Made by a program: the position numbers and the translations under genes. From positions 1-64,000 of the IMG/VR virus record IMGVR_UViG_3300007540_000013: 64,000 bases of DNA, one strand, 5' to 3'. This stretch comes from a virus. Position 1 is the first letter of the stretch; each line of letters begins with the position of its first letter. The notes under the pieces are model-generated. The model ran no database searches. It had not been told where the DNA came from and worked only from the letters and a program-made list of their open reading frames with translations. Positions 1-64,000 of this stretch are shown piece by piece.

Positions 1-620
1 TGTACTGATACATCATCATTAAATTACAACCCATTAGCTAATACTGATAATGGTAGCTGTATAGCTAAAGTATTTGGTTGTATGAACCCACAATCATTAA
101 ACTTTAACCCATTAGCAAATGTAAACGATGGTTCGTGTATCGCTAGAATTTATGGATGTACTGACTCAACCTCATTTAATTATAATCCATTAGCTAACAC
201 TGATGATAGTTCATGTGTACCAATTGTTTATGGGTGTACAAATCCAACTTCTAAAAACTATAACCCATTAGCTAATACAGATGATGGTAGTTGTATTCCT
301 TACATTTACGGTTGTACAGATTCAACATCATTCAACTATAATCCTTTAGCAAATACTGATAACGGTACGTGTATCCCTAAGATTTATGGTTGTACTGATC
401 CTACAGCATTCAATTACAATCCAAATGCTAATACTGAAGACTTCAGTTGTGTACCAATTGTATACGGATGTACAGATTCAACCTCTGTAAACTATGACCC
501 ATTAGCTAATACTGATAATGGAACGTGTATTACAGCAGTTTATGGTTGTACTGATCCAAATGCTTACAATTACAATCCTAATGCTAATGTTTCAGATACT
601 ACAGCTTGTGTATACGATGC
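1..620 (+). repeat. 75-bp (25-codon) imperfect intragenic tandem repeats, ~8 units visible
   Basis: Recurring ggttgtac..gat/aactataa.ccattagc.aatactgat units at 75-bp period. Confidence 0.9.
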
Positions 621-1011
621 TGGTTGTATAGATGGTCCTGGTAACCCATATTGGTTAAACGATCCATGTTATGCTTGGGTAATTGATGTAGACGAATATT
701 GCTGTACTAACTCATGGGACCCAGATTGTCAAGCACTATATAACTATTGTGCTACTCAAAGTGGAACATTAGATTTTGAAGAGTTTACTTTCGATCACAT
801 TGTAGTATTCCCGAACCCTACTACAGGTAAGCTAAACATCAAAACCAATTTAGATGTTACTTACACACTATATGACTTTACAGGCAGAGAAGTAATCAAA
901 GACTCTACTGATGACGTAATAGATATTACAACATTACCTAACGGAGTGTATTTCTTATCTATTAGACACCACGATAAAGTATTCAATAAGAGAATTGTAA
1001 AAGAAGACTAA
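1..1011 (+). CDS. Cys-rich tandem-repeat protein with C-terminal T9SS type A sorting domain (5'-truncated by window)
   Basis: Frame is open from base 1. Carries ~25-aa repeats GCTDxxxxNYNPLANTDxGxC. C-terminus VFPNPTTGKLNI...LPNGVYFLSI...KRIVKED matches the Bacteroidota Por/T9SS CTD. Confidence 0.85.
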   Translation, partial: CTDTSSLNYNPLANTDNGSCIAKVFGCMNPQSLNFNPLANVNDGSCIARIYGCTDSTSFNYNPLANTDDSSCVPIVYGCTNPTSKNYNPLANTDDGSCIPYIYGCTDSTSFNYNPLANTDNGTCIPKIYGCTDPTAFNYNPNANTEDFSCVPIVYGCTDSTSVNYDPLANTDNGTCITAVYGCTDPNAYNYNPNANVSDTTACVYDAGCIDGPGNPYWLNDPCYAWVIDVDEYCCTNSWDPDCQALYNYCATQSGTLDFEEFTFDHIVVFPNPTTGKLNIKTNLDVTYTLYDFTGREVIKDSTDDVIDITTLPNGVYFLSIRHHDKVFNKRIVKED

Positions 1012-1012
1012 G

Positions 1013-2068
1013 ATGAAAAAGTTACTGTTATTACTATTAATTCCGTTTTCGGTAAGTGGACAAATAAATGTAAAGGATCAAATCAAGAAGACTCTTAAGT
1101 TCTCTACATTCTATGCTGCTTACAACGGTAACAACTCTCTATCGGATGTTATCAATTATTCAGTTACAGATGGGTTGACAACCTCAACCACTGAAACACC
1201 TTACGATTACTCAGCAGTATTTGGTATTAGAAAGATTCAGAGATTTGGATATGAGCCAAATATTCAGAATAGATTTAAGAATGGTACTGAGAATTCATTC
1301 TCTGATGCAGCTACTATCGGGAGTAAATCTAAAGGGTTTGAGTACTTGTTTGAGTTTGATTACAGGAGACAGCAAGGTAGTGAGTTCTTAAATCAAGATC
1401 ACTTTGTAAGATACATTGCAGATAATTACGTACTGAAGGTAGAGTACTTAGAAGACGGCTTTGCTGATATCGGTTACTTTGAATCATCAGAAAGATTAAG
1501 ACATAAGTTCAATAGAAAGTTCTCTATTAATATGGGAACAATGCAGCGTATATCTGAACCCTACGGCTTTGATCCTTTTGAAGATAGGTTAAGAGAAGAC
1601 GGAAGTATTCCTTGGATGAAGATTGCTACTGAGATGGGATACAATTGGAACACATTAGGTCTAGGAAGTGTATATTCTAACTCCGATGGTGAGATAGTGG
1701 CTAACAGTACTGACGTATTCAAAGAAGTTATAGTACCTCAAATCTTATCCGACTACGCTAACATTCAGAGGAACGCTCTTCCTAACAAATGGGAGCATTC
1801 TTTAGTAATGGGATTTGATTATTACCATTACTCAAAAGACTTCTGGTTACACTCTTGGGCTAACTTACTACCTTACCATATTGACATCGATAACGAGTAC
1901 AGTTACCACAAGTTCCACGGTGGACAGTGGTTAGATTATTCGGGTGGTTTAATATTTGGATATCGTTTTAATCGTTCGTTAGGTGTGTTTACTGAGGGCA
2001 GGTACCATAAGTACTGGAATAGAACTTGGTATGAATTTTCAACTGGTATTAATTATATTATATTGTAA
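1013..2068 (+). CDS. Secreted, probable outer-membrane beta-barrel protein
   Basis: Sec signal peptide MKKLLLLLLIPFSVSG; alternating aromatic/hydrophobic strands; C-terminal FSTGINYIIL resembles a beta-signal. Confidence 0.55.
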   Translation: MKKLLLLLLIPFSVSGQINVKDQIKKTLKFSTFYAAYNGNNSLSDVINYSVTDGLTTSTTETPYDYSAVFGIRKIQRFGYEPNIQNRFKNGTENSFSDAATIGSKSKGFEYLFEFDYRRQQGSEFLNQDHFVRYIADNYVLKVEYLEDGFADIGYFESSERLRHKFNRKFSINMGTMQRISEPYGFDPFEDRLREDGSIPWMKIATEMGYNWNTLGLGSVYSNSDGEIVANSTDVFKEVIVPQILSDYANIQRNALPNKWEHSLVMGFDYYHYSKDFWLHSWANLLPYHIDIDNEYSYHKFHGGQWLDYSGGLIFGYRFNRSLGVFTEGRYHKYWNRTWYEFSTGINYIIL

Positions 2069-2072
2069 GGTT

Positions 2073-2306
2073 ATGAAGTACATAAAAGACAACATAGGAA
2101 CAGTGTTACTGGCTATTATATTAGTACTTCATATAGTATTTATACATGTGAAGATATCAAATGTAGAGTCTAAAATTCCATCCGACTATGTACCTCGAAT
2201 TGAATACGATTTGAAAGACCAGATGATTAGACAGACATTACACAACATACAAGTGGAAGTAGAATCACTTGAAAGAAAACTTAACAAAATAGAAGAGATA
2301 AGATAA
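2073..2306 (+). CDS. Single-TM coiled-coil protein (paralog of next gene)
   Basis: Start moved to aaggttATG at 2073; TM then RIEYDLKDQMIR. Confidence 0.7.
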   Translation: MKYIKDNIGTVLLAIILVLHIVFIHVKISNVESKIPSDYVPRIEYDLKDQMIRQTLHNIQVEVESLERKLNKIEEIR

Positions 2307-2309
2307 GTT

Positions 2310-2594
2310 ATGGCTCAGAAGATAGATGAAGGTACTCAGATTACCTTAGATTTAAAAACAATAGGAATTATTTTATTCTTTGTAGCTACAGTTGTTGGTA
2401 TGTGGTTTTCACTCCAAGCTTCGATTGATGAAGCAAAAGAATTACCAATTCCACCTGACCCAGAAGTTACACGGATGGAGTTTGATATGAAAGACCAGAT
2501 GATTCGTAATACTATTCTTAATACCCAAGGTGATGTTACTGAGATAAAGGAAGACATGAAACGTATTGAAGAAAAAATAGATGGGTTAAGGTAA
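2310..2594 (+). CDS. Single-TM coiled-coil protein
   Basis: TM then RMEFDMKDQMIR. Confidence 0.75.
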   Translation: MAQKIDEGTQITLDLKTIGIILFFVATVVGMWFSLQASIDEAKELPIPPDPEVTRMEFDMKDQMIRNTILNTQGDVTEIKEDMKRIEEKIDGLR

Positions 2595-2595
2595 T

Positions 2596-2925
2596 ATGAA
2601 AAAATTTTTAATTTTAATATCGCTATTACTACTCAGTACTCTATCTAGAGCTCAGGTAAGAATCGTACATTTCAACGCAGGTTGGAACGCCACCCACGAT
2701 GTTGAGTGGGTAGAAGATCTCTCAGACTGTGAAGTAGAATTTGTTGATATCGCAAAGAAACCTAAGTTACAATCCAAATACTCTATTGTTGTAGTACCTA
2801 CAATTATAATACTACAGTACGATGAAGAAAAGAAAAGGTATCAGGCTGACTTAAGCTTTAAGTTAACAGCTACTAAAGAAGAGGTCCAAGAGTATATTGA
2901 TGAATTAATCCTTAGCGGATTCTAG
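2596..2925 (+). CDS. Secreted thioredoxin-fold protein lacking CxxC
   Basis: Signal peptide; VHFNAGWN...VDI...YSIVVVPTII Trx-like pattern. Confidence 0.6.
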   Translation: MKKFLILISLLLLSTLSRAQVRIVHFNAGWNATHDVEWVEDLSDCEVEFVDIAKKPKLQSKYSIVVVPTIIILQYDEEKKRYQADLSFKLTATKEEVQEYIDELILSGF

Positions 2926-2935
2926 AAGACTCTTC

Positions 2936-2944
2936 CTATTTATA
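2936..2944 (+). promoter_or_regulatory. Putative late promoter CTATTTATA upstream of lysis genes
   Basis: Same motif precedes several structural/late operons. Confidence 0.55.
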
Positions 2945-2974
2945 CGTAAAGAAGTTTCACTAAATTGTTTTAAT

Positions 2975-3229
2975 ATGTTTAAGTATCTTAATAAACAAAT
3001 TATGGCGTTCAAGGATATGTTCAGAGACAATAATAATGTCAACGAAAAAAACGTAATAGGCTTCTTATCATTTGCAGTAATGGTTGTTTTCGCAGCAGCT
3101 GATCTTATCACAGGTTACTTAGGAAAAGATTTAGTAGTACAGGAATTTATTTATAACTCTTTTGTGTTTATCACATTAGGTTGTTTCGGTATTGCTGGGT
3201 TAGAAAAGTTTGCAGGAAAAAAAGAATAA
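2975..3229 (+). CDS. Two-TM small membrane protein, holin-like (start may be 3002)
   Basis: Two hydrophobic helices, basic C-terminus, next to endolysin. Confidence 0.55.
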   Translation: MFKYLNKQIMAFKDMFRDNNNVNEKNVIGFLSFAVMVVFAAADLITGYLGKDLVVQEFIYNSFVFITLGCFGIAGLEKFAGKKE

Positions 3230-3235
3230 TAAATT

Positions 3236-3847
3236 ATGTGTTATACTAGAGAACAAATTGAAGAAGCAGTAAAAGCAAAAAGGTACAAATGGTTTACCTC
3301 AGACAACTACGATGTTAATATTGTAGGAGTTAGAAATGCTGATACAAACGGAGAGGTAACAAATAAGTTTGATGACTGTGTTACTCTTTCATACAAAGAC
3401 GAAGCGGGTAAATGGCACTTCCATTGCTTTGATGCTACTACTGACCCAGGTTCACATTGGACTGAGAAGCAGCTCTTGAATAAAAACGGAGTAGCGATAC
3501 TAAAAGAAGGTCAGTATAGAGGTTCTCATATGATTGGCTTACATCAAGGTAAGTACGAAGCTTTAAGACAAAAGAAACCTTTAAAGGTATACAGAGACGG
3601 AAATCAAGACGATACTTACGACCTCATCGAAGAGAACGTACACGAAGGTATCTACGGTATTAATATTCACAGAGCGACAGCCAGACCAGGAGGTAAATCA
3701 GTACAGGTAGACAAATGGTCAGCAGGATGTCAGGTTATTGCTGCAAGCGACGATTTTAAGTTATTCATGGAAGTTGTGAACAAAGCCGCCAAAGTATGGG
3801 GCAATTCATTTACGTATACGTTGATTAACTCAAATGATGTTGCGTAA
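3236..3847 (+). CDS. Putative endolysin, L,D-transpeptidase(YkuD)-like Cys/His peptidase
   Basis: GINIHRA...WSAGCQV His/Cys motif; flanked by holin-like genes. Confidence 0.6.
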   Translation: MCYTREQIEEAVKAKRYKWFTSDNYDVNIVGVRNADTNGEVTNKFDDCVTLSYKDEAGKWHFHCFDATTDPGSHWTEKQLLNKNGVAILKEGQYRGSHMIGLHQGKYEALRQKKPLKVYRDGNQDDTYDLIEENVHEGIYGINIHRATARPGGKSVQVDKWSAGCQVIAASDDFKLFMEVVNKAAKVWGNSFTYTLINSNDVA

Positions 3848-4266
3848 TGAAATCTAACACCTTCTTTTTAGCAGCAGCAGTCTCAACCACTATGTCTTTT
3901 ATTTGCTCTTACTTTTTAGAGCTCTACATGGGTAATGCAGAGCAGTACTTAGCGTTGATCGCTATAGTCTTTGTAGACGGCTTCTTCGGCATTAGTGCTG
4001 GAATAAAAAGAGAAGGATTTCAGACTAGAAAAGCTTTAAAAGTTCTCCAGAGAGCCTTAACCTGGATAATCTTTTTGACAGTTATACTAATGGTTGAGAA
4101 AGGTTTTGCAGGAACTAGTTGGCTATCTGAAACAATTATCGTACCTTTCATAGTATTGCAATTAATAAGCGCCCTTAAAAATGCATCTATGGCAGGTTTT
4201 ATCAAAGCAGAAGAACTTAATAGACTCTTAGATCGAATAGACAATCACAAGGGCAACAGAAAGTAA
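3847..4266 (+). CDS. Phage holin family protein
   Basis: 3-4 TM helices; VDGFFGISAGIK...ISALKNA pattern of Phage_holin_4-like proteins. Confidence 0.65.
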   Translation: MKSNTFFLAAAVSTTMSFICSYFLELYMGNAEQYLALIAIVFVDGFFGISAGIKREGFQTRKALKVLQRALTWIIFLTVILMVEKGFAGTSWLSETIIVPFIVLQLISALKNASMAGFIKAEELNRLLDRIDNHKGNRK

Positions 4267-4273
4267 ACGCCTT

Positions 4274-5377
4274 ATGTGGAAGAAGATTCAAGAGAGGATT
4301 CTCCCTTTCTTTATAGCACTATCAGCACTATCGGTATCAGCCTCAGCAGCTTTCTATTCAGTGAGCGGTTTATCTAAATTATTTGCCGGAGCATCTTTAG
4401 AAGTAATTATTATGGCTAGCTCATTAGAGGTAGCTAAATTAGTTATTGCTTCTCTTCTATATCAATACAGAAAGACTTTACCTAAATTGCTTAGGTACTA
4501 TCTAACCATAGCAGCAGTAGTGCTTATATTAATTACCTCAATGGGTATCTACGGCTTCCTATCAGCTGCTTATCAAGAGACAGCTAGTAAGGCTGGTAGC
4601 ATAGAAGCTCAAATAACTTTATTAGAAACTAAAAGAGATAATTACACAGAGCAGTTAGTAGGGTATAGTCAAGAGAAAGAATCTCTCAATCAATCTATAT
4701 CGGATCTAAGAATGGGACTAGCAGGTAATAAGATTCAGTATAAAGACAGAGAGACAGGTCAGATTATAACTACTACCTCGTCGTCTAATAGGAGATCATT
4801 TGAGAGACAATTAGATCAAGCTTTAGAAAGACAAGACGTACTAAACGAAAGGATCGACGAGGTAAACCAGTCTATCTTTGATTTAGAAACAGAGATAGTA
4901 GAAGTGCAAACTAACGACGAATTAGCTGGAGAGCTAGGTCCGTTAAAGTATTTATCAGGACTAACTGGCATCCCAATGGATAGAATCATAAATTACTTAT
5001 TGTTAGTAATCATATTTGTATTTGATCCCTTAGCAATCGCTCTAGTAGTAGCAGCTAATTATGCTTTTGAAAGATTAAAACCTAAAGAAAACATCTACGG
5101 AGAAAAGTTTATAGATGGAGAGCTATACGAAGAAAAGCCTAATGATGCGCTAATCAAAGCAGCTGAGAGATATAAAAAAACTTTAAAAAAAGATGACTGG
5201 ACAGTTGTCGATGAAGAAGAATTTCGCGATCTTAATAGAGATGGAATCATCGATGAAGATGAATCGACCATCCTCAAAGTACTAGAGGAGACTGGTAGAC
5301 AGTACAAGGTGCTGTACAGAGACGGTAATATTCGTTGGGTAGATAAACCTGATGAATCTAATAGAAAAGTTTACTAA
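4274..5377 (+). CDS. Multi-TM protein with long coiled coil
   Basis: Three N-terminal TMs, coiled coil, ELGPLKY...IIFVFDPLAI TM; EF-hand-like DLNRDGIID near the C-terminus. Confidence 0.7.
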   Translation: MWKKIQERILPFFIALSALSVSASAAFYSVSGLSKLFAGASLEVIIMASSLEVAKLVIASLLYQYRKTLPKLLRYYLTIAAVVLILITSMGIYGFLSAAYQETASKAGSIEAQITLLETKRDNYTEQLVGYSQEKESLNQSISDLRMGLAGNKIQYKDRETGQIITTTSSSNRRSFERQLDQALERQDVLNERIDEVNQSIFDLETEIVEVQTNDELAGELGPLKYLSGLTGIPMDRIINYLLLVIIFVFDPLAIALVVAANYAFERLKPKENIYGEKFIDGELYEEKPNDALIKAAERYKKTLKKDDWTVVDEEEFRDLNRDGIIDEDESTILKVLEETGRQYKVLYRDGNIRWVDKPDESNRKVY

Positions 5378-5380
5378 AGG

Positions 5381-5411
5381 TTGTATACTATTAATTTTTT
5401 TCGTATATTGT
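5381..5411 (+). promoter_or_regulatory. Bacteroidota-type sigma70 promoter TTG-N20-TATATTG
   Basis: Exact spacing shared with >20 other copies. Confidence 0.65.
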
Positions 5412-5415
5412 AGTT

Positions 5416-5709
5416 ATGTTTAATATTTTAGAAGTAGTTACAGGTTTATTTATTTTCGCTTTGATACTAGCACCAATAGTATTGAATGCTATTATTATAT
5501 TTAAACTACCAACTAGAAGTAGAGAGCCTAGAGTATCTCCTGAGCATATTGCTCAATTAGAGCAAAACGATAATATCATTGTAGAGGATATTAATAATGC
5601 CCTTACTGAGATTGTTACTCGCTTAGAAGCTATTGAAGAGAGATTAGACAGAGAAGATCAGACTGTAAAAGGTTTTGCAAAGAAAGGTAAACAACAATTA
5701 AACGATTAA
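5416..5709 (+). CDS. Hypothetical TM/coiled-coil protein
   Basis: ORF downstream of promoter. Confidence 0.7.
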   Translation: MFNILEVVTGLFIFALILAPIVLNAIIIFKLPTRSREPRVSPEHIAQLEQNDNIIVEDINNALTEIVTRLEAIEERLDREDQTVKGFAKKGKQQLND

Positions 5710-5715
5710 TAAGTT

Positions 5716-6075
5716 ATGTCAGAAGATACTGTGAAGTATGGACTACCTGCTACCGAAATACTTAAGGAAGAGTATCCTACTATTTACGCTGGTTATATGG
5801 ATATCATGGAAGAGCAGCTGGAGTTATTTAGTAAAAAGCATCTTGACTATGGTATGCATAACATCACTGCTGGTACTAGCCTTGCTAATGAAGAGGAAAG
5901 GTCTTTTGCTCTCACAGGATTATGGTATAGGATGAGCGATAAGATCAATCGCTGGAAGAACTTGATCATTAATAACAGAGGTGTTAATAACGAACCTCTA
6001 TCAGATACCTTTCAAGACATCTGCAACTATGCTATCATTTGTCAGCTAGTTGAGAAAGATCAATGGAAGAAATAA
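5716..6075 (+). CDS. Nucleotide modification associated domain 1 (DUF1599/Nmad1-like)
   Basis: KHLDYG..NI, RMSDKINR, EPLSDTFQDICNYAII. Confidence 0.75.
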   Translation: MSEDTVKYGLPATEILKEEYPTIYAGYMDIMEEQLELFSKKHLDYGMHNITAGTSLANEEERSFALTGLWYRMSDKINRWKNLIINNRGVNNEPLSDTFQDICNYAIICQLVEKDQWKK

Positions 6076-6078
6076 GTT

Positions 6079-7017
6079 ATGGCTAAAAAGAAGCTACCTA
6101 AGCAGGTAAAGCTTGTACTAGAACATACACCACATCAGATTGATTATAGAAGAGAAAAGAATGTCTCCGCTAGTCAAATACTAATGTACGATGAATGTCC
6201 TCACAAGTGGAAGCTATCTAAGATAGATAAGCTACAAATATACACTCCTTCAGTACACACCGTCTTCGGTACTGCAATGCATGAAGTTATTCAGGACTGG
6301 TTACATATTATGTATAGTCAATCTGCTAAAGCTGCTAATGAAGTAAATCTTCGAGAGCAACTTAAGCTAAAGATGAGAGAGGTTTACGAGAAGGAGAGAA
6401 AGAAGACTAAGGAAATCTTCACTACTGCTGATGAACTTAACTCCTTCTTTCTAGATGGATTAGAAATATTAAGTTACTTACAGAAGAAAAGGTCATCTTA
6501 CTTCTCGTTAAAGAATACTTACTTAGCTGGAATAGAGACAGATATTGTTCAAGAGATAAGACCTAACGTTTACTTTAAAGGATATATTGATCTAGTCTTC
6601 TATAACAAGCTAGCTGATACGTATACTATTATCGATATCAAAACTTCTACTAGAGGTTGGAGTGATTACGAAAAGAAGAATGATGCAAAGATAGCTCAGA
6701 TACTTTTATATAAAGAGTTCTTTGCTAAACAATTCAATGTTAGTGTAGATCAGATTAATGTCGAATACTTTATACTTAGAAGGAAGATTAACGAAGACGC
6801 TGATTTTGTAGCACGTCGAGTGCAAGAATGGAGACCAGCTTCCGGAAAGGTAAAGAGAGGAAAGGCAGTTAAGTTACTTAACGATTTTGTTAATAATGCT
6901 TTCAAGAATGGAGATTATAATTTAGAAGGAGACTTTGCTCCTACTCCATCTAAGAGTGCATGTATGTTTTGTCCGTATAAAGAAGAAAAAAGTCTATGTT
7001 CTCATGCAATAACTTAG
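6079..7017 (+). CDS. PD-(D/E)XK nuclease, Cas4/AddB-like with Fe-S cysteines
   Basis: CPHKW, FGTAMHE, GYIDL, IDIKT, Q..LY, C-terminal CMFC...C. Confidence 0.85.
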   Translation: MAKKKLPKQVKLVLEHTPHQIDYRREKNVSASQILMYDECPHKWKLSKIDKLQIYTPSVHTVFGTAMHEVIQDWLHIMYSQSAKAANEVNLREQLKLKMREVYEKERKKTKEIFTTADELNSFFLDGLEILSYLQKKRSSYFSLKNTYLAGIETDIVQEIRPNVYFKGYIDLVFYNKLADTYTIIDIKTSTRGWSDYEKKNDAKIAQILLYKEFFAKQFNVSVDQINVEYFILRRKINEDADFVARRVQEWRPASGKVKRGKAVKLLNDFVNNAFKNGDYNLEGDFAPTPSKSACMFCPYKEEKSLCSHAIT

Positions 7018-7026
7018 ATCCGTATA

Positions 7027-7034
7027 TATTTATA
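7027..7034 (+). promoter_or_regulatory. Putative late promoter TATTTATA heading the glycan operon
   Basis: Motif in the short intergenic gap before 7057. Confidence 0.45.
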
Positions 7035-7056
7035 TGTATATATAATCTAATAGGCT

Positions 7057-7236
7057 ATGAGTAAAAAACTGACCAGCGTAAGAGTTGAGCAAGAGTTATT
7101 TGAAGATTTCAAGATCGAATGTGTTCGTTACAAATTTTCCTTTCAAAAGCTTGCCGATCGAGCAATTTTTTTCTATCTTACAGATGATAAGTTTAGAGAA
7201 AGAGTTCACAACTTGAATGACTTAAAGAGAAAGTAA
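7057..7236 (+). CDS. 59-aa ribbon-helix-helix-like protein (not in ORF track)
   Basis: MSKKLTSVRVEQELFEDFKIECVRYKFSFQKLADRAIFFYL...; stop abuts next ATG. Confidence 0.65.
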   Translation: MSKKLTSVRVEQELFEDFKIECVRYKFSFQKLADRAIFFYLTDDKFRERVHNLNDLKRK

Positions 7237-8679
7237 ATGAAGGAAAAATTTCGTTATGTTAAAAAAGAAGATCGAAAAAAGATTCTTCTGTTGTGTGATG
7301 ATATCCGAATGCATAGTGGTGTTGCTACTATGGCTAGAGAGATAGTTACAGGTACTGCACATCACTTTAATTGGGTAAACGTAGGAGGAGCTATTAAGCA
7401 CCCAGATCAAGGTAAGTTCTTCGACTTATCTACCGATGTTAATAAGCAGACAGGTATCGATGATGCTGATGTTAAACTATTTGCAGTTTCAGGATACGGA
7501 GACCAGAACCTAATCCGAGATATTATTAAGAGAGAAAAGCCTGACGCTATACTACTCTTCACCGACCCGAGGTATTGGACTTGGATGTTTGATATGGAGA
7601 GAGAAATTAGAAAGACTACTCCTATCTTTTACTTAAACATCTGGGATGACTACCCAACACCTTTATACAATAGAGCGTTCTATGAGAGCTGTGATCTTTT
7701 AATGTCAATTAGCAAGCAGACTAAGAATATTAACGAACTTGTATTAGGTAAAGCTGCTGAAGGAAAGACATTGACGTATGTACCTCACGGTATAAATGAA
7801 TTTCAATTCTATCCTATTCAAGATGATGAGCAATATAAGCAGTTAGAAGTTACTCGAGAGAGTATGTTTGAAGGAAAAGATATTGACTTTGTAGTCTTCT
7901 GGAACTCTAGAAACATTAGACGTAAATCACCAGGCGATGTTATTCTATCTTATAGACACTTTTGTGATTTAATCGGCAAAGAAGCAGCTAAGAAGTGTGC
8001 ATTAGTTATGCATACCCAGCCTGTAGATCAAAACGGTACTGACTTATACGCAGTAAGAGAAGCTATATGCGACCCGGAGTATGTAAATGTATTCTTTTCA
8101 TCTAACAAGCTTAATACTCAACAGATGAACTCTCTTTACAACATCGCAGATATAACGATGTTAATCTCTTCTAATGAAGGATGGGGATTATCTCTAACAG
8201 AAAGTATGATGGCAGGTACTCCTATTATTGCAAACGTAACAGGTGGTATGCAAGACCAGATGAGGTTTGTAGATGGTAACGGAGAGTGGTACACACCTTC
8301 TAAAGAGGTACCTTCCAACCACATGGGCACATATAAGGAGCATGGTAACTGGGCTAAGCCTGTCTTCCCTTCTAACATTTCTCTGGTAGGTTCAGTACCT
8401 ACTCCTTATATACATGACGACAGGTGCGACTTCAGAGAGGTAGCCGAAGCTATTAAATACTGGTATGACCAAGGAGAAGAAGGAAGAGCTAAAGCAGGTC
8501 AGTCAGCAAGAGATTGGGTCACATCAGACGAGTCAGGTATGTCTGCTAGAAGAATGTGTGAGAATGTTATTGAAAGTATGGATACAGCTTTTGATACTTT
8601 CATACCTCGCCCCAGCTATGATCTACAAAAAGTAGAAGATCTAGCACCTAAGTATGTTGAACACCCAATGGTATATTAG
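7237..8679 (+). CDS. Glycosyltransferase, GT4-like (GT-B)
   Basis: SGVATMAREI, RNIRRK, EGWGLSLTESMMAGTPII. Confidence 0.9.
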   Translation: MKEKFRYVKKEDRKKILLLCDDIRMHSGVATMAREIVTGTAHHFNWVNVGGAIKHPDQGKFFDLSTDVNKQTGIDDADVKLFAVSGYGDQNLIRDIIKREKPDAILLFTDPRYWTWMFDMEREIRKTTPIFYLNIWDDYPTPLYNRAFYESCDLLMSISKQTKNINELVLGKAAEGKTLTYVPHGINEFQFYPIQDDEQYKQLEVTRESMFEGKDIDFVVFWNSRNIRRKSPGDVILSYRHFCDLIGKEAAKKCALVMHTQPVDQNGTDLYAVREAICDPEYVNVFFSSNKLNTQQMNSLYNIADITMLISSNEGWGLSLTESMMAGTPIIANVTGGMQDQMRFVDGNGEWYTPSKEVPSNHMGTYKEHGNWAKPVFPSNISLVGSVPTPYIHDDRCDFREVAEAIKYWYDQGEEGRAKAGQSARDWVTSDESGMSARRMCENVIESMDTAFDTFIPRPSYDLQKVEDLAPKYVEHPMVY

Positions 8680-8681
8680 TA

Positions 8682-10007
8682 ATGAGTAAGATAACAGTTG
8701 CAATTAGCTGTCCGATTGATACGTACAGCGGCTATGGAGCAAGAGCAAGAGACTTTGTAAAAGCTTTAGATAAAAACAAATACAATATAAAGATCCTAGC
8801 GCAGCGCTGGGGCAGTACAAGGTTTGGTTATTTAGAAGATCATCAAGAGCATGAACTTCAATCTATGATCGTACCTCAACTCACAGCACAGCCTGATGTA
8901 TGGATTCAAGTCACAGTACCTAATGAGTTTCAAAAGGTAGGTAAGTTTAATATTGGACTTACAGCTGGTATGGAGACTGATATATGTCCTCCTGAGTGGC
9001 TTGAGGGGTGTAACAGAATGGATTTAATTTTGGTATCTTCTGAGCATGGAAAGAGTTCATTAGCTAACAGTACTTTCAACATGACAGATCAAAAGACTGG
9101 TCAACCGAAAGGTACATTAAAGTTAACAACTCCGATTGAGGTTCTTTTTGAAGGTGTTGATGTAGAGAAGTACTATAAGATTGAAGAGCATAAAGACATA
9201 GCGTTAACTTCCGATTTGGATAGTATAAAAGAATCTTTCTGTTTTCTATTTGTAGGGCACTGGCTACAAGGTAATTTCGGCCACGATAGGAAAAACATAG
9301 GATGGACTATAAAAGCATTCTTAGAAACATTTAAGAATAAAAAGAATCAACCTGCTCTGATATTAAAAACACAATCAGCAAACGCTTCAATCACTGACCG
9401 AGATAATATCTTAGAGAAGATTGAAGCTATAAGAAAGACTGTTAAAGGTAAGTTACCTAGTATATATCTTCTTCATGGAGAACTAAATGACGAAGAGATT
9501 AATGAATTGTATAATCATCCAAAAGTAAAAGCTATGGTAAGCTTAACTAAAGGAGAGGGGTTCGGCAGACCTTTATTAGAATTCTCTACAACGGGTAAAC
9601 CTATAATAGCTTCAGGATGGTCTGGTCACATTGACTTCTTAAGTAAGGAGTTTAATATTCTAGTTAACGGACAACTACACAACGTAGACAGCTCAGCAGC
9701 TCAGAAAGGACTAATATTAAAAGAAGGTAAATGGTTTCAAGCTAACGACGCAGATACTGCACAGGCATTTAAAAGCGTACATAGTAATTATAATAAGTAC
9801 TTAGAACTCGGAAAAAGACAGCGCTATAGAACAAGTACTCAATTCTCGTTAGAGAAGATGGCAGAGAAGTTAAACAATGTACTTAACTCAAACCTACCAA
9901 ACTTCCCTAAGCAAGTTGAGTTAAACATGCCTACCTTAAACTTACCTAAGTTAAATAAAGTAGAGAGCGCACCAGAATTAAAGTTACCAAAATTAAAGAA
10001 GTTATAA
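8682..10007 (+). CDS. Glycosyltransferase, GT4-like (GT-B)
   Basis: SGYGARAR, DRKN, GEGFGRPLLE. Confidence 0.9.
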   Translation: MSKITVAISCPIDTYSGYGARARDFVKALDKNKYNIKILAQRWGSTRFGYLEDHQEHELQSMIVPQLTAQPDVWIQVTVPNEFQKVGKFNIGLTAGMETDICPPEWLEGCNRMDLILVSSEHGKSSLANSTFNMTDQKTGQPKGTLKLTTPIEVLFEGVDVEKYYKIEEHKDIALTSDLDSIKESFCFLFVGHWLQGNFGHDRKNIGWTIKAFLETFKNKKNQPALILKTQSANASITDRDNILEKIEAIRKTVKGKLPSIYLLHGELNDEEINELYNHPKVKAMVSLTKGEGFGRPLLEFSTTGKPIIASGWSGHIDFLSKEFNILVNGQLHNVDSSAAQKGLILKEGKWFQANDADTAQAFKSVHSNYNKYLELGKRQRYRTSTQFSLEKMAEKLNNVLNSNLPNFPKQVELNMPTLNLPKLNKVESAPELKLPKLKKL

Positions 10008-10441
10008 TGGAGCAATTAGTAACATGTAAAAGATGTGGCAGTAATGCTTGCTTAGAGCAACAAGTTAACGAAGAAGTAACCACTCAGTTATGTATGGGCT
10101 GTGGTTTCACAACATCAACTCTTATGACTGAAGGTAGCGAAGTAGTTACGACTGCTTTAGAAACCTCCCCAGAGCTATACAAAGACTTGATGCACAGAGA
10201 TCAAGACGGTAATATTTGGATGCCTTCTACACTTACTCTGCCGAATAAAGGTATGGTATTTGTTGACGGGACTAATACAAAAGACTGGTCATGGGCAGCA
10301 GTAAAAGCTATTCCTTTAGAAGAAGAAGATAAGAAATTATCAGATGATCAAACTCATAAGATGGACATGAAAAACCTTAAGCATTATGCTGAGAAAGATT
10401 TTATGGATGCTTTAGAGCATATTGGATTTTTTGCTATATAA
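10007..10441 (+). CDS. Zinc-ribbon protein
   Basis: CKRC...CMGC. Confidence 0.7.
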   Translation: MEQLVTCKRCGSNACLEQQVNEEVTTQLCMGCGFTTSTLMTEGSEVVTTALETSPELYKDLMHRDQDGNIWMPSTLTLPNKGMVFVDGTNTKDWSWAAVKAIPLEEEDKKLSDDQTHKMDMKNLKHYAEKDFMDALEHIGFFAI

Positions 10442-10596
10442 TGGTTGAGATAGATAAGTTATTACATTCGTTAAAGATCTTAGAAGATAATAAGCATTTA
10501 ACTTTTAAACTTATATACGGACGTTATAATATTGATATCAAGAAATTAACAAAAGAGTTACATGACAATAAGTTACGCAGTAACAGTATGGAATGA
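10441..10596 (+). CDS. Possible 51-aa hypothetical protein
   Basis: ATG overlaps upstream stop; fills operon gap. Confidence 0.35.
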   Translation: MVEIDKLLHSLKILEDNKHLTFKLIYGRYNIDIKKLTKELHDNKLRSNSME

Positions 10597-11179
10597 AGTA
10601 GAAGAGGTTAAACGCCTTCTTTCATTCTTACTTAAAAATAAAAGAGAAGAAGACGAAGTTATAGTCCGTATGGACGATTCCGGCCCTAATGAGATTTGGA
10701 AGTACTTAGTATCACTATCGGGTACTCCTGGATACATTTACGCCAAAGGACCTTTCAATAAAGATTTTGCTAGATGGAAAAATAATCTCAACGCTATGTG
10801 CACTAAGGATTACATATTCCAGATCGATGCTGATGAGATGATTAACGGTTATATGATGGACTTACTCCCTCAAGTATTAGCTGCTAATGATGCTGAGTTA
10901 GTAGCAGTACCTAGAATTAATACTGTAGAAGGATTAACCGATGCTCATATACAGAAGTGGGGATGGCAAGTTAATAATGAAGGCTGGGTAAACTTCCCAG
11001 ACTATCAAACTAGAATTTATAAAAACGATCCTAGGATAAGATGGCACGGTACTGTCCACGAAAAGATAATCGGACATAGTACATACGCTGTACTTCCGGC
11101 AGAGAAAGATTGGTGTTTATTACATACTAAAGATATTAAGAGACAAGAAAGACAGAATCAGTTTTACGATACTCTATAA
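10562..11179 (+). CDS. Glycosyltransferase family 2
   Basis: ISYAVTVWNE, FQIDADE, PDYQTR, W.G.VHE. Confidence 0.85.
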   Translation: MTISYAVTVWNEVEEVKRLLSFLLKNKREEDEVIVRMDDSGPNEIWKYLVSLSGTPGYIYAKGPFNKDFARWKNNLNAMCTKDYIFQIDADEMINGYMMDLLPQVLAANDAELVAVPRINTVEGLTDAHIQKWGWQVNNEGWVNFPDYQTRIYKNDPRIRWHGTVHEKIIGHSTYAVLPAEKDWCLLHTKDIKRQERQNQFYDTL

Positions 11180-11181
11180 TT

Positions 11182-11772
11182 ATGCAAACACATTTTTCTT
11201 TCAATCAAAGTAACTACACTAGAGACGTAAATTTTTGCGACTATTACTGGTTTAATAATGCTTTTACAAAAGAAGAGCTGAAAAAGGTAGAAGAGTTGAC
11301 CTCAAGACTTCCTTGGAAGATCGGAACAACTCAATCAGGAGATACAGAATCTCATCGCAAGTCTAAGATCAAATGGTGCCCACAGAATAAAGAATGGTAC
11401 TGGGTATACGAAAGGTTACATAATCTGATTGTAGAGGCAAACGATGCAATGTGGAAGTTTGAATTAACTGATATGCCCGAGATGATTCAATACACGGAGT
11501 ACTATGAAGACGGTGGTCAATATGATTGGCATATGGATTGCGGTATAGAGATGCAGAACAGAAGAAAAATCTCAGTAACAGTTCAACTATCATCACCAGA
11601 CGAATACTCAGGAGGTGATTTAGAATTTAATTTAGGAAACGTAATAGAAGGTCCTCGTAAACAAGGAGCAGCAGTTATCTTTCCTTCTTTTTATTTACAC
11701 AGGGTGACTCCTATTACTAAGGGTACTCGTAAATCTTTTGTAATGTGGGTAGGAGGGGAACCTTATAAATAA
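11182..11772 (+). CDS. 2OG-Fe(II) oxygenase (PKHD/prolyl-hydroxylase type)
   Basis: WHMD, RKIS, GGDL, FPSF.LHRVTP...GTRKS. Confidence 0.9.
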   Translation: MQTHFSFNQSNYTRDVNFCDYYWFNNAFTKEELKKVEELTSRLPWKIGTTQSGDTESHRKSKIKWCPQNKEWYWVYERLHNLIVEANDAMWKFELTDMPEMIQYTEYYEDGGQYDWHMDCGIEMQNRRKISVTVQLSSPDEYSGGDLEFNLGNVIEGPRKQGAAVIFPSFYLHRVTPITKGTRKSFVMWVGGEPYK

Positions 11773-11779
11773 ATTAAAA

Positions 11780-12604
11780 ATGAAAAAATACAAAGTAGGA
11801 ATTATAGGAAATGGGTTTGTAGGAGAGAGTCAAGCTTTTGCTTTTAGTCCAACAGCAGATATTCGAATTTACGATATTGATCCATTAAAAGCTACTCACA
11901 CATTAGAAGAAACTCAAGATAGCGACTTTACATTCATCTGCGTTCCTACTCCGATGAGAAAGGACGGTAGTCAAGATATAACTTATATTGAAGCAGTATT
12001 CGATAAAGCAGTTGAAGGTACGGTTTATATAATTAAATCAACCATACTCCCAGGTACAACACAACAATTACAGGAGAAATATCCTAATCTATCTATAGTA
12101 TTTAGCCCAGAGTTTTTAACAGAAAGGACTGCTAAATTAGATATGCTTACTCAAGCACGTATTATCTTTGGAGGTGATTTAGAGCTCACTAAAGAAGTAG
12201 AGAAGTTATTTGCTCAACGATTTATGAACAGGCATTTCATACACACTGACACAACGACTGCAGAGCTAATAAAGTATATGAATAATACATTCTTTGCTAC
12301 GAAAGTATCTATCATGAATGAATTTAAGAGATTAGCTGATGCATTAGATGCTGATTGGGATAAAGCTTTATATGGATTTGCTGCTGATCATAGAATAGGA
12401 GACAGTCACCTACACGTCCCAGGTCCAGATGGAAGAATGGGATACGGAGGTACTTGCTTTCCAAAAGACGTAAATGCAATAGTAACTCTAGGAAGAGAGC
12501 TAGGAGTACCTTTGAATGCAATTGAAGGTGGATGGCAGACCAACTTAGAGGTACGTCCGGAAAGAGATTGGGAACAAGATAAAGGCCGAGCAGTAAGTAA
12601 GTGA
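11780..12604 (+). CDS. ugd: UDP-glucose/GDP-mannose dehydrogenase family (short form)
   Basis: GNGFVG, CVPTP, KST, PEFL, GYGGTCFPKD. Confidence 0.85.
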   Translation: MKKYKVGIIGNGFVGESQAFAFSPTADIRIYDIDPLKATHTLEETQDSDFTFICVPTPMRKDGSQDITYIEAVFDKAVEGTVYIIKSTILPGTTQQLQEKYPNLSIVFSPEFLTERTAKLDMLTQARIIFGGDLELTKEVEKLFAQRFMNRHFIHTDTTTAELIKYMNNTFFATKVSIMNEFKRLADALDADWDKALYGFAADHRIGDSHLHVPGPDGRMGYGGTCFPKDVNAIVTLGRELGVPLNAIEGGWQTNLEVRPERDWEQDKGRAVSK

Positions 12605-13614
12605 TCACTATAAAGTTACATAATTGGAATAAAGGAAGAAACGAACCGACGTTTCGTCCATTTTTATTCGCTCAAAAGCTATTCAATGAAGTAGGCATAC
12701 AGTTTACCGAAGGAGCTAATTACGATTATATCTTTGTAGGGATGCATGATTTCATAGATAGAAAGGTACCTTTAGATGAAAGTATTGCCAAAGGAGTTAA
12801 GGCAATTAAACCTTTTGGTGATAAATGTTTTCTGTTTGACGGTTCTGATTCAACATCTTTATTAGGAGCCTATGAAGTATTATCTAATAGCTCAGCACGA
12901 TACTTATTTAAAAATCAATTATTAAAATCGAGAGAGCTTTACAGAGAGCCTTCTCCATTCAATAAAGTATTCTTTACAGGTGATAGTGATTTTGAAGTAG
13001 GATATGATATTTCTGATAAGGATTGGAACCGAATAAAGTTATCCGGGTACAACCTAGGGTATTTACTTCCAGACTATAGAGTACATTATAAAGAAGCTGA
13101 AGATAAACCTTTTGATGTATGTGCAATATATCAAGGATACCATGACGAGAACTACGACCACGGCTTTAGAAACGATACCTATTACACAGAGCATAGAGCA
13201 GGAGCTTGGAATATTTTAAACGAACTAGAGCATTGGGATGTACTCACAGAAAAATTACCTAAGCAAGAGTACATAGATAAGATGAGAAAATCTAAAGTAG
13301 CTCTATCACCTTTCGGTATGGGCGAAGTATGTTTTAGAGATTTCGAATTAATGCAGTTTGGAACTGCAATGGTTAAACCAAGTATGTCACACCTTAAGAC
13401 TATTCCTAATCCATATATAGAAGGAAAGACTTATTTCCCGACAGCACATACATGGGATGATCTAACCGAAGTACTTTCTGAAGTAATAGACGATCCGGTT
13501 GCACAGAATGAAGTTGTACATAATTTTCGAAAAGTATTCTTAGAAGAGTATACTTTAGAGAAATTTGTACTATATTGGTATAACATAATTAAAGAACAAC
13601 CAGAAGTAGTATGA
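12601..13614 (+). CDS. Glycosyltransferase (GT-B-like)
   Basis: SKVALSPFGMGEVCFRDFE C-terminal motif. Confidence 0.7.
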   Translation: MITIKLHNWNKGRNEPTFRPFLFAQKLFNEVGIQFTEGANYDYIFVGMHDFIDRKVPLDESIAKGVKAIKPFGDKCFLFDGSDSTSLLGAYEVLSNSSARYLFKNQLLKSRELYREPSPFNKVFFTGDSDFEVGYDISDKDWNRIKLSGYNLGYLLPDYRVHYKEAEDKPFDVCAIYQGYHDENYDHGFRNDTYYTEHRAGAWNILNELEHWDVLTEKLPKQEYIDKMRKSKVALSPFGMGEVCFRDFELMQFGTAMVKPSMSHLKTIPNPYIEGKTYFPTAHTWDDLTEVLSEVIDDPVAQNEVVHNFRKVFLEEYTLEKFVLYWYNIIKEQPEVV

Positions 13615-14339
13615 AAGTAGCATTATGCTTACACGGGTTAGTAGGAAGTACTAAAGGTAAGAATGGCGACCTTTTAGGAGGATCGGATGAAGTATTGGAA
13701 CACTCTTTCAGACATAACCAAGAGAATATATTAGGATTAAATGTAGATGTATTCATTCATTCGTGGAGTACTGAATTAAAGGAAGATATCTTAGAAAAGT
13801 ATAATCCTAAGAGATACATTATAGAACCTCAGATTCAATTTAAAGTACCAGATTACATTAAATCTGATCAACACCGCGCCTTCGCGCATCTAAGCAGGTG
13901 GTATAGTTATAGGGAATCAGTAAAATTAAAAGCTGAATATGAACTACAGACCGGAGAAGTGTACGATTATATTCTTGTACAACGATTCGATCTCTGCTGG
14001 AATATTAAACCAGACTTTGCTAATTTTGATTCTAATTTGTTCTATGTAGGACATGCTGGATTAGATAATAAACGAGAATGGTCTGATCGATGGTTTATTT
14101 CAAATTCAACTTCTGCTGATAAGTTCGCAACAATGTATGATAAATTAGCAGAGTATATGGGACCTGGAGGAGAGTTCCCAAGCAGCAAACAGTACGCAGG
14201 TATTTCAAGTCACTTCTTGACTAAGTTTCATGCTAAAAAACTAGGACTTAAAGAAGAGTTTATATATAATTTTGGAGGGTATGGAAGCAAACCGGATGAT
14301 TATAATGAAGTAAGAAGAATGTATTATGGGGACAAGTAA
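13611..14339 (+). CDS. Glycan-cluster protein, GT-like
   Basis: KVALCLHG, DVFIHSW, YDYILVQRFD pattern. Confidence 0.5.
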   Translation: MKVALCLHGLVGSTKGKNGDLLGGSDEVLEHSFRHNQENILGLNVDVFIHSWSTELKEDILEKYNPKRYIIEPQIQFKVPDYIKSDQHRAFAHLSRWYSYRESVKLKAEYELQTGEVYDYILVQRFDLCWNIKPDFANFDSNLFYVGHAGLDNKREWSDRWFISNSTSADKFATMYDKLAEYMGPGGEFPSSKQYAGISSHFLTKFHAKKLGLKEEFIYNFGGYGSKPDDYNEVRRMYYGDK

Positions 14340-14679
14340 CTATAACGAAGAAAGACCTTGGGGAACTTTCGAAAATTTATTGGATACAGATTACTGTAAA
14401 GTAAAAGAGATTGTAATTAAACCAGGACAAGCACCTAGTTATCAATATCATTTCAAACGTTCTGAAGTATGGGTAGTAACAAAAGGGACTGGAGAGTTGA
14501 GATTGAACGATGTAACTACTCAAGTTAGTACTGGAAGCATCTTACACATACCAGTTCAGGCAAAACATCAGATTAAGAACACAGGTACAGAAGATCTATA
14601 TTTTATCGAAGTACAACTTGGTGAGTACTTTGGTGAAGATGATATTGTACGATTAGAAGATAACTATGGCAGAGTATAA
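14326..14679 (+). CDS. Cupin, mannose-6-phosphate isomerase type II C-terminal-like
   Basis: RPWG, SYQYHFKRSEVW, FIEVQLGEYFGEDDIVRLEDNYGR. Confidence 0.9.
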   Translation: MGTSNYNEERPWGTFENLLDTDYCKVKEIVIKPGQAPSYQYHFKRSEVWVVTKGTGELRLNDVTTQVSTGSILHIPVQAKHQIKNTGTEDLYFIEVQLGEYFGEDDIVRLEDNYGRV

Positions 14680-16225
14680 GGTACTACTCACTGCAAGCGG
14701 TTTAGGGAGCCGCCTCGGAAATATTACAGACTACACAAACAAGTCTTTAGTAAGAGTCGGAGCTAAGCCTGCTATTTCTTATATTGTAGAGAGTTACGAT
14801 AAGAGTATTCCTTTTGTAGTTACATTAGGACATTATGGAGAGCATGTGAAGGACTTCTTAGAACTAGCATACCCAGATCGTATCTTTCAATTTGTCAAGG
14901 TAAGTAATTACGTTGGTAAAGGATCTAGCTTAGGACTGTCGATGCTCAAAGCTAAAGAGTTGTTACAGTGTCCATTTATTTTCCACGCTTGCGATACAAT
15001 CACACTAGATGATATCCCAGCACCTACTGTAAACTGGATGGCAGGTAAGTATATACCTCAAAGCTCTCAATATAGAACTCTACAGGTTAGTGGTGAAAAA
15101 GTAGTAAGAGTAAACGAGAAAGGTGAAATACGTTACGACTTAGTTTACGCAGGACTAGCCGGGATATACAGTTATAAAAGTTTCTGGTCCGCTTTAGAAA
15201 ATATCTATGACAGTTCTCCCCTAGACAGCTCTTTATCAGATTGTCACGCTTTGTCAGCTCTTACAGAAGATATAGATGCTGTAAGATTAAGTACCTGGTA
15301 CGATATCGGTAATACAACTTCATTAAAAGAAGTAAGAAGAGAACTAGGATCTAATTTTAAGATACTAGATAAAGTAGATGAAAATATTTTTATTTTTGAT
15401 AACTTTGTTATTAAATTTTTCCATAATAAAAAGATTAATTTAAGTAGAGTTAAAAGAGTTAATTATTTAAATAAAACTACTCCAAACATATTAAGTTATA
15501 GAGATAATTTTTACAAGTATGAATTAGCTAAAGGCGAGCTTCTCTCACACACTTTAACTCCTGCTCGCACAAAAGACTTTCTCGAATATGTTCAATCAAA
15601 ACTATGGAGTACAACTAGTAGAGATAGTGAGTTTCCTTCTGTATGTTATGATTTCTACATTAAAAAATCTCTACAACGTATTGAGAAATATGTAAAAGAT
15701 TTTGGTAGAAAAGAAGATATAACAACTACTATTAACGGCGAAGAAATACCTTCAGCCGAAACTCTTATTCAAAAGTTAGCTAAGAAAGATATTTACTCAA
15801 ATATTAAGACGCACTATCACGGTGATTTTATTTTAGATAATATTATAGATACTCCTGAAGGGTACTCCCTTATAGACTGGAGACAGGATTTTGGTGGTGA
15901 ATTAGAATTTGGGGATGTATATTATGATCTAGCGAAACTTAATCACAACCTTATATTTAATCACGATATAGTAAACAGGGAGCTATACACTGTAGAAGAC
16001 ACCCCACAGGGAGTTAATGTAGATATATTAGTAAGTAAAAGACTGTTGGAATGTCGAGAAGTATTTCGTATCTTTGTAGAAGATAATGGATACGACTATA
16101 ATAAAATTCAAATGCTCACAGGTATGATTTGGATTAATATGGCACCTTTACATGAGTACCCGTTAAACAAGTTTTTGTTTAATTTTGGGAAGTATAATCT
16201 AAAAAGAGCATTGAATGATGAATAA
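14666..16225 (+). CDS. Sugar nucleotidyltransferase fused to APH/choline-kinase-like phosphotransferase
   Basis: ASGLGSRL...NKSL, WYDIGN; C-half HGDF..DN, LIDWR, YYDLAKL. Confidence 0.85.
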   Translation: MAEYKVLLTASGLGSRLGNITDYTNKSLVRVGAKPAISYIVESYDKSIPFVVTLGHYGEHVKDFLELAYPDRIFQFVKVSNYVGKGSSLGLSMLKAKELLQCPFIFHACDTITLDDIPAPTVNWMAGKYIPQSSQYRTLQVSGEKVVRVNEKGEIRYDLVYAGLAGIYSYKSFWSALENIYDSSPLDSSLSDCHALSALTEDIDAVRLSTWYDIGNTTSLKEVRRELGSNFKILDKVDENIFIFDNFVIKFFHNKKINLSRVKRVNYLNKTTPNILSYRDNFYKYELAKGELLSHTLTPARTKDFLEYVQSKLWSTTSRDSEFPSVCYDFYIKKSLQRIEKYVKDFGRKEDITTTINGEEIPSAETLIQKLAKKDIYSNIKTHYHGDFILDNIIDTPEGYSLIDWRQDFGGELEFGDVYYDLAKLNHNLIFNHDIVNRELYTVEDTPQGVNVDILVSKRLLECREVFRIFVEDNGYDYNKIQMLTGMIWINMAPLHEYPLNKFLFNFGKYNLKRALNDE

Positions 16226-16757
16226 TACTTTAGCACATGCAATTACAATCCTCTCTGAAGAATTAACTCACGTACTTGAATTCGGTGTATATAGGGGAGC
16301 TACCATCAGGCAACTTCGTAACAGTCTACCTAACGAGTATAAGTTATACGGCTTCGATTCTTTCGAAGGATTACCCGAGCACTGGACAGGAACCGAAACC
16401 ACCCCAGAACAATTTAGCACTGGTGGAGTAATTCCAGATGTACCCGGCGTAACTTTTTACAAAGGCTGGTTTGAGGATACCATACCTGAACACTTAAAAG
16501 TAGTAGAGCCTATTGCCCTTCTGCATGTAGATAGCGATCTATACTCTTCAGCTGTAACTATATTAGAATCTCTAAGAGAGTATATCGTACCCGGAACTGT
16601 AGTTGTTTTTGACGAGTGGTATTACAACCATAGAGATATCGAAGAAAACAGACAGCACGAGCAGAAAGCTTTTTACGAATGGGTAGAGAAGTATAACATT
16701 GAATATGAAATACTACCTCAAATAGAAGATGAAAGACGAATAGTAGTAGTAAAATGA
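16215..16757 (+). CDS. Class I SAM-dependent O-methyltransferase (TylF/MycF-like)
   Basis: EFGVYRG, GFDSFEGLPE, KGWFEDT, HVDSDLYSS, VFDE. Confidence 0.9.
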   Translation: MMNNTLAHAITILSEELTHVLEFGVYRGATIRQLRNSLPNEYKLYGFDSFEGLPEHWTGTETTPEQFSTGGVIPDVPGVTFYKGWFEDTIPEHLKVVEPIALLHVDSDLYSSAVTILESLREYIVPGTVVVFDEWYYNHRDIEENRQHEQKAFYEWVEKYNIEYEILPQIEDERRIVVVK

Positions 16758-17725
16758 CACCAAGAGTATTTTTAGGACCGATGACAGTAAACACTGTCGA
16801 AGCTATCAAGCAGTTAAGCTTACCTATAGGGCTTATACCTTCTCGTCGTCAAGTAGAATATGACGGAGGGTATACTGGTTATACTACAAAAGAGCTTTAT
16901 GAATCTATCAACGATTCAGAAGTACTTCTTTGTCGTGATCATGCTGGACCGGGACAAGGTGCTAAAGAAGATGACGGTTATATCTCGTTAGTAGAGGATG
17001 TAAAGTACATGGATGTTATTCATATTGATCCTTGGAAGAAAGTATCAAGTATTGAAGACGGGATAGCTCAAACACTAGAACTAATACACTACTGCTTAAC
17101 TATTAATCCTTTCCAAAGATTCGAAGTAGGTACAGAGCAAGCTATTTACGAATACTCTGCTGAAGATCTAGATCATATTTTAAATAGACTTAAAGTAAAT
17201 TTAGGAGATAATTTCGATAACATCGAATACGCATGTGTTCAATCAGGTACAGGATTGGATCTTCCTGGTAGGAAAAATACTCGTAACTTCGATAGCACAA
17301 AACTCTCCGACTTCATATCAGTATGTAAACGTTACAACGTAAAGAGTAAAGAACATAACGGAGACTATTTAGTTGATAATTTTGGAATAGCTACTAGATT
17401 TAATTTAGGTTTAGATGCGATCAACATAGCTCCTGAATTAGGTCAGTTAGAGACAGAGTACTATCTTTACAAGATTGGATCTAATTTAGATCTATTCAAT
17501 AAGTTCTACGATATATGTTACAATAGTAAGAAGTGGGAGAAATGGATTACTCGCGAGATTAGCAAGCATGAGTTGATACTAACCTGCGGACATTATATTG
17601 TAAACACTCCTGAGTTTAAGCAAGAGATAAAAATAAACTTTCCAGAAGCAGATAAAGATATTCAAAATAATCTCAAACAACTTATAACTAAAATGTATAC
17701 TCAAGCTCATGGATCCAAGACCTAA
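16754..17725 (+). CDS. TIM-barrel protein, tagatose-bisphosphate aldolase/epimerase (KbaZ/GatZ)-like
   Basis: PSRRQV..DGGY, RDHAGPGQG, IHIDP, EVGTE, QSGT, KEHNGDY, INIAPE. Confidence 0.7.
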   Translation: MTPRVFLGPMTVNTVEAIKQLSLPIGLIPSRRQVEYDGGYTGYTTKELYESINDSEVLLCRDHAGPGQGAKEDDGYISLVEDVKYMDVIHIDPWKKVSSIEDGIAQTLELIHYCLTINPFQRFEVGTEQAIYEYSAEDLDHILNRLKVNLGDNFDNIEYACVQSGTGLDLPGRKNTRNFDSTKLSDFISVCKRYNVKSKEHNGDYLVDNFGIATRFNLGLDAINIAPELGQLETEYYLYKIGSNLDLFNKFYDICYNSKKWEKWITREISKHELILTCGHYIVNTPEFKQEIKINFPEADKDIQNNLKQLITKMYTQAHGSKT

Positions 17726-18068
17726 GACTTTAATAATAGATATCGACGGAACATTAGTCGAACATAGCAGACCGGACGATGCTGCTAATCCTAATATCAA
17801 GATGGTATTATTAGAGGGGACTATTAAAAAACTACTTGAATGGGAACGTCAAGGACATAGAATACTTCTCTTGACTGGTAGAAAAGAATCGATGAGAAAG
17901 GTAACTGAAGAACAGTTAAGTGAGTTAGGTATCTTCTACGATATGTTGATCATGGGTGTTGGTGGCGGAGGACGTTACCTTATCAACGATAATAAACCAG
18001 ACGGCCGCTTAGCAGCATTCGCAATTAATGTAAAGCGTAACGGCGGTATAAGTAACATTACTTTATGA
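17709..18068 (+). CDS. HAD-superfamily phosphatase
   Basis: DIDGT, LLTGR, INDNK. Confidence 0.85.
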   Translation: MDPRPKTLIIDIDGTLVEHSRPDDAANPNIKMVLLEGTIKKLLEWERQGHRILLLTGRKESMRKVTEEQLSELGIFYDMLIMGVGGGGRYLINDNKPDGRLAAFAINVKRNGGISNITL

Positions 18069-18856
18069 CAGATGTAGTATTTTGGATCGGAGTAAAGAGT
18101 AAAGATCCTTTATTAAGAGAGAAGCACGGCGATTTTAAGTACTTGGAGTATTCTAAAAAGACTTGGCAGTGGTGGTGTAAGAAGCATGGCGTACATTTTT
18201 TTGAGTATAGTACTCCTTCTTTACCTGATACCGGTACACATAAAGTTACTTGGCAACGCTGGTTTGATGTATTTGATCAACTAGAAGCTGCAAAGATAGA
18301 TTACCGGAAAGTACTTCTGACTGATGGAAGTATCATGGTAAGGTGGGATACTCCAAACTTCTTTGAAATGGTAACAGATGATCTACATGCATTCAGATCT
18401 TTAGAGAACATAAAATGGATTGATCAAGGAATAAAAGGGTACTCAGATTTATTCGATAATTATCCTTTTGATTTAAAAAAGTATATGACATGCGGCTTTC
18501 AGATCTTTACTGCAAAGCATAAACATTTCTTAAAAAGATTAAAGGACTTTTACTTTGATAACTTAGATGAAATTCTTAAATTACAGAAGAGTGTAAGTAG
18601 AGGTACTGACCAACCAGTCTATAATCATTTACTACAGATAGATGGAATAGAAGTTCAACAGACCTTACCTGAGTCTTTCTGGCTTATGCATATGAATAGA
18701 TTTGGATGGTTTGGACATAACTGGCAGTTAAAAGAAGACAATACTCCTTATTTTATAAAATACGGATACATATGGGTCTTCAGTGGATTTGATAGAAAGC
18801 AGCGAGAAAACTTGATGAAGCAGACTTGGGATTTAGTACAGAGTAAATATGAGTAA
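18065..18856 (+). CDS. Glycosyltransferase GT8/GT34-like
   Basis: Resembles next gene; TDG, GTDQPVYN. Confidence 0.65.
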   Translation: MTDVVFWIGVKSKDPLLREKHGDFKYLEYSKKTWQWWCKKHGVHFFEYSTPSLPDTGTHKVTWQRWFDVFDQLEAAKIDYRKVLLTDGSIMVRWDTPNFFEMVTDDLHAFRSLENIKWIDQGIKGYSDLFDNYPFDLKKYMTCGFQIFTAKHKHFLKRLKDFYFDNLDEILKLQKSVSRGTDQPVYNHLLQIDGIEVQQTLPESFWLMHMNRFGWFGHNWQLKEDNTPYFIKYGYIWVFSGFDRKQRENLMKQTWDLVQSKYE

Positions 18857-19589
18857 GAATATTATATTTTTAATTAACATCGTACACGACGATAGGAGTA
18901 AGAATCAAGGGTACGAATGGTCTATAAAGAGCTGGCGTAAGTATGCTGAGAAGTATGGGCATGAGGTCTTTGTACTAGACAAAACTTTATTCGAAGTATC
19001 TTATATGAAACCACAATGGTATAAGATGTACATATTAGACCTCTTAGAAGCGAATGAAGTTGAGTATGATCAGGTATTGTATGTAGATGCAGACACTATA
19101 ATACATCCTAACGCTCCAGATATATTTGACTATACTGAACATAAATTCTGTGCTGTACGAAATTACGGAGATATGGATTGGGTATTAAGGAGTATGGAAA
19201 ATTATTCTAAGTACATCTTCAACAATTTTAACTTTCCTTTTTATAAGTACTTTAACTCTGGAGTGATGGTATTCAATAAAAAACATAAAGAGTTATTTAA
19301 AAGTATTCAAAATTTCTATCATGCTAATAAAGACTCTATTATAAAAATGCAAAGCACATTTGGAGTAGGTAACGACCAGCCAGTCCTAAACTACTTTGTC
19401 AATAGAGATATTCCGGATGACTATAAAGTACTTCCTTATGAATGGAACATGCAAGACATGACAAGACTAGAAGTATTAACCGAAGACTATCTACATACTA
19501 GATACGGATACATTAGTCATTATAACGCTGGCGTTAAGCCAACTCCTGGGTACTGGATAGAGAAGACATACAGACATTTATACTCATGA
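18849..19589 (+). CDS. Glycosyltransferase GT8-like
   Basis: YVDAD, YFNSGVMV, DQPVLN, LPYEWN. Confidence 0.85.
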   Translation: MSKNIIFLINIVHDDRSKNQGYEWSIKSWRKYAEKYGHEVFVLDKTLFEVSYMKPQWYKMYILDLLEANEVEYDQVLYVDADTIIHPNAPDIFDYTEHKFCAVRNYGDMDWVLRSMENYSKYIFNNFNFPFYKYFNSGVMVFNKKHKELFKSIQNFYHANKDSIIKMQSTFGVGNDQPVLNYFVNRDIPDDYKVLPYEWNMQDMTRLEVLTEDYLHTRYGYISHYNAGVKPTPGYWIEKTYRHLYS

Positions 19590-21073
19590 TAGTATCTCAC
19601 AAGCATAAGTTTATCTTTATTAAGACAAGGAAGACTGCCGGCTCAAGCCTTCAGGTTGCTCTAGCAGAACATTGCGGACCTGATGATATTATCACAGGCC
19701 AGTACAGATTAGGTGTTGACGATAACTCTCATTCAGCAGGACTAAATATGGATAAATTCTGCAGTACTCATCCGCATCCTGAATTAGCACAAGTAAAGTC
19801 ATTTTTAGGAGAAGAAGTTTGGAATAGTTACTTTAAGTTTGCTTTTGTTAGAAATCCTTTTGATATTGCAGTATCAAGGTATCATTGGGACTTAAAAGGA
19901 AAGATGGGCGTACAGGAGACATCTGTAGAAGGTTTCCAAGATTGGGTAAAGAGTGGTAAGTTATTCGATAAAGATAGAGCACATTTATATACTTCTACTA
20001 ACGGGTATGTTGATTTAGATTTTATAGGTTACTACGAAAACTTAGAAGAAGATTTAGATTACATATGTAACGCTATAGGGCTAGATACTCTAAGTCTACC
20101 AAAGCTTAAAAGCGGATACCGCGATAACTCCTCGTATAGTAATTTCTATAACGAAGATACTAAGCAACGCGTAATGCAATTCTATGCAGAAGATTTTAGA
20201 CTGTTTAGGTATAACTTCGAGAATAAAAATATATGTAAGCGTAGAAATATTCTAAGTGTAGGAGATAATTTTATTGAGAATGATAACATAAGTACTCCTT
20301 GTATAATTTATAGAGATAACGAATACAAGATGTACTTTAGTAACCATGAAGGTAGTGTAATAAAACTCGCCACTAGCTCAGCTTTAGAAGGACCTTGGCA
20401 GCAAAAAGGCGCTGTACTTTCCTTACAAGATACTCCTTGTGATACTCATATTGCAAGTCCTGAGGTAGTTGTAAAAGGAGGTAAGTACGTAATGTATTAC
20501 CACGGTGATCAAGATGACACTCAAGGAACTTTTATAGCTGAAAGCTCTAACGGTGTGGACTTTGTTAATACTACATCTAGACCGGTATGTAAATTTTACT
20601 TAAGAGTCTTTGAGTATAAGGGCGTGGAGTACGGTATTGCAAAAGATGGTAATAACGGAGCTATACTTTACAACATAACAGATAATTTTACTCCAATAGC
20701 AAATATACTTCCTAACGCTAGACATTGTCACGCATTAGTTAAAAAGGATAAGCTATATTTAACATATTCAACGATTGGTGATAGTCCGGAACATATTAGA
20801 CTCTGTACATTAGATCTAGGAGATACTTTTGAAGATTGGGAAGTAATCTCAGATGAAGCTTTAATCCTTCCGACTTATAAGCACGAAGGAGGTAACTTAC
20901 CTATCGTAAAAACACAACCAGGTTCATCGACTCGAAGATACGGACGACCAGTAGCTGAGTTAAGAGATCCTTTTATGTTTGAAGTTAACGGAAAAGTTCA
21001 TATATTATATGTTACAAGAGGTGAGAGTAGTATTGCTTACGCTCGCTGTATAAATTATTTTAATGAAGACTAA
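19586..21073 (+). CDS. Sulfotransferase (family 2) fused to beta-propeller glycoside-hydrolase-like domain
   Basis: FIFIKTRKTAGSS, FAFVRNPFD..VS.Y, DFIGYYENL; C-half HIASPEV, ARH, LRDPF. Confidence 0.75.
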   Translation: MIVSHKHKFIFIKTRKTAGSSLQVALAEHCGPDDIITGQYRLGVDDNSHSAGLNMDKFCSTHPHPELAQVKSFLGEEVWNSYFKFAFVRNPFDIAVSRYHWDLKGKMGVQETSVEGFQDWVKSGKLFDKDRAHLYTSTNGYVDLDFIGYYENLEEDLDYICNAIGLDTLSLPKLKSGYRDNSSYSNFYNEDTKQRVMQFYAEDFRLFRYNFENKNICKRRNILSVGDNFIENDNISTPCIIYRDNEYKMYFSNHEGSVIKLATSSALEGPWQQKGAVLSLQDTPCDTHIASPEVVVKGGKYVMYYHGDQDDTQGTFIAESSNGVDFVNTTSRPVCKFYLRVFEYKGVEYGIAKDGNNGAILYNITDNFTPIANILPNARHCHALVKKDKLYLTYSTIGDSPEHIRLCTLDLGDTFEDWEVISDEALILPTYKHEGGNLPIVKTQPGSSTRRYGRPVAELRDPFMFEVNGKVHILYVTRGESSIAYARCINYFNED

Positions 21074-22010
21074 ATTTGCAATAGGTTGCTTAGCGCAATG
21101 GTATGAGATTGAGATATTATCTGAGTACATTGATACGTTAATCGCAGCAATAGATAGATACGGAAAAGAGAATGTACATATTGATTTAACTTTATGTACC
21201 AATCAAGAGTTAGAGCGCATTGAAGAAGAGAGTAAGATGTTAGACATCTTACATGACTTCTACATTCAGACAAATAAACTAAAAGGATATAACATACATA
21301 CAGTCATAACAGATAAGTTAATCACGATAGCAGATTACAGACGGACTTTTAACGAAACTTATTGCGATGATGTAGATGTACTGATGTGGGGTGAGACTGA
21401 TCTATTAGTCCCTCAACAAGCTTTTGAAGTACTAGACGGTCTTCATAAAGTAACTCCGACTCCTAAGTATGTCGCTACTTTTGGTATATGTAAGATGTGG
21501 GACGATACCTGGAAACCTTTAGAGCATCCAGACTTTACAGATAAACCTTTTATTGAGAATGATTATGATAATTGGTGGTCTTTAAAGTATACCATGACCG
21601 AAAAAGAGATGAACGCTATCAACTCTAAAACTACACAACCAGAAGTATTAACTTTACCTCGACATAAGTTTAACGGATGTGGTTTAGTAATATCTTCAGA
21701 GGTGATTAGGGCAGGAGTGAACATACCTAAGTCAGTATTCTTCGTACATGAAGATACTGCTTTTATGATAATGACTCAAAAGGTGTTAGGTAATATTCCA
21801 CAGTATGTTATACGTAATATATTAAACGTACACAATAGAAATCATCCTAGTAAGAGGATGTATATAAAAGGTGAAAGCGGCGACACTCTAAATCAAAAAA
21901 GACGAAGTAACGACTGGTATGTAAAAGCGAACAAGTACTCAGAAGAAAATTGTTACAATCTTTTTAATCCTAATTACAAATCAAAGACATGGAAGGACGT
22001 ATGGAGATAG
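21063..22010 (+). CDS. GT-A-like protein
   Basis: Context; WGETD, FFVHED. Confidence 0.5.
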   Translation: MKTKFAIGCLAQWYEIEILSEYIDTLIAAIDRYGKENVHIDLTLCTNQELERIEEESKMLDILHDFYIQTNKLKGYNIHTVITDKLITIADYRRTFNETYCDDVDVLMWGETDLLVPQQAFEVLDGLHKVTPTPKYVATFGICKMWDDTWKPLEHPDFTDKPFIENDYDNWWSLKYTMTEKEMNAINSKTTQPEVLTLPRHKFNGCGLVISSEVIRAGVNIPKSVFFVHEDTAFMIMTQKVLGNIPQYVIRNILNVHNRNHPSKRMYIKGESGDTLNQKRRSNDWYVKANKYSEENCYNLFNPNYKSKTWKDVWR

Positions 22011-22900
22011 CATTCTTTACAGAGATGGGCTTTAATGGAAAAATTCCTCGTACTCATTCTAATATGAGAACAGAATTTGCTTGGATGGTAGCTTTAGATG
22101 CAGATCATTATAATCTTAATCAGACTCCTACTAAACAGTATGACTTAGGTATAGCTATAAACTCCAAGAATAATCCTGATCATGTTAACGTAGCTCAATA
22201 TAAGACTAAATGTAAGCAAGTAGCAGTAATGCAAGAAGGTCCGTTTTGGTACTTCCAGGACTACCCGCTAGCTAACCAGGTACACTATTTTAATAATCTT
22301 ACCTCAGCAGATATAGTATTAGTTCATAACGAACTTGATGCAAAATATTTTAAAGGATTAACAAATCATCCTGATGTACGGGTGCTTAGGTCCCTAATGA
22401 TTGAAGATCCGATTAAGGAAATAACTTCTATAGAGCAAAGAACCGGAGTGATGATAGGAGGTAATTTCAAGAGCTGGTACGGAGGTTTTGATTCTTTTAT
22501 GCTAGCAAAAAGCGTTACTGATGAAATATATTCTCCACAGATGGGTCGTCGTCAAGAAGGAGAAGAGCAATTAGGTATTCAACAACTACCTTATTTAGAA
22601 TGGAATCAATGGATATCAGAATTAAGTAAGAGGAAGATTGGTATTCATATGATGAGAACTCATGCAGCAGGCACCTTTGCTATGAACTGTGCGTACTTAG
22701 GTATACCTTGTATAGGTTACGAAGGACTAGACACTCAGAGAATATTACATCCCAACCTGACAGTGAAAGACGGAGACTTAGATACAGCAAGAAAATTAAT
22801 TAAGAAGTTGTATAACGACGAAGAATTTCTTATATTATGTAGTCAACAAGCAAGAGAGATGTATTCAAAGTATTATCACGAAAGTAAATTCACCTTATGA
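22001..22900 (+). CDS. Glycosyltransferase GT-B-like
   Basis: AAGTFAMNCAYLGIPCIG; start likely MEIAFF. Confidence 0.65.
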   Translation: MEIAFFTEMGFNGKIPRTHSNMRTEFAWMVALDADHYNLNQTPTKQYDLGIAINSKNNPDHVNVAQYKTKCKQVAVMQEGPFWYFQDYPLANQVHYFNNLTSADIVLVHNELDAKYFKGLTNHPDVRVLRSLMIEDPIKEITSIEQRTGVMIGGNFKSWYGGFDSFMLAKSVTDEIYSPQMGRRQEGEEQLGIQQLPYLEWNQWISELSKRKIGIHMMRTHAAGTFAMNCAYLGIPCIGYEGLDTQRILHPNLTVKDGDLDTARKLIKKLYNDEEFLILCSQQAREMYSKYYHESKFTL

Positions 22901-23661
22901 AAATACAGTTTATCGTAGTAGGATGGCATATGAATCAGCCGTCCCTAATAGAAGGATTAGCTACTCTTCAAAAAAACAACCCCAAAACAGTAGATGTGTT
23001 TTGGTCTTGTCATCGTGAACCTACTCAAGAAATTCAAGAAAAATTTAAATGTAAACTTTTTCACAATGGCGGAGAAGAGTGCGGAGCTTACGATCAAGCA
23101 ATCGATTATTTAAATTTATCGGAAGATACTGTATGTTTTTTCTTGCATGATGATATTATAATAAAAGATTGGAATTTTATTAATGTCTGCATTGATTTAC
23201 TAAGCAAAGGAGCGAAAGTAGTAGGGAACTGTTTAGATTACCCTGATAATTTTGATCCGTTTAAGTCCTACGATACAGGTATTACAGAAGAGTTTGATGG
23301 AAAACAGTTTATAGATTACGTTAAACCGGAAAATCGCCACCTGTTCACTGAGCAGCTTTTTATTAAGAAAGTACGTCCATCTTTTATTTGTATGACATAT
23401 CAAAGTGTTGCACAAATAGGCGGATTTGAACCTAGAAAAGAGGCATTAATTCCCCCAACAGTTACTGATGGCAGAGTTCATTACCGTGGTTCAAAAGGAC
23501 TAGGAAAGTACGGTAATCTTTTCCCTGCTCTAGTATGCTATAAAATGAACAAGGTACTAGGCTCAAATAATATAGCCTATTTAAGTAATAGATATCTAGA
23601 TTCTCCCTTTGTATACGAACTAGGAAGAGGTGAATTCGATCCTAATAATCCTATGACATGA
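22897..23661 (+). CDS. Glycosyltransferase family 2-like
   Basis: FFLHDD, IGGFE. Confidence 0.6.
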   Translation: MKIQFIVVGWHMNQPSLIEGLATLQKNNPKTVDVFWSCHREPTQEIQEKFKCKLFHNGGEECGAYDQAIDYLNLSEDTVCFFLHDDIIIKDWNFINVCIDLLSKGAKVVGNCLDYPDNFDPFKSYDTGITEEFDGKQFIDYVKPENRHLFTEQLFIKKVRPSFICMTYQSVAQIGGFEPRKEALIPPTVTDGRVHYRGSKGLGKYGNLFPALVCYKMNKVLGSNNIAYLSNRYLDSPFVYELGRGEFDPNNPMT

Positions 23662-23867
23662 AAAATTTAAAATCGACAGTAAACGATCAAGGTAAAAAAG
23701 TTACTCAAATTATACACTTTGTAGGTGGTTCAAAGCGTACCTATCATGGGATATTGCCGGAAAGTATAAAGCAAGGTCAATTCACTAAGATGAAATGTGC
23801 TGATGGTACTATGCTTATGATAAATGATGAGAATGTTTTATGTATTGAAATTTTTAAAGAAGATTAA
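23658..23867 (+). CDS. Hypothetical protein
   Basis: Translationally coupled ORF. Confidence 0.65.
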   Translation: MKNLKSTVNDQGKKVTQIIHFVGGSKRTYHGILPESIKQGQFTKMKCADGTMLMINDENVLCIEIFKED

Positions 23868-23868
23868 A

Positions 23869-25026
23869 ATGGAACTAAGAAAAGAAATGCTACCTGTATT
23901 AAGACCTGTAGGGGGTAAGGAAGAAATTGCAGCACTAACCGAAGTTATTGAAAGTGGTTGGTGGGGAAAAGGTCCAAAAGTAGCAGAATTTGAAAAAAAG
24001 TTTGCGGAACTAGTCGGAGCTAAGTACGCAATAGCAGTCACCAGTAACTCTCACGGTCAAGACCTGGTAATGAAAGCCTTAGATATCCGTGACGGAGACG
24101 TCATCAACCCATCTATTTCCTTTATGGCAACTGCAATGATCCCGTTGTGGCAGCCTAACATAACAACCAATGTAGTGGATGTAGACCCGTATACAATGTG
24201 TATTGATCCAGAGGATGTAAAGAGAGCTTTAACTCCGAATACTAAAGCTGTTATTGCTGTTAACCAAGCAGGGGTACCTGCTCCGATCGATAAAATTAGA
24301 GAGTTTTATGATGGGCTAATTATTGAAGATTGCGCCCACAGCTGTTACACCCCCGGTGCTGGAATGCAAGGAGATATTGCAATATGGTCTTTTCAAGCAG
24401 TTAAGACTATGCCTTGTGGAGACGGCGGTATGATCACACTAAACGACAAGGCACTCTACAACAAATTAAAAGAAATGACATGGTTTGGAGTATCCTCAAC
24501 ATATTCTCGTGTAGCAAAGAACGACAAGGACTCTGTTTCTGGAAAACCTGGTTACACCTGGGACTATGAAGTTGATAAGATAGGTTACAAATGTTACATG
24601 ATTGATATCAATGCTGCAATCTGTCTTGAACAAATGAAGAAGCTAGATACAATCTTGGATCATCGCCGTCTTATCCAGAAAGAATATAACTTGAAACTGC
24701 ATTCAATAGTAGAACGTCCTCCCCATACTGAGACAGTACAGTATTACTGCGCAAAAGTACCTATTGGAGATAGAGATGATCTAATCGACTACTTGGCAGA
24801 TAAGAATATACATACTTCTGTACATTTTAAACCTCTACACACATACGAAATTATTAAAAAACACTTAACACATCCGGATAGAGAACTTCCAGTAGCGGAT
24901 CTGGAATGGCAAAAATTAATATCCTTACCGGTACATCCCGGAATGAGTCAAGAAGATATCGATTACGTTGTGTACTGGGTGAATATGTACTTCGATACAA
25001 AGTACGGAATTGCAAAATATATTTGA
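23869..25026 (+). CDS. DegT/DnrJ/EryC1/StrS PLP-dependent sugar aminotransferase
   Basis: GPKVAEFE, IEDCAH, SFQAVK..GDGG, ISLPVHP. Confidence 0.92.
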   Translation: MELRKEMLPVLRPVGGKEEIAALTEVIESGWWGKGPKVAEFEKKFAELVGAKYAIAVTSNSHGQDLVMKALDIRDGDVINPSISFMATAMIPLWQPNITTNVVDVDPYTMCIDPEDVKRALTPNTKAVIAVNQAGVPAPIDKIREFYDGLIIEDCAHSCYTPGAGMQGDIAIWSFQAVKTMPCGDGGMITLNDKALYNKLKEMTWFGVSSTYSRVAKNDKDSVSGKPGYTWDYEVDKIGYKCYMIDINAAICLEQMKKLDTILDHRRLIQKEYNLKLHSIVERPPHTETVQYYCAKVPIGDRDDLIDYLADKNIHTSVHFKPLHTYEIIKKHLTHPDRELPVADLEWQKLISLPVHPGMSQEDIDYVVYWVNMYFDTKYGIAKYI

Positions 25027-25031
25027 TATAC

Positions 25032-25943
25032 ATGAAAGCATTAGTTACAGGCGGAGCAGGATTCATAGGCTCTAATATTGTAGATAAGTTATTAGAGAGG
25101 GGATATGAAGTTTCGATTATAGATGATCTATCTACAGGGAAGAGATCGAATTTAAATCCTAAAGCAAATCATTACGAAAAATCTTTACATAACACCTCAG
25201 TAGAAGAACTGACAGAGATATTAAAAGATCACGAAGTTGTATATCATACAGCAGCACTAGCACGAGTTCAGCCAAGTATTAAAGATCCGGTAAGGTATAA
25301 TGAAGCAAACGTAACTGCTATTGTACATCTTTTAACTGCTTGTGTCGAAGCAAAAGTTAAAAGAGTAGTGTATAGTGCTTCAAGCTCTGCTTACGGGAAT
25401 GCAAAAGTATTTCCTACCCCGGAGGATGCTCCAACAGATTCGTTATCACCGTACGGTCTACAAAAGTATATTGGAGAGTTATATTGTCGAATGTATAGTA
25501 AGGTTTACGATATTGATACTGTCTGTCTTCGCTACTTCAACATATACGGACCACGAATGAACTTCGAAGGAGCTTATAAGACAGTTATCGGAGTATTTGC
25601 AGAGCAAAAGAAACAAAGTCTCCCTTTAACTATAACGAATGACGGAACACAGAGGAGAGATTTTACTTACGTGAAAGATGTTGTGCGGGCTAATATATTA
25701 GCAGGAGAAAGTAAAGAGAAGTTTGTAGGTGAAGTTTTTAATATAGGAAATGGCGGCAACGTTAGCATCAACGAAGTAGCAGATATGATAGGAGGTACTA
25801 AGTCGTATGGCGAACAACGCTTAGAGCCTTTCGAAACCTTAGCAGACAATAGCAAAGCAAGAAGAGTACTTGGATGGACACCAGAGGGGGACTTAAGTGA
25901 CTTTATCGAGAATGATCTATGGAACTTAGACGAACTGAAATGA
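25032..25943 (+). CDS. NAD-dependent sugar epimerase/dehydratase
   Basis: VTGGAGFIGS, ASSSAYG, SPYGLQK, LRYFNIYGP, RDFTYV. Confidence 0.92.
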   Translation: MKALVTGGAGFIGSNIVDKLLERGYEVSIIDDLSTGKRSNLNPKANHYEKSLHNTSVEELTEILKDHEVVYHTAALARVQPSIKDPVRYNEANVTAIVHLLTACVEAKVKRVVYSASSSAYGNAKVFPTPEDAPTDSLSPYGLQKYIGELYCRMYSKVYDIDTVCLRYFNIYGPRMNFEGAYKTVIGVFAEQKKQSLPLTITNDGTQRRDFTYVKDVVRANILAGESKEKFVGEVFNIGNGGNVSINEVADMIGGTKSYGEQRLEPFETLADNSKARRVLGWTPEGDLSDFIENDLWNLDELK

Positions 25944-27097
25944 AAATAACATTCGTTATTCCTTCAAGGAACAATTTAGAATTCTTACAACTAGCTTACC
26001 GCTCAATTCGCAGGTTAGGTACTACACATGAGGTATTAGTATTGAATGATGCAAGTACAGATGGTACCGCCGAATGGATAGAGGCTCAAGAGGATGAGGA
26101 TCTAATTGTATATCACAATCCAGGACCAGAGCGTATTGGTATTGTAGGAATGTTCGATAAAGGTATTGAGATGGCTCGTACTGATATCATTATGGCATTC
26201 CATGCTGATATGGTAGTGTGTAAGGATTTTGATACAAATATACTCAAACATCTTCAAAGAGGTAAGGTAGTATCAGCTACAAGAGTTGAGCCACCACTAC
26301 ATCCAGATGGTCCAGAGAAGCTATTGAGAAACTTTGGTATTGAAGTTGATGAGTTTAAGATGGATGTTTGGTTAGACCAAGCAGAAGGATTAAAAGAAGA
26401 TAAAGTTACTGAAGGTACCTTTGCACCATGGTGTATGTATAGAGAAGACTTCCTAGCCATTGGAGGTCATGATGAATTGTTTGCCCCTCAGTCTAAAGAA
26501 GATTCTGATTTGTTTAATAGGTTTGTGTTAAATGGTTACCAACTTATACAAAGCTGGGATGCGTTGGTATATCACTTTACGTCTAGAGGTTCACGATTCA
26601 ATAAGCATGCAGGTGGAGCAGCAGGACAGAACTCTCAAGAGTGGTTGTATACTACAACTAAGAATATGAGAAATTTTATTCGTAAGTGGGGTACAGTTGT
26701 ACTTCATGATGCATTAATGAAACCGATAGTACCTCCTAAGTATGATATAGCTTTTAGAGTAACTAATCCAAGTCTAGATTTGTTACATGCTTTAGAGCCT
26801 TGGTGTAGTTATATTCATGTAGGCGCTGATAATGAAGAGCTGGTTGAGAAGTACATTCAACAAGAGCAACCTAACACTATAATTGATCTACAGAATAGAA
26901 TAAATGTTTACGATGGTGACAGCGAGATTACTATTTATATAAACGGAAACACGTTTACACAAGAAGATTATCAAGTTATTCAACAGTTGAGCGAGATTAT
27001 TCAACATAGTGGTTCAGTCGGAAAGTTTGCTTTAGGTAACTTGGAAATCTCTATTCAAGAGATGAATGAATATCAAAATGATTTAATCCACATTTAA
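25940..27097 (+). CDS. Glycosyltransferase family 2
   Basis: FVIPSRN, NDASTDGT, HADM, IGGHD..F...EDSD. Confidence 0.9.
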   Translation: MKITFVIPSRNNLEFLQLAYRSIRRLGTTHEVLVLNDASTDGTAEWIEAQEDEDLIVYHNPGPERIGIVGMFDKGIEMARTDIIMAFHADMVVCKDFDTNILKHLQRGKVVSATRVEPPLHPDGPEKLLRNFGIEVDEFKMDVWLDQAEGLKEDKVTEGTFAPWCMYREDFLAIGGHDELFAPQSKEDSDLFNRFVLNGYQLIQSWDALVYHFTSRGSRFNKHAGGAAGQNSQEWLYTTTKNMRNFIRKWGTVVLHDALMKPIVPPKYDIAFRVTNPSLDLLHALEPWCSYIHVGADNEELVEKYIQQEQPNTIIDLQNRINVYDGDSEITIYINGNTFTQEDYQVIQQLSEIIQHSGSVGKFALGNLEISIQEMNEYQNDLIHI

Positions 27098-27099
27098 TT

Positions 27100-27231
27100 A
27101 TGGGAAAGATTAACCTTAATGATTTAGAAGACTACGAAGAGGACTATGTACCTTATGAACCTATTAAGAAAAAGAAGAAGAAAGTAACTCCTATTTATAA
27201 TAAAGATTTTCCGGACGAGTTGGATAACTAA
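27100..27231 (+). CDS. 43-aa acidic/poly-Lys peptide
   Basis: MGKINLNDLEDYEEDYVPYEPIKKKKKK... Confidence 0.45.
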   Translation: MGKINLNDLEDYEEDYVPYEPIKKKKKKVTPIYNKDFPDELDN

Positions 27232-27250
27232 CCTTTTGTTCGTATATTTA
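27191..27250 (+). promoter_or_regulatory. Tandem late motif (CTATTTATA 27191) and early promoter (TTG 27220-N20-TATATTTA)
   Basis: Both motifs present directly upstream of 27258. Confidence 0.6.
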
Positions 27251-27257
27251 GATCAAT

Positions 27258-27608
27258 ATGAAAGAGCAATTATTAGAAACAGTTAAAGAGGTTCTCAACG
27301 AAGCTACTAAAGTAAACTTTAAAGGACATAAGTTTATACTCAGAGTAGATGTAAATGAGGACCCTAACAAGAAAGGTATTAAGGTTCAATTCCTACCAAC
27401 TACCTTCGGAGCTATGTCCCCTCAAGAGCAGAACGATATCGCTATCGCTTTAGGAGACAAACTAGACTCAGGTCTAAACCGATTTGGTATGCGAGTAGAG
27501 AGAGACCGTAATTTAAAAGATAAGAGCGTTGTAGGCTTCTTTATCTACATTGAATACATCGATAAGATTATTCGCCAAGCGTTAGGTCAATCTCAAGAAG
27601 AACTTTAA
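27258..27608 (+). CDS. Hypothetical protein (possible head-internal protein)
   Basis: N-terminal LLE...VLNE. Confidence 0.7.
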   Translation: MKEQLLETVKEVLNEATKVNFKGHKFILRVDVNEDPNKKGIKVQFLPTTFGAMSPQEQNDIAIALGDKLDSGLNRFGMRVERDRNLKDKSVVGFFIYIEYIDKIIRQALGQSQEEL

Positions 27609-27614
27609 AAGGTT

Positions 27615-27788
27615 ATGGAAAAATACAAATGTTATAATACTTCTGATACTAATCAGGAGACTGTGTCTATAGTAGAAGCTGAAAATATACACGCTGCAAT
27701 TAATTATTTTGCAGCACAGAAAAAGTTGTCTGTTGAGAATTTTCTTCGTATATTTAGTGTCAGCGAATGGAAACAAAAGAATACATAA
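27615..27788 (+). CDS. 57-aa hypothetical protein
   Basis: aaggttATG start; contains an embedded promoter at 27726-27756. Confidence 0.6.
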   Translation: MEKYKCYNTSDTNQETVSIVEAENIHAAINYFAAQKKLSVENFLRIFSVSEWKQKNT

Positions 27789-28168
27789 GAGACGTTTTAA
27801 CAGATGATCTACCTCTATCTTTTAGAGTTAAGACATTATCTAAGCCAATCGAAGAAGTGAAGAAGAAGACTTTTGTGGAAGTTATCAATCTCTTGAGAGA
27901 GATAAATGACCGAACAGATTTCATGGCTACAGAGTTAGGAATGGATGTAGTCGGGTATGATGATAAGTTCTTTCAAGCTATCGAAGGCTTATTAAAGATA
28001 GCTTTTAATAAGAAGCAAGTACTACTTATTGAAATGTACCTAAACGATATTCCGATGATGAAAGAAAACTGGGATGGTACTATTACAGTTCAGATAAAAG
28101 AAGAAGAAATACAGATAGCTTTCGAGACACCATTAGATGTCTGGAATGCTATTCAAAGATTTAATTAA
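27767..28168 (+). CDS. Hypothetical protein
   Basis: ORF downstream of promoter at 27726. Confidence 0.7.
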   Translation: METKEYIRDVLTDDLPLSFRVKTLSKPIEEVKKKTFVEVINLLREINDRTDFMATELGMDVVGYDDKFFQAIEGLLKIAFNKKQVLLIEMYLNDIPMMKENWDGTITVQIKEEEIQIAFETPLDVWNAIQRFN

Positions 28169-28173
28169 GTTAT

Positions 28174-28542
28174 ATGATAAAGAGGTTTTGTAAGGTGTGT
28201 GGTGAACAGATTCACCCCATGCGATTAAAAGTACTGCCGACCGCAGTCACTTGTGTAGAGCATTCCACTACAGGTCAGAAGAGAGCTCGAACTCTCTCAT
28301 TAGGTCAAGGAGATCATAATTATAATGAGATCGAGATCTTAGACGAAAAAGTATACCGTCAGGTAGTAGCAGTTGAATATGGAGAGCGATCTCCACTAGA
28401 TGATCTAATTGAAGCTCAAGACTACGAAGCTGAAGCAGTATCGGATAAATCCGGAAGCTTACAGAAGAGAGCACGTCTAATCGAAAACGATGAAGATGAA
28501 GGTTACGTACTCCCAGATGATTACGATCATAACGAACTATAA
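28174..28542 (+). CDS. DksA/TraR-type zinc finger protein with acidic tail
   Basis: CKVCGEQIHPMRLKVLPTAVTCVEHS. Confidence 0.7.
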   Translation: MIKRFCKVCGEQIHPMRLKVLPTAVTCVEHSTTGQKRARTLSLGQGDHNYNEIEILDEKVYRQVVAVEYGERSPLDDLIEAQDYEAEAVSDKSGSLQKRARLIENDEDEGYVLPDDYDHNEL

Positions 28543-29195
28543 TGTTAGAGAAGAAGAAAGGACGGCCTAGAAAGATTCTCACTAGAGAAGATATTGAACG
28601 TGCTATTAAGATGACTAAATCTAATAAAGCAGCTGCTCGATACCTTCACGTATCCTTTCCTCATTATAAGACTTACGCTAAGATGTATGAGAATGAAGAG
28701 GGACAGACTCTTTACGACTCACATCTAAATCAAGCCGGAAAGGGTATACCTAAGTTCTTAACTAGTAAAGGTAAGGAACCAGCTATTGAAAAGATAATTG
28801 ACGGAACCCTTCCGGTAGAGCACTATAAGCCTGAGAAGATTAAAAGGAAGTTAATTGCGGAAGGATATCTTAAAGAGGAATGTAAGCGCTGCAGGTACAC
28901 TGAAGCAAGAGTCTTTGATAATAAAGTACCTTTAGTTCTCAATTTCAAAGATAAGAATAGACATAACTATAACCTTGATAACATAGAGATGCTATGTTAT
29001 AATTGTTCATTCCTATATGCAGCTTCTCCTATATCTGAAGAGCAGGTAGCACAGATGGAGAGTTATATTGAAAGAGCAGGTATACAGGAGCATGATTGGG
29101 AGTTAGATGAATCTCATATTGAGCATTTAAAAGAGTTAGGGTTGTGGGAAGAAGATAATAGTAAGCCAGGTGATGAATTTATTTCTAGAATATGA
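28542..29195 (+). CDS. HTH plus degenerate HNH-like zinc-binding domain
   Basis: SNKAAARYLHVS HTH; CKRC...PLVLNFKDKNRHNYNLDNIEMLCYNC. Confidence 0.7.
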   Translation: MLEKKKGRPRKILTREDIERAIKMTKSNKAAARYLHVSFPHYKTYAKMYENEEGQTLYDSHLNQAGKGIPKFLTSKGKEPAIEKIIDGTLPVEHYKPEKIKRKLIAEGYLKEECKRCRYTEARVFDNKVPLVLNFKDKNRHNYNLDNIEMLCYNCSFLYAASPISEEQVAQMESYIERAGIQEHDWELDESHIEHLKELGLWEEDNSKPGDEFISRI

Positions 29196-29368
29196 AAAAG
29201 GTACCCCGAAGACGCCAACACGCCCAGTTAGATCAGGAAAAGAATAAGAGAAAGCTTCTAGAGAAGCATGCCGATAAGCTGCTTGAGCAAGATAAGAAGA
29301 ATAAGAAGTTAAGTGAGAAGTTGCTTGATAAAGATATTTTTACTATATTTGGTGATGAAGATGAATAA
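29192..29368 (+). CDS. 58-aa basic coiled-coil protein
   Basis: ATGA overlap with upstream stop. Confidence 0.55.
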   Translation: MKKVPRRRQHAQLDQEKNKRKLLEKHADKLLEQDKKNKKLSEKLLDKDIFTIFGDEDE

Positions 29369-29382
29369 AGGTTATAGTTGCT

Positions 29383-29553
29383 ATGAGAAAAAGAAAGCAT
29401 GGAAAGGTAAGTAACTTCAAATACCATGGAGTTATTATCGAGAAAGATGAGATAAGTTATCAAGTTATCCACCAGACCAAAGAATTAACCTACGCTATTC
29501 CTATCGGAAGAAAAGGTCTAGTAGGAGGAGGAGTAGAAAGATTTAAAAGATAA
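29383..29553 (+). CDS. 56-aa hypothetical protein
   Basis: Fills gap; stop abuts next promoter. Confidence 0.45.
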   Translation: MRKRKHGKVSNFKYHGVIIEKDEISYQVIHQTKELTYAIPIGRKGLVGGGVERFKR

Positions 29554-29607
29554 GTTGGTTACTTAGAAAATATTTCGTATATTTAACATGTTAAAGTAAT
29601 AAAGGTT

Positions 29608-29955
29608 ATGGGAGAGAAAAGAGGTAATTTAGTTAAGTTAGTCTATGATTTCGATACTGTGAAGGTATGTGAGATAGGAGTAACTAAGGAAGAAGGGATT
29701 ACGTGGTACCGAGTAACAGCTAAGAGATTTAGATCATGGGATGGACCTAGAAGGTTAACTGGTCCTATCGAACAACCAGGTCACGGAATAGAAGCTTTCC
29801 AGAATATCGAAATGGAGACTATTGACTACGAAGGACCTCTTTACTTATATGAAACTAATATAAGGAAAGAAAAGGAAGGAACTGAAACTTACTGTGAACC
29901 AATTAAATCAGAGATAGATGAAACGCTTTACGTTCGACCAGGTAACAGACTTTAG
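29608..29955 (+). CDS. Hypothetical protein
   Basis: Promoter at 29555-29585 and aaaggttATG. Confidence 0.75.
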   Translation: MGEKRGNLVKLVYDFDTVKVCEIGVTKEEGITWYRVTAKRFRSWDGPRRLTGPIEQPGHGIEAFQNIEMETIDYEGPLYLYETNIRKEKEGTETYCEPIKSEIDETLYVRPGNRL

Positions 29956-30217
29956 TGATTTTTTTTCTGGAAGCAATCACGAGATAACAGATGCAATTGT
30001 AGAAGGAATTAAAGCAGCTATTGAAGCAAAGAAAGAAGAAGCAGAATTATTTGAGCTAGGCTTCCATGAAGAGGATGACTTCTTCGAAGTATCTCTACAG
30101 AAGGATGAATGGCCTCAAGCTCTTAGCGCCTGTATGACTAAGTACGAAGACGCTGAGATGTATGATCAGGTTATCGATACCTTCGAATTACTAAGAGAAG
30201 CAACAGATTTACTATAA
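29918..30217 (+). CDS. Acidic hypothetical protein
   Basis: ORF track; very acidic. Confidence 0.7.
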   Translation: MKRFTFDQVTDFSDFFSGSNHEITDAIVEGIKAAIEAKKEEAELFELGFHEEDDFFEVSLQKDEWPQALSACMTKYEDAEMYDQVIDTFELLREATDLL

Positions 30218-30477
30218 TGGCTTACATTCCAAAAGATACAGTAAAAGAGAATAGGGTACAAGAAGTCTACTTTGAAGATGACGATGTAACTATCAGGTAT
30301 ACTTTTAAGTTTAATCGAATGGTAAAGTCTGAGATCTTTTACGGAAGAGGTTATAAGTCTCCTCAACAGGAGTTAGATGAGATGAATAAAGGACTGCCGA
30401 AGACTAAGCGTAAGTACCTCGACGACGAAGGAAAGATAGTAGGTTACTTAACTGCTAAGAAAAAAGGGTTAATCTAG
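30217..30477 (+). CDS. Hypothetical protein
   Basis: Coupled ORF. Confidence 0.7.
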   Translation: MAYIPKDTVKENRVQEVYFEDDDVTIRYTFKFNRMVKSEIFYGRGYKSPQQELDEMNKGLPKTKRKYLDDEGKIVGYLTAKKKGLI

Positions 30478-30527
30478 TTGGAATTAAGTAACTTAGTTCG
30501 TATATTTAAGTATAATAAAAAAGATAA

Positions 30528-31343
30528 ATGGTTATGAATTACTTGACTAAAGAAGAGCTTAAAGCCCAATGCCCTGTAGCGTTCGCTACTCAACCGACTA
30601 ACGATGCGGTAACTGATAAGTATGTTCACATCTCTACTGAGAAGGTGATCGATGATTTAGAAAAACTAGGATGGAAACCTGTAGAAGCTACTCAGCGTAA
30701 AGGCAGAGGTAAGAAAACTATCTTTAGTAAACATATGGTACAATTCCAGAACCCAGACATTATCGTTAAAGGTGATGATGGTGATGATGCTTTCCCTCGC
30801 ATACTACTTACAAACTCTCATGACGGTATGACCTCATTCCAGTTCCGTATGGGTATCTTCCGTTTAGTATGTTCAAATGGATTGGTGATCGCTACTGAGG
30901 AGTTTGAGTCATTTAAGATTCGCCACAAAGGATATACCTTTGAAGAATTACGTGAGGTAGTTCTGAAGGCTGTAACTGATCTACCTAATAAGGTTGAGGT
31001 TATGAATAAGATGTCTCAACGAGAATTATCAAAAGAAGAACAACGTAAGTTAGCTTTAGATGCTTTCTTAATCCGCTCCGGAATTACTCCTGGTAGTGAG
31101 GAAGCTAAGAAGAAAGACTATGATGAAGAGACTCTAGATGAGATCTTGGAAGTACGTCGTCAAGCTGATGAAGGAGATACTCTCTGGAAAGTATTCAATC
31201 GAGTACAAGAGGCTGTCACTCAAGGAGGCTTCTCAGCAGCTTTAAAAGGTGCTAAGGTGCGTAAGGTTCGTAAGATTAAATCTTTCGAGAAAGATACTAA
31301 GATCAATCAAGAGCTATTCAAACTAGCTACAGCATTGATTTAA
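30528..31343 (+). CDS. DUF932/DUF945 family protein
   Basis: LLTNSHDGMTSFQFRMGIFRLVCSNGL, LWKVFNRVQE; start may be 30534. Confidence 0.85.
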   Translation: MVMNYLTKEELKAQCPVAFATQPTNDAVTDKYVHISTEKVIDDLEKLGWKPVEATQRKGRGKKTIFSKHMVQFQNPDIIVKGDDGDDAFPRILLTNSHDGMTSFQFRMGIFRLVCSNGLVIATEEFESFKIRHKGYTFEELREVVLKAVTDLPNKVEVMNKMSQRELSKEEQRKLALDAFLIRSGITPGSEEAKKKDYDEETLDEILEVRRQADEGDTLWKVFNRVQEAVTQGGFSAALKGAKVRKVRKIKSFEKDTKINQELFKLATALI

Positions 31344-31350
31344 AAAAGAT

Positions 31351-31380
31351 AGGGAGGTTAGTTGCCTCCCTTACTTATTT
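31351..31380 (+). terminator. Hairpin AGGGAGG-TTAGTTG-CCTCCCT whose loop is the -33 box of the next promoter
   Basis: 7-bp stem followed by T-rich tract. Confidence 0.6.
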
Positions 31381-31415
31381 TTCGTATATTAAGGTATAAG
31401 AAAAAGATAAAGGTT

Positions 31416-31583
31416 ATGAAAATTAGATTCCAAAATCCCTTCCTACACATCACTGCTATAGGTACTCTAATCCTCACTCTAATTACTGGGGGTTTAGCAG
31501 GATTGCTTTACGCATTTATTTTCGGAATATGCTTAAGTCAGTTGCGACTTAATGCTAAAGAACGTCAACAAGAACAGGAGTAA
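31416..31583 (+). CDS. Small membrane protein
   Basis: Start moved to aaggttATG at 31416. Confidence 0.65.
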   Translation: MKIRFQNPFLHITAIGTLILTLITGGLAGLLYAFIFGICLSQLRLNAKERQQEQE

Positions 31584-32011
31584 TGCTATTCGAAGTATTT
31601 AATAACAACAGTGAAGGTAAGTTAGTTTCTTTTATTGATTATAGAGAGAGCTCTGCATACGACTTGACCAAAGAGCAGATAGCAGATAGTATTACTATAG
31701 TGAGAAAACACCGCTATGAAAGTAAGAATAAGTTCTATGGAGTAGTCAGACAAGGAGAGAAAGCTTTTATGATTCCAGAATGGAAAGAGGTTCACCCTAA
31801 GACTAACTACGAAGATATCTATTACAAGGAACCTAAGAAGAAGGTTGATAGAAAGAAGCTAGGTAAATGGGAGTTTAAATCCAGTTCAAGCGATAGTACG
31901 TACATTGTGAAAGAGATGCCGGATGGTAGATTGAATTGTGATTGTTGGGGCTTTAGGGCTCATAGGAAATGTAAACACGTGAAAGAGGTTTCAATAGAAT
32001 TGGAGTTATGA
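31583..32011 (+). CDS. SWIM zinc-finger protein
   Basis: SSS..YIV...CDCWGF....CKH. Confidence 0.8.
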   Translation: MLFEVFNNNSEGKLVSFIDYRESSAYDLTKEQIADSITIVRKHRYESKNKFYGVVRQGEKAFMIPEWKEVHPKTNYEDIYYKEPKKKVDRKKLGKWEFKSSSSDSTYIVKEMPDGRLNCDCWGFRAHRKCKHVKEVSIELEL

Positions 32012-32121
32012 TTTTACTAGCAATAGGAGTAAGCTTCTGGTATATTATATTCATGATATACTGCTTGATCGGAAGAGCAAGAGAGATTATAAAAGAAACA
32101 GCCGAGGGGCGGGGGGCGTGA
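32008..32121 (+). CDS. 37-aa hydrophobic peptide
   Basis: MILLAIGVSFWYIIFMIYCLIGRAREII...; ATGA overlap. Confidence 0.45.
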   Translation: MILLAIGVSFWYIIFMIYCLIGRAREIIKETAEGRGA

Positions 32122-32160
32122 TCTCTCCTCGCACCGAAGGTGCCACGCGCATATTTCAAA

Positions 32161-32177
32161 AAAGCCCGCAGGGCTTT
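32161..32177. terminator. Hairpin AAAGCCC-GCA-GGGCTTT
   Basis: Perfect inverted repeat flanked by A/T tracts. Confidence 0.55.
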
Positions 32178-32197
32178 AAACAGTAACTTAGAGTAAA

Positions 32198-32578
32198 ATG
32201 AAACAGAAAGTAATTAATGCAGAGTACAGAAAGGATAGTAATACCTTTCCGGATTGGATGAAGTATGAAGTAACTATCTTGAATGAAGATGGTACTACTC
32301 AGAAGATACCAGCTTACGGCAAGGACCTACAGGATGCATTGTCCAGGGTAGTTCATGATAAGAAGGTTAAGCAGATAGAGAGTAAGGCTAAGAGAATTCC
32401 GGACCTAGTGTGGGCGGTATTATGGTTTGGATATATCTTTGGATGGACGATGATGACCTTGCAGGTATCATCTAATGAATATAAGGGGTTGTTATTCCTT
32501 GCAGGCATAGCCTTGATCACAAGTCTTACCTTGAGATTGAAGATATGGTTTAGATTAAGGAATAGAGATAGAGGGTGA
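32198..32578 (+). CDS. Two-TM hypothetical protein
   Basis: ORF track. Confidence 0.7.
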   Translation: MKQKVINAEYRKDSNTFPDWMKYEVTILNEDGTTQKIPAYGKDLQDALSRVVHDKKVKQIESKAKRIPDLVWAVLWFGYIFGWTMMTLQVSSNEYKGLLFLAGIALITSLTLRLKIWFRLRNRDRG

Positions 32579-32593
32579 TAGATAGCGGGAGTC

Positions 32594-32908
32594 ATGATTG
32601 GAGTTCAGATGATTATAAAGAAGAAGATAAAGGGTATTACTCAGATGATTACGAAGACTACACAGACGACGATTGAAGGGTTTGATAAGCCGGATATACA
32701 TGAGGCATATAATAAGTGTATAAATGTGATAATGAAATGTAGGACGGAGGAACAGCTGATGAATGCCGAAAGGTATCTGAGACATTATGAGAGACTAATG
32801 CAAAACTCCTACCTATACCCTACATTAACTAAATCATTTAAACGTAGGACAGTACGTAGACTCCTTTCTATTCTAAAGCTAAAGAGTAAGGACTTCAAAG
32901 ACTTATAA
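32594..32908 (+). CDS. Hypothetical protein (start uncertain)
   Basis: ORF track. Confidence 0.55.
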   Translation: MIGVQMIIKKKIKGITQMITKTTQTTIEGFDKPDIHEAYNKCINVIMKCRTEEQLMNAERYLRHYERLMQNSYLYPTLTKSFKRRTVRRLLSILKLKSKDFKDL

Positions 32909-33070
32909 AGAATAGAAGAAAACCGTAGCGTATATAATCATATAATGATAGATCTATATTTTCATATAGAGATATAAAGAGTGTAGGCAGTTAAAGTAAA
33001 GAGTGAAGTTAAAGTGACAGGTTAACATCAGGCGCATGCATACCCCTTCCAGGATTTTTTCTATATAGAG

Positions 33071-33168
33071 CAAACCGTCAGGTAACCGTCGGAAAACCGT
33101 CAAGATAGCCAACCGTCAGGTAACCGTTAGGAAATCGTTGGCAAACCGTCTAAGAGCAAACCGTTCAT
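33071..33168 (+). repeat. Array of 8 AACCGTC-like repeats with 11-bp phasing
   Basis: CCGT cores at 33075, 33086, 33097, 33113, 33124, (33135), 33146, 33161. Confidence 0.9.
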
Positions 33169-33193
33169 ATAATGGTTATAGAGAAGGATCCAG

Positions 33194-33210
33194 TTAAAGT
33201 AAAGCTTTAA
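33194..33210. promoter_or_regulatory. Operator-like palindrome TTAAAG-N5-CTTTAA
   Basis: Repeated at 33547 and 33575. Confidence 0.6.
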
Positions 33211-33303
33211 GTGGGATAAAGTTTAACAAAGTTTGTTGGTTAGTTGGATGTCTGGGTAATAGTTCTTATATTTAACATGTTAAAGAAAGAGATAATAAAG
33301 GTT

Positions 33304-33540
33304 ATGAGAAACAATCGCACAAACAACAATTTCTACCCTCAGGGTTACTTAGGTAAGATTGCTTACCACATGTTCAAAGGAAACTTTGATAAGGTTCAGT
33401 ACTTTGCAAAGAGACAGGTTCAGACTTACGGAGACATCTCGGAGGATGATGATCGTATTATCAATCGCCTAGTGCTTGACTTCAAACGCCAGCAGGAGGC
33501 AGAGGAACGTGAGTTCCAGTCGCATTTGGGACGGATCTGA
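33304..33540 (+). CDS. Early hypothetical protein
   Basis: True start at aaaggttATG 33304. Confidence 0.75.
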   Translation: MRNNRTNNNFYPQGYLGKIAYHMFKGNFDKVQYFAKRQVQTYGDISEDDDRIINRLVLDFKRQQEAEEREFQSHLGRI

Positions 33541-33546
33541 TTCGAG

Positions 33547-33591
33547 TTAAAGTAAAGCTTTAAGTAAATTACAGTTAAAGTGATGCTTTAA
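33547..33591. promoter_or_regulatory. Two tandem TTAAAG-N5-CTTTAA palindromes
   Basis: 33547-33563 and 33575-33591. Confidence 0.6.
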
Positions 33592-33659
33592 GTGAAAAGG
33601 TATTGGAAAACTTTTCCAGAAAGTAGTTGGATATATGAGAGATAGTTCATATATTCAGC

Positions 33660-33750
33660 TCTTCTTATAACCTTTCCCAGACACTCGCGTACCCGCCCGT
33701 CTACTCTTCCGATCTTATCTCAGGATCAGGCCCGTCTTCCCATCTAACTT
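33660..33750 (-). ncRNA. Candidate small non-coding RNA between convergent promoters
   Basis: Minus-strand TTG(33784)-N20-TATATTAA promoter; GC-rich; no ORF. Confidence 0.35.
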
Positions 33751-33875
33751 ACCTTAATATAAGAAGAATAAACCAGACTACCAACTAACTCACAAAGTTT
33801 TTTTATTTTAAATTAAAGTTGGATCGTAAGGATATAGTTCTTATATTTAGAATGTAATAATAAAAAGAGATAGTT

Positions 33876-33953
33876 ATGTTAGTATTTACATTAGTGTTGT
33901 CAATGTTGTTTATCGGAGCTGGAGCTTTGTATTTCTCAGATGATTTAAAGTAG
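33876..33953 (+). CDS. 25-aa hydrophobic peptide
   Basis: MLVFTLVLSMLFIGAGALYFSDDLK directly after promoter element. Confidence 0.6.
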   Translation: MLVFTLVLSMLFIGAGALYFSDDLK

Positions 33954-33958
33954 AGGTT

Positions 33959-34222
33959 ATGAGTAAGTTAGAGTTTAATACAGAGTGTACGGTATCGATC
34001 TATCCATCAGTAGAGATGATGAATAAGATGGGGTATAAGTCGATGTATGATATGTCAGATGATCTTAAGGATGTAGTAAAGATCAACTACCCAGGTCTTC
34101 TGGAAGAGGGTTATGCACAGTTTGATCCGGAATCAGAAGGGTTTATGGTCTACTGTACTGATAGGGATGTACAAGAGACGATTTACGATGAGTGGAAAGA
34201 ATTTGTAAATAGTTGTATTTAA
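33959..34222 (+). CDS. Acidic early protein
   Basis: aggttATG start. Confidence 0.8.
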   Translation: MSKLEFNTECTVSIYPSVEMMNKMGYKSMYDMSDDLKDVVKINYPGLLEEGYAQFDPESEGFMVYCTDRDVQETIYDEWKEFVNSCI

Positions 34223-34279
34223 AGTTGCCTCCTAAGAGATTAGTTCTTATATTTACATTGTAATAAAAAGATAAGGGTT

Positions 34280-34603
34280 ATGAATAAGACACAAGTACGT
34301 CGTTTGAAAGTTAACAGAGCATTGAAGGCTCTAATCATTAATCACAATGCATTCAACATCGAGGATGCTGATGGTGGCAGAATGGATTTCTGTGTAGAGG
34401 GTCCTTACGGACATACTTACCAGTGTCAGTTTACTAGAAATGGATTTGATGTTGCAGTCTATGATGCAATTGGTTTAGCTGGAGATGGATGGTCAGAAGA
34501 TGATCACAGAATCCAGCAGACTGCTAGTGAGTTAGAATTCTTGATCAATGCTACAGTAAAGAAAGAATTGGAAAAAGTGGAGGCATTAGTTGCCTCCGCT
34601 TAA
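34280..34603 (+). CDS. Early hypothetical protein
   Basis: Cassette element upstream. Confidence 0.85.
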   Translation: MNKTQVRRLKVNRALKALIINHNAFNIEDADGGRMDFCVEGPYGHTYQCQFTRNGFDVAVYDAIGLAGDGWSEDDHRIQQTASELEFLINATVKKELEKVEALVASA

Positions 34604-34643
34604 TTTAGTTCGTATATTTACATTGTAATAAGAAATAAAGGTT

Positions 34644-34805
34644 ATGGTTAACGTAAAGGCACTATTGAAGAGAATGAAGTACGAATTGGCTGAAGAGCAG
34701 TCAAGCTGTACTACACATTGGTCAGATGAGCAGTTTGAGGACTTCGCTAACATCATCGAAGATCTAGAAGAAGCTATTAAGAAAGATGAGAAAGTAGTTG
34801 TTTAA
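34644..34805 (+). CDS. 53-aa early protein (not in ORF track)
   Basis: Cassette element upstream; MVNVKALLKRMKYEL... Confidence 0.8.
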   Translation: MVNVKALLKRMKYELAEEQSSCTTHWSDEQFEDFANIIEDLEEAIKKDEKVVV

Positions 34806-34851
34806 TTGCAATTTCTTTCTTATATTTACATTGTAATAGAAAATAAAGGTT

Positions 34852-34998
34852 ATGTTGACAGCAGTTCAAAGAAGCGGAGAAGATGATATGGGGTTCACTT
34901 GGTTTGAGGTTTTCCGGAATGGTAAGACTACAGGCAATTCATTTAATGCTCTAGATGAGGATCACGCTATCAGAATGTTTAAACAATTTCGGGAATAA
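34852..34998 (+). CDS. 48-aa early protein (not in ORF track)
   Basis: Cassette element upstream; MLTAVQRSGEDDMGFTWF... Confidence 0.8.
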   Translation: MLTAVQRSGEDDMGFTWFEVFRNGKTTGNSFNALDEDHAIRMFKQFRE

Positions 34999-35053
34999 GT
35001 TGGATCGTATTGATTTAGTTCTTATATTTACATTGTAATAAAAAATAAAGGTT

Positions 35054-35335
35054 ATGTTAGTAGATCACACATCATTCAGTCGTAAAGACGCACAAGCAGT
35101 ACAAATGTTATTAAGCGTATACGCAGAACACTTCGCTGGAGAGTATTTTCATATTGCAAAGAACGAACGTTCCGGAAATGTATATATGAGTTTCGATCAT
35201 ACAGCGGTATGTCCATTTGTAACTTCGGATGGGGAGCTGTTTTTTGAAGTGTTCAATTTCGAAACAAATGAAACGTTTGAAACAGATTCGATTAAAGAAG
35301 CAGAATATGCTAATGAAAATATTTTTACAGCATAA
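35054..35335 (+). CDS. Acidic early protein
   Basis: Cassette element upstream. Confidence 0.85.
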   Translation: MLVDHTSFSRKDAQAVQMLLSVYAEHFAGEYFHIAKNERSGNVYMSFDHTAVCPFVTSDGELFFEVFNFETNETFETDSIKEAEYANENIFTA

Positions 35336-35390
35336 GTTGGTTACTAAGTATTTAGTTCTTATATTTACATTGTAATAAAAAATAAAGGTT

Positions 35391-35594
35391 ATGTTAGTTA
35401 GATGTGTTAAGGGTTTTAAGTTAGATGGCGGTTCATTAGGTATTCTCAGAGGAGAGGTATTTAAGCAAATGGATTTTGGAGATGATATTGATGGTTGTGA
35501 TTTTGAAGCAACAGATTTATCTCGCTTTCCTGGATCAGTTATTTTCTTTCCGGAAGATGTATTGGTAGAATATTTTGAAATAGTCAGCGAATAA
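35391..35594 (+). CDS. Acidic early protein
   Basis: Cassette element upstream. Confidence 0.85.
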   Translation: MLVRCVKGFKLDGGSLGILRGEVFKQMDFGDDIDGCDFEATDLSRFPGSVIFFPEDVLVEYFEIVSE

Positions 35595-35650
35595 GTTGGC
35601 TATTCAAGATTTTATTCTTATATTTACATTGTAATAAAAAGATAAGGGTT

Positions 35651-35815
35651 ATGAATAATTTGTACAGCTTAGATTGTGTTTTCTACAGAGAGAGTTTTGG
35701 ATCGATTAATGAATTGATCGATGATGTTGTGTCTTCCGGAATGGATCCTAATTATGAAATTACCAAGAATGGTGTAAAGACAGGTGAATGTATTATTGAT
35801 TTAATTCAATTTTAA
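35651..35815 (+). CDS. 54-aa early protein (not in ORF track)
   Basis: Cassette element upstream; MNNLYSLDCVFY... Confidence 0.8.
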   Translation: MNNLYSLDCVFYRESFGSINELIDDVVSSGMDPNYEITKNGVKTGECIIDLIQF

Positions 35816-35870
35816 GTTGGATCGTATTGATCTAGTTCGTATATTTACATTGTAATAAAAAATAAAGGTT

Positions 35871-36212
35871 ATGGTAAAGGTTTTGAAAGCTGAAGAAGCG
35901 AGAATTAACGGAACGTATTTGGTGGGATATCTAGAAGATGTCAATTTCATGGACCTGGTAACGGGTTTAGGTGAACCTACTTTTGATGATCCTTCCGGAG
36001 ATGATAAGGTTCAAGTTGAATGGGTTTGTAAATTCAATGGTAAAATATTTACGATTTACGATTGGAAAACTTATGATCGTGAATTTACTGAGCATAGTTT
36101 GACGAAATTCAATGTCGGAGGTAAGGATGTTTCCGGTTTGGAAGTTCAGGAATTTATCGAATTTGTCAAAGGGCAGATTGAGTACGCATACGATAATTTT
36201 GATTTAGCATGA
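35871..36212 (+). CDS. Early phage protein
   Basis: GDDKVQVEW...FTIYDWK; cassette element upstream. Confidence 0.85.
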   Translation: MVKVLKAEEARINGTYLVGYLEDVNFMDLVTGLGEPTFDDPSGDDKVQVEWVCKFNGKIFTIYDWKTYDREFTEHSLTKFNVGGKDVSGLEVQEFIEFVKGQIEYAYDNFDLA

Positions 36213-36361
36213 TATATAAAGTAAAATTACTAGGCAAAGTTCTAGCTCAGTTCAAGGATGACTTTGAACGGGCTAGGGATTATGCCGATAGGTTTCCGGC
36301 AAAGGATAATGTCGAGGTCTATGAGAATCAGAATTTAGTTTTCATAAAGTTTAACAAATAG
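36209..36361 (+). CDS. 50-aa early protein
   Basis: ATGA overlap; stop overlaps next element. Confidence 0.65.
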   Translation: MIYKVKLLGKVLAQFKDDFERARDYADRFPAKDNVEVYENQNLVFIKFNK

Positions 36362-36420
36362 TTGCTTAACCGAATATTAGTTCGTATATTTACGAAGTAA
36401 TAAACAAACAAATAAAGGTT

Positions 36421-37245
36421 ATGAAAAAAGAAATGGAATTAGAATTGCAGCTTCAAGAAGCTCAGACCGCTTACGGAATGTTATTCGATCAGAAAGTAAG
36501 TGCTCGTACGACTGTTATCGCTAATGCATTTAGTGAATTTATTGCTCCGGAAAATACTCGTTTGAGTGCTCGTGAGAAGAGTGTTGAATTTGATCTTATG
36601 GAAGATCGCTACGCTAATACTTTGGCTCGTCTAGAGATTAGAGATGCTTACGATGATGATTACCGCAAGACGGGGTACGAAGGTGCTTACCGATTCAATA
36701 GCGGAGGTGATAAGGAGATCAAGTTCCTTCCGGCAATGGCTGAGTTCATCAAGATTGCTTCTGATAAGGTTGATAAGATATGTAAATTGTTTGTTGATAT
36801 CGATCAGTCTTTTGGTCCTAAGATGCTAGAAGCTAGAAAGGTACGTGATGGTATTCAGAGTGAATTGAATGAGATCGATTACGCTCGTCAGCAAGCTAAG
36901 AAGGATGCTATCTTAGATCTTATGAAGTCGGAAGAAGGATTTGTACCTCTATCTGCTAAACCTAATAAGGAGTACGGATGGAATCAGACTACGAGTCTTC
37001 AGATGAAGTTCAACTGGGAAGTTAGAAGCCCAGCTCTTATCAAAGTTATAGGTCAGTCTGCTTCCGGAAAGAGTGTTAAGGTTCTAGTTAGTATCAATCG
37101 TTACGATAATAGTATGTTTACTTACGAGCCAGAGACTATTCGAATGGAGAATCTTCAGAGCTTTATCAACCGAGAGGTTAACTTCAGAGATCGAGTTGAA
37201 TCAGAGTTAGAGGGATTCGAGATCGTACAAGGGTTGTTACTCTAA
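36421..37245 (+). CDS. Early coiled-coil hypothetical protein
   Basis: Cassette element upstream. Confidence 0.85.
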   Translation: MKKEMELELQLQEAQTAYGMLFDQKVSARTTVIANAFSEFIAPENTRLSAREKSVEFDLMEDRYANTLARLEIRDAYDDDYRKTGYEGAYRFNSGGDKEIKFLPAMAEFIKIASDKVDKICKLFVDIDQSFGPKMLEARKVRDGIQSELNEIDYARQQAKKDAILDLMKSEEGFVPLSAKPNKEYGWNQTTSLQMKFNWEVRSPALIKVIGQSASGKSVKVLVSINRYDNSMFTYEPETIRMENLQSFINREVNFRDRVESELEGFEIVQGLLL

Positions 37246-37268
37246 GAGATAGAATATAGAAATGCCTT

Positions 37269-37387
37269 AGGCCGCCTTAGTGCGGCTTTTGGTGGTGCCG
37301 GAGGTCGCAGTCGACCTGATTCTTGGTCCTCCCTCTGGCGCCTTTATTTTTATTACCGAAGGAAGAGCTGGCTTATGCCGGCTTTTC
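37269..37387 (+). terminator. Three stacked GC-rich hairpins, each followed by a T tract (terminators or structured RNA)
   Basis: Stems 37270-75/37282-87, 37294-303/37333-42, 37366-72/37377-83. Confidence 0.6.
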
Positions 37388-37452
37388 TGGGTTAAGAGTT
37401 GCTAGTCTGAATTATATTTCGTATATTTACGTAGTAATAAAAAGAAAGAGAT

Positions 37453-37590
37453 ATGTTTAAGTTAACGCAGTACAGAAGATTAGAGATGGATAGTTTGTTT
37501 AAAGGCTATGCAAATGGATTTATCACTGATGATGAATTAGATTTCATGCTCGATATTACACTTGGTGAGGTAAGTAATGTTCAATTTTAA
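37453..37590 (+). CDS. 45-aa early protein
   Basis: Cassette element upstream. Confidence 0.75.
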   Translation: MFKLTQYRRLEMDSLFKGYANGFITDDELDFMLDITLGEVSNVQF

Positions 37591-37602
37591 GGAATAAGAG
37601 TT

Positions 37603-37764
37603 ATGAAGTTAGTTAGAGAATTTACTTGTACACTTACTGGGGATGAATGTGTAGTTGTCCTGAATGCTTTTAATCAGGAGGTCTGTCTTCTTAAGTCAGA
37701 GTACTTAGAGATAAAGTCTAATGTTGCTCATGATAAGCGAGAGCTTGAAATGGAAATAGGTTAA
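37603..37764 (+). CDS. 53-aa early protein
   Basis: gagttATG start. Confidence 0.65.
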   Translation: MKLVREFTCTLTGDECVVVLNAFNQEVCLLKSEYLEIKSNVAHDKRELEMEIG

Positions 37765-37836
37765 AATCTTTTTCCGGAATAGTTGCCTCCCTGAGGCATA
37801 GTTCGTATATTTACAGAGTAATAAAAAGAAAAGGTT

Positions 37837-38067
37837 ATGACTTACGAGCAAATTGAAAAGATGAGCAAAGACGATCTAGTCTATGCATTCAAAAGACTAA
37901 CTGAGATCGCAGAAGATGCTTCTAGCCAGTTCAAAGAGATGGAAGCTAAGTACGATACCATAGACGAGGACTACTGCGCTCATAGCCACATCGGTTACTG
38001 TGAAGCAAGCTTTAGCATCCTGCTAGGACGTCTAGAGAGTGTTGTGGATGTGCTAACAAAGAAGTAA
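37837..38067 (+). CDS. Acidic helical early protein
   Basis: Cassette element upstream. Confidence 0.85.
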   Translation: MTYEQIEKMSKDDLVYAFKRLTEIAEDASSQFKEMEAKYDTIDEDYCAHSHIGYCEASFSILLGRLESVVDVLTKK

Positions 38068-38149
38068 CATTCCGGAAAAAAAGTTAGGGAGGTAGTTGCC
38101 TCCCCGGCTTTACTTTCGTATATTTACTATGTAATAAAAAATAAAGGTT

Positions 38150-38665
38150 ATGTCAAAGGTTTTAGATTATGTTTACGCTTCAGAAGTAATTAACAACTAC
38201 AAAGAGTCTATCAAAGCTCGCAATGAGAAGAACGATTGCTTTGTAAGAGCGGTAGCTAGTGCTTCTGGAAGTTCATACGATGCTGCTCACAGCTATGTTA
38301 AGGATACTTTCGGCCGTCAAGAGCGCCAAGGTACAATGTTCGTTGACTCTACTATGCTACAGATAGAAGGTAAGCTCCAAGAGTTCGGTCAAGTAAAGGT
38401 TAAGTTCGAGAAGCTAGAGAAGAAGCTAGTAAGAAATACTTATAAGCTTCATGGTGAACTGATCGATAGAAAGAAGACAGTTAAGTCTTTTATCAAAACG
38501 AACCCTAAAGGTACTTTCATCGTACTAGTAGCTGGTCATGCTTTCACAATCAAAGATGGAGTGCTGGTAGATAATCAAGGTGAGGAGTTCAGACCTACTA
38601 GAAAGGTTCAGAGTGCCTATAAGGTCATAGAGGAGACAATAGATCCTCAGCTTAAACTCTTCTAA
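38150..38665 (+). CDS. Early protein with papain-like Cys-His-Asp signature
   Basis: NDCFVRA...LVAGHAFTIKDGVLVD. Confidence 0.6.
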   Translation: MSKVLDYVYASEVINNYKESIKARNEKNDCFVRAVASASGSSYDAAHSYVKDTFGRQERQGTMFVDSTMLQIEGKLQEFGQVKVKFEKLEKKLVRNTYKLHGELIDRKKTVKSFIKTNPKGTFIVLVAGHAFTIKDGVLVDNQGEEFRPTRKVQSAYKVIEETIDPQLKLF

Positions 38666-38682
38666 GATAGAGATATAGAGAT

Positions 38683-38702
38683 AGGGCCTTAGGGCCCTTT
38701 TC
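38683..38702 (+). terminator. Rho-independent terminator AGGGCC-TTAG-GGCCCT followed by T tract
   Basis: Perfect stem plus T tract ending the cassette array. Confidence 0.8.
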
Positions 38703-38744
38703 TTATGTATATAGATTGATGGTCTCTGGAGTGCATCTAGATAG

Positions 38745-38820
38745 CAAGGTGACGTCAAGGTGATAGCACTGTGACAGAAAACTGCCAGTAAATTTCACTA
38801 GACGGTTTTCTCAACGGTTA
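38745..38820 (-). repeat. Degenerate 11-bp-phased repeats (TGACGG-like), inverted relative to the 33071 array
   Basis: Cores at 38750, 38761, 38772, 38783, then GACGGTT 38801 and AACGGTT 38813. Confidence 0.6.
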
Positions 38821-38923
38821 TCTGAGCCATACTAGGTTGCATATTTCTGATGAGATTTTGAATATAGGGGATATATATTGATATATTTAAAGAGAAATTG
38901 GTACCTACTAACTCTTTAGTTAA

Positions 38924-39301
38924 TTAATAGTTGATCTTTTCTTTATATCCTGTTTCTACTCTGTTAATCTCTCGACTAAGAGCTTGAGTCTCTAACAGAA
39001 GTAATCTCTGCTCATCCATAAACTTATTATCCAGTTTATCAATCCTACTATCGATGGTACGGTGTATACCTTCGTAGTGTTTAAGAAAGTCTTCATCGAG
39101 TTTGTTAGTCTCTCTAATGATTCTACTTTCTAAATTGCTTGTCTTATTCAGAACATCCATATAGATATTCTCTTGTTCTCTTTGGAGGTTATCAAGATCC
39201 TTTCTTAGAATTTTGATTGCCATATAATTCACAGACGTACCCGCAACCATCAATAGAATGATGACAGCACATACACCTAAAATAAATGATGTAATTTCCA
39301 T
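38924..39301 (-). CDS. TM plus coiled-coil protein; only clear minus-strand gene
   Basis: Own minus-strand promoter TTG(39385)-N20-TATATTAA(39362-39355). Confidence 0.8.
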   Translation of the reverse strand: MEITSFILGVCAVIILLMVAGTSVNYMAIKILRKDLDNLQREQENIYMDVLNKTSNLESRIIRETNKLDEDFLKHYEGIHRTIDSRIDKLDNKFMDEQRLLLLETQALSREINRVETGYKEKINY

Positions 39302-39484
39302 AGTTTTAATTTTTTAATGTCAAAGAACGTTCGGTACCAAATCCCGTTATTAGTTTAATATACGAACTTTTTGAGTAAGAAACAAGAAAACCTAAGAAAA
39401 AAATTTTGATAGATTTTTCTATATAGGAAAGTATATAGGTATATATTTATATATAGATAATAGAGTTATTCTCTATTTATAGTT

Positions 39485-39925
39485 ATGAAGCCATTAGATC
39501 CTTCCTTCTTTGATATGTTTGATTACTCCGATGGAGAGGATCTTGAGAGAGCAGGCATGATTGATTCTCTAAGCGATTACTTAGAGCATCCTTATTTGCT
39601 ATTCGGCTCAGTGATACGAGGTGTAGAGAATTTCTATATAGTAAGAGAGATGTATACCCGTACCTATAAGGAGGAATTTGAGAGAGTAGAGGAGAACGTT
39701 AAGAGTAAGTACTTTAATAGATTGTATACGTTCTTAGAAAGATTCGATGAGAGCGATGATGATTTCATAGCCGAAGCCAAGAGATTTGAAGTACCCGAAT
39801 CATCCTACGCTCTTATATCTCTACGCTCTTACTTTGAAACTAAAGAGGAGTATGAGAAGTGTGCTAAGATCCAGTCTATATTCACAAAACTTTCTCTAGA
39901 TGAGAGTTGCGTATATGATTTTTAA
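39485..39925 (+). CDS. Hypothetical protein with UVR-like C-terminal motif
   Basis: YFETKEEYEKCAKIQ; CTATTTATA at 39473. Confidence 0.75.
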   Translation: MKPLDPSFFDMFDYSDGEDLERAGMIDSLSDYLEHPYLLFGSVIRGVENFYIVREMYTRTYKEEFERVEENVKSKYFNRLYTFLERFDESDDDFIAEAKRFEVPESSYALISLRSYFETKEEYEKCAKIQSIFTKLSLDESCVYDF

Positions 39926-39957
39926 TTCGTATATTTAAGTAATTAAATAAAACGGTT

Positions 39958-40149
39958 ATGATTAATGGAATCCTTACTTACATCTTCATTGGTGTTATTT
40001 GTAATTTTGTATTTGACTTACTAGTCAATCAATTAGAGATAGAAGAGCAGCGCTTTACTATCACCGAGCGCATCGTTACTACGGCTTTATGGCCTATAGC
40101 GTTAGCAGTATTTATATATAATTTTCTTAAAGGATTATTTAAATCATGA
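39958..40149 (+). CDS. Small two-TM protein
   Basis: Promoter at 39907-39937. Confidence 0.75.
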   Translation: MINGILTYIFIGVICNFVFDLLVNQLEIEEQRFTITERIVTTALWPIALAVFIYNFLKGLFKS

Positions 40150-40772
40150 TAAGAGATATAATTACCTTAGAGAAGGCTATTAAGTTAGAATCTGAGTCTC
40201 TCTTGACTCTATACTACCCCAGTACCTCCTATGATAACCTCCCAGATGTTCTTTCTATAGAGAAATATACTGATAACTTCATCTCTTACGCTAAAGAGCA
40301 CTCTAGAAAGCCAATAGACTCTCTCATACACCTTTTATCACCAGAGTACGAGGTAGAGGTTCAAATGCCATTCGATGAGAAGACCGGAACCTTTCATTGG
40401 GTACGGCTCTTTGGTAAGATACAGCAAGTATCCTCTATTGTATCCGAGGAGAAGCACCGTGGGTGGGTCTACCTCTTAACTAACCCTGCTCATCCCGAAC
40501 TTATCAAGATCGGTAAAGCTGTTACGCCTTCATCCCGCATCAAAGGCATTAACGGGGCAGGTACCGTAGATGAATGGTCTTTAAGAGCAGCTATGCCTGT
40601 CTCGGAAGACTATACCGTTGAGAATCTCGTACATACACAATTGGCACAATATAGAAGAGACTCTAACCAAGGATCTTCAAGAGAATTTTTTGAAGTTCCG
40701 CTATCGTTAGCAATGAGCACTTTATTAGAAGTATCCGAACCATTTAAAGCAGGAGATCTTGTATTATATTAA
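40146..40772 (+). CDS. GIY-YIG (T5orf172-type) domain protein
   Basis: GWVYLLTNP...IKIGKA...RIKGIN...E..VH...REFF. Confidence 0.8.
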   Translation: MIRDIITLEKAIKLESESLLTLYYPSTSYDNLPDVLSIEKYTDNFISYAKEHSRKPIDSLIHLLSPEYEVEVQMPFDEKTGTFHWVRLFGKIQQVSSIVSEEKHRGWVYLLTNPAHPELIKIGKAVTPSSRIKGINGAGTVDEWSLRAAMPVSEDYTVENLVHTQLAQYRRDSNQGSSREFFEVPLSLAMSTLLEVSEPFKAGDLVLY

Positions 40773-40941
40773 AATTTGCGTGTCAACTTTTTTCGCGCTC
40801 GCGGCGCGTGGTAAAACTTTTTTATAAAACGCTTGCTTCCCCGAGATATTTTTATTAACTTAAAGGTATATAAGATATTATATAGTATAATATAAATTAT
40901 ATATTAATATTAATATAAAGAATAATACTTAGTAAAGAAAT

Positions 40942-41121
40942 ATGAGAAACAAAGAATTATTTCAACAAAAAGTTACTCGTCTTGAATCTATGATGAATAA
41001 TATAGGTAGAGCAGTATCTTTAAATGAGCAACAACAAGCTTTCGATGGTATCGAAAGAGCTAAAGTTATGCTCAATGACCTACAAACTATGTTAAACCGA
41101 GAATCAACTACATTTGAGTAA
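40942..41121 (+). CDS. 59-aa helical protein (not in ORF track)
   Basis: MRNKELFQQKVTRLESMMNNIG... Confidence 0.65.
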   Translation: MRNKELFQQKVTRLESMMNNIGRAVSLNEQQQAFDGIERAKVMLNDLQTMLNRESTTFE

Positions 41122-41122
41122 T

Positions 41123-41857
41123 ATGCTTACTGCTGAACAGATTTTAGAGAATTATAATAAGCATCTTGCTATTATTAACTCATCTATCACCGGTGATCGA
41201 CGTGATTTAGTGCTTTCTATGATAGAAACCGTTGGAGAAACCTATGTTATGTCACCTGCTAGTGGGAAATCGTGGTATCATAATGCTTTTGCCGGTGGTT
41301 ACGTTGATCATGTCAATAGAGTCGTTGAAACTGCGGTGAAAATGATGAAATTCTGGGAATCGATGGGTGGAACTATCGATTTTACCCAAGAGGAACTCGT
41401 TTTTGCTGCTCTTTTCCATGATTTAGGTAAAATAGGTGATGGAAACAGTGCTGGATACATTGAACAGACTGATAACTGGCGTAGAGATAAGCTAAATGAG
41501 ATGTACAAACCTAATCCTGAGTTAGATTTCATGATGATCCCTGATAGATCTCTATACATACTCCAGAAGTTCGGTATTCAAGTATCTCACAAAGAGTATT
41601 TAGGTATCAAACTACACGATGGTGTCTTTGATGACGGGAATAAGCCATACTTCTTTAGTTACAACCCAGACTCTCGTATGAGAACTAACATAGTCAACGT
41701 TCTACACATGGCAGACTACATGGCTTCTAAGGTAGAATACGATATGTGGAAGAGAGATGGTGGAAAAACCACTCCATCTACTCAGAAAACTAAATCTTCC
41801 ACAGGTAAGACTATTAAATCATCAGAAGGACTTAGTAATTTTATAAAAAATATTTAG
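41123..41857 (+). CDS. HD-domain phosphohydrolase (YhaM-like)
   Basis: PAS...HNAFAGGYVDH, LFHDLGK, KLHDG, HMAD. Confidence 0.88.
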   Translation: MLTAEQILENYNKHLAIINSSITGDRRDLVLSMIETVGETYVMSPASGKSWYHNAFAGGYVDHVNRVVETAVKMMKFWESMGGTIDFTQEELVFAALFHDLGKIGDGNSAGYIEQTDNWRRDKLNEMYKPNPELDFMMIPDRSLYILQKFGIQVSHKEYLGIKLHDGVFDDGNKPYFFSYNPDSRMRTNIVNVLHMADYMASKVEYDMWKRDGGKTTPSTQKTKSSTGKTIKSSEGLSNFIKNI

Positions 41858-41859
41858 AA

Positions 41860-42159
41860 ATGTTGGTTTTATCAATTATTTTAGCTATATTACTGATTAT
41901 ACTTGGATACTTTACTTGGAATTTACTAAGAAAAGTAGAAAAGTACGAAGATATAGCACAGTATCAACAAAATTATATCGAGAATGTATCCACCGTTATT
42001 GGTGAATCCTCAAAAAGGTTACGTGAAGTTGATGAAAAAGGAACTTTTGAGTCGGATGACGAAATTGGATTTTTCTTCAAAGGGGTAAAAGAGATACAAA
42101 GTATACTTGATGAGTTTAACCTTAACGTAACCGATGGGCAGAAAAAAGAGCAAAGCTAA
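41860..42159 (+). CDS. TM-anchored hypothetical protein
   Basis: N-terminal TM; GTFESDDEIGFFF. Confidence 0.75.
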   Translation: MLVLSIILAILLIILGYFTWNLLRKVEKYEDIAQYQQNYIENVSTVIGESSKRLREVDEKGTFESDDEIGFFFKGVKEIQSILDEFNLNVTDGQKKEQS

Positions 42160-42838
42160 TTACTTTACCCAAGAAACCGAAGATGCAATCGTAGCTTATA
42201 ATAATTCAAAAGATTTTGAGTTTAGGAATAAGATTTTTAGTGATAGGATTTATTACCCTCTATACAAGCTAGCAGAAAACATAATTCATACTTTTAAATT
42301 TTACTATACCGATGTAGACGATCTCGAGGATTTAAAACTTGAGGTCGTTTCCCTGTTAGTAGAAGAGAAGTTACATATGTTCGATCCTACTAGAGGAGCA
42401 AAAGCATACTCGTACTTTGGAACTATTGTTAAGCGTCACTTAATTAATTATAATAATAAGAATTATAAGAGAGTTAAGCAGCAGACAACTATGGATGTAT
42501 GGGAAGGAAGTTACGATTTCAACACTCCTGAGATTCACCCCTACGCATTATCTTTAAAACAGGTATTTGATATGTACATCGATGAAATGTATGATAAGTT
42601 AGATGACCTGTTCACTAAAGATGCTGATAGACAGATAGCAGACGCCGTCTTAACGTTATTTAAAAAACGTTACGACTTAGATATTTTCAAAAAGAAAGCT
42701 CTCTATATTTACATTCGAGAAATAACCGGTACCGAAACACCGTACCTCACCAGAGTCATAAACGTACTAAAAGAAGAGTTCTATATAATCTACAACGAAC
42801 TTAACGAAAAAGGGTTAATTGACTTAAATAAGTACTGA
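42134..42838 (+). CDS. Phage RNA polymerase sigma factor (gp55-like late sigma)
   Basis: KLAENII..F.FY, KLHMFDPTRGAKAYSYFGTIVKR (sigma region 2-like). Confidence 0.75.
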   Translation: MGRKKSKANYFTQETEDAIVAYNNSKDFEFRNKIFSDRIYYPLYKLAENIIHTFKFYYTDVDDLEDLKLEVVSLLVEEKLHMFDPTRGAKAYSYFGTIVKRHLINYNNKNYKRVKQQTTMDVWEGSYDFNTPEIHPYALSLKQVFDMYIDEMYDKLDDLFTKDADRQIADAVLTLFKKRYDLDIFKKKALYIYIREITGTETPYLTRVINVLKEEFYIIYNELNEKGLIDLNKY

Positions 42839-42840
42839 TT

Positions 42841-42849
42841 CTATTTATA
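42841..42849 (+). promoter_or_regulatory. Putative late promoter CTATTTATA
   Basis: In the 22-bp gap before the structural operon; also at 46077, 54689, 59793. Confidence 0.65.
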
Positions 42850-42860
42850 AAAGAAAAGGT

Positions 42861-43211
42861 ATGGGGTTAGATAAAACACTCTTTAAAGAAAAATCTTTTT
42901 CCGACGTACTAGAAGAGATCTACACTAATTCTAAGAAGAAAGAAAAGCAGATCAATACTCTCATCGGAGAACTTAAACCTCTTATTGAAAACATAGGAGA
43001 CGCTACTCTTGTTGTTCCTATGATTGCTAACTACTTAGAGATAGGTGTTAAGAATGATAAACACTTAATTGATATGCTTGCTGTTGTACAACGTATGGAG
43101 AATGCATCTAAAAACGGTGATGCAGCAGGATTTGAACTAGGCGCTGATGAGCTTGCTCAAATCTTAGAGCAGATGGAAGAGGAAGCAGAAGAGCCTAAGC
43201 AAGGAGAATAA
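42861..43211 (+). CDS. Helical hypothetical protein
   Basis: ORF track. Confidence 0.75.
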   Translation: MGLDKTLFKEKSFSDVLEEIYTNSKKKEKQINTLIGELKPLIENIGDATLVVPMIANYLEIGVKNDKHLIDMLAVVQRMENASKNGDAAGFELGADELAQILEQMEEEAEEPKQGE

Positions 43212-44323
43212 TGTCAACAGAAACTAGATACGGATCAACAGGTACAGGTAATATATTTGAAGTACCGGCAACTTCAACATCCCAAGGTAGCTTAACTAAC
43301 AACTGGGCGCAGGTTACAGGTACCTCTTTTACCGATTCCACATTAGATACTAATGGCGTTCGGTATCGATCTATTGGATCAAGTGTAGGTCGAGAAGATG
43401 GTACTGCTTACCCATTCTACCAGAGTCTAAAAAATGTACCTGTAATTGGAGAAGTTATATTAGTAATTCCCGGACCTAAAGCTGGAGGTGATTCAAGAAG
43501 CGCTTCTGGTGATTATTATTTACCTGCATTAAATATATGGAATAACCCTCAAGCAGGTCGTTCCAGCGCAGGTAACTACCTCCCCGAAATTAAAGATGGC
43601 TGGCAAGAAACAATAGACAACAACCCTCTGTATCCATTCCCAGGAGATGTAATATTAGAAGGCCGAAAAGGACAGAGTATAAGATTATCTGAAAGTTTAT
43701 CAAAGACTCCCTGGCAAGGTGCAAGAGCTGATCTTTCTACTATTGCTATAGTAAGCGGGATCAACACAACAGGTCGTCCTGAAGAATTTGTAGTCGAAGA
43801 TATAAATAGAGATGCGTCTTCTATATACCTTTTACAAGGTCAGAGAATCCCCTTAGAGACTACACATCAATGGAAGCGTGGAGAAATTACAAGTTATGGA
43901 ACTCAGACCTTACCTCTAGATGCTAAAAGTTACACAGGTAACCAAGTAGTGCTTAACAGCGGCAGGGTATACCTTAATGCCTCTTCCGAACACGTATTGA
44001 TATCCGCTCAACAACATGTAGGGTTATTAGGAGATCAAGTTCATATTGACGGAGTGAATAGTATAAATCTTGCTGCGCCCATCGTATCACTAACAACAGC
44101 AGCTAGAAACCCAGCTGTTAAAGGTAATGAGCTATTATTAGAAATTGAAAATTTATACAGTAGGTTACTAAGCTTAACCGAAACATTATCTGATACTTTA
44201 AGCGAGATTAATAAAAACACTGATACCGCAGAAGAATTAAAAGACTTCCTAATAGGTCGATTAGATAATGATAACCAAAAGCTAGTAGAATCACTACTAT
44301 CTAAAACCGTACTTTTAAGTTAA
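43211..44323 (+). CDS. Baseplate hub/central spike (gp5/VgrG-like)
   Basis: PVIGEVILV OB-like; GDVILEGRKGQSIR; QVVLNSGRVYLNA beta-helix. Confidence 0.65.
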   Translation: MSTETRYGSTGTGNIFEVPATSTSQGSLTNNWAQVTGTSFTDSTLDTNGVRYRSIGSSVGREDGTAYPFYQSLKNVPVIGEVILVIPGPKAGGDSRSASGDYYLPALNIWNNPQAGRSSAGNYLPEIKDGWQETIDNNPLYPFPGDVILEGRKGQSIRLSESLSKTPWQGARADLSTIAIVSGINTTGRPEEFVVEDINRDASSIYLLQGQRIPLETTHQWKRGEITSYGTQTLPLDAKSYTGNQVVLNSGRVYLNASSEHVLISAQQHVGLLGDQVHIDGVNSINLAAPIVSLTTAARNPAVKGNELLLEIENLYSRLLSLTETLSDTLSEINKNTDTAEELKDFLIGRLDNDNQKLVESLLSKTVLLS

Positions 44324-44325
44324 CC

Positions 44326-46074
44326 ATGGCAACACTATTAGAAGAATTACAGAAAGTACAGCCCTGTGATGGTAGAAGTTTAATTCAATTAATAACTCAA
44401 CGCGTCATCCAAGAGATTACTCGTCTAAAAAGACAGGCGTGTGAAGAGGTAGCAAATACATTCTCAACTTACGGATTAGAGAATATTTACCCCTGTGATT
44501 ACTTAACAGAGGAGTTCTTAGAGAAACTACTAACTACAGAACCTACAGAAGCTATCTCATCTGTATTACTAAGAGCAGGTTACCCTCCTCATCTCCTAAA
44601 AGCATTTGTACAGGGGTTTGATGAGTTATCTGATGAAGAACTTCAAGAGATGTTAGAGTGGACTCAACCTCGTACCGGTATTCGTATTCATCCTAAAACA
44701 AGTAAATATTTTAGAACAGAAACAACCACTACTCTTTCTACCAGTATAACAGAACTAGTCGTAACTAGAACTCAACAAGTCACTAGAGATTTAACTCCTA
44801 CTGAACTTGCAAATCTACGAGAAGAACGTAAAACCGAGCAAGCAAAGAAACAGGAATTAGAACTTGAAAAACAAAAGCAGGAATTTTTCGAAACTGTACG
44901 TAAAGAGAGTCCTAGAGCATTAGAGTTAATTTTAGGAGAAGGACCTAGAATAACCCGAGAAGAATACCAAGGTACAGGATTTAGCTCCCTCGCATTAACC
45001 CTAGTACAGGAAGCTCAGAACAACAAGTACATGTCTGAAGAAGTATTTAATAGTTATGCTAGTTTAAAGAAACCGGTTAATGAAGGAGGGTTTAATCAAT
45101 CAAGTAGTTACTGGGGATACGGTACGTATGGTTTTGGAATCGGAGGTGAAATTGAAGAAGTAACCGTAACTGCTTCAGCACTTCCACAAGAAACTCTTAC
45201 CGTCACTGAGACAGAAACATTTACCGAAACTGAAGAAATAGTTACCACAGAAGAGATCACAACAACAACCGTGGTATTATCTGAAAACGAAGTTAAAGAA
45301 GTTCGTGAATTTTATTTAAATCAAGGAATAGGTAACATAGTAAACTTTTTAGCTGAAAGTCTAGGAACTGAAGTAAACAGCCAACTACAATGTCCAACTC
45401 CGGATACGACTTCAAGACTAATAACCCGTGTCACTAACCTAGCAAGAGTAGTAAATGACGTTAAACAGACAATCACTACATTACAGCAAATAGTAAATGC
45501 TACATCTGCAATATTTAACTTATTAAGTAGGATTGTAGATATCTTAAAAAAAGTGATTATCGCTGCTCAACCAGCTATTATCGCTGCAGCTTCAGCGCTA
45601 TTTACAGCTGGTATTGCTGCTATACTCAATAAAATTACAGGAGCTGCTCGAAGTATCATCACTAAGTACGAACCGCAGATTGAGAAATTAGATAAGCAGA
45701 TTTGTGCTGCTGCTGGTTCATTAACTTTTGTAGTAGCTAATATAAACGTAGTTGATGCTTTTATTAGAGTTATTGATGAACTATTAAGAAACTGTATACA
45801 GGAACTATCTAATTCTAATGATGCACTATCAACCGCAGTAGCATCCGCATTAACCCCTATCACAGGGAATCCTCGCGGATCTGGAGATATTGAGTATAGA
45901 GGATATAAAATTGAAGTAAGAACTAAAGCAAGCGATAATACATTAAAACAACGTTACGCTGTAGGATTAGATTCGAATAATGTAGCAGCTATCGAAGGTC
46001 CGTTATCATATAGTGCTGACGCAGAAATACTTATCGAAGAATTAAAATATAGAATTGACACATATTTAGGCTAA
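44326..46074 (+). CDS. Putative virion/baseplate-associated protein
   Basis: Located between spike and gp25; Thr/Glu-rich arms. Confidence 0.55.
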   Translation: MATLLEELQKVQPCDGRSLIQLITQRVIQEITRLKRQACEEVANTFSTYGLENIYPCDYLTEEFLEKLLTTEPTEAISSVLLRAGYPPHLLKAFVQGFDELSDEELQEMLEWTQPRTGIRIHPKTSKYFRTETTTTLSTSITELVVTRTQQVTRDLTPTELANLREERKTEQAKKQELELEKQKQEFFETVRKESPRALELILGEGPRITREEYQGTGFSSLALTLVQEAQNNKYMSEEVFNSYASLKKPVNEGGFNQSSSYWGYGTYGFGIGGEIEEVTVTASALPQETLTVTETETFTETEEIVTTEEITTTTVVLSENEVKEVREFYLNQGIGNIVNFLAESLGTEVNSQLQCPTPDTTSRLITRVTNLARVVNDVKQTITTLQQIVNATSAIFNLLSRIVDILKKVIIAAQPAIIAAASALFTAGIAAILNKITGAARSIITKYEPQIEKLDKQICAAAGSLTFVVANINVVDAFIRVIDELLRNCIQELSNSNDALSTAVASALTPITGNPRGSGDIEYRGYKIEVRTKASDNTLKQRYAVGLDSNNVAAIEGPLSYSADAEILIEELKYRIDTYLG

Positions 46075-46088
46075 ATCTATTTATAATT

Positions 46089-46505
46089 ATGAAAGCATCC
46101 GATTTTAAAAAAATTATTAAAGAAGCAGTAAGAGAAGCTATTAGAGAAGAACTCTCTGAAATGCAGCAACCGGTACAAGAGCAAGTTCAAAAACAGCCGC
46201 TCAAATCTACCGGGAACTCTATCTTAGACGCCCTCAACGAGACTAAAAGTAGTATGACCTCAGAAGACTACAGAAACATTGGAGGAGATTTTAGAGCTGA
46301 TATGGCTCAAAGTTTTAATAAAGCAGCATTCACTCCTAAAGGTAGAGCTGTAAAACCAGCCTCTGATGACCCTAGAGCAGTTAAAGCAGCAGTAGCTTCT
46401 GCACCTAAAATAGGTTTAGACTTATCTCAGTTAGGATTTGTGAATAAAGCAGCCGCTATTGTTAACGAGGTAGATAGAAAACAAAAAGAAAAGTTTAACG
46501 TATAA
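46089..46505 (+). CDS. Putative head-internal/late protein
   Basis: IIKEAVREAIREELSE; late motif at 46077. Confidence 0.6.
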   Translation: MKASDFKKIIKEAVREAIREELSEMQQPVQEQVQKQPLKSTGNSILDALNETKSSMTSEDYRNIGGDFRADMAQSFNKAAFTPKGRAVKPASDDPRAVKAAVASAPKIGLDLSQLGFVNKAAAIVNEVDRKQKEKFNV

Positions 46506-46915
46506 TGGCATATAAGGTTCAAAGAATTAATCCTCTAGACTTACAGCCCAGGAAAGCTGTAGGAGTAGCTTTACCTTTTTCAGGTAGAGCTGTTTTTAAT
46601 TCTACATATACCTCTAAAGAAGCTGTTAGATCTAATTTAATTAACTTTTTCTTAACAGGAAAGAACGAAAGAGTTTTTAATCTTGATTTTGGCGCTGGAC
46701 TACGTAATATGTTATTTGAAGGGATAACTCAAGAAAAAATTGAAGAACTAAAATTAAATATAATAAAGTCTCTAGAACTATATTTCCCACGAGTACAGGT
46801 TTCTAGCTTAAATCTCAAAGCATATCCCGATCAAAACTTAATAAACTTTGAACTTAAGTACTCTGTAGTACAGACAAATATACAAGACGAGATATCAATT
46901 AATTTTGAACAATAA
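46505..46915 (+). CDS. Baseplate wedge protein gp25/GPW-like
   Basis: NLINFFLT.KNERVFN..FGAGLR..LFE. Confidence 0.88.
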   Translation: MAYKVQRINPLDLQPRKAVGVALPFSGRAVFNSTYTSKEAVRSNLINFFLTGKNERVFNLDFGAGLRNMLFEGITQEKIEELKLNIIKSLELYFPRVQVSSLNLKAYPDQNLINFELKYSVVQTNIQDEISINFEQ

Positions 46916-48741
46916 TGGCGCAACAGAGAGAAATACAGTATTCAAATAAGACTTTTAGTGATTTCCGTAAACAGTTAATTGATTACGCTAAAAACTATTT
47001 CCCTGACTCTTATAACGACTTCTCACCAACATCACCCGGTATGATGTTTATGGAGATGGCAGCTTATGTAGGAGATGTACTTTCTTTCTATCAAGATATA
47101 CAGCTACAAGAGACCTTCTTGCAATACGCTCAAGAACCAGGTAACCTTTATAACTTAGCGTATATGATGGGTTACCGTCCAAAAGTTACATCTGCAGCAA
47201 CTGTAATGCTAGACTTATACCAGCAAGTACCATCCAAAAACGCAGGTACAAACGCAGTACCGGATTACGACTACGCTATTACTCTTGATAATAATGCTGT
47301 AGTTCAAAGCACCACTAATCCTGCAGTACAGTTCTTAATTCAAGATAAAGTTAGTTTTAACTACTCCTCATCTTACGATCCTACAACTGTATCAATTTAC
47401 GAAACAGCAGGAGGTAATATTACTAAATTCTTATTAAAAAAGCAAGTAAAAGCAATATCTGGAGAAATAAAAACAGCCACAGAAAATATATCCTCAGTAG
47501 AGAGATTCAAAACTATAACTATAAACGATACGGATATTATCGGTATATTAGATGTTACTGATGGAGATGGTAATGTTTGGACAGAAGTACCCTACTTAGC
47601 TCAAGACACTGTTTTTGAAGAAAATACTAATACTGCAACCGACAGCAACTTAGTACCATATTCAGTAACACTCCAAAAAACACCTCGTAGATTTGTAACC
47701 AGGTATACCTCAACAGGTGCTATTCAATTACAATTTGGTGCAGGTCAAACCGGAGAAGATGACACTGTAATCACACCAGACCCAACTAACGTAGGACTAC
47801 CATCTCAAACTATCGGAGTAACTAAGATTGATGTAGCTTACGATCCATCAAACTTTATGTTTACAGGAGCTTACGGTTTAGCACCTAGCTCTGATTTAAC
47901 TATTAGGTACATTGTTGGTGGCGGCGTTGCCGCTAACGTACCCTTAGATACTATTACAACAGTAGTATCTTCTACTAAAACTGCAATACAGACCGGATAT
48001 GAAGATACCTTTACAGTTAATAACCCAGAACCTGCTACAGGAGGTAAAGATGGCGACACTGTAGATGAATTAAGACAGAATTCATTAAAATCCTACAACG
48101 AACAGTTAAGAGCAGTTACTGCTCAAGACTATACAGTTAGAGCACAATCACTACCTCCAAGATTTGGATCTGTAGCTAAAGTATTCGTTACTCAAGATCA
48201 ACTAACAAGCACTAAGAGTGTTACTGATAATATTATAGATAGTAACCCATTAGCTATCTCATTGTATATCTTAGCTTATAATCAAGATAAACAATTAAGA
48301 ACTGCAACATCAACACTCAAGACAAATCTTAAAAACTACTTATCGCAATATAAACTTTTAACAGATGCTATTAATATTAAAGATGCATTTGTAGTTAATA
48401 TAGGAGTGAAGTACGAGATTGTGTTAAGACCCTCAGCTACTGCAAAAGACGTACTTACTAAATGTACTGAAACATTACAAGATTATTTTAATATAACAAA
48501 ATGGAGTATTAACGAACCCATTAATATCTCGAAACTCTACACACTACTAGACAGAATTAAAGGCGTACAAACAGTTCAGCATGTTGAATTAGTTAATAAA
48601 GCGGGTGGGAATTATTCTCAATACGGATATGATATCGCAGGAGCAACAAGGAACAACATAGTATATCCTTCTTATGATCCTTGTATATTTGAAATAAAAT
48701 ATCCAAATACAGATATTGAAGGAAGGATTATAACTTTATAA
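46915..48741 (+). CDS. Baseplate wedge protein gp6/J-like
   Basis: YNDFS..SPGMMF.E..AYVGD.LSFY.D; GG.DGDT.DELR; RAVTAQDY. Confidence 0.9.
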   Translation: MAQQREIQYSNKTFSDFRKQLIDYAKNYFPDSYNDFSPTSPGMMFMEMAAYVGDVLSFYQDIQLQETFLQYAQEPGNLYNLAYMMGYRPKVTSAATVMLDLYQQVPSKNAGTNAVPDYDYAITLDNNAVVQSTTNPAVQFLIQDKVSFNYSSSYDPTTVSIYETAGGNITKFLLKKQVKAISGEIKTATENISSVERFKTITINDTDIIGILDVTDGDGNVWTEVPYLAQDTVFEENTNTATDSNLVPYSVTLQKTPRRFVTRYTSTGAIQLQFGAGQTGEDDTVITPDPTNVGLPSQTIGVTKIDVAYDPSNFMFTGAYGLAPSSDLTIRYIVGGGVAANVPLDTITTVVSSTKTAIQTGYEDTFTVNNPEPATGGKDGDTVDELRQNSLKSYNEQLRAVTAQDYTVRAQSLPPRFGSVAKVFVTQDQLTSTKSVTDNIIDSNPLAISLYILAYNQDKQLRTATSTLKTNLKNYLSQYKLLTDAINIKDAFVVNIGVKYEIVLRPSATAKDVLTKCTETLQDYFNITKWSINEPINISKLYTLLDRIKGVQTVQHVELVNKAGGNYSQYGYDIAGATRNNIVYPSYDPCIFEIKYPNTDIEGRIITL

Positions 48742-48753
48742 TAAGAATAAACG

Positions 48754-49875
48754 ATGGCTGTATTTAAAGTATTTGCTGAAAAAGACGCAACAATATATTC
48801 ACAACTACCAATTACTAATACTGGATTAGATGAAATTTTAGAAGTAGCTACGTACTATAAAGGTACTAACGAGTATGTTGCTCGTAGCCTAATTCAATTT
48901 GACTCTACAGAAATCAATAACGTATTAAATAACTACGTATCCTCATCTACTAGAGCTGCAACAGATATGAGCGCATCAATTAGACTCTATCTAGCATCTG
49001 CCGATGAACTGCCAACCGATTACGTAGTTGAAGGTTACCCGGTATATGTAGGTAGTGGTAATACCTGGAATCAAGGGACAGGACAGTATAACGATGCACC
49101 TGTAACTACAGATGGAGTAGCATGGTCCCACACTCAATCCTCCGGATCTGGTGTATGGGGAGTAACTACATACGTAACTCAATCATACTCTGGGAGTAAC
49201 ACAGGCGGTGGTTCTTGGTATACAGGTTCTACAGGGTATACATTTGATTTCACGCAACGTCACACGGTAGCTTCTACGCATGATCTTAATTTAGATATAA
49301 GCGATGGTGTAAAAGCACAATACGACGGAACAATATCTAACGCAGGATTCTTACTTAAATTAACTAGTAGCTTAGAATTTAAAGAAGATACTCAAGTATT
49401 CTTAAGATATTTCTCTACAGATACTCATACAATATATCCTCCTTGTTTAGAGATTAAATGGGATGATTTTGAAAACAATTCAACGTTAGCCGAGGTATCT
49501 GAAATTAATCCTGTTATAAAAATAAAAAATAACAGAGGCAGGTTTACTGACGAAGGATTTCAGAAATTTAATTTACATGTTAGACCTAAATACCCTACTA
49601 GGACGTTCTCAACATCATCAGCGTACTTAACAAATCACTACTTACCTACAGCTTCATACTGGGGTATTAGAGATGAGAATACTGAAGAGATGGTAATTGA
49701 TTTCGACACTAAGTTTACAAAAATTAGTAGAGACGCTAACGGAAACCATTTTACAGTACATATGGGAGGATTGCAACCCGAAAGGTATTATAGAGCTCTA
49801 ATTAAAACTTCTATTGACGGATCAACAACTGTGTTAGACGAAAATTTAGTTTTTAAAGTAGTGAGAAATGGGTGA
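48754..49875 (+). CDS. Virion structural protein (DNRLRE-like domain)
   Basis: KDATIYS...NTGLDEILE...RSLIQFD; HTIYPP.LE. Confidence 0.6.
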   Translation: MAVFKVFAEKDATIYSQLPITNTGLDEILEVATYYKGTNEYVARSLIQFDSTEINNVLNNYVSSSTRAATDMSASIRLYLASADELPTDYVVEGYPVYVGSGNTWNQGTGQYNDAPVTTDGVAWSHTQSSGSGVWGVTTYVTQSYSGSNTGGGSWYTGSTGYTFDFTQRHTVASTHDLNLDISDGVKAQYDGTISNAGFLLKLTSSLEFKEDTQVFLRYFSTDTHTIYPPCLEIKWDDFENNSTLAEVSEINPVIKIKNNRGRFTDEGFQKFNLHVRPKYPTRTFSTSSAYLTNHYLPTASYWGIRDENTEEMVIDFDTKFTKISRDANGNHFTVHMGGLQPERYYRALIKTSIDGSTTVLDENLVFKVVRNG

Positions 49876-50227
49876 TAAAGTTGATTTAAAAAACAGTACA
49901 GTTAGGTTATCCGAATTTAATCGAAGGATTGATAACTCATTTAAGTACTTTGCAGAACAGGAAACTTCTGTAGATACTGATACAGTACAGGAATTATTTA
50001 GACTATACGATAAGTTATTTTTAGAAATACCTTCAACTGGTAATAGTTCCCATGAGACTTTAGTAAGAAGAAGTTCTCAAATTTACAAGATACCAGATGA
50101 TCCAAATATAAGTTTACTTCAAAACGAGATCACTGATTTAAGGAGACAGCTATTAGAAGCAAATGAAACTATAGCTGATCTATCTGATATTAATACGAAT
50201 ATTGCAGGATTAACAACAAATGGCTAG
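49868..50227 (+). CDS. Hypothetical structural protein
   Basis: Coupled ORF in baseplate operon. Confidence 0.65.
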   Translation: MGDKVDLKNSTVRLSEFNRRIDNSFKYFAEQETSVDTDTVQELFRLYDKLFLEIPSTGNSSHETLVRRSSQIYKIPDDPNISLLQNEITDLRRQLLEANETIADLSDINTNIAGLTTNG

Positions 50228-53200
50228 CACTACATATTACATTTCAGGTACAGGTGACCAACTGCAGCTAACCGCTGCAGATCAACAAAAAGTGAATACC
50301 GTAAAGTTATCCGCTCAGTTCGACCCATCTCAAGATATTGCTGAAGCTTCTATCTACAATAATCGAGGACAGTTTGTTAACACTACTTTAGTTAATGTCG
50401 GATTAAATACACCTTCTACCTCACAAGACCCGGCTCAATCTAATGAAGATAGAGATTTAACTTCAAGCACTATTTTCATAGATGCAGAACCTCTAATCTT
50501 AAGTCTATCTGATTTTGAAAAAAATGGTGCAACTGCTAAATATTGTTTTTACCGCCCTACCCTTTCTAATTTAGAAGTAGATGAAATCTCTTACGATAGA
50601 ACAGAGGTAAAAGTAAAATACATAAGCTTCAGCAGACCTCAAGCACAGATTGATAGATTAATTGAATTAATCAATAACGCTGCATACTACGGTAAAATAG
50701 GAATCAGTCATCCAGAAGGAGCGTATACTCCTATTATTAACGTTATAGATGATGGGGAGTACGTATATTTAAAGCTCTATAGATCCTTACCAGATTTAGT
50801 TAATCTAGGCGATCCTATTAATATAAATCAAGAAGTAGCAGATCCTATTACAGTTACGTTTAACTATACCCCCGATGCGCCTGTAGTTGAACCGTTACCA
50901 TCGTTAAGAAGTCCTAATTTTAATATAGATCTTGATGATAGAGCAACAGTAACTACTGAATACCTAGATTATAACACATTATATAGTCTACCTGTAACTA
51001 ATTCATATAATCGAGTATTCTCTGAATTAGAAGGATTAGGAGTAGGTATTAGTGTTGATTATACTAATTACGAAAACTTCGTACACTTCTCTTCTGCAAA
51101 AGAGAGGTTAGCAAATTTCAAATATAAGGTAGATTTATATGATCGATATAGGAACGAACGAGCAGAAGCAGTAGCATTATCCAACGCAACAAATGCAATT
51201 ACTTCTAGTAATTTATATTACGATAACTTAATTAAAGGTATTCTAACTAAGTTTGATGGCTACGAAAGGTACCTATTCTATGAAAGCTCAAGCAAGGCAT
51301 GGCCTAAAGCTAGTAGTAATTTACCTTATATTAATATCTCGAGCAGCTTACCTGAAGCAGTTACATGGTACGAGAGAGAGTACGCAAGTGCGTCTCTTTA
51401 CGATGAACTTAACGAAAGTAACTTAGAATATACTATACCAGAATTTATCCGTCAAGACAGCAATAACGCTCCATATAGCTTATTCCTTAACATGATCGGT
51501 CAACATTTTGATGAGTTATGGTTATCCGCTAAAGGTATTACAGATCGTTACGATGCTGACAACAGGTTAGATTTCGGTATATCTAAAGACTTAATCGCAA
51601 AAACTTTACAGAGTTTCGGCGTTAAATTGTACTCTTCTAATTTTTCTACTTCTAACCTAACTAATTTATTCTTAGGAGAATGGATGGATACTGGTTCTGA
51701 GCAGATAAATACTTTTGTTACTGCTTCAAACGATCCTACACCGGATAAAGATATCCTATCTGAAACCTATAAAAGAATCTATCACAACCTTCCATACTTA
51801 ATTAAGACTAAAGGTACTGAGAGAGGTTTAAGAGCATTGATTAACTGTTTCGGTATACCTAGCGGATCATTATCAATTGAAGTATTTGGAGGTTTAGAGC
51901 GAAATGATTCAAGTTACTTTGGGTACGAACAGCCATCCACTACTAAGATAAAATTAGATAACACAGGTTCAATCATACCCGGGGATACTCTATCCCAATA
52001 TACTTCTATTATCAAACCATACGAAAAGTATAATCAAGATCTACATGTAGTAGAGGTAGGTTTTACTCCTACTAAGTATATGGACGAGTACATAAAGACT
52101 TTATTCCCAGGTAAATTCATGTTACCTCTAGATTACGCTTTCCCGTACTTGAATCAAGAAGCATACGTAATTGAAGGAGATTTCAATCTAGACGAATACA
52201 TAGGAGATCCTAGATATAGAGGACAAAGTAACTATAAGACTATAAAGAACGCTAGCTTACTTCAAGAAGCAAACTCAGTAGTACCCAACTCAGGATCTTA
52301 CGACGTCAATGACTTTATAAGGTTAGTTAAGTTTTTCGATAATCAATTATTTAAGATGGTTAAAGATTTTGTACCGGCTAGAGATACAGTATCTGCTGGT
52401 ATTATAATAAAGCCAACTATCTTAGATAGAGCAAAAGTTCCCACACCGGTATTTAGTTTTACTCAACCAGAATATTCAGGATCTATTGATACAGCATTTA
52501 TCACAGGATCAGCAGCAGGTATTATCAATCAACATTCTACTGCTTATACCGCAAGTGTATTTACACCATCAGGATCTATAAATAAGATTTATGATGATGA
52601 AGCAGCACAAATAAACGGAGAGTTAGGAGGTACAGTCTTAGATATGTACAGCGGAAGCTTAAACGAAGCTAACGAATTAAAGAAACCTTCTACAATACTG
52701 CCAATTTACGAAGCATCTGGATCAAACGGTACAGCACCAGTACCTGGGCAGTTTACTTGGCAGTCCGGAACTATAAACAGACAGCAAGGAGGACTCACAC
52801 TAGCAGCTGGTTACGGAGTTGCATCTATCTATATTAACGAGGTAGATAGTAATAATGTAGACTTAGAGAATGTTCTAGAAAACCTCACCACTGGAGATGA
52901 ATTAACCTTTACTGTAGATTATAGATATTACGATCTCGATTTTTTTAGCCCTGGTCCAACCGGACCAATCCGCACAAAAACTGTAACTCAGACTGTAGAG
53001 AATATTTCAAGTAACTCAGCAAATACATGGTATATTACATTTAAGAATAGTAGTATAGGTGCATTAGTAGGTGAAGCACAAGCCGCACAGTATAATGTAC
53101 ATCCGCTAACTAGAACATCAACCTCAGTAATATTTAGTCCATTTATTAATGTACAGAATATAGACTACCATCCTTACAACGCTACATTAAATAACGCAAC

Positions 53201-54683
53201 TAAGATAAGTAATGCTGCCCACTTACAAGAAGTAGATTACAGCACCGGTACTATCTCTCCCACCAATCTACCTCAGATACTTAATAATGAAGCAGTAACA
53301 GCTGAAGTTAGTGAGTATATACATAACTCCGCCGGTATGGTGAGAGGCAAGTACACAGGTAAGCAACTAACAGCAGCAGAATTAAGCAAGTATACTGACG
53401 GAGATATCTCATACGGTAAAACTCCTGTAATTAACTATACGGGTAAGTATTTTGCTTACGCACCAGATCTAGAACGCACTGACCCTCTAGTAGTCGGTAA
53501 AACTCAATATTCAGTAAGGTACTTAATTGATGATAATAGAGAGGTACTAGACCTAACAGCTATTGAAGAAACACGTAAGCATCTTTCTCAAAACTATAGA
53601 GAGAAAGAAGGCGTCTCGGTAAGATTGCAAAATCCCCGTATTACTGCTTTAGGAGCAGGATCTAATTATTATTTAGTAGGTGGGGCAAAAGTATATAAAG
53701 CAGGAAAACGTCCTGAATATATATTAGGAACTGAAATTACTCTAGGAGATTTTGCAACAGGAGATCTTACATTCGAAGGTACATCAATATCAGATTATAG
53801 CTTCTTAGCAACGAAGACCTCTGGTCAACTTGTATTCCCTACATACACAACTATAGTATTTAATAATGAAATATATGACGACGGATCCGATTACAATCCT
53901 TCAACCGGTATATACACTTTTGGTGAAGATTCAGAAGCTAGAGTTAGCTTTGTTGCAAGTGGTGTTTTAACAAATATCAAATCTCAAGCAGAAAACGCTA
54001 CTATTAGAATTATTCAAGATAGAGGAGGTACCGATACTGTTATTAAGTCTGAAACTTTTACAATACCTTCTGCCACCATCTCCCTAAATTCTGGAACTAA
54101 AAATTTCAGTATTCAATCCGGATTGCGTTATTTTGAGAATGGTGATAAGGTTCGAGTAGAAGTACAAGGAGCAGCAGGAATAAATGTAAGTTCAGGATCA
54201 GAGTTCTTTAATATACAAGCACCTCAAGCATCTGCAAACGTTACCGCTTCTAATGTATGGACAACCGGATCTTCTACTGGATTTACTTTAACTAGTTCAG
54301 CAGCATTAGCAAATCAATACGGCACTAATATACAAGAGCCATTCTCAGGATCCTCTTTCCCTTCTGCTTCTTTATTATTTACTTTAGAAAGAGGAGATGA
54401 GTTTAGATTTGGAGGAAGTGAAGATAATGTGTATGTTGTACTAGAAGCAGAACGTCAAGGTTTAATATACGTAACATTAAACAAACCATTAAATCCTTCC
54501 TTAAACATTAATCAGTTTACCGTACGTAGGTTTGTAGACGATACCACCTCGTTGATAACTAATCAAAAGAAACTTGCAGGAGATACTTCCCCTGCGTTTA
54601 TTCTACCTGAATACACAGCACCAGATCTCAATGATAACTTAGACGCTATTATAAAAGATCTAGTAGGACGGAATCTTATTTAA
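50220..54683 (+). CDS. Large baseplate wedge/tail protein
   Basis: FVHFSSAKERL.NF.YK; KRIYHNLPYLIKTKGTERGLRALINCFG (gp7/tail I-like). Confidence 0.7.
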   Translation: MASTTYYISGTGDQLQLTAADQQKVNTVKLSAQFDPSQDIAEASIYNNRGQFVNTTLVNVGLNTPSTSQDPAQSNEDRDLTSSTIFIDAEPLILSLSDFEKNGATAKYCFYRPTLSNLEVDEISYDRTEVKVKYISFSRPQAQIDRLIELINNAAYYGKIGISHPEGAYTPIINVIDDGEYVYLKLYRSLPDLVNLGDPININQEVADPITVTFNYTPDAPVVEPLPSLRSPNFNIDLDDRATVTTEYLDYNTLYSLPVTNSYNRVFSELEGLGVGISVDYTNYENFVHFSSAKERLANFKYKVDLYDRYRNERAEAVALSNATNAITSSNLYYDNLIKGILTKFDGYERYLFYESSSKAWPKASSNLPYINISSSLPEAVTWYEREYASASLYDELNESNLEYTIPEFIRQDSNNAPYSLFLNMIGQHFDELWLSAKGITDRYDADNRLDFGISKDLIAKTLQSFGVKLYSSNFSTSNLTNLFLGEWMDTGSEQINTFVTASNDPTPDKDILSETYKRIYHNLPYLIKTKGTERGLRALINCFGIPSGSLSIEVFGGLERNDSSYFGYEQPSTTKIKLDNTGSIIPGDTLSQYTSIIKPYEKYNQDLHVVEVGFTPTKYMDEYIKTLFPGKFMLPLDYAFPYLNQEAYVIEGDFNLDEYIGDPRYRGQSNYKTIKNASLLQEANSVVPNSGSYDVNDFIRLVKFFDNQLFKMVKDFVPARDTVSAGIIIKPTILDRAKVPTPVFSFTQPEYSGSIDTAFITGSAAGIINQHSTAYTASVFTPSGSINKIYDDEAAQINGELGGTVLDMYSGSLNEANELKKPSTILPIYEASGSNGTAPVPGQFTWQSGTINRQQGGLTLAAGYGVASIYINEVDSNNVDLENVLENLTTGDELTFTVDYRYYDLDFFSPGPTGPIRTKTVTQTVENISSNSANTWYITFKNSSIGALVGEAQAAQYNVHPLTRTSTSVIFSPFINVQNIDYHPYNATLNNATKISNAAHLQEVDYSTGTISPTNLPQILNNEAVTAEVSEYIHNSAGMVRGKYTGKQLTAAELSKYTDGDISYGKTPVINYTGKYFAYAPDLERTDPLVVGKTQYSVRYLIDDNREVLDLTAIEETRKHLSQNYREKEGVSVRLQNPRITALGAGSNYYLVGGAKVYKAGKRPEYILGTEITLGDFATGDLTFEGTSISDYSFLATKTSGQLVFPTYTTIVFNNEIYDDGSDYNPSTGIYTFGEDSEARVSFVASGVLTNIKSQAENATIRIIQDRGGTDTVIKSETFTIPSATISLNSGTKNFSIQSGLRYFENGDKVRVEVQGAAGINVSSGSEFFNIQAPQASANVTASNVWTTGSSTGFTLTSSAALANQYGTNIQEPFSGSSFPSASLLFTLERGDEFRFGGSEDNVYVVLEAERQGLIYVTLNKPLNPSLNINQFTVRRFVDDTTSLITNQKKLAGDTSPAFILPEYTAPDLNDNLDAIIKDLVGRNLI

Positions 54684-54716
54684 CTTCATATTTATACTAT
54701 ATAAACTTTACAAACA

Positions 54717-55373
54717 ATGGGATATTTAGACAATTCAGTAGTAACAGTTGATGCTATCTTAACAAAGAAAGGTAGAGAGCTCATGGCTAGAGGAGATGGC
54801 TCTTTCAGAATCACGCAATTTGCATTGTCTGATGATGAAATCGACTATACACTTTACAACACCACTCACCCATCTGGTTCTAATTATTACGGAGAAGCGA
54901 TTGAAGGCATGCCTTTATTAGAAGCCTTCCCAGATGAGACTCAAATCATGAAATACAAGCTTGTAACTCTTCCAAGAGGTACAGCAAGACTTCCAATCTT
55001 AGATTTAGGTTACGCTGCTATTACATTGAAGCAAGGAGCATCTTTAGCTATCACTCCACAAACTTTAAATTACTTAGGAGCTAATCAAACTTTTGAAACA
55101 AACGGATATACTGCAACAATTGCTGATGCAAGAGTATTAAGTACATTTAACGGTACAGGTATTAACACACCTGAAGCTGCTACATTAAACAGCACAACTA
55201 CATTAGGTACTAATGTATCTAAGACTGTTATTGGATCTTCGATTACACTTACTGCAACTAACGTTAATACGTTATTCGGATCTAACACATCACTTCAGAC
55301 TACAGTAACTGTAGTAGGTAGAGATTCCGGAGCACGTTTAACTATTCCGGTAACTATTAATAAAATAAACTAA
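54717..55373 (+). CDS. Virion structural protein (baseplate/tail fibre attachment-like)
   Basis: DAILTKKGRELMA...ITQFALSDDEIDY. Confidence 0.6.
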   Translation: MGYLDNSVVTVDAILTKKGRELMARGDGSFRITQFALSDDEIDYTLYNTTHPSGSNYYGEAIEGMPLLEAFPDETQIMKYKLVTLPRGTARLPILDLGYAAITLKQGASLAITPQTLNYLGANQTFETNGYTATIADARVLSTFNGTGINTPEAATLNSTTTLGTNVSKTVIGSSITLTATNVNTLFGSNTSLQTTVTVVGRDSGARLTIPVTINKIN

Positions 55374-55379
55374 TAGCAT

Positions 55380-56393
55380 ATGTCTTATAAAAGATTTGAA
55401 GCCGACGATTTAGTAGTAAGTGCTGAACCAGTTACATCTCCAATATGGAGTACTGGAGTACCTATTTTAACAGAATTTTACACTGGATCAGGGCAAGCTA
55501 ATGGAGTAACAGGTAATTACTACCTAAACGTATATCAAACAGGATCTGGTCAATCAACAGCTGCAGTTCAATTTGCCGTTACATACGGCGATATCGAAGG
55601 ATCAGGTTCTACTGCTTACAACTCTGCAGTACCAGAAAAAACATACAGTAGAACAATTTACGGTCAGTTAAGAACTCTTATAACAGGTGATGAAAATACG
55701 AACTTAAGGTTTGGTGAATACGAACCTAAAAATGTGTATGGAATTGCTATAGATAGAGATAGATACAGAGAGAGCTTACTACAAGGATCTTTCAACTTAC
55801 ATCTATCCAGTAGCTCGCCAAGTATTGGGACCCTACACTTAACAGATAATAGCAAGGATGTTAGTACAGTAACCTATAACGATGCTGGTAGAGTTTTCCA
55901 AGTAGTATCCGGTTCTAATGGATCTTCTTACTCAAGTACTGGGTATACAACTAACTCTGGATCCTACGGTATATTTCTACCTGATGTAGGGTTAATATTA
56001 TTAAACGCAGATGCATTAGATGATAATTCTGGCGAAGGTATTAACTTAGGAACTCAGAGATCTTCAAACACGAATAACGATAATGAAGCTAAACTTTATA
56101 ACGCAATCGTAGGAGCAGCAAATTTCCAATTGAACTACCAGGAGACCATATCTTCGCAGTTTGTATTTACAAGAGTACGTAATAGTGAATTCAACTATTC
56201 AACTAACCCTTCGTACATTACAGGATCTGGCGACTTACGTATTAATAATTTCATTAACGCTCCACAAACATATATTACAACTGTAGGGATGTATAATGAT
56301 AATAACGAGTTATTAGCTGTAGCTAAATTATCTAAACCTTTATTAAAAGACTTCACTAAAGAAGCGTTAATTCGCATCAAGTTAGACTTCTAA
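55380..56393 (+). CDS. Virion structural protein (tail-collar-like C-terminus)
   Basis: EFNYSTNPS...YITTVGMYND.NELLAVAKLSKP. Confidence 0.65.
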   Translation: MSYKRFEADDLVVSAEPVTSPIWSTGVPILTEFYTGSGQANGVTGNYYLNVYQTGSGQSTAAVQFAVTYGDIEGSGSTAYNSAVPEKTYSRTIYGQLRTLITGDENTNLRFGEYEPKNVYGIAIDRDRYRESLLQGSFNLHLSSSSPSIGTLHLTDNSKDVSTVTYNDAGRVFQVVSGSNGSSYSSTGYTTNSGSYGIFLPDVGLILLNADALDDNSGEGINLGTQRSSNTNNDNEAKLYNAIVGAANFQLNYQETISSQFVFTRVRNSEFNYSTNPSYITGSGDLRINNFINAPQTYITTVGMYNDNNELLAVAKLSKPLLKDFTKEALIRIKLDF

Positions 56394-56396
56394 TGA

Positions 56397-57593
56397 ATGA
56401 GTACTTATATAAAACTCAACAAGCAAGATACCTACGTAACTACCTATACTGCGCATAAACCATGGGTGCTTACCAACCATTTGACTAGCTCTTATGGTAT
56501 AAGGAAATATACTGCGTTATCAAGTTCCGGTATTGTCTCTATGGACAATATAACTCTAACAGAAGACAGTCAAAGCGCTGAACTTCTTTATAGGAGTCTT
56601 CACCATTTGTATTATTCTGGATTTTCTACCGGAAGTAGTATTTCAAGCTCTGCAGAAAACTATCATCAGACAACTCTATATGATAGTTCTTCCCGTGAGA
56701 TCTTTTCAACAGCATCCTTGTATTCTATTCCTACGGATATATACGGACATGGGTTAGTACCTGGAACAATTCATATAAAATCTCAACCTACAGGAAGTTT
56801 CTACATAGTCGACGACGGAGAAGGTAAACTAAGATCATCAGGATCTTTCGATTACAGTGCAGTAACCTCTTCACAAACTACTACTCATATATCTTCTAGT
56901 ACTTTTGACTCAGCACCAAGTAGTACTGAATTAGATATAACACCGGGTATTGCTATCGGTCCATCTTCTGAATGGAACTTAACTAGGATTACCTGGTCAG
57001 GGGGTACGGGAGACTCCCCAATCACTGAGAATGGGGTAAAAGTAAGTATAGTAACAGATCAAGCATCTTTAGATGTAATTTCTTTTACCAGCGCAACTAC
57101 TTTAGAAACTAGTGATCTGAGTATAATTAGATTCCTATCGACTCCAGATAATGTAAATACTTTAAATTTCACTTTCGAATCCTCTAGTTTTACTACCACT
57201 AGGCCTTCAAGCAGTATTGTTGATAATCAAGTTCTAGGTGACGTAATTTATACTCACGGTAATTTAATATTAACTGAAGATAGTACAATCTACCACGTTG
57301 AAAACCAACCATCCTACTCCTTAGCATTTAAAGGATCTTACTTAGTATACACTCATAATTTTAGATGTAAAGCAAGTGAGACGCAGTTAAACTATTCTCA
57401 AAATCCTACTATAAAATCTGGTAGTTTAGGTGATATTAAAGAGTTTGCAACAGGAAGTTACTTTAGACCTTATGTTACAACAGTAGGATTGTATAATGAC
57501 TCAGACGAACTCATCGCCATAGGAAAGATGGGACAACCCATCCCAAAGTCTAGATACATGGATATGACGTTTGTCGTAAAATTTGACATATAA
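56397..57593 (+). CDS. Virion structural protein, paralogous C-terminus to upstream gene
   Basis: LNYSQNPT...YVTTVGLYND.DELIAIGKMGQP. Confidence 0.65.
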   Translation: MSTYIKLNKQDTYVTTYTAHKPWVLTNHLTSSYGIRKYTALSSSGIVSMDNITLTEDSQSAELLYRSLHHLYYSGFSTGSSISSSAENYHQTTLYDSSSREIFSTASLYSIPTDIYGHGLVPGTIHIKSQPTGSFYIVDDGEGKLRSSGSFDYSAVTSSQTTTHISSSTFDSAPSSTELDITPGIAIGPSSEWNLTRITWSGGTGDSPITENGVKVSIVTDQASLDVISFTSATTLETSDLSIIRFLSTPDNVNTLNFTFESSSFTTTRPSSSIVDNQVLGDVIYTHGNLILTEDSTIYHVENQPSYSLAFKGSYLVYTHNFRCKASETQLNYSQNPTIKSGSLGDIKEFATGSYFRPYVTTVGLYNDSDELIAIGKMGQPIPKSRYMDMTFVVKFDI

Positions 57594-58081
57594 TGACACT
57601 CACTCCAGTATCTTGGAGATTTAGAGATAAACTTATAACTGAAATAGACGATATGCCCGAAGGTACTTTCGGCTTCATTTATAGAGTTACTCATCTCCCG
57701 ACTAAGAAAAAGTACATAGGAAAGAAAGTTTTATTCTTTGAACGTAACGTTAAGTTAGGTAAGAGAGAATTAGAAGCTTTAAAAGAAGAGAGAAAAGCTG
57801 CCGGCATAGGTGGTAGAGTACCTGCTAAAAAGAAAGTAGTTAAGGAATCTGATTGGAAAGAATACTACGGTTCACAAGAAGAAATCAAGAAACTAGCTAG
57901 ATCTTCTAAACCAGAAGATTGGACTAGAGAGATATTAGATTTCGTTCCAACAAAAAAATTGTTGACTTATTACGAAATAAAGCATATCTTTATTAATGAT
58001 GCTTTAGAAGATCCCGACTTTCTAAATGATAACATCTTAGGTAAGTTCTACCAGAAAGACTTTATCAAAGTTGGTTCTTAG
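57593..58081 (+). CDS. GIY-YIG (Seg-like) endonuclease
   Basis: GFIYRVT...KYIGKK, ESDWKEYYGS, REIL, YYE, N.NILG. Confidence 0.75.
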   Translation: MTLTPVSWRFRDKLITEIDDMPEGTFGFIYRVTHLPTKKKYIGKKVLFFERNVKLGKRELEALKEERKAAGIGGRVPAKKKVVKESDWKEYYGSQEEIKKLARSSKPEDWTREILDFVPTKKLLTYYEIKHIFINDALEDPDFLNDNILGKFYQKDFIKVGS

Positions 58082-58101
58082 TATATAATTTCTTATATTA
58101 A
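58071..58101 (+). promoter_or_regulatory. Early/middle promoter TTG-N20-TATATTAA for primase
   Basis: Exact consensus spacing. Confidence 0.7.
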
Positions 58102-58124
58102 GGTAATAACTAGTTATACTCTCT

Positions 58125-59051
58125 ATGGAGAACGGATTACTGCTAAACGCAGTTGAAGGAGTTTTAGGCAAAAGTCATAAACGAGCAAGAGACAATTACG
58201 CGTTTCATTGCCCGTTCTGTAATCACCGTAAACCTAAGTTAGAAGTTAAGATGACTTCTGATGAAAAAGGACACAACCCATGGGAATGCTGGGTATGTAA
58301 TACTCGAGGACGTACTATAAAGTCTCTTCTCCGTCAGATGAAGATTGGCAAGGAAGAAGCTATTGAAGTTCTTAAGTACGTTAAGAAAGGTGATAAGATT
58401 ACCTACCACGACTTAGAGGTAGTTGAATTACCGAAAGAATTCCAACCGTTACACTTAGCCTCTACTACTTCCATTATTGCTAATAAGATCAGAAAGTATC
58501 TCTATAGAAGAGGGTTGACTGATAATGATTTTATTAAGTATAATATCGGCTACTGTATGACCGGTGAATACGGAGGTAGAATTATCATTCCATCGTATAA
58601 TGAAAATAATCAATTAAACTTTTTTGTAGGTAGAACGTTTGAAGATGCTTTTATGAAGTATAAGAATCCGTCTGCCTCTAAAGATATAGTCGTATTTGAA
58701 AATATGATTAATTGGAATCAGCCAATCGTACTCGTTGAAGGAGTGTTCGATGCTATGGCTGTTAAGCGTAATGCTGTTCCAATCTTGGGTAAAACTTTAT
58801 CTAAGAGCTTAATGAAGAAATTAGTTTCTAGTAAGGTTCAAGACATTTATATAGCATTAGATAAGGATGCATTAAAGAAAGCGCTAAGCTATTCTGAGCA
58901 GTTCTTATCAATGGGTAAACGTGTCTTCTTAGTAGATATGGTAGACAAAGATCCTAGCGAGATGGGTTTCTCTAATTTTACTCATCACGTCCAATCCGCT
59001 CAAGAGCTAACCTTCAGCGACCTCTTGAAGCACAAACTACAACTAGCATGA
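58125..59051 (+). CDS. DNA primase (Zn-binding plus TOPRIM)
   Basis: CPFC..H...CWVC; RIIIP; LVEGVFDA; ALDKDA; KDP. Confidence 0.92.
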   Translation: MENGLLLNAVEGVLGKSHKRARDNYAFHCPFCNHRKPKLEVKMTSDEKGHNPWECWVCNTRGRTIKSLLRQMKIGKEEAIEVLKYVKKGDKITYHDLEVVELPKEFQPLHLASTTSIIANKIRKYLYRRGLTDNDFIKYNIGYCMTGEYGGRIIIPSYNENNQLNFFVGRTFEDAFMKYKNPSASKDIVVFENMINWNQPIVLVEGVFDAMAVKRNAVPILGKTLSKSLMKKLVSSKVQDIYIALDKDALKKALSYSEQFLSMGKRVFLVDMVDKDPSEMGFSNFTHHVQSAQELTFSDLLKHKLQLA

Positions 59052-59830
59052 TATATAAAGGTGCTAATGTTCTGAATGAGCATAAGAAGAAGAAGTTAAT
59101 GTATGATGGTCAATTAGAACAGATTACGTTCTTAGACCGTCGAGTTTACAAAAAGGAAGAAGGAGTTTACTACCCTTCTGTTACTACCGTTTTACAGTAT
59201 ATGCCTAAGAATAAGTTCTTCGATAACTGGTTAAAAGACGTCGGACATAATGCTGATCTTATTATGAGAAAAGCAGCAAACGAAGGTAATGCAGTCCATG
59301 AAGCAGTAGAAGATTTGATTGCAGGTAAAGAGATTACTTGGATGGATGATTTTGGTAATGCAAAATATAACCTTGTAGTATGGAATATGATCTTGAAAGC
59401 AGCAGAGTTTTTCAAGAAGCATAAACCAACTGTAATTGCAGCAGAAGAATTTACATTCTCAGATAAGTTTAAATATGCAGGGACTGCTGATTTAATTGTA
59501 GAGATGGACGGCGAAAGATGGTTACTAGATGTTAAAACTTCGAACAATCTCCACCGTTCCTATGACTTACAGCTAGCAGCATATGCTAAAGCTTGGGAAG
59601 AGATGTTTGGACAGAAGATTGATAGAACCGGTATTTTATGGTTGAAATCCTCTAAGAGATCTGAATCTAAGAAAGAAGGAGTATACCAAGGAAAAGGTTG
59701 GGAGATTAAGCAGATTGATAAGATTGATGAGAACTTTGAACTCTTTAAGACTATCTACAGTCTATATAAGCTCGATAACCCGACTACGGAACCTATTTAT
59801 AATAGTTATCCAACTAAAGTAAAACTATGA
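59048..59830 (+). CDS. PD-(D/E)XK exonuclease
   Basis: YPSVTTVL, G.AVH, YAGTAD, DVKTS, QLAAY. Confidence 0.88.
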   Translation: MIYKGANVLNEHKKKKLMYDGQLEQITFLDRRVYKKEEGVYYPSVTTVLQYMPKNKFFDNWLKDVGHNADLIMRKAANEGNAVHEAVEDLIAGKEITWMDDFGNAKYNLVVWNMILKAAEFFKKHKPTVIAAEEFTFSDKFKYAGTADLIVEMDGERWLLDVKTSNNLHRSYDLQLAAYAKAWEEMFGQKIDRTGILWLKSSKRSESKKEGVYQGKGWEIKQIDKIDENFELFKTIYSLYKLDNPTTEPIYNSYPTKVKL

Positions 59831-60663
59831 AACTAGCTGAAGCTCTTCTTTACGAAGCTCCTGAAAGCGCAAAAGCCATTATTATGGCCGGCGCTGCTGG
59901 TGCTGGTAAAACGTATCTTGCTAAGTCTGCTGTTATTCCAAACGCTCCCGGATTTAAGTACATGAATCCAGACACTTACATTGAACGTGAACAAGAGCCG
60001 ATGAACCTAACTCAAGCTTCTGCCCAGGTTGATAATAAAGATGTTCCCGCTGCAGTAGACAGCGCTGAAAACTTTATCTGGGATACTACAGCATCTAGTG
60101 CCGCTAAGATGGTAGGCGGGTTGTTCCGTAAGAAACAAGTACCGGGATTACTTAATAATGAGACTTATGATTTCATGATGATAATGGTGTATGCTGACCC
60201 GATGGTATCTTTCTTAAGAAACTTCCAAAGAGAAAGAAGAGTACCTAAGGTAGCAGTTTTATCTACTTGGAATAAAGTTTACGGTAATATTGGAGCATAC
60301 AGTTCAAAATTAGGTAATAACTTTATGATGTATCAAGCACCTGTTCAAGATGCTGAAATCAAAAAAGAAGTAGAAGCTTTCGAAGCTGCTCATAAAGCAG
60401 GTAAGTTAGAAGAGTACTTCACAAACCTACTAGAAAAAGGTGGAGATAAATTCTCATCAAGTTTTAAGAGTGAAGTTCCTGACGAAGAACTATCACCAGA
60501 AGAACTAGAAAAAAGACAGAAGAGTAGAGCTAAAACCCAAGAGCTATTTGAAGCTCAGATTAGAGAGTTAGCTAAACAATTCGGAGCAGTGAAAGGAGAG
60601 GTTGACAAGTATCTAAAATCTGAAGAAGAGATTGCTTCAAGAGTTAAACAGTTTGCAGGGTAA
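59827..60663 (+). CDS. Zeta-toxin-like P-loop kinase
   Basis: MAGAAGAGKT, NPD, WDTT, RN..RERRVP; late motif at 59793. Confidence 0.75.
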   Translation: MKLAEALLYEAPESAKAIIMAGAAGAGKTYLAKSAVIPNAPGFKYMNPDTYIEREQEPMNLTQASAQVDNKDVPAAVDSAENFIWDTTASSAAKMVGGLFRKKQVPGLLNNETYDFMMIMVYADPMVSFLRNFQRERRVPKVAVLSTWNKVYGNIGAYSSKLGNNFMMYQAPVQDAEIKKEVEAFEAAHKAGKLEEYFTNLLEKGGDKFSSSFKSEVPDEELSPEELEKRQKSRAKTQELFEAQIRELAKQFGAVKGEVDKYLKSEEEIASRVKQFAG

Positions 60664-62837
60664 TGAAAGTAGGAGTAATAGGAGGAGGATTTAAACCACC
60701 ACACAAAGGTCATTACGAGTTAGCAAAACAAGCTTTAGCTCAAGTACCTGATTTAGATAAGATGATTATTTATGTCGGTAAGAACGTTAGAGACGGTATT
60801 GATCAATCTCAATCTGTAGCTATCTGGAATCTATATAAAGATAGCTTAGGTAGCAATGTAGAGATTGTACCTGCTTCAAAAGCACCAATTGGACATATTT
60901 ACTCCTATGCTTCAAATAACCCAGAAGATGAAGTACACTGGTTCTTAGGAGCCAGAGATGAAGAGGATAGAGCTGATATCGCTGATAGAACTTCTTACTT
61001 AGAGAAGAATAGAGAAAAGTATCCTAACTTAAATGTAGAAGTTGTTGAATCAACAGGTACAGATGTAAGCGGTACTGCAGCAAGAAAAGCATTAAGAGCA
61101 GGAGACAAAGAATCGTTCTTTGATTTTATTCCTGATGTAGTAGATAAAGATAAAGTATACGATATTGTGAAGACACCAGAAACTAAAATGGCAGATGCTA
61201 TCGATGAGTTATTTGCTAACTTCATGTATGAAGAACAAGGAGAGGTAGAAGAAATAACAAAAGGATCTCCTGTAGCACCTATTGCAGTACTGCCTTCAGA
61301 ACAAAGACAGAAGCTTCAAAACTATACAAAGATCTTACAAGACGCTCTACCGGATGAATTCGATGTAGAGTATAGACAAGATCATATTAGAGTATCGGTA
61401 CCTTATTTTGATAAAAATAAAAATCATCAAGACGACTGGACTCCTCATCAAACTCAATTACCAGAAGAGGTAGCAGAAGAGACTATCGGGCAATTTAATT
61501 TTGCCCCTTATATTGCTTCAATCTTAGAATACTGTATGACTAAAGGAATGAAAGTTACTCCTATTCCAGAGGTTAAGATTAGACGCGATGAAGAGAACGC
61601 TGCTAACTTATTCGGTAAAACAGGTTACTACCAACCAGATACTCAAGAGATCGTTTTGTATGTAACCGGACGTCATCCTAAGGATGTATTGAGGAGCTTC
61701 TGTCACGAACTTATTCATCACATGCAAAACCTAGAAGGTAGAGCTTTAACTTTCTACACAACTGATGTTCATGCTGATGAAAACCTAAAAGAGATTGAGC
61801 AAGAAGCTCACGCTAAAGGTAGCTTTTTATTTAGAGATTGGGAGAACTCAAACAAAGAACAGGCACCTATTGATGAATCTAATATTGTAGAATCTTTATC
61901 TAGAACACAGAAAGAAGATTTAATAAGACAGGTAATTCGCTTGCAGAGAGATTACGGTGATAATATTGAAAAGATTGCAGCAAGACTAAAACTACCAGCC
62001 AGCCTCAGTAATAAGTTAAGAGCAACCGGAGTAGAGTTCGGTAAAAGATTTGTAGAAGCAGTTTTAGAAGAACAAAAAAAAAGTCTAGAGGAAGGTACTA
62101 AGTACCGTTCTATCGTTGTAGATGTTAGAAAAGCAGTTAACGATGCTTTAAATACTCTTATTAAAGGAGAAAAGCTAGGAGGTTACAACTTACCGGTTAA
62201 GAGAGAGCCTACTGAAGAACATAGAGAATTAGCTAAGCAATACGGGTTTACTCCTCTAGGTCTTATGTTAAACGCTGAATATCAATCTGCATATTTGGGT
62301 ACATTTAAAAGTAAGAGTGAAAAAGGAACACCAACAGAAGTAGGAGTATCGTTAAAGTTTGCCTTATCAGATGAAGTAGAAAAAGGAAAATACCACATAG
62401 ACGGTGAAGCATCAAGTGATGAAGCTGAATTAGACATTATATTAGCATTTAACCCAGAAGACGGGACTAATATGCTACAGCAAATACAGCCTACGTTAAC
62501 CGATCTCATTCGTCACGAGACTGAACATCTAACTCAATCCGGAGAACAGGTTAAGCCTGATAAATGGATGAGAGGTGATCAAGCTAGAAGACAGAAGATC
62601 AGGCAAAACCCAGAATTGTATTATAAGTATTTCTTACTACCTAAAGAAATAGATGCTAACATTCAAGGTTTATATGCTAAGTCTAAATACGAAAAGAATA
62701 GTTTTCAGGATACTGTAGATGCTTACTTAACAGATTTAGTAGGCGATGGGGTTATTACTCAAGCCAACAGTAAGCAGATTTACAATAAATGGAAAACTAG
62801 AGCAGCAGAAATAGGAGGAATCCCAGAGTTAAAATAA
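60663..62837 (+). CDS. Multidomain protein: HxGH cytidylyltransferase-like domain plus two HExxH domains
   Basis: GGFKPPHKGH...SGTAAR; LRSFCHELIHH..E..A; IRHETEH..Q...E.DA. Confidence 0.75.
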   Translation: MKVGVIGGGFKPPHKGHYELAKQALAQVPDLDKMIIYVGKNVRDGIDQSQSVAIWNLYKDSLGSNVEIVPASKAPIGHIYSYASNNPEDEVHWFLGARDEEDRADIADRTSYLEKNREKYPNLNVEVVESTGTDVSGTAARKALRAGDKESFFDFIPDVVDKDKVYDIVKTPETKMADAIDELFANFMYEEQGEVEEITKGSPVAPIAVLPSEQRQKLQNYTKILQDALPDEFDVEYRQDHIRVSVPYFDKNKNHQDDWTPHQTQLPEEVAEETIGQFNFAPYIASILEYCMTKGMKVTPIPEVKIRRDEENAANLFGKTGYYQPDTQEIVLYVTGRHPKDVLRSFCHELIHHMQNLEGRALTFYTTDVHADENLKEIEQEAHAKGSFLFRDWENSNKEQAPIDESNIVESLSRTQKEDLIRQVIRLQRDYGDNIEKIAARLKLPASLSNKLRATGVEFGKRFVEAVLEEQKKSLEEGTKYRSIVVDVRKAVNDALNTLIKGEKLGGYNLPVKREPTEEHRELAKQYGFTPLGLMLNAEYQSAYLGTFKSKSEKGTPTEVGVSLKFALSDEVEKGKYHIDGEASSDEAELDIILAFNPEDGTNMLQQIQPTLTDLIRHETEHLTQSGEQVKPDKWMRGDQARRQKIRQNPELYYKYFLLPKEIDANIQGLYAKSKYEKNSFQDTVDAYLTDLVGDGVITQANSKQIYNKWKTRAAEIGGIPELK

Positions 62838-62838
62838 A

Positions 62839-64000
62839 ATGCAGAAAAGTTTATTAGATTTATTTGAAGTTACTAAAGAGGATATGAATCCTGAATTAAA
62901 GAAGTACCGTCTATATTGCGACATGGACGGAGTACTTTGTGACTTTAAGTATCGTTTCGAATACCTATTTGGTAAAGGTCCTAGAGAGATTGAAGCTGAG
63001 AAAGGAGCACCATACTTCTGGGGAATGATTAGAAGAGTGGGAGCTAAATTCTGGTCAGGTATGCCTTGGACTCCTTCAGGCCGTCAATTATGGTCTGCTA
63101 TCAAAGGATATGAGACTAAACTACTTACTGCACCTCCTCGAGCTTACAGAGACTTCAGTAACTTTGACGAATCAGCAGTTCAAGGAAAAACAGAATGGGC
63201 ACAACGTAACTTAGGGTTAAGTGCTAGTGACGTTTTATTTAAAAGATCAAAAGATAAGCAAGAAATTGCAACTAAGGATATATCAGAAGGATTTATTCCT
63301 ATCTTGATAGATGATAGAATAGATAATATTAACAACTGGAAAGCAGCAGGAGGTATCGGTATACATCATCCGGAGAACACATCTGATATTTCTCCAGTTT
63401 TAGAAAGATTAAGAAAGTTATACAAAGAAGATCCTGCAGACGATACTGAGAAAGAAGTAATTAAAGAGCAGGTAGAGAAAATAAAATTTAAGCAATCTAC
63501 TTTAAACTACAGTACCGTATCTTTAGAACCTTATATTGATAAGGAGACAATGGAAGAGCATTACGGAAGACACTTTAAAGGATATACTGATAAACTCAAC
63601 GCAGAACTAAAAGAGAAAAATATCATCATTGAAGCTGAAGATCAGATTGAAGCTATTCAAAAGATTTTAAGTAAGTACTCTAGTAACGATAAGATTAGAA
63701 ATAACGGCGGCGGATTTTACAACCACGTACTCTACTTTGATAATATGACTCCTACTTACAAAGCACCTTCAGCAAAGTTTAGGAGGTTATTAGAAGAGCA
63801 TTTCGACTCTTTCTCTGAATTCAAACAGCAATTTAAAGACGCTGGATTGAAGCAGTTTGGCTCCGGATGGGTATTCTTAGTAGAAAAAAGAAATAAGTTA
63901 ATTATTGAATCTTACGCTAATCAAGATAATCCTTATTTGGATAATCGATTTAAAGGTACTATCTTATTAGCAATGGATGTATGGGAACACTCATACTATT
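62839..64000 (+). CDS. Fusion of HAD 5'(3')-deoxyribonucleotidase and Fe/Mn superoxide dismutase (3'-truncated)
   Basis: Hand-translated single frame: YCDMDGVL...LIDDR...W..AGGIGI then LEPYID.ETM..H...H, NNGGGFYNH, FGSGW, NQD, DVWEHSYY. Confidence 0.9.
   Translation, partial: MQKSLLDLFEVTKEDMNPELKKYRLYCDMDGVLCDFKYRFEYLFGKGPREIEAEKGAPYFWGMIRRVGAKFWSGMPWTPSGRQLWSAIKGYETKLLTAPPRAYRDFSNFDESAVQGKTEWAQRNLGLSASDVLFKRSKDKQEIATKDISEGFIPILIDDRIDNINNWKAAGGIGIHHPENTSDISPVLERLRKLYKEDPADDTEKEVIKEQVEKIKFKQSTLNYSTVSLEPYIDKETMEEHYGRHFKGYTDKLNAELKEKNIIIEAEDQIEAIQKILSKYSSNDKIRNNGGGFYNHVLYFDNMTPTYKAPSAKFRRLLEEHFDSFSEFKQQFKDAGLKQFGSGWVFLVEKRNKLIIESYANQDNPYLDNRFKGTILLAMDVWEHSYY

Follow-up and report, generated by a model that had tools for sequence, protein, structure and literature searches.

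A tandem array of small genes in the window (the 64,000-nucleotide stretch of viral DNA analysed here) probably consists of early-gene units that are delimited by promoter/leader modules and recombined at these modules, within a hyperplastic region of a myophage related to Flavobacterium phage vB_FspM_immuto (immuto). Comparison across relatives supports the modules as the places at which whole units are gained, lost, and reordered. The defining core, GTTG-N20-TATATT, occurs 14 times between 33243 and 38157, always in the same orientation, and 12 of these copies bear the leader TAC-nnn-GTAATAAAAA..AAAGGTTATG, so that the 13 copies counted in a first-pass annotation of this DNA were right to within the definition of the element (Table 1). 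When up to 3 mismatches were tolerated, TATATTTACNNNGTAATAAAAA had 12 matches on the + strand from 33842 to 38140, where shuffling predicts 0.14. Across the 99,005-bp record, the core had 27 forward and 5 reverse matches (mono-shuffle mean 1.6), with a spacing of exactly 20 nt in all but one of the forward matches, and the strand bias recurred in 121 metagenome contigs (526 forward vs 35 reverse). The bounds first given for the array, 33244-38702, hold for the leader-bearing subclass, which alone is restricted to 33.8-38.2 kb, but not for the promoter family as a whole, which spans 27.2-41.9 kb. Family members upstream of the array have non-uniform leaders and precede conserved early genes, including those for a DksA/TraR zinc-finger protein and a DUF932 protein.

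Table 1. Promoter-family members and array units, in coordinates of the window.
Feature	Position	Strand	Description
Upstream family members	cores 27219, 27725, 29554, 30477, 31361; weaker 29320	+	region 27219..31390
Core copies	33243, 33626, 33818, 34224, 34589, 34797, 34999	+	GTTG-N20-TATATT
Core copies, continued	35336, 35595, 35816, 36361, 37398, 37782, 38095	+	GTTG-N20-TATATT
Cassette 1	33243..33625	+	core 33243-33274, variant leader TAACATGTTAAAG...AAAGGTTATG; ORF 33304-33540 (78 aa, basic)
Cassette 1, 3' part	within 33243..33625	+	AGTTAAAGTAAAGCTTTAAGT repeat, twice, after the 78-aa ORF
Non-coding cassette	33626..33817	.	+ core 33626-33655, convergent - core 33785-33756
Cassette	33818..34223	+	module; ORFs 33876-33953 (25 aa, hydrophobic), 33959-34222 (87 aa, acidic)
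Cassette	34224..34588	+	module; ORF 34280-34603 (107 aa), stop inside spacer of next element
Hairpin	34575-34601		overlaps -33 box of 34589 element; MFE -21.8, z -7.2
Cassette	34589..34796	+	module; ORF 34644-34805 (53 aa); missing in several relatives
Cassette	34797..34998	+	module; ORF 34852-34998 (48 aa); missing in several relatives
Cassette	34999..35335	+	module; ORF 35054-35335 (93 aa, acidic)
Cassette	35336..35594	+	module; ORF 35391-35594 (67 aa, acidic)
Cassette	35595..35815	+	module, hairpin over -33 box; ORF 35651-35815 (54 aa, acidic)
Cassette	35816..36360	+	module; ORF 35871-36212 (113 aa), overlapping ORF 36209-36361 (50 aa)
Cassette	36361..37397	+	module; ORF 36421-37245 (274 aa), then GC-rich hairpins 37246-37395
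Cassette	37398..37781	+	module; ORFs 37453-37590 (45 aa), 37603-37764 (53 aa)
Cassette	37782..38094	+	module; ORF 37837-38067 (76 aa, acidic)
Last leader-bearing cassette	38095..38702	+	ORF 38150-38665 (171 aa, basic), terminator-like hairpin 38683-38698
Downstream family member	39906..39957	+	precedes 63-aa membrane ORF and T5orf172 gene; kept in relatives
Weaker downstream core	41862		promoter family

The 14 units, without spacers between them, carry all 16 of the 25-274-aa ORFs listed in the first-pass annotation, which had called many of them acidic and noted seven as missing from the ORF track. Of the 16, 13 are acidic (pI 4.1-5.3), and the absence of the seven is accounted for by their length of less than 60 aa. 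The ORFs are ORFans in a hyperplastic region bounded by syntenic flanks, with no significant paralogy among the 16, and substitutions relative to relatives ranked pos3 > pos1 > pos2 in every ORF with data, including the 25-aa one. The tight tiling described earlier was also found population-wide: stop codons adjoin or overlap the following -33 box, and of 360 distinct junction contexts, 226 contain TAGTTG or TAAGTTG. Strong hairpins (<= -12 kcal/mol) were detected at 53 of 364 distinct junctions (~15%) vs 1 of 364 after shuffling; they occur at modules 31361, 34589, 35595, and 38095, and most modules are without one.

The published Bacteroidota sigma-A consensus comprises a -7 element, TAnnTTTG at -12 to -5, and a -33 element that is TTTG in Flavobacterium, with TTTG/TTG located ~19-21 nt upstream of -7 (PMC6847099, PMC9723704). 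Promoters of this class start transcription 5-7 nt past the -7 element. Each module shows this sigma-A (sigma-ABfr) layout, i.e. TTG, 20 nt, and then the -7 element TATATTTA; when aligned to the published rule, TTG falls at -35 to -33 and TAnnTTT at -12 to -6. This geometry, along with boxes that stay conserved while the spacers differ, among genera as well as among 526 metagenomic copies, bears out the initial reading of the pair as a Bacteroidota promoter, and we infer that the modules are active promoters with early timing. The array modules may, however, be served by a polymerase of modified or phage-directed specificity, because their -7 box ends in A, deviating from the nearly invariant G-5 of the host consensus (PMC6847099). 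A start site is predicted from the sequence ~36 nt downstream from the G of GTTG, which would make the additional conservation downstream of -7 a discriminator and a ~20-nt 5'UTR; the predicted leader of 20-22 nt is close to the published 24-nt median 5'UTR (PMC6847099, PMC9723704). The earlier suggestion that ~30 bp of near-identity exceeds promoter needs is to be qualified: the extra stretch would be taken up by the discriminator and 5'UTR, and it is module-specific and lineage-specific.

The conserved leader is A-rich and terminates in AAAGGTTATG, with no Shine-Dalgarno sequence in its place, and its near-identity fits recombination or homogenisation and a lineage-specific leader-binding regulator equally well. 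It is therefore possible, if somewhat less probable than its converse, that the leader is a regulatory tag recognised by a phage or host factor, such as a translational repressor, RNase, or sRNA shutting off or boosting the whole early class, with module recombination as a by-product; this reading is compatible with recombination at the modules. A leader role of this type is suggested by the distribution of AAAGGTTATG in the 99 kb (12 forward, 0 reverse), by the GGTTATG start context being found at none of the 84 genes outside the array, and by G at -3 and -4 of the array leaders, where translation in Flavobacterium favours A-3 (PMC6847099). Immuto likewise keeps the promoter core with different spacers and a uniform leader of its own, TAGGTATCAATAATTAAAACA, as co-evolution of leader and factor would predict. 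Against it, two leader types coexist within one population, and no candidate factor was identified.

We compared the array with 121 contigs from 59 metagenomes, all short-read assemblies except one Sanger scaffold, in which 405 cassettes grouped into 132 families. Invariant gene content and order across relatives had been named beforehand as the outcome that would speak against shuffling; neither was invariant, and all 44 arrays with at least 4 cassettes were mutually different. Nine family pairs were found in both relative orders, and 10 families had at least 2 alternative right neighbours, each replicated. At one joint, the 107-aa unit is fused directly to the 93-aa unit in 4 contigs, where the window has two additional units (410 bp), and the module at this joint matches the 34589 module in its upstream part and the 34999 module in its downstream part. 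Different units were also joined at +13 to +17 or +39 to +40 in contigs from independent DNA and RNA runs, although the RNA-library contigs covering the region run across promoters and may be DNA. With relatives differing by whole units and chimeric modules at their junctions, the proposal that the element marks cassette gain, loss, and shuffling was upheld. Joints that "go back" were seen in assembled contigs, in which circles and alternative orders look alike.

Sequence linkage changes over within the module. Among pairs sharing the upstream but not the downstream unit, 50% had spacers at least 80% identical, vs 12% for the converse and a background of 2%. The linkage of the leader to the downstream gene was weaker than that of the spacer to the upstream unit, and the upstream-linked and downstream-linked identity profiles meet at +17 to +32, inside the conserved -7 core, the best-conserved 16 nt. 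In addition, 52-53% of homology block ends lay inside modules vs 19% expected. In the explanation we favour, each unit would open with a strong host-type promoter and a ~20-nt 5'UTR ending in AAAGGTTATG, followed by 1-3 small, mostly acidic ORFan genes, with the next unit starting at or inside the preceding stop. Host RNA polymerase would transcribe all units together upon infection. Module-module recombination, within one genome or between co-infecting relatives, would delete, insert, duplicate, and reorder whole self-expressing units, and the population as a whole would come to share more than 130 cassette types on a backbone of conserved order. The joining mechanism would be homologous recombination, for which the short exact identity between module pairs in this genome (median 15 nt, maximum 49 nt) is marginal in its classical form.

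A similar pattern could be left if the modules were passive promoters, with rare illegitimate recombination occurring anywhere and selection keeping joints between intact expression units; as there is no intergenic DNA besides the module, any viable joint must then fall in one. Exact module identity of often only 13-22 nt and the location of about half of the homology block ends inside gene bodies are consistent with this alternative, which we nonetheless consider unlikely. Junction modules are clean chimeras that retain their length and register, all 121 contigs keep the 20-nt spacing in their pattern-selected modules, the change of linkage is confined to the best-conserved 16 nt, and the partial or duplicated modules often expected from illegitimate joints were not noticed. 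Leaders of neighbouring units also appear homogenised: those of different units are at least 90% identical in 18% of cases when adjacent vs 4% otherwise (the observed value was reached in 2 of 200 permutations), in a comparison confounded by the fact that leader types are themselves sub-structured by position in the array.

Repeats such as the modules can produce mis-joins, and assemblers might have linked strains or positions through them, mimicking shuffling. The repeats are identical over 30-49 nt in places, contigs of many relatives stop in the array, and joints at lower likeness thresholds may stem from repeats. However, no module repeat reaches the length of a 150-nt read, and among 181 adjacencies, 62 were seen again in at least 2 independent samples and 26 in at least 3. 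Together with the replicated right neighbours, a variant adjacency on the Sanger-era GOS scaffold, and the same architecture with entirely different cassettes in the cultured phage immuto, this makes an assembly artefact very improbable.

Immuto carries the same promoter family at the syntenic place (28 forward vs 1 reverse) between syntenic array flanks. One array gene alone, in the 35816..36360 unit, has a match in immuto, a weak one, and a RecA/UvsX-like frame is present in that genome. The window itself probably derives from a myophage related to immuto, large and virulent, with marine or estuarine Flavobacteriia as hosts.

The array had been labelled integron-like, and it resembles an integron in being a co-oriented tandem array of small, unrelated units exchanged unit-wise from a large pool. 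An integron, however, has IntI, attI, and attC-bounded promoterless cassettes under a common Pc, none of which the array has. Matches to Phage_integrase (PF00589) and Resolvase (PF00239) were found neither in the 99-kb record (~60% complete) nor in the complete 160-kb immuto genome, with positive controls recovered (PF00589 in 14 of 14 control genomes), so that the label fails. Membership in the integrons was rejected since each unit opens with a -33/-7 promoter-like module of its own and no IntI was found in the record or in immuto; nothing like attC was evident at the modules, strong hairpins occur at the minority of junctions given above, and the joints are consistent with homology-based exchange. 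Capture of cassettes by a site-specific recombinase at a site within the module can thus practically be discounted.

The closest known system is instead the promoter-early stem-loop (PeSL) cassettes of T4-type myophages (Arbiol et al. 2010, PMC2839356; Comeau et al. 2014, PMC4122927), and the comparison made in the first-pass annotation was apt. In both, a module combines upstream stop, strong host-type early promoter, translation start signal, and start codon, modules are concentrated before ORFan genes in hyperplastic regions, and related phages differ by whole-unit insertions, deletions, or replacements with joints in modules; array modules with a hairpin over the -33 box further resemble a PeSL subclass. 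PeSLs, however, belong to Straboviridae and use -35/-10 promoters and a Shine-Dalgarno sequence, whereas the array belongs to an Immutovirus-like phage infecting Flavobacteriia and uses Bacteroidota -33/-7 promoters and the A-rich 5'UTR. PeSLs include a stem-loop, a strong form of which is found at only ~15% of array junctions, and the array is packed more densely (units of 150-550 bp). Evidence for PeSLs comes from isolate pairs, with mini-circles and promoter/terminator activity demonstrated, while that for the array comes from a metagenome population, in which the modules are putative promoters. We rate the array as a system of the PeSL kind that belongs to another phage lineage and uses another class of promoter. 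The SPO1 host-takeover module and the T4/T5 early regions also place many small early genes behind strong host-polymerase promoters; in the descriptions of these, the gene set is fixed and belongs to one phage, unlike the array, which is defined by unit-wise variation across a population. In the large myovirus HF2, a halovirus, ~58-bp intergenic repeats act as promoters; they are of archaeal type, and the abstract that describes them gives them no part in cassette shuffling (PMC8707807).

Cassette 1 always precedes the non-coding unit in relatives, and the ~65-nt segment between the two cores of the latter is nearly invariant in 9 relatives. This unit has no ATG on the + strand and no match in Rfam, and its candidacy as an sRNA antisense to the leader was dropped after the complementary stretch proved not to be conserved in relatives. 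The position of the 54-aa unit in the array differs among relatives, the 35816..36360 unit has 7 alternative left neighbours (each in at least 2 samples), and the 76-aa unit has 13 distinct left neighbours in the population. The 48-aa ORF has a homologue elsewhere in relative G001, and the 45-aa and 53-aa genes of unit 37398..37781 are split, reordered, or separately promoted in G001 and G002. The 34999 and 35336 elements have a 49-nt exact match in common.

Two products were modelled with AF2. The 274-aa model (pLDDT 92) had no fold match in a Foldseek search against PDB. The 171-aa product (model pLDDT 85.5), which matches phrog_3754, is a candidate papain-fold Cys/His hydrolase, possibly a C39-like cysteine peptidase of clan CA. 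Foldseek returned nothing significant for it, and all 50 best VIA-align rows were papain-like enzymes, the best of them weak (Z 7.2, with 112 residues superposed at rmsd 3.3). Residues C30 and H130 do not vary among 6 homologues, and a homologue from a Pseudomonas phage bears the annotation putative peptidase.

The array consists of tiled units, each formed by a repeated module (the promoter core GTTG-N20-TATATT and its leader) and the one or two small ORFs behind it. Across the whole record, the core occurs 27 times in forward and 5 times in reverse orientation, compared with 1.6 in shuffled sequences, with the 20-nt spacing exact in 26 of the 27 forward copies, and 12 plus-strand copies of the leader-bearing pattern lie between 33842 and 38140, where 0.14 would be expected. 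Twelve of the 14 cores within the array carry the leader TAC-nnn-GTAATAAAAA..AAAGGTTATG, and cores with other leaders lie beyond it (Table), so that the promoter family is wider than described by the first-pass annotation. All 16 ORFs reported there are present (7 shorter than 60 aa, 13 acidic), with no significant paralogy among them. Comparison to relatives revealed that third-position changes exceed first- or second-position changes in every ORF with data, and because of this pattern we take the array ORFs to be real genes, even those of 25 aa (36/11/68 substitutions by codon position) and 45 aa (62/6/176). The upstream stop codon abuts or overlaps the −33 box, with TAGTTG or TAAGTTG at 226 of the 360 distinct junctions among the population matches listed, and in two window units the ORF extends into the following spacer. 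The original observation of tiled, repeated units is thus confirmed, and the core idea of the first-pass annotation holds.

Table. Coordinates of the array, its surroundings, and matching regions of Flavobacterium phage vB_FspM_immuto
Feature	Window position	Strand	Position in immuto
Left conserved flank	27258-31343		60.0-64.0 kb
Core with other leader	27219	forward	
Core with other leader	27725	forward	
DksA/TraR zinc-finger gene	28174-28542		
Core with other leader	29554	forward	
Core with other leader	30477	forward	
DUF932 gene	30528-31343		
Core with other leader	31361	forward	
AACCGT repeats	33073-33164		
Array	33243-38702		
Non-coding unit	33626-33817		
Core of non-coding unit	33626	+	
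Convergent core of non-coding unit	33785-33756	-	
274-aa ORF	36421-37245		
Inverted repeat copies (ACGGTT)	38802-38819		
Right conserved flank	39485-43211		74.5-79.2 kb
Core with other leader	39906	forward	
T5orf172-domain gene	40146-40772		

The source is an IMG/VR virus record of 99,005 bp, about 60% complete, which includes a glycosyltransferase gene block and a baseplate wedge gene; nearly all genes are on the plus strand. Its closest cultured relative is Flavobacterium phage vB_FspM_immuto (genus Immutovirus, 160 kb, isolated from the Baltic Sea; hereafter immuto), whose baseplate wedge protein is 60% identical, and a Megablast of 12 kb of the window against cultured phages gave zero matches. 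Immuto carries the same core in 28 forward copies and 1 reverse copy, with 18 copies clustered at 60.9–76.2 kb between the same conserved flanks as the window array. Between these flanks, only one gene has an immuto match, and that a weak one, and the combination of conserved flanks and near-absence of matches between them is that of a hyperplastic region. Immuto retains AGTTG-N20-TATATTTA and has its own uniform leader, TAGGTATCAATAATTAAAACA, on 12 of the 18 copies, hence constraint on the boxes extends across genera, whereas leaders are uniform inside a lineage and change from one lineage to another. Conserved array-flanking genes headed by the same promoter family include those for DksA/TraR zinc-finger, DUF932, and T5orf172-domain proteins, and no relatives of the left-flank DUF932 protein were found among viral contigs. 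Within the immuto cluster, two leader subclasses, GGTATCAATAATTAAAACA and GGTATAGAAATCAATTAAAAA, stand behind one promoter core, and the adjacent modules at 70978 and 71248 have identical spacers, which suggests a recent module duplication. GC skew in the window is highest at 34001–38000 (0.25–0.33), compared with ~0.13 over most of the upstream part and ~0 downstream, and the cassette coding strand is unusually C-poor.

A metagenome scan with the module pattern yielded at least 119 stretches, which, along with two closer viral contigs, provided a comparison set of at least 121 contigs from at least 59 samples. Among the matches listed, at least 526 cores were co-oriented vs 35 on the opposite strand, including the conserved convergent promoter of the non-coding unit, and at least 405 complete units formed at least 132 sequence families, 74 of which were singletons. 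Unit strings were all different in the 44 listed contigs with at least 4 units, and nine listed family pairs were seen in both orders. A backbone order is nevertheless kept (78-aa, non-coding, 107-aa, 93-aa, 113-aa, 274-aa, 76-aa, and 171-aa units), with variable units inserted between backbone units in relatives. The 45-aa and 53-aa genes, which share one promoter here, are separated, given their own promoters, or swapped in order in the two closest viral contigs. Among the matches listed, 62 of 181 adjacencies were repeated in at least 2 samples and 26 in at least 3, and ten families had at least 2 alternative right neighbours, each replicated; a variant adjacency was also found on a Sanger GOS scaffold. 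These replicated adjacencies and the Sanger scaffold argue against assembly chimeras as the main cause of the variation. Five of the six relatives found via the 171-aa protein are contigs ending at or within ~3.3 kb of its gene, four of them <900 bp away. Assembly appears to break systematically at the array, and viral catalogues are thus likely to contain too few regions of this kind.

Four contigs have the 93-aa unit directly after the 107-aa unit, where the window has two additional units (410 bp). The module at this junction matches the window module at 34589 from upstream through the spacer, hairpin included, and the one at 34999 from the start codon onward. Across 226 non-identical junctions among the matches listed, spacers were ≥80% identical in 50% of the pairs with the same upstream but a different downstream unit, vs 12% in the converse case and 2% in the background, which indicates that the spacer follows the upstream unit. 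Per-position profiles place the end of this upstream-linked identity at about +16, and from +17 to +32, where the TAGTTCKTATATTTAC core lies, the upstream and downstream profiles run together. BLAST homology blocks end inside modules in 52–53% of cases vs 19% expected, and contigs from other studies (two DNA and two RNA-library runs) join different units at module positions +13 to +17 or +39 to +40. Leaders of unrelated units are ≥90% identical in 18% of cases when adjacent in one contig vs 4%, a likeness reached by 2 of 200 permutations. Recombination between copies of the module would produce joints of this kind, and the proposal that cassettes are gained, lost, and shuffled at the element holds given the differing unit strings, replicated adjacencies, and chimeric junctions. 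Exchange between direct-repeat modules would delete units, the reverse reaction or unequal exchange between co-infecting relatives could insert them, and conversion between neighbouring modules would homogenise leaders.

As to the type of exchange, a RecA/UvsX-like frame is present in immuto, and exact identity between module pairs has a median of 15 nt and a maximum of 49 nt. Classical recombination and short-homology or replication-linked exchange are equally likely, and selection for intact units after illegitimate events may contribute to the pattern. The “integron” label of the first-pass annotation, on the other hand, has to be dropped, since neither the record (about 60% complete) nor the complete immuto genome encodes a tyrosine or serine recombinase. 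Joints that “go back” (35820 to 35012 and 38158 to 35389) are compatible with circles but also with a different unit order in relatives.

In Flavobacterium, the sigma-A −7 element TAnnTTTG is located at −12 to −5, with TTTG at −33, and the median 5′UTR is 24 nt (PMC6847099, PMC9723704). When this geometry is applied to the module, the end of TTG falls at −33 and TATATTTA at −12 to −5, the predicted start site being the G/A of GTAATA, at about +36 from the G of GTTG, with a 5′UTR of 20–22 nt. The conserved stretch that had been considered to exceed promoter needs would thus correspond to the discriminator plus the entire leader. Compared to host signals, the −7 box ends in A instead of a nearly invariant G, and positions −3 and −4 of the leader are both G, although A is favoured at −3 in Flavobacterium translation. 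AAAGGTTATG is specific to the module (12 forward, 0 reverse), and of 84 genes outside the array, not one uses GGTTATG. AAAGG was rejected as a Shine-Dalgarno sequence or generic ribosome-binding site, being merely 2 nt from the ATG and used by 0/84 other genes. A copy of a host housekeeping promoter was likewise rejected for the extended −7/leader: its 22-nt pattern had 15 matches in 596 Gb of prokaryote genomes, about chance by our own rough estimate and only partly in Bacteroidota. Given this chance-level occurrence and 29 matches of a 26-nt version in the viral collection, the extended −7/leader is a phage feature. We infer that the modules function as promoters with early timing; the lineage-specific leader may be maintained by a leader-binding regulator, in addition to or instead of recombination. 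RNA-library contigs were set aside as start-site evidence since they run across promoters and contigs cannot reveal transcript ends, and stretches lacking coverage in run X19 were given no weight. The 26-nt TTCG-through-GTAATAAAAA stretch (TTCGTATATTTACyATGTAATAAAAA) is present a single time in each of ~25 other, mutually different viral contigs, with a −33 context (TTTGG) that differs from the module and with small or replication-type genes downstream (helicase-like, kinase-like). As a compact and putatively strong expression signal, the module is also a candidate tool for Flavobacteriia genetics.

The closest known system is the promoter-early stem-loop (PeSL) cassette of T4-type phages, which combines an early promoter, a stem-loop, and a translation start, and mediates modular shuffling ahead of ORFans in hyperplastic regions (PMC2839356, PMC4122927). 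Here, however, the phage lineage and promoter class differ, a conserved A-rich leader replaces the Shine-Dalgarno sequence, and merely ~15% of junctions among the matches listed have a strong hairpin. In the literature searched, modules of this kind were not described for phages of Flavobacterium or Cellulophaga. We consider the array better named PeSL-like promoter/leader cassettes, with putative expression and recombination steps. It has long been asked how phages gain and trade their many small accessory genes, and the leading competing explanations are homologous exchange at conserved linkers and random illegitimate recombination followed by selection. To our knowledge, the best-documented case of linker-sequence exchange is confined to T4-type phages. 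The same logic would apply here to an unrelated group of Flavobacteriia phages, abundant in marine and estuarine waters, and to a quite distinct type of promoter, with a rich natural data set of at least 132 cassette types in at least 121 contigs. Immuto exists in culture together with its host, Flavobacterium sp. LMO8, which makes start sites, circles, and recombination rates directly measurable. A bolder and rather doubtful reading is that the module, promoter and leader together, would serve both as a lineage-specific “address tag” that brings any captured gene under shared early on/off control and as a recombination handle, through which co-infecting Flavobacteriia phages would trade self-expressing units, possibly via small circles. 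If so, the array would represent an integrase-free phage analogue of an integron, drawing on a pan-cassette pool with hundreds of counter-defence and takeover genes.

For the gene products, Pfam and PHROGs returned nothing for nine of the ten largest array ORFs (the other six being 25–54 aa), the sole match being phrog_3754 for the 171-aa protein. The AF2 model of this protein (pLDDT 85.5) has papain-fold cysteine enzymes as 50 of its 50 best structural neighbours (best Z 7.2), and Cys30 and His130 are invariant; it is probably a small papain-fold hydrolase, a prediction of moderate confidence. The 274-aa product, from the most widespread cassette, was also confidently modelled (pLDDT 92), with long helices, one of which (~70 residues) connects two beta domains; Foldseek gave no match in the PDB and one uncharacterised viral protein as sole look-alike. 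PDB sequence searches with both proteins returned nothing, and protein atlas searches only unnamed viral clusters. That the cassettes act in anti-defence or takeover is a reasonable guess, given their size, charge, position, and variability. The cassettes amount to a defined library with its own expression signals, and its ORFan proteins, most of them acidic, can be screened for host-takeover and counter-defence functions in Bacteroidota, where few such proteins are known to us.

One unit does not include any ORF: its plus- and minus-strand cores converge on a ~65-nt segment that, unlike its flanks, hardly varies among 9 relatives. This unit may be a small RNA gene or a protein-binding site; Rfam gave no meaningful match over 32.8–39.5 kb, this unit included. 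A small RNA antisense to the leader was rejected because the 9–11-nt complementarity to AAAGGTTAT varies in the 9 relatives, in which the invariant part is another stretch, the 65-nt core. Just upstream of the first leader-type unit are seven AACCGT repeats, most of them spaced by 11 nt, with two inverted copies after the 171-aa gene, and this bracket is conserved, as relatives retain 7–11 upstream and 2–3 downstream copies. Seven of the eight TTCCGGAA palindromes of the 99-kb record lie within 34.9–38.1 kb (34912–38077), five of them within ORFs, where the reading frame differs, and two immediately 5′ of −33 boxes; of the 360 distinct junctions among the population matches listed, 53 have TCCGGA 9–24 nt ahead of GTTG.
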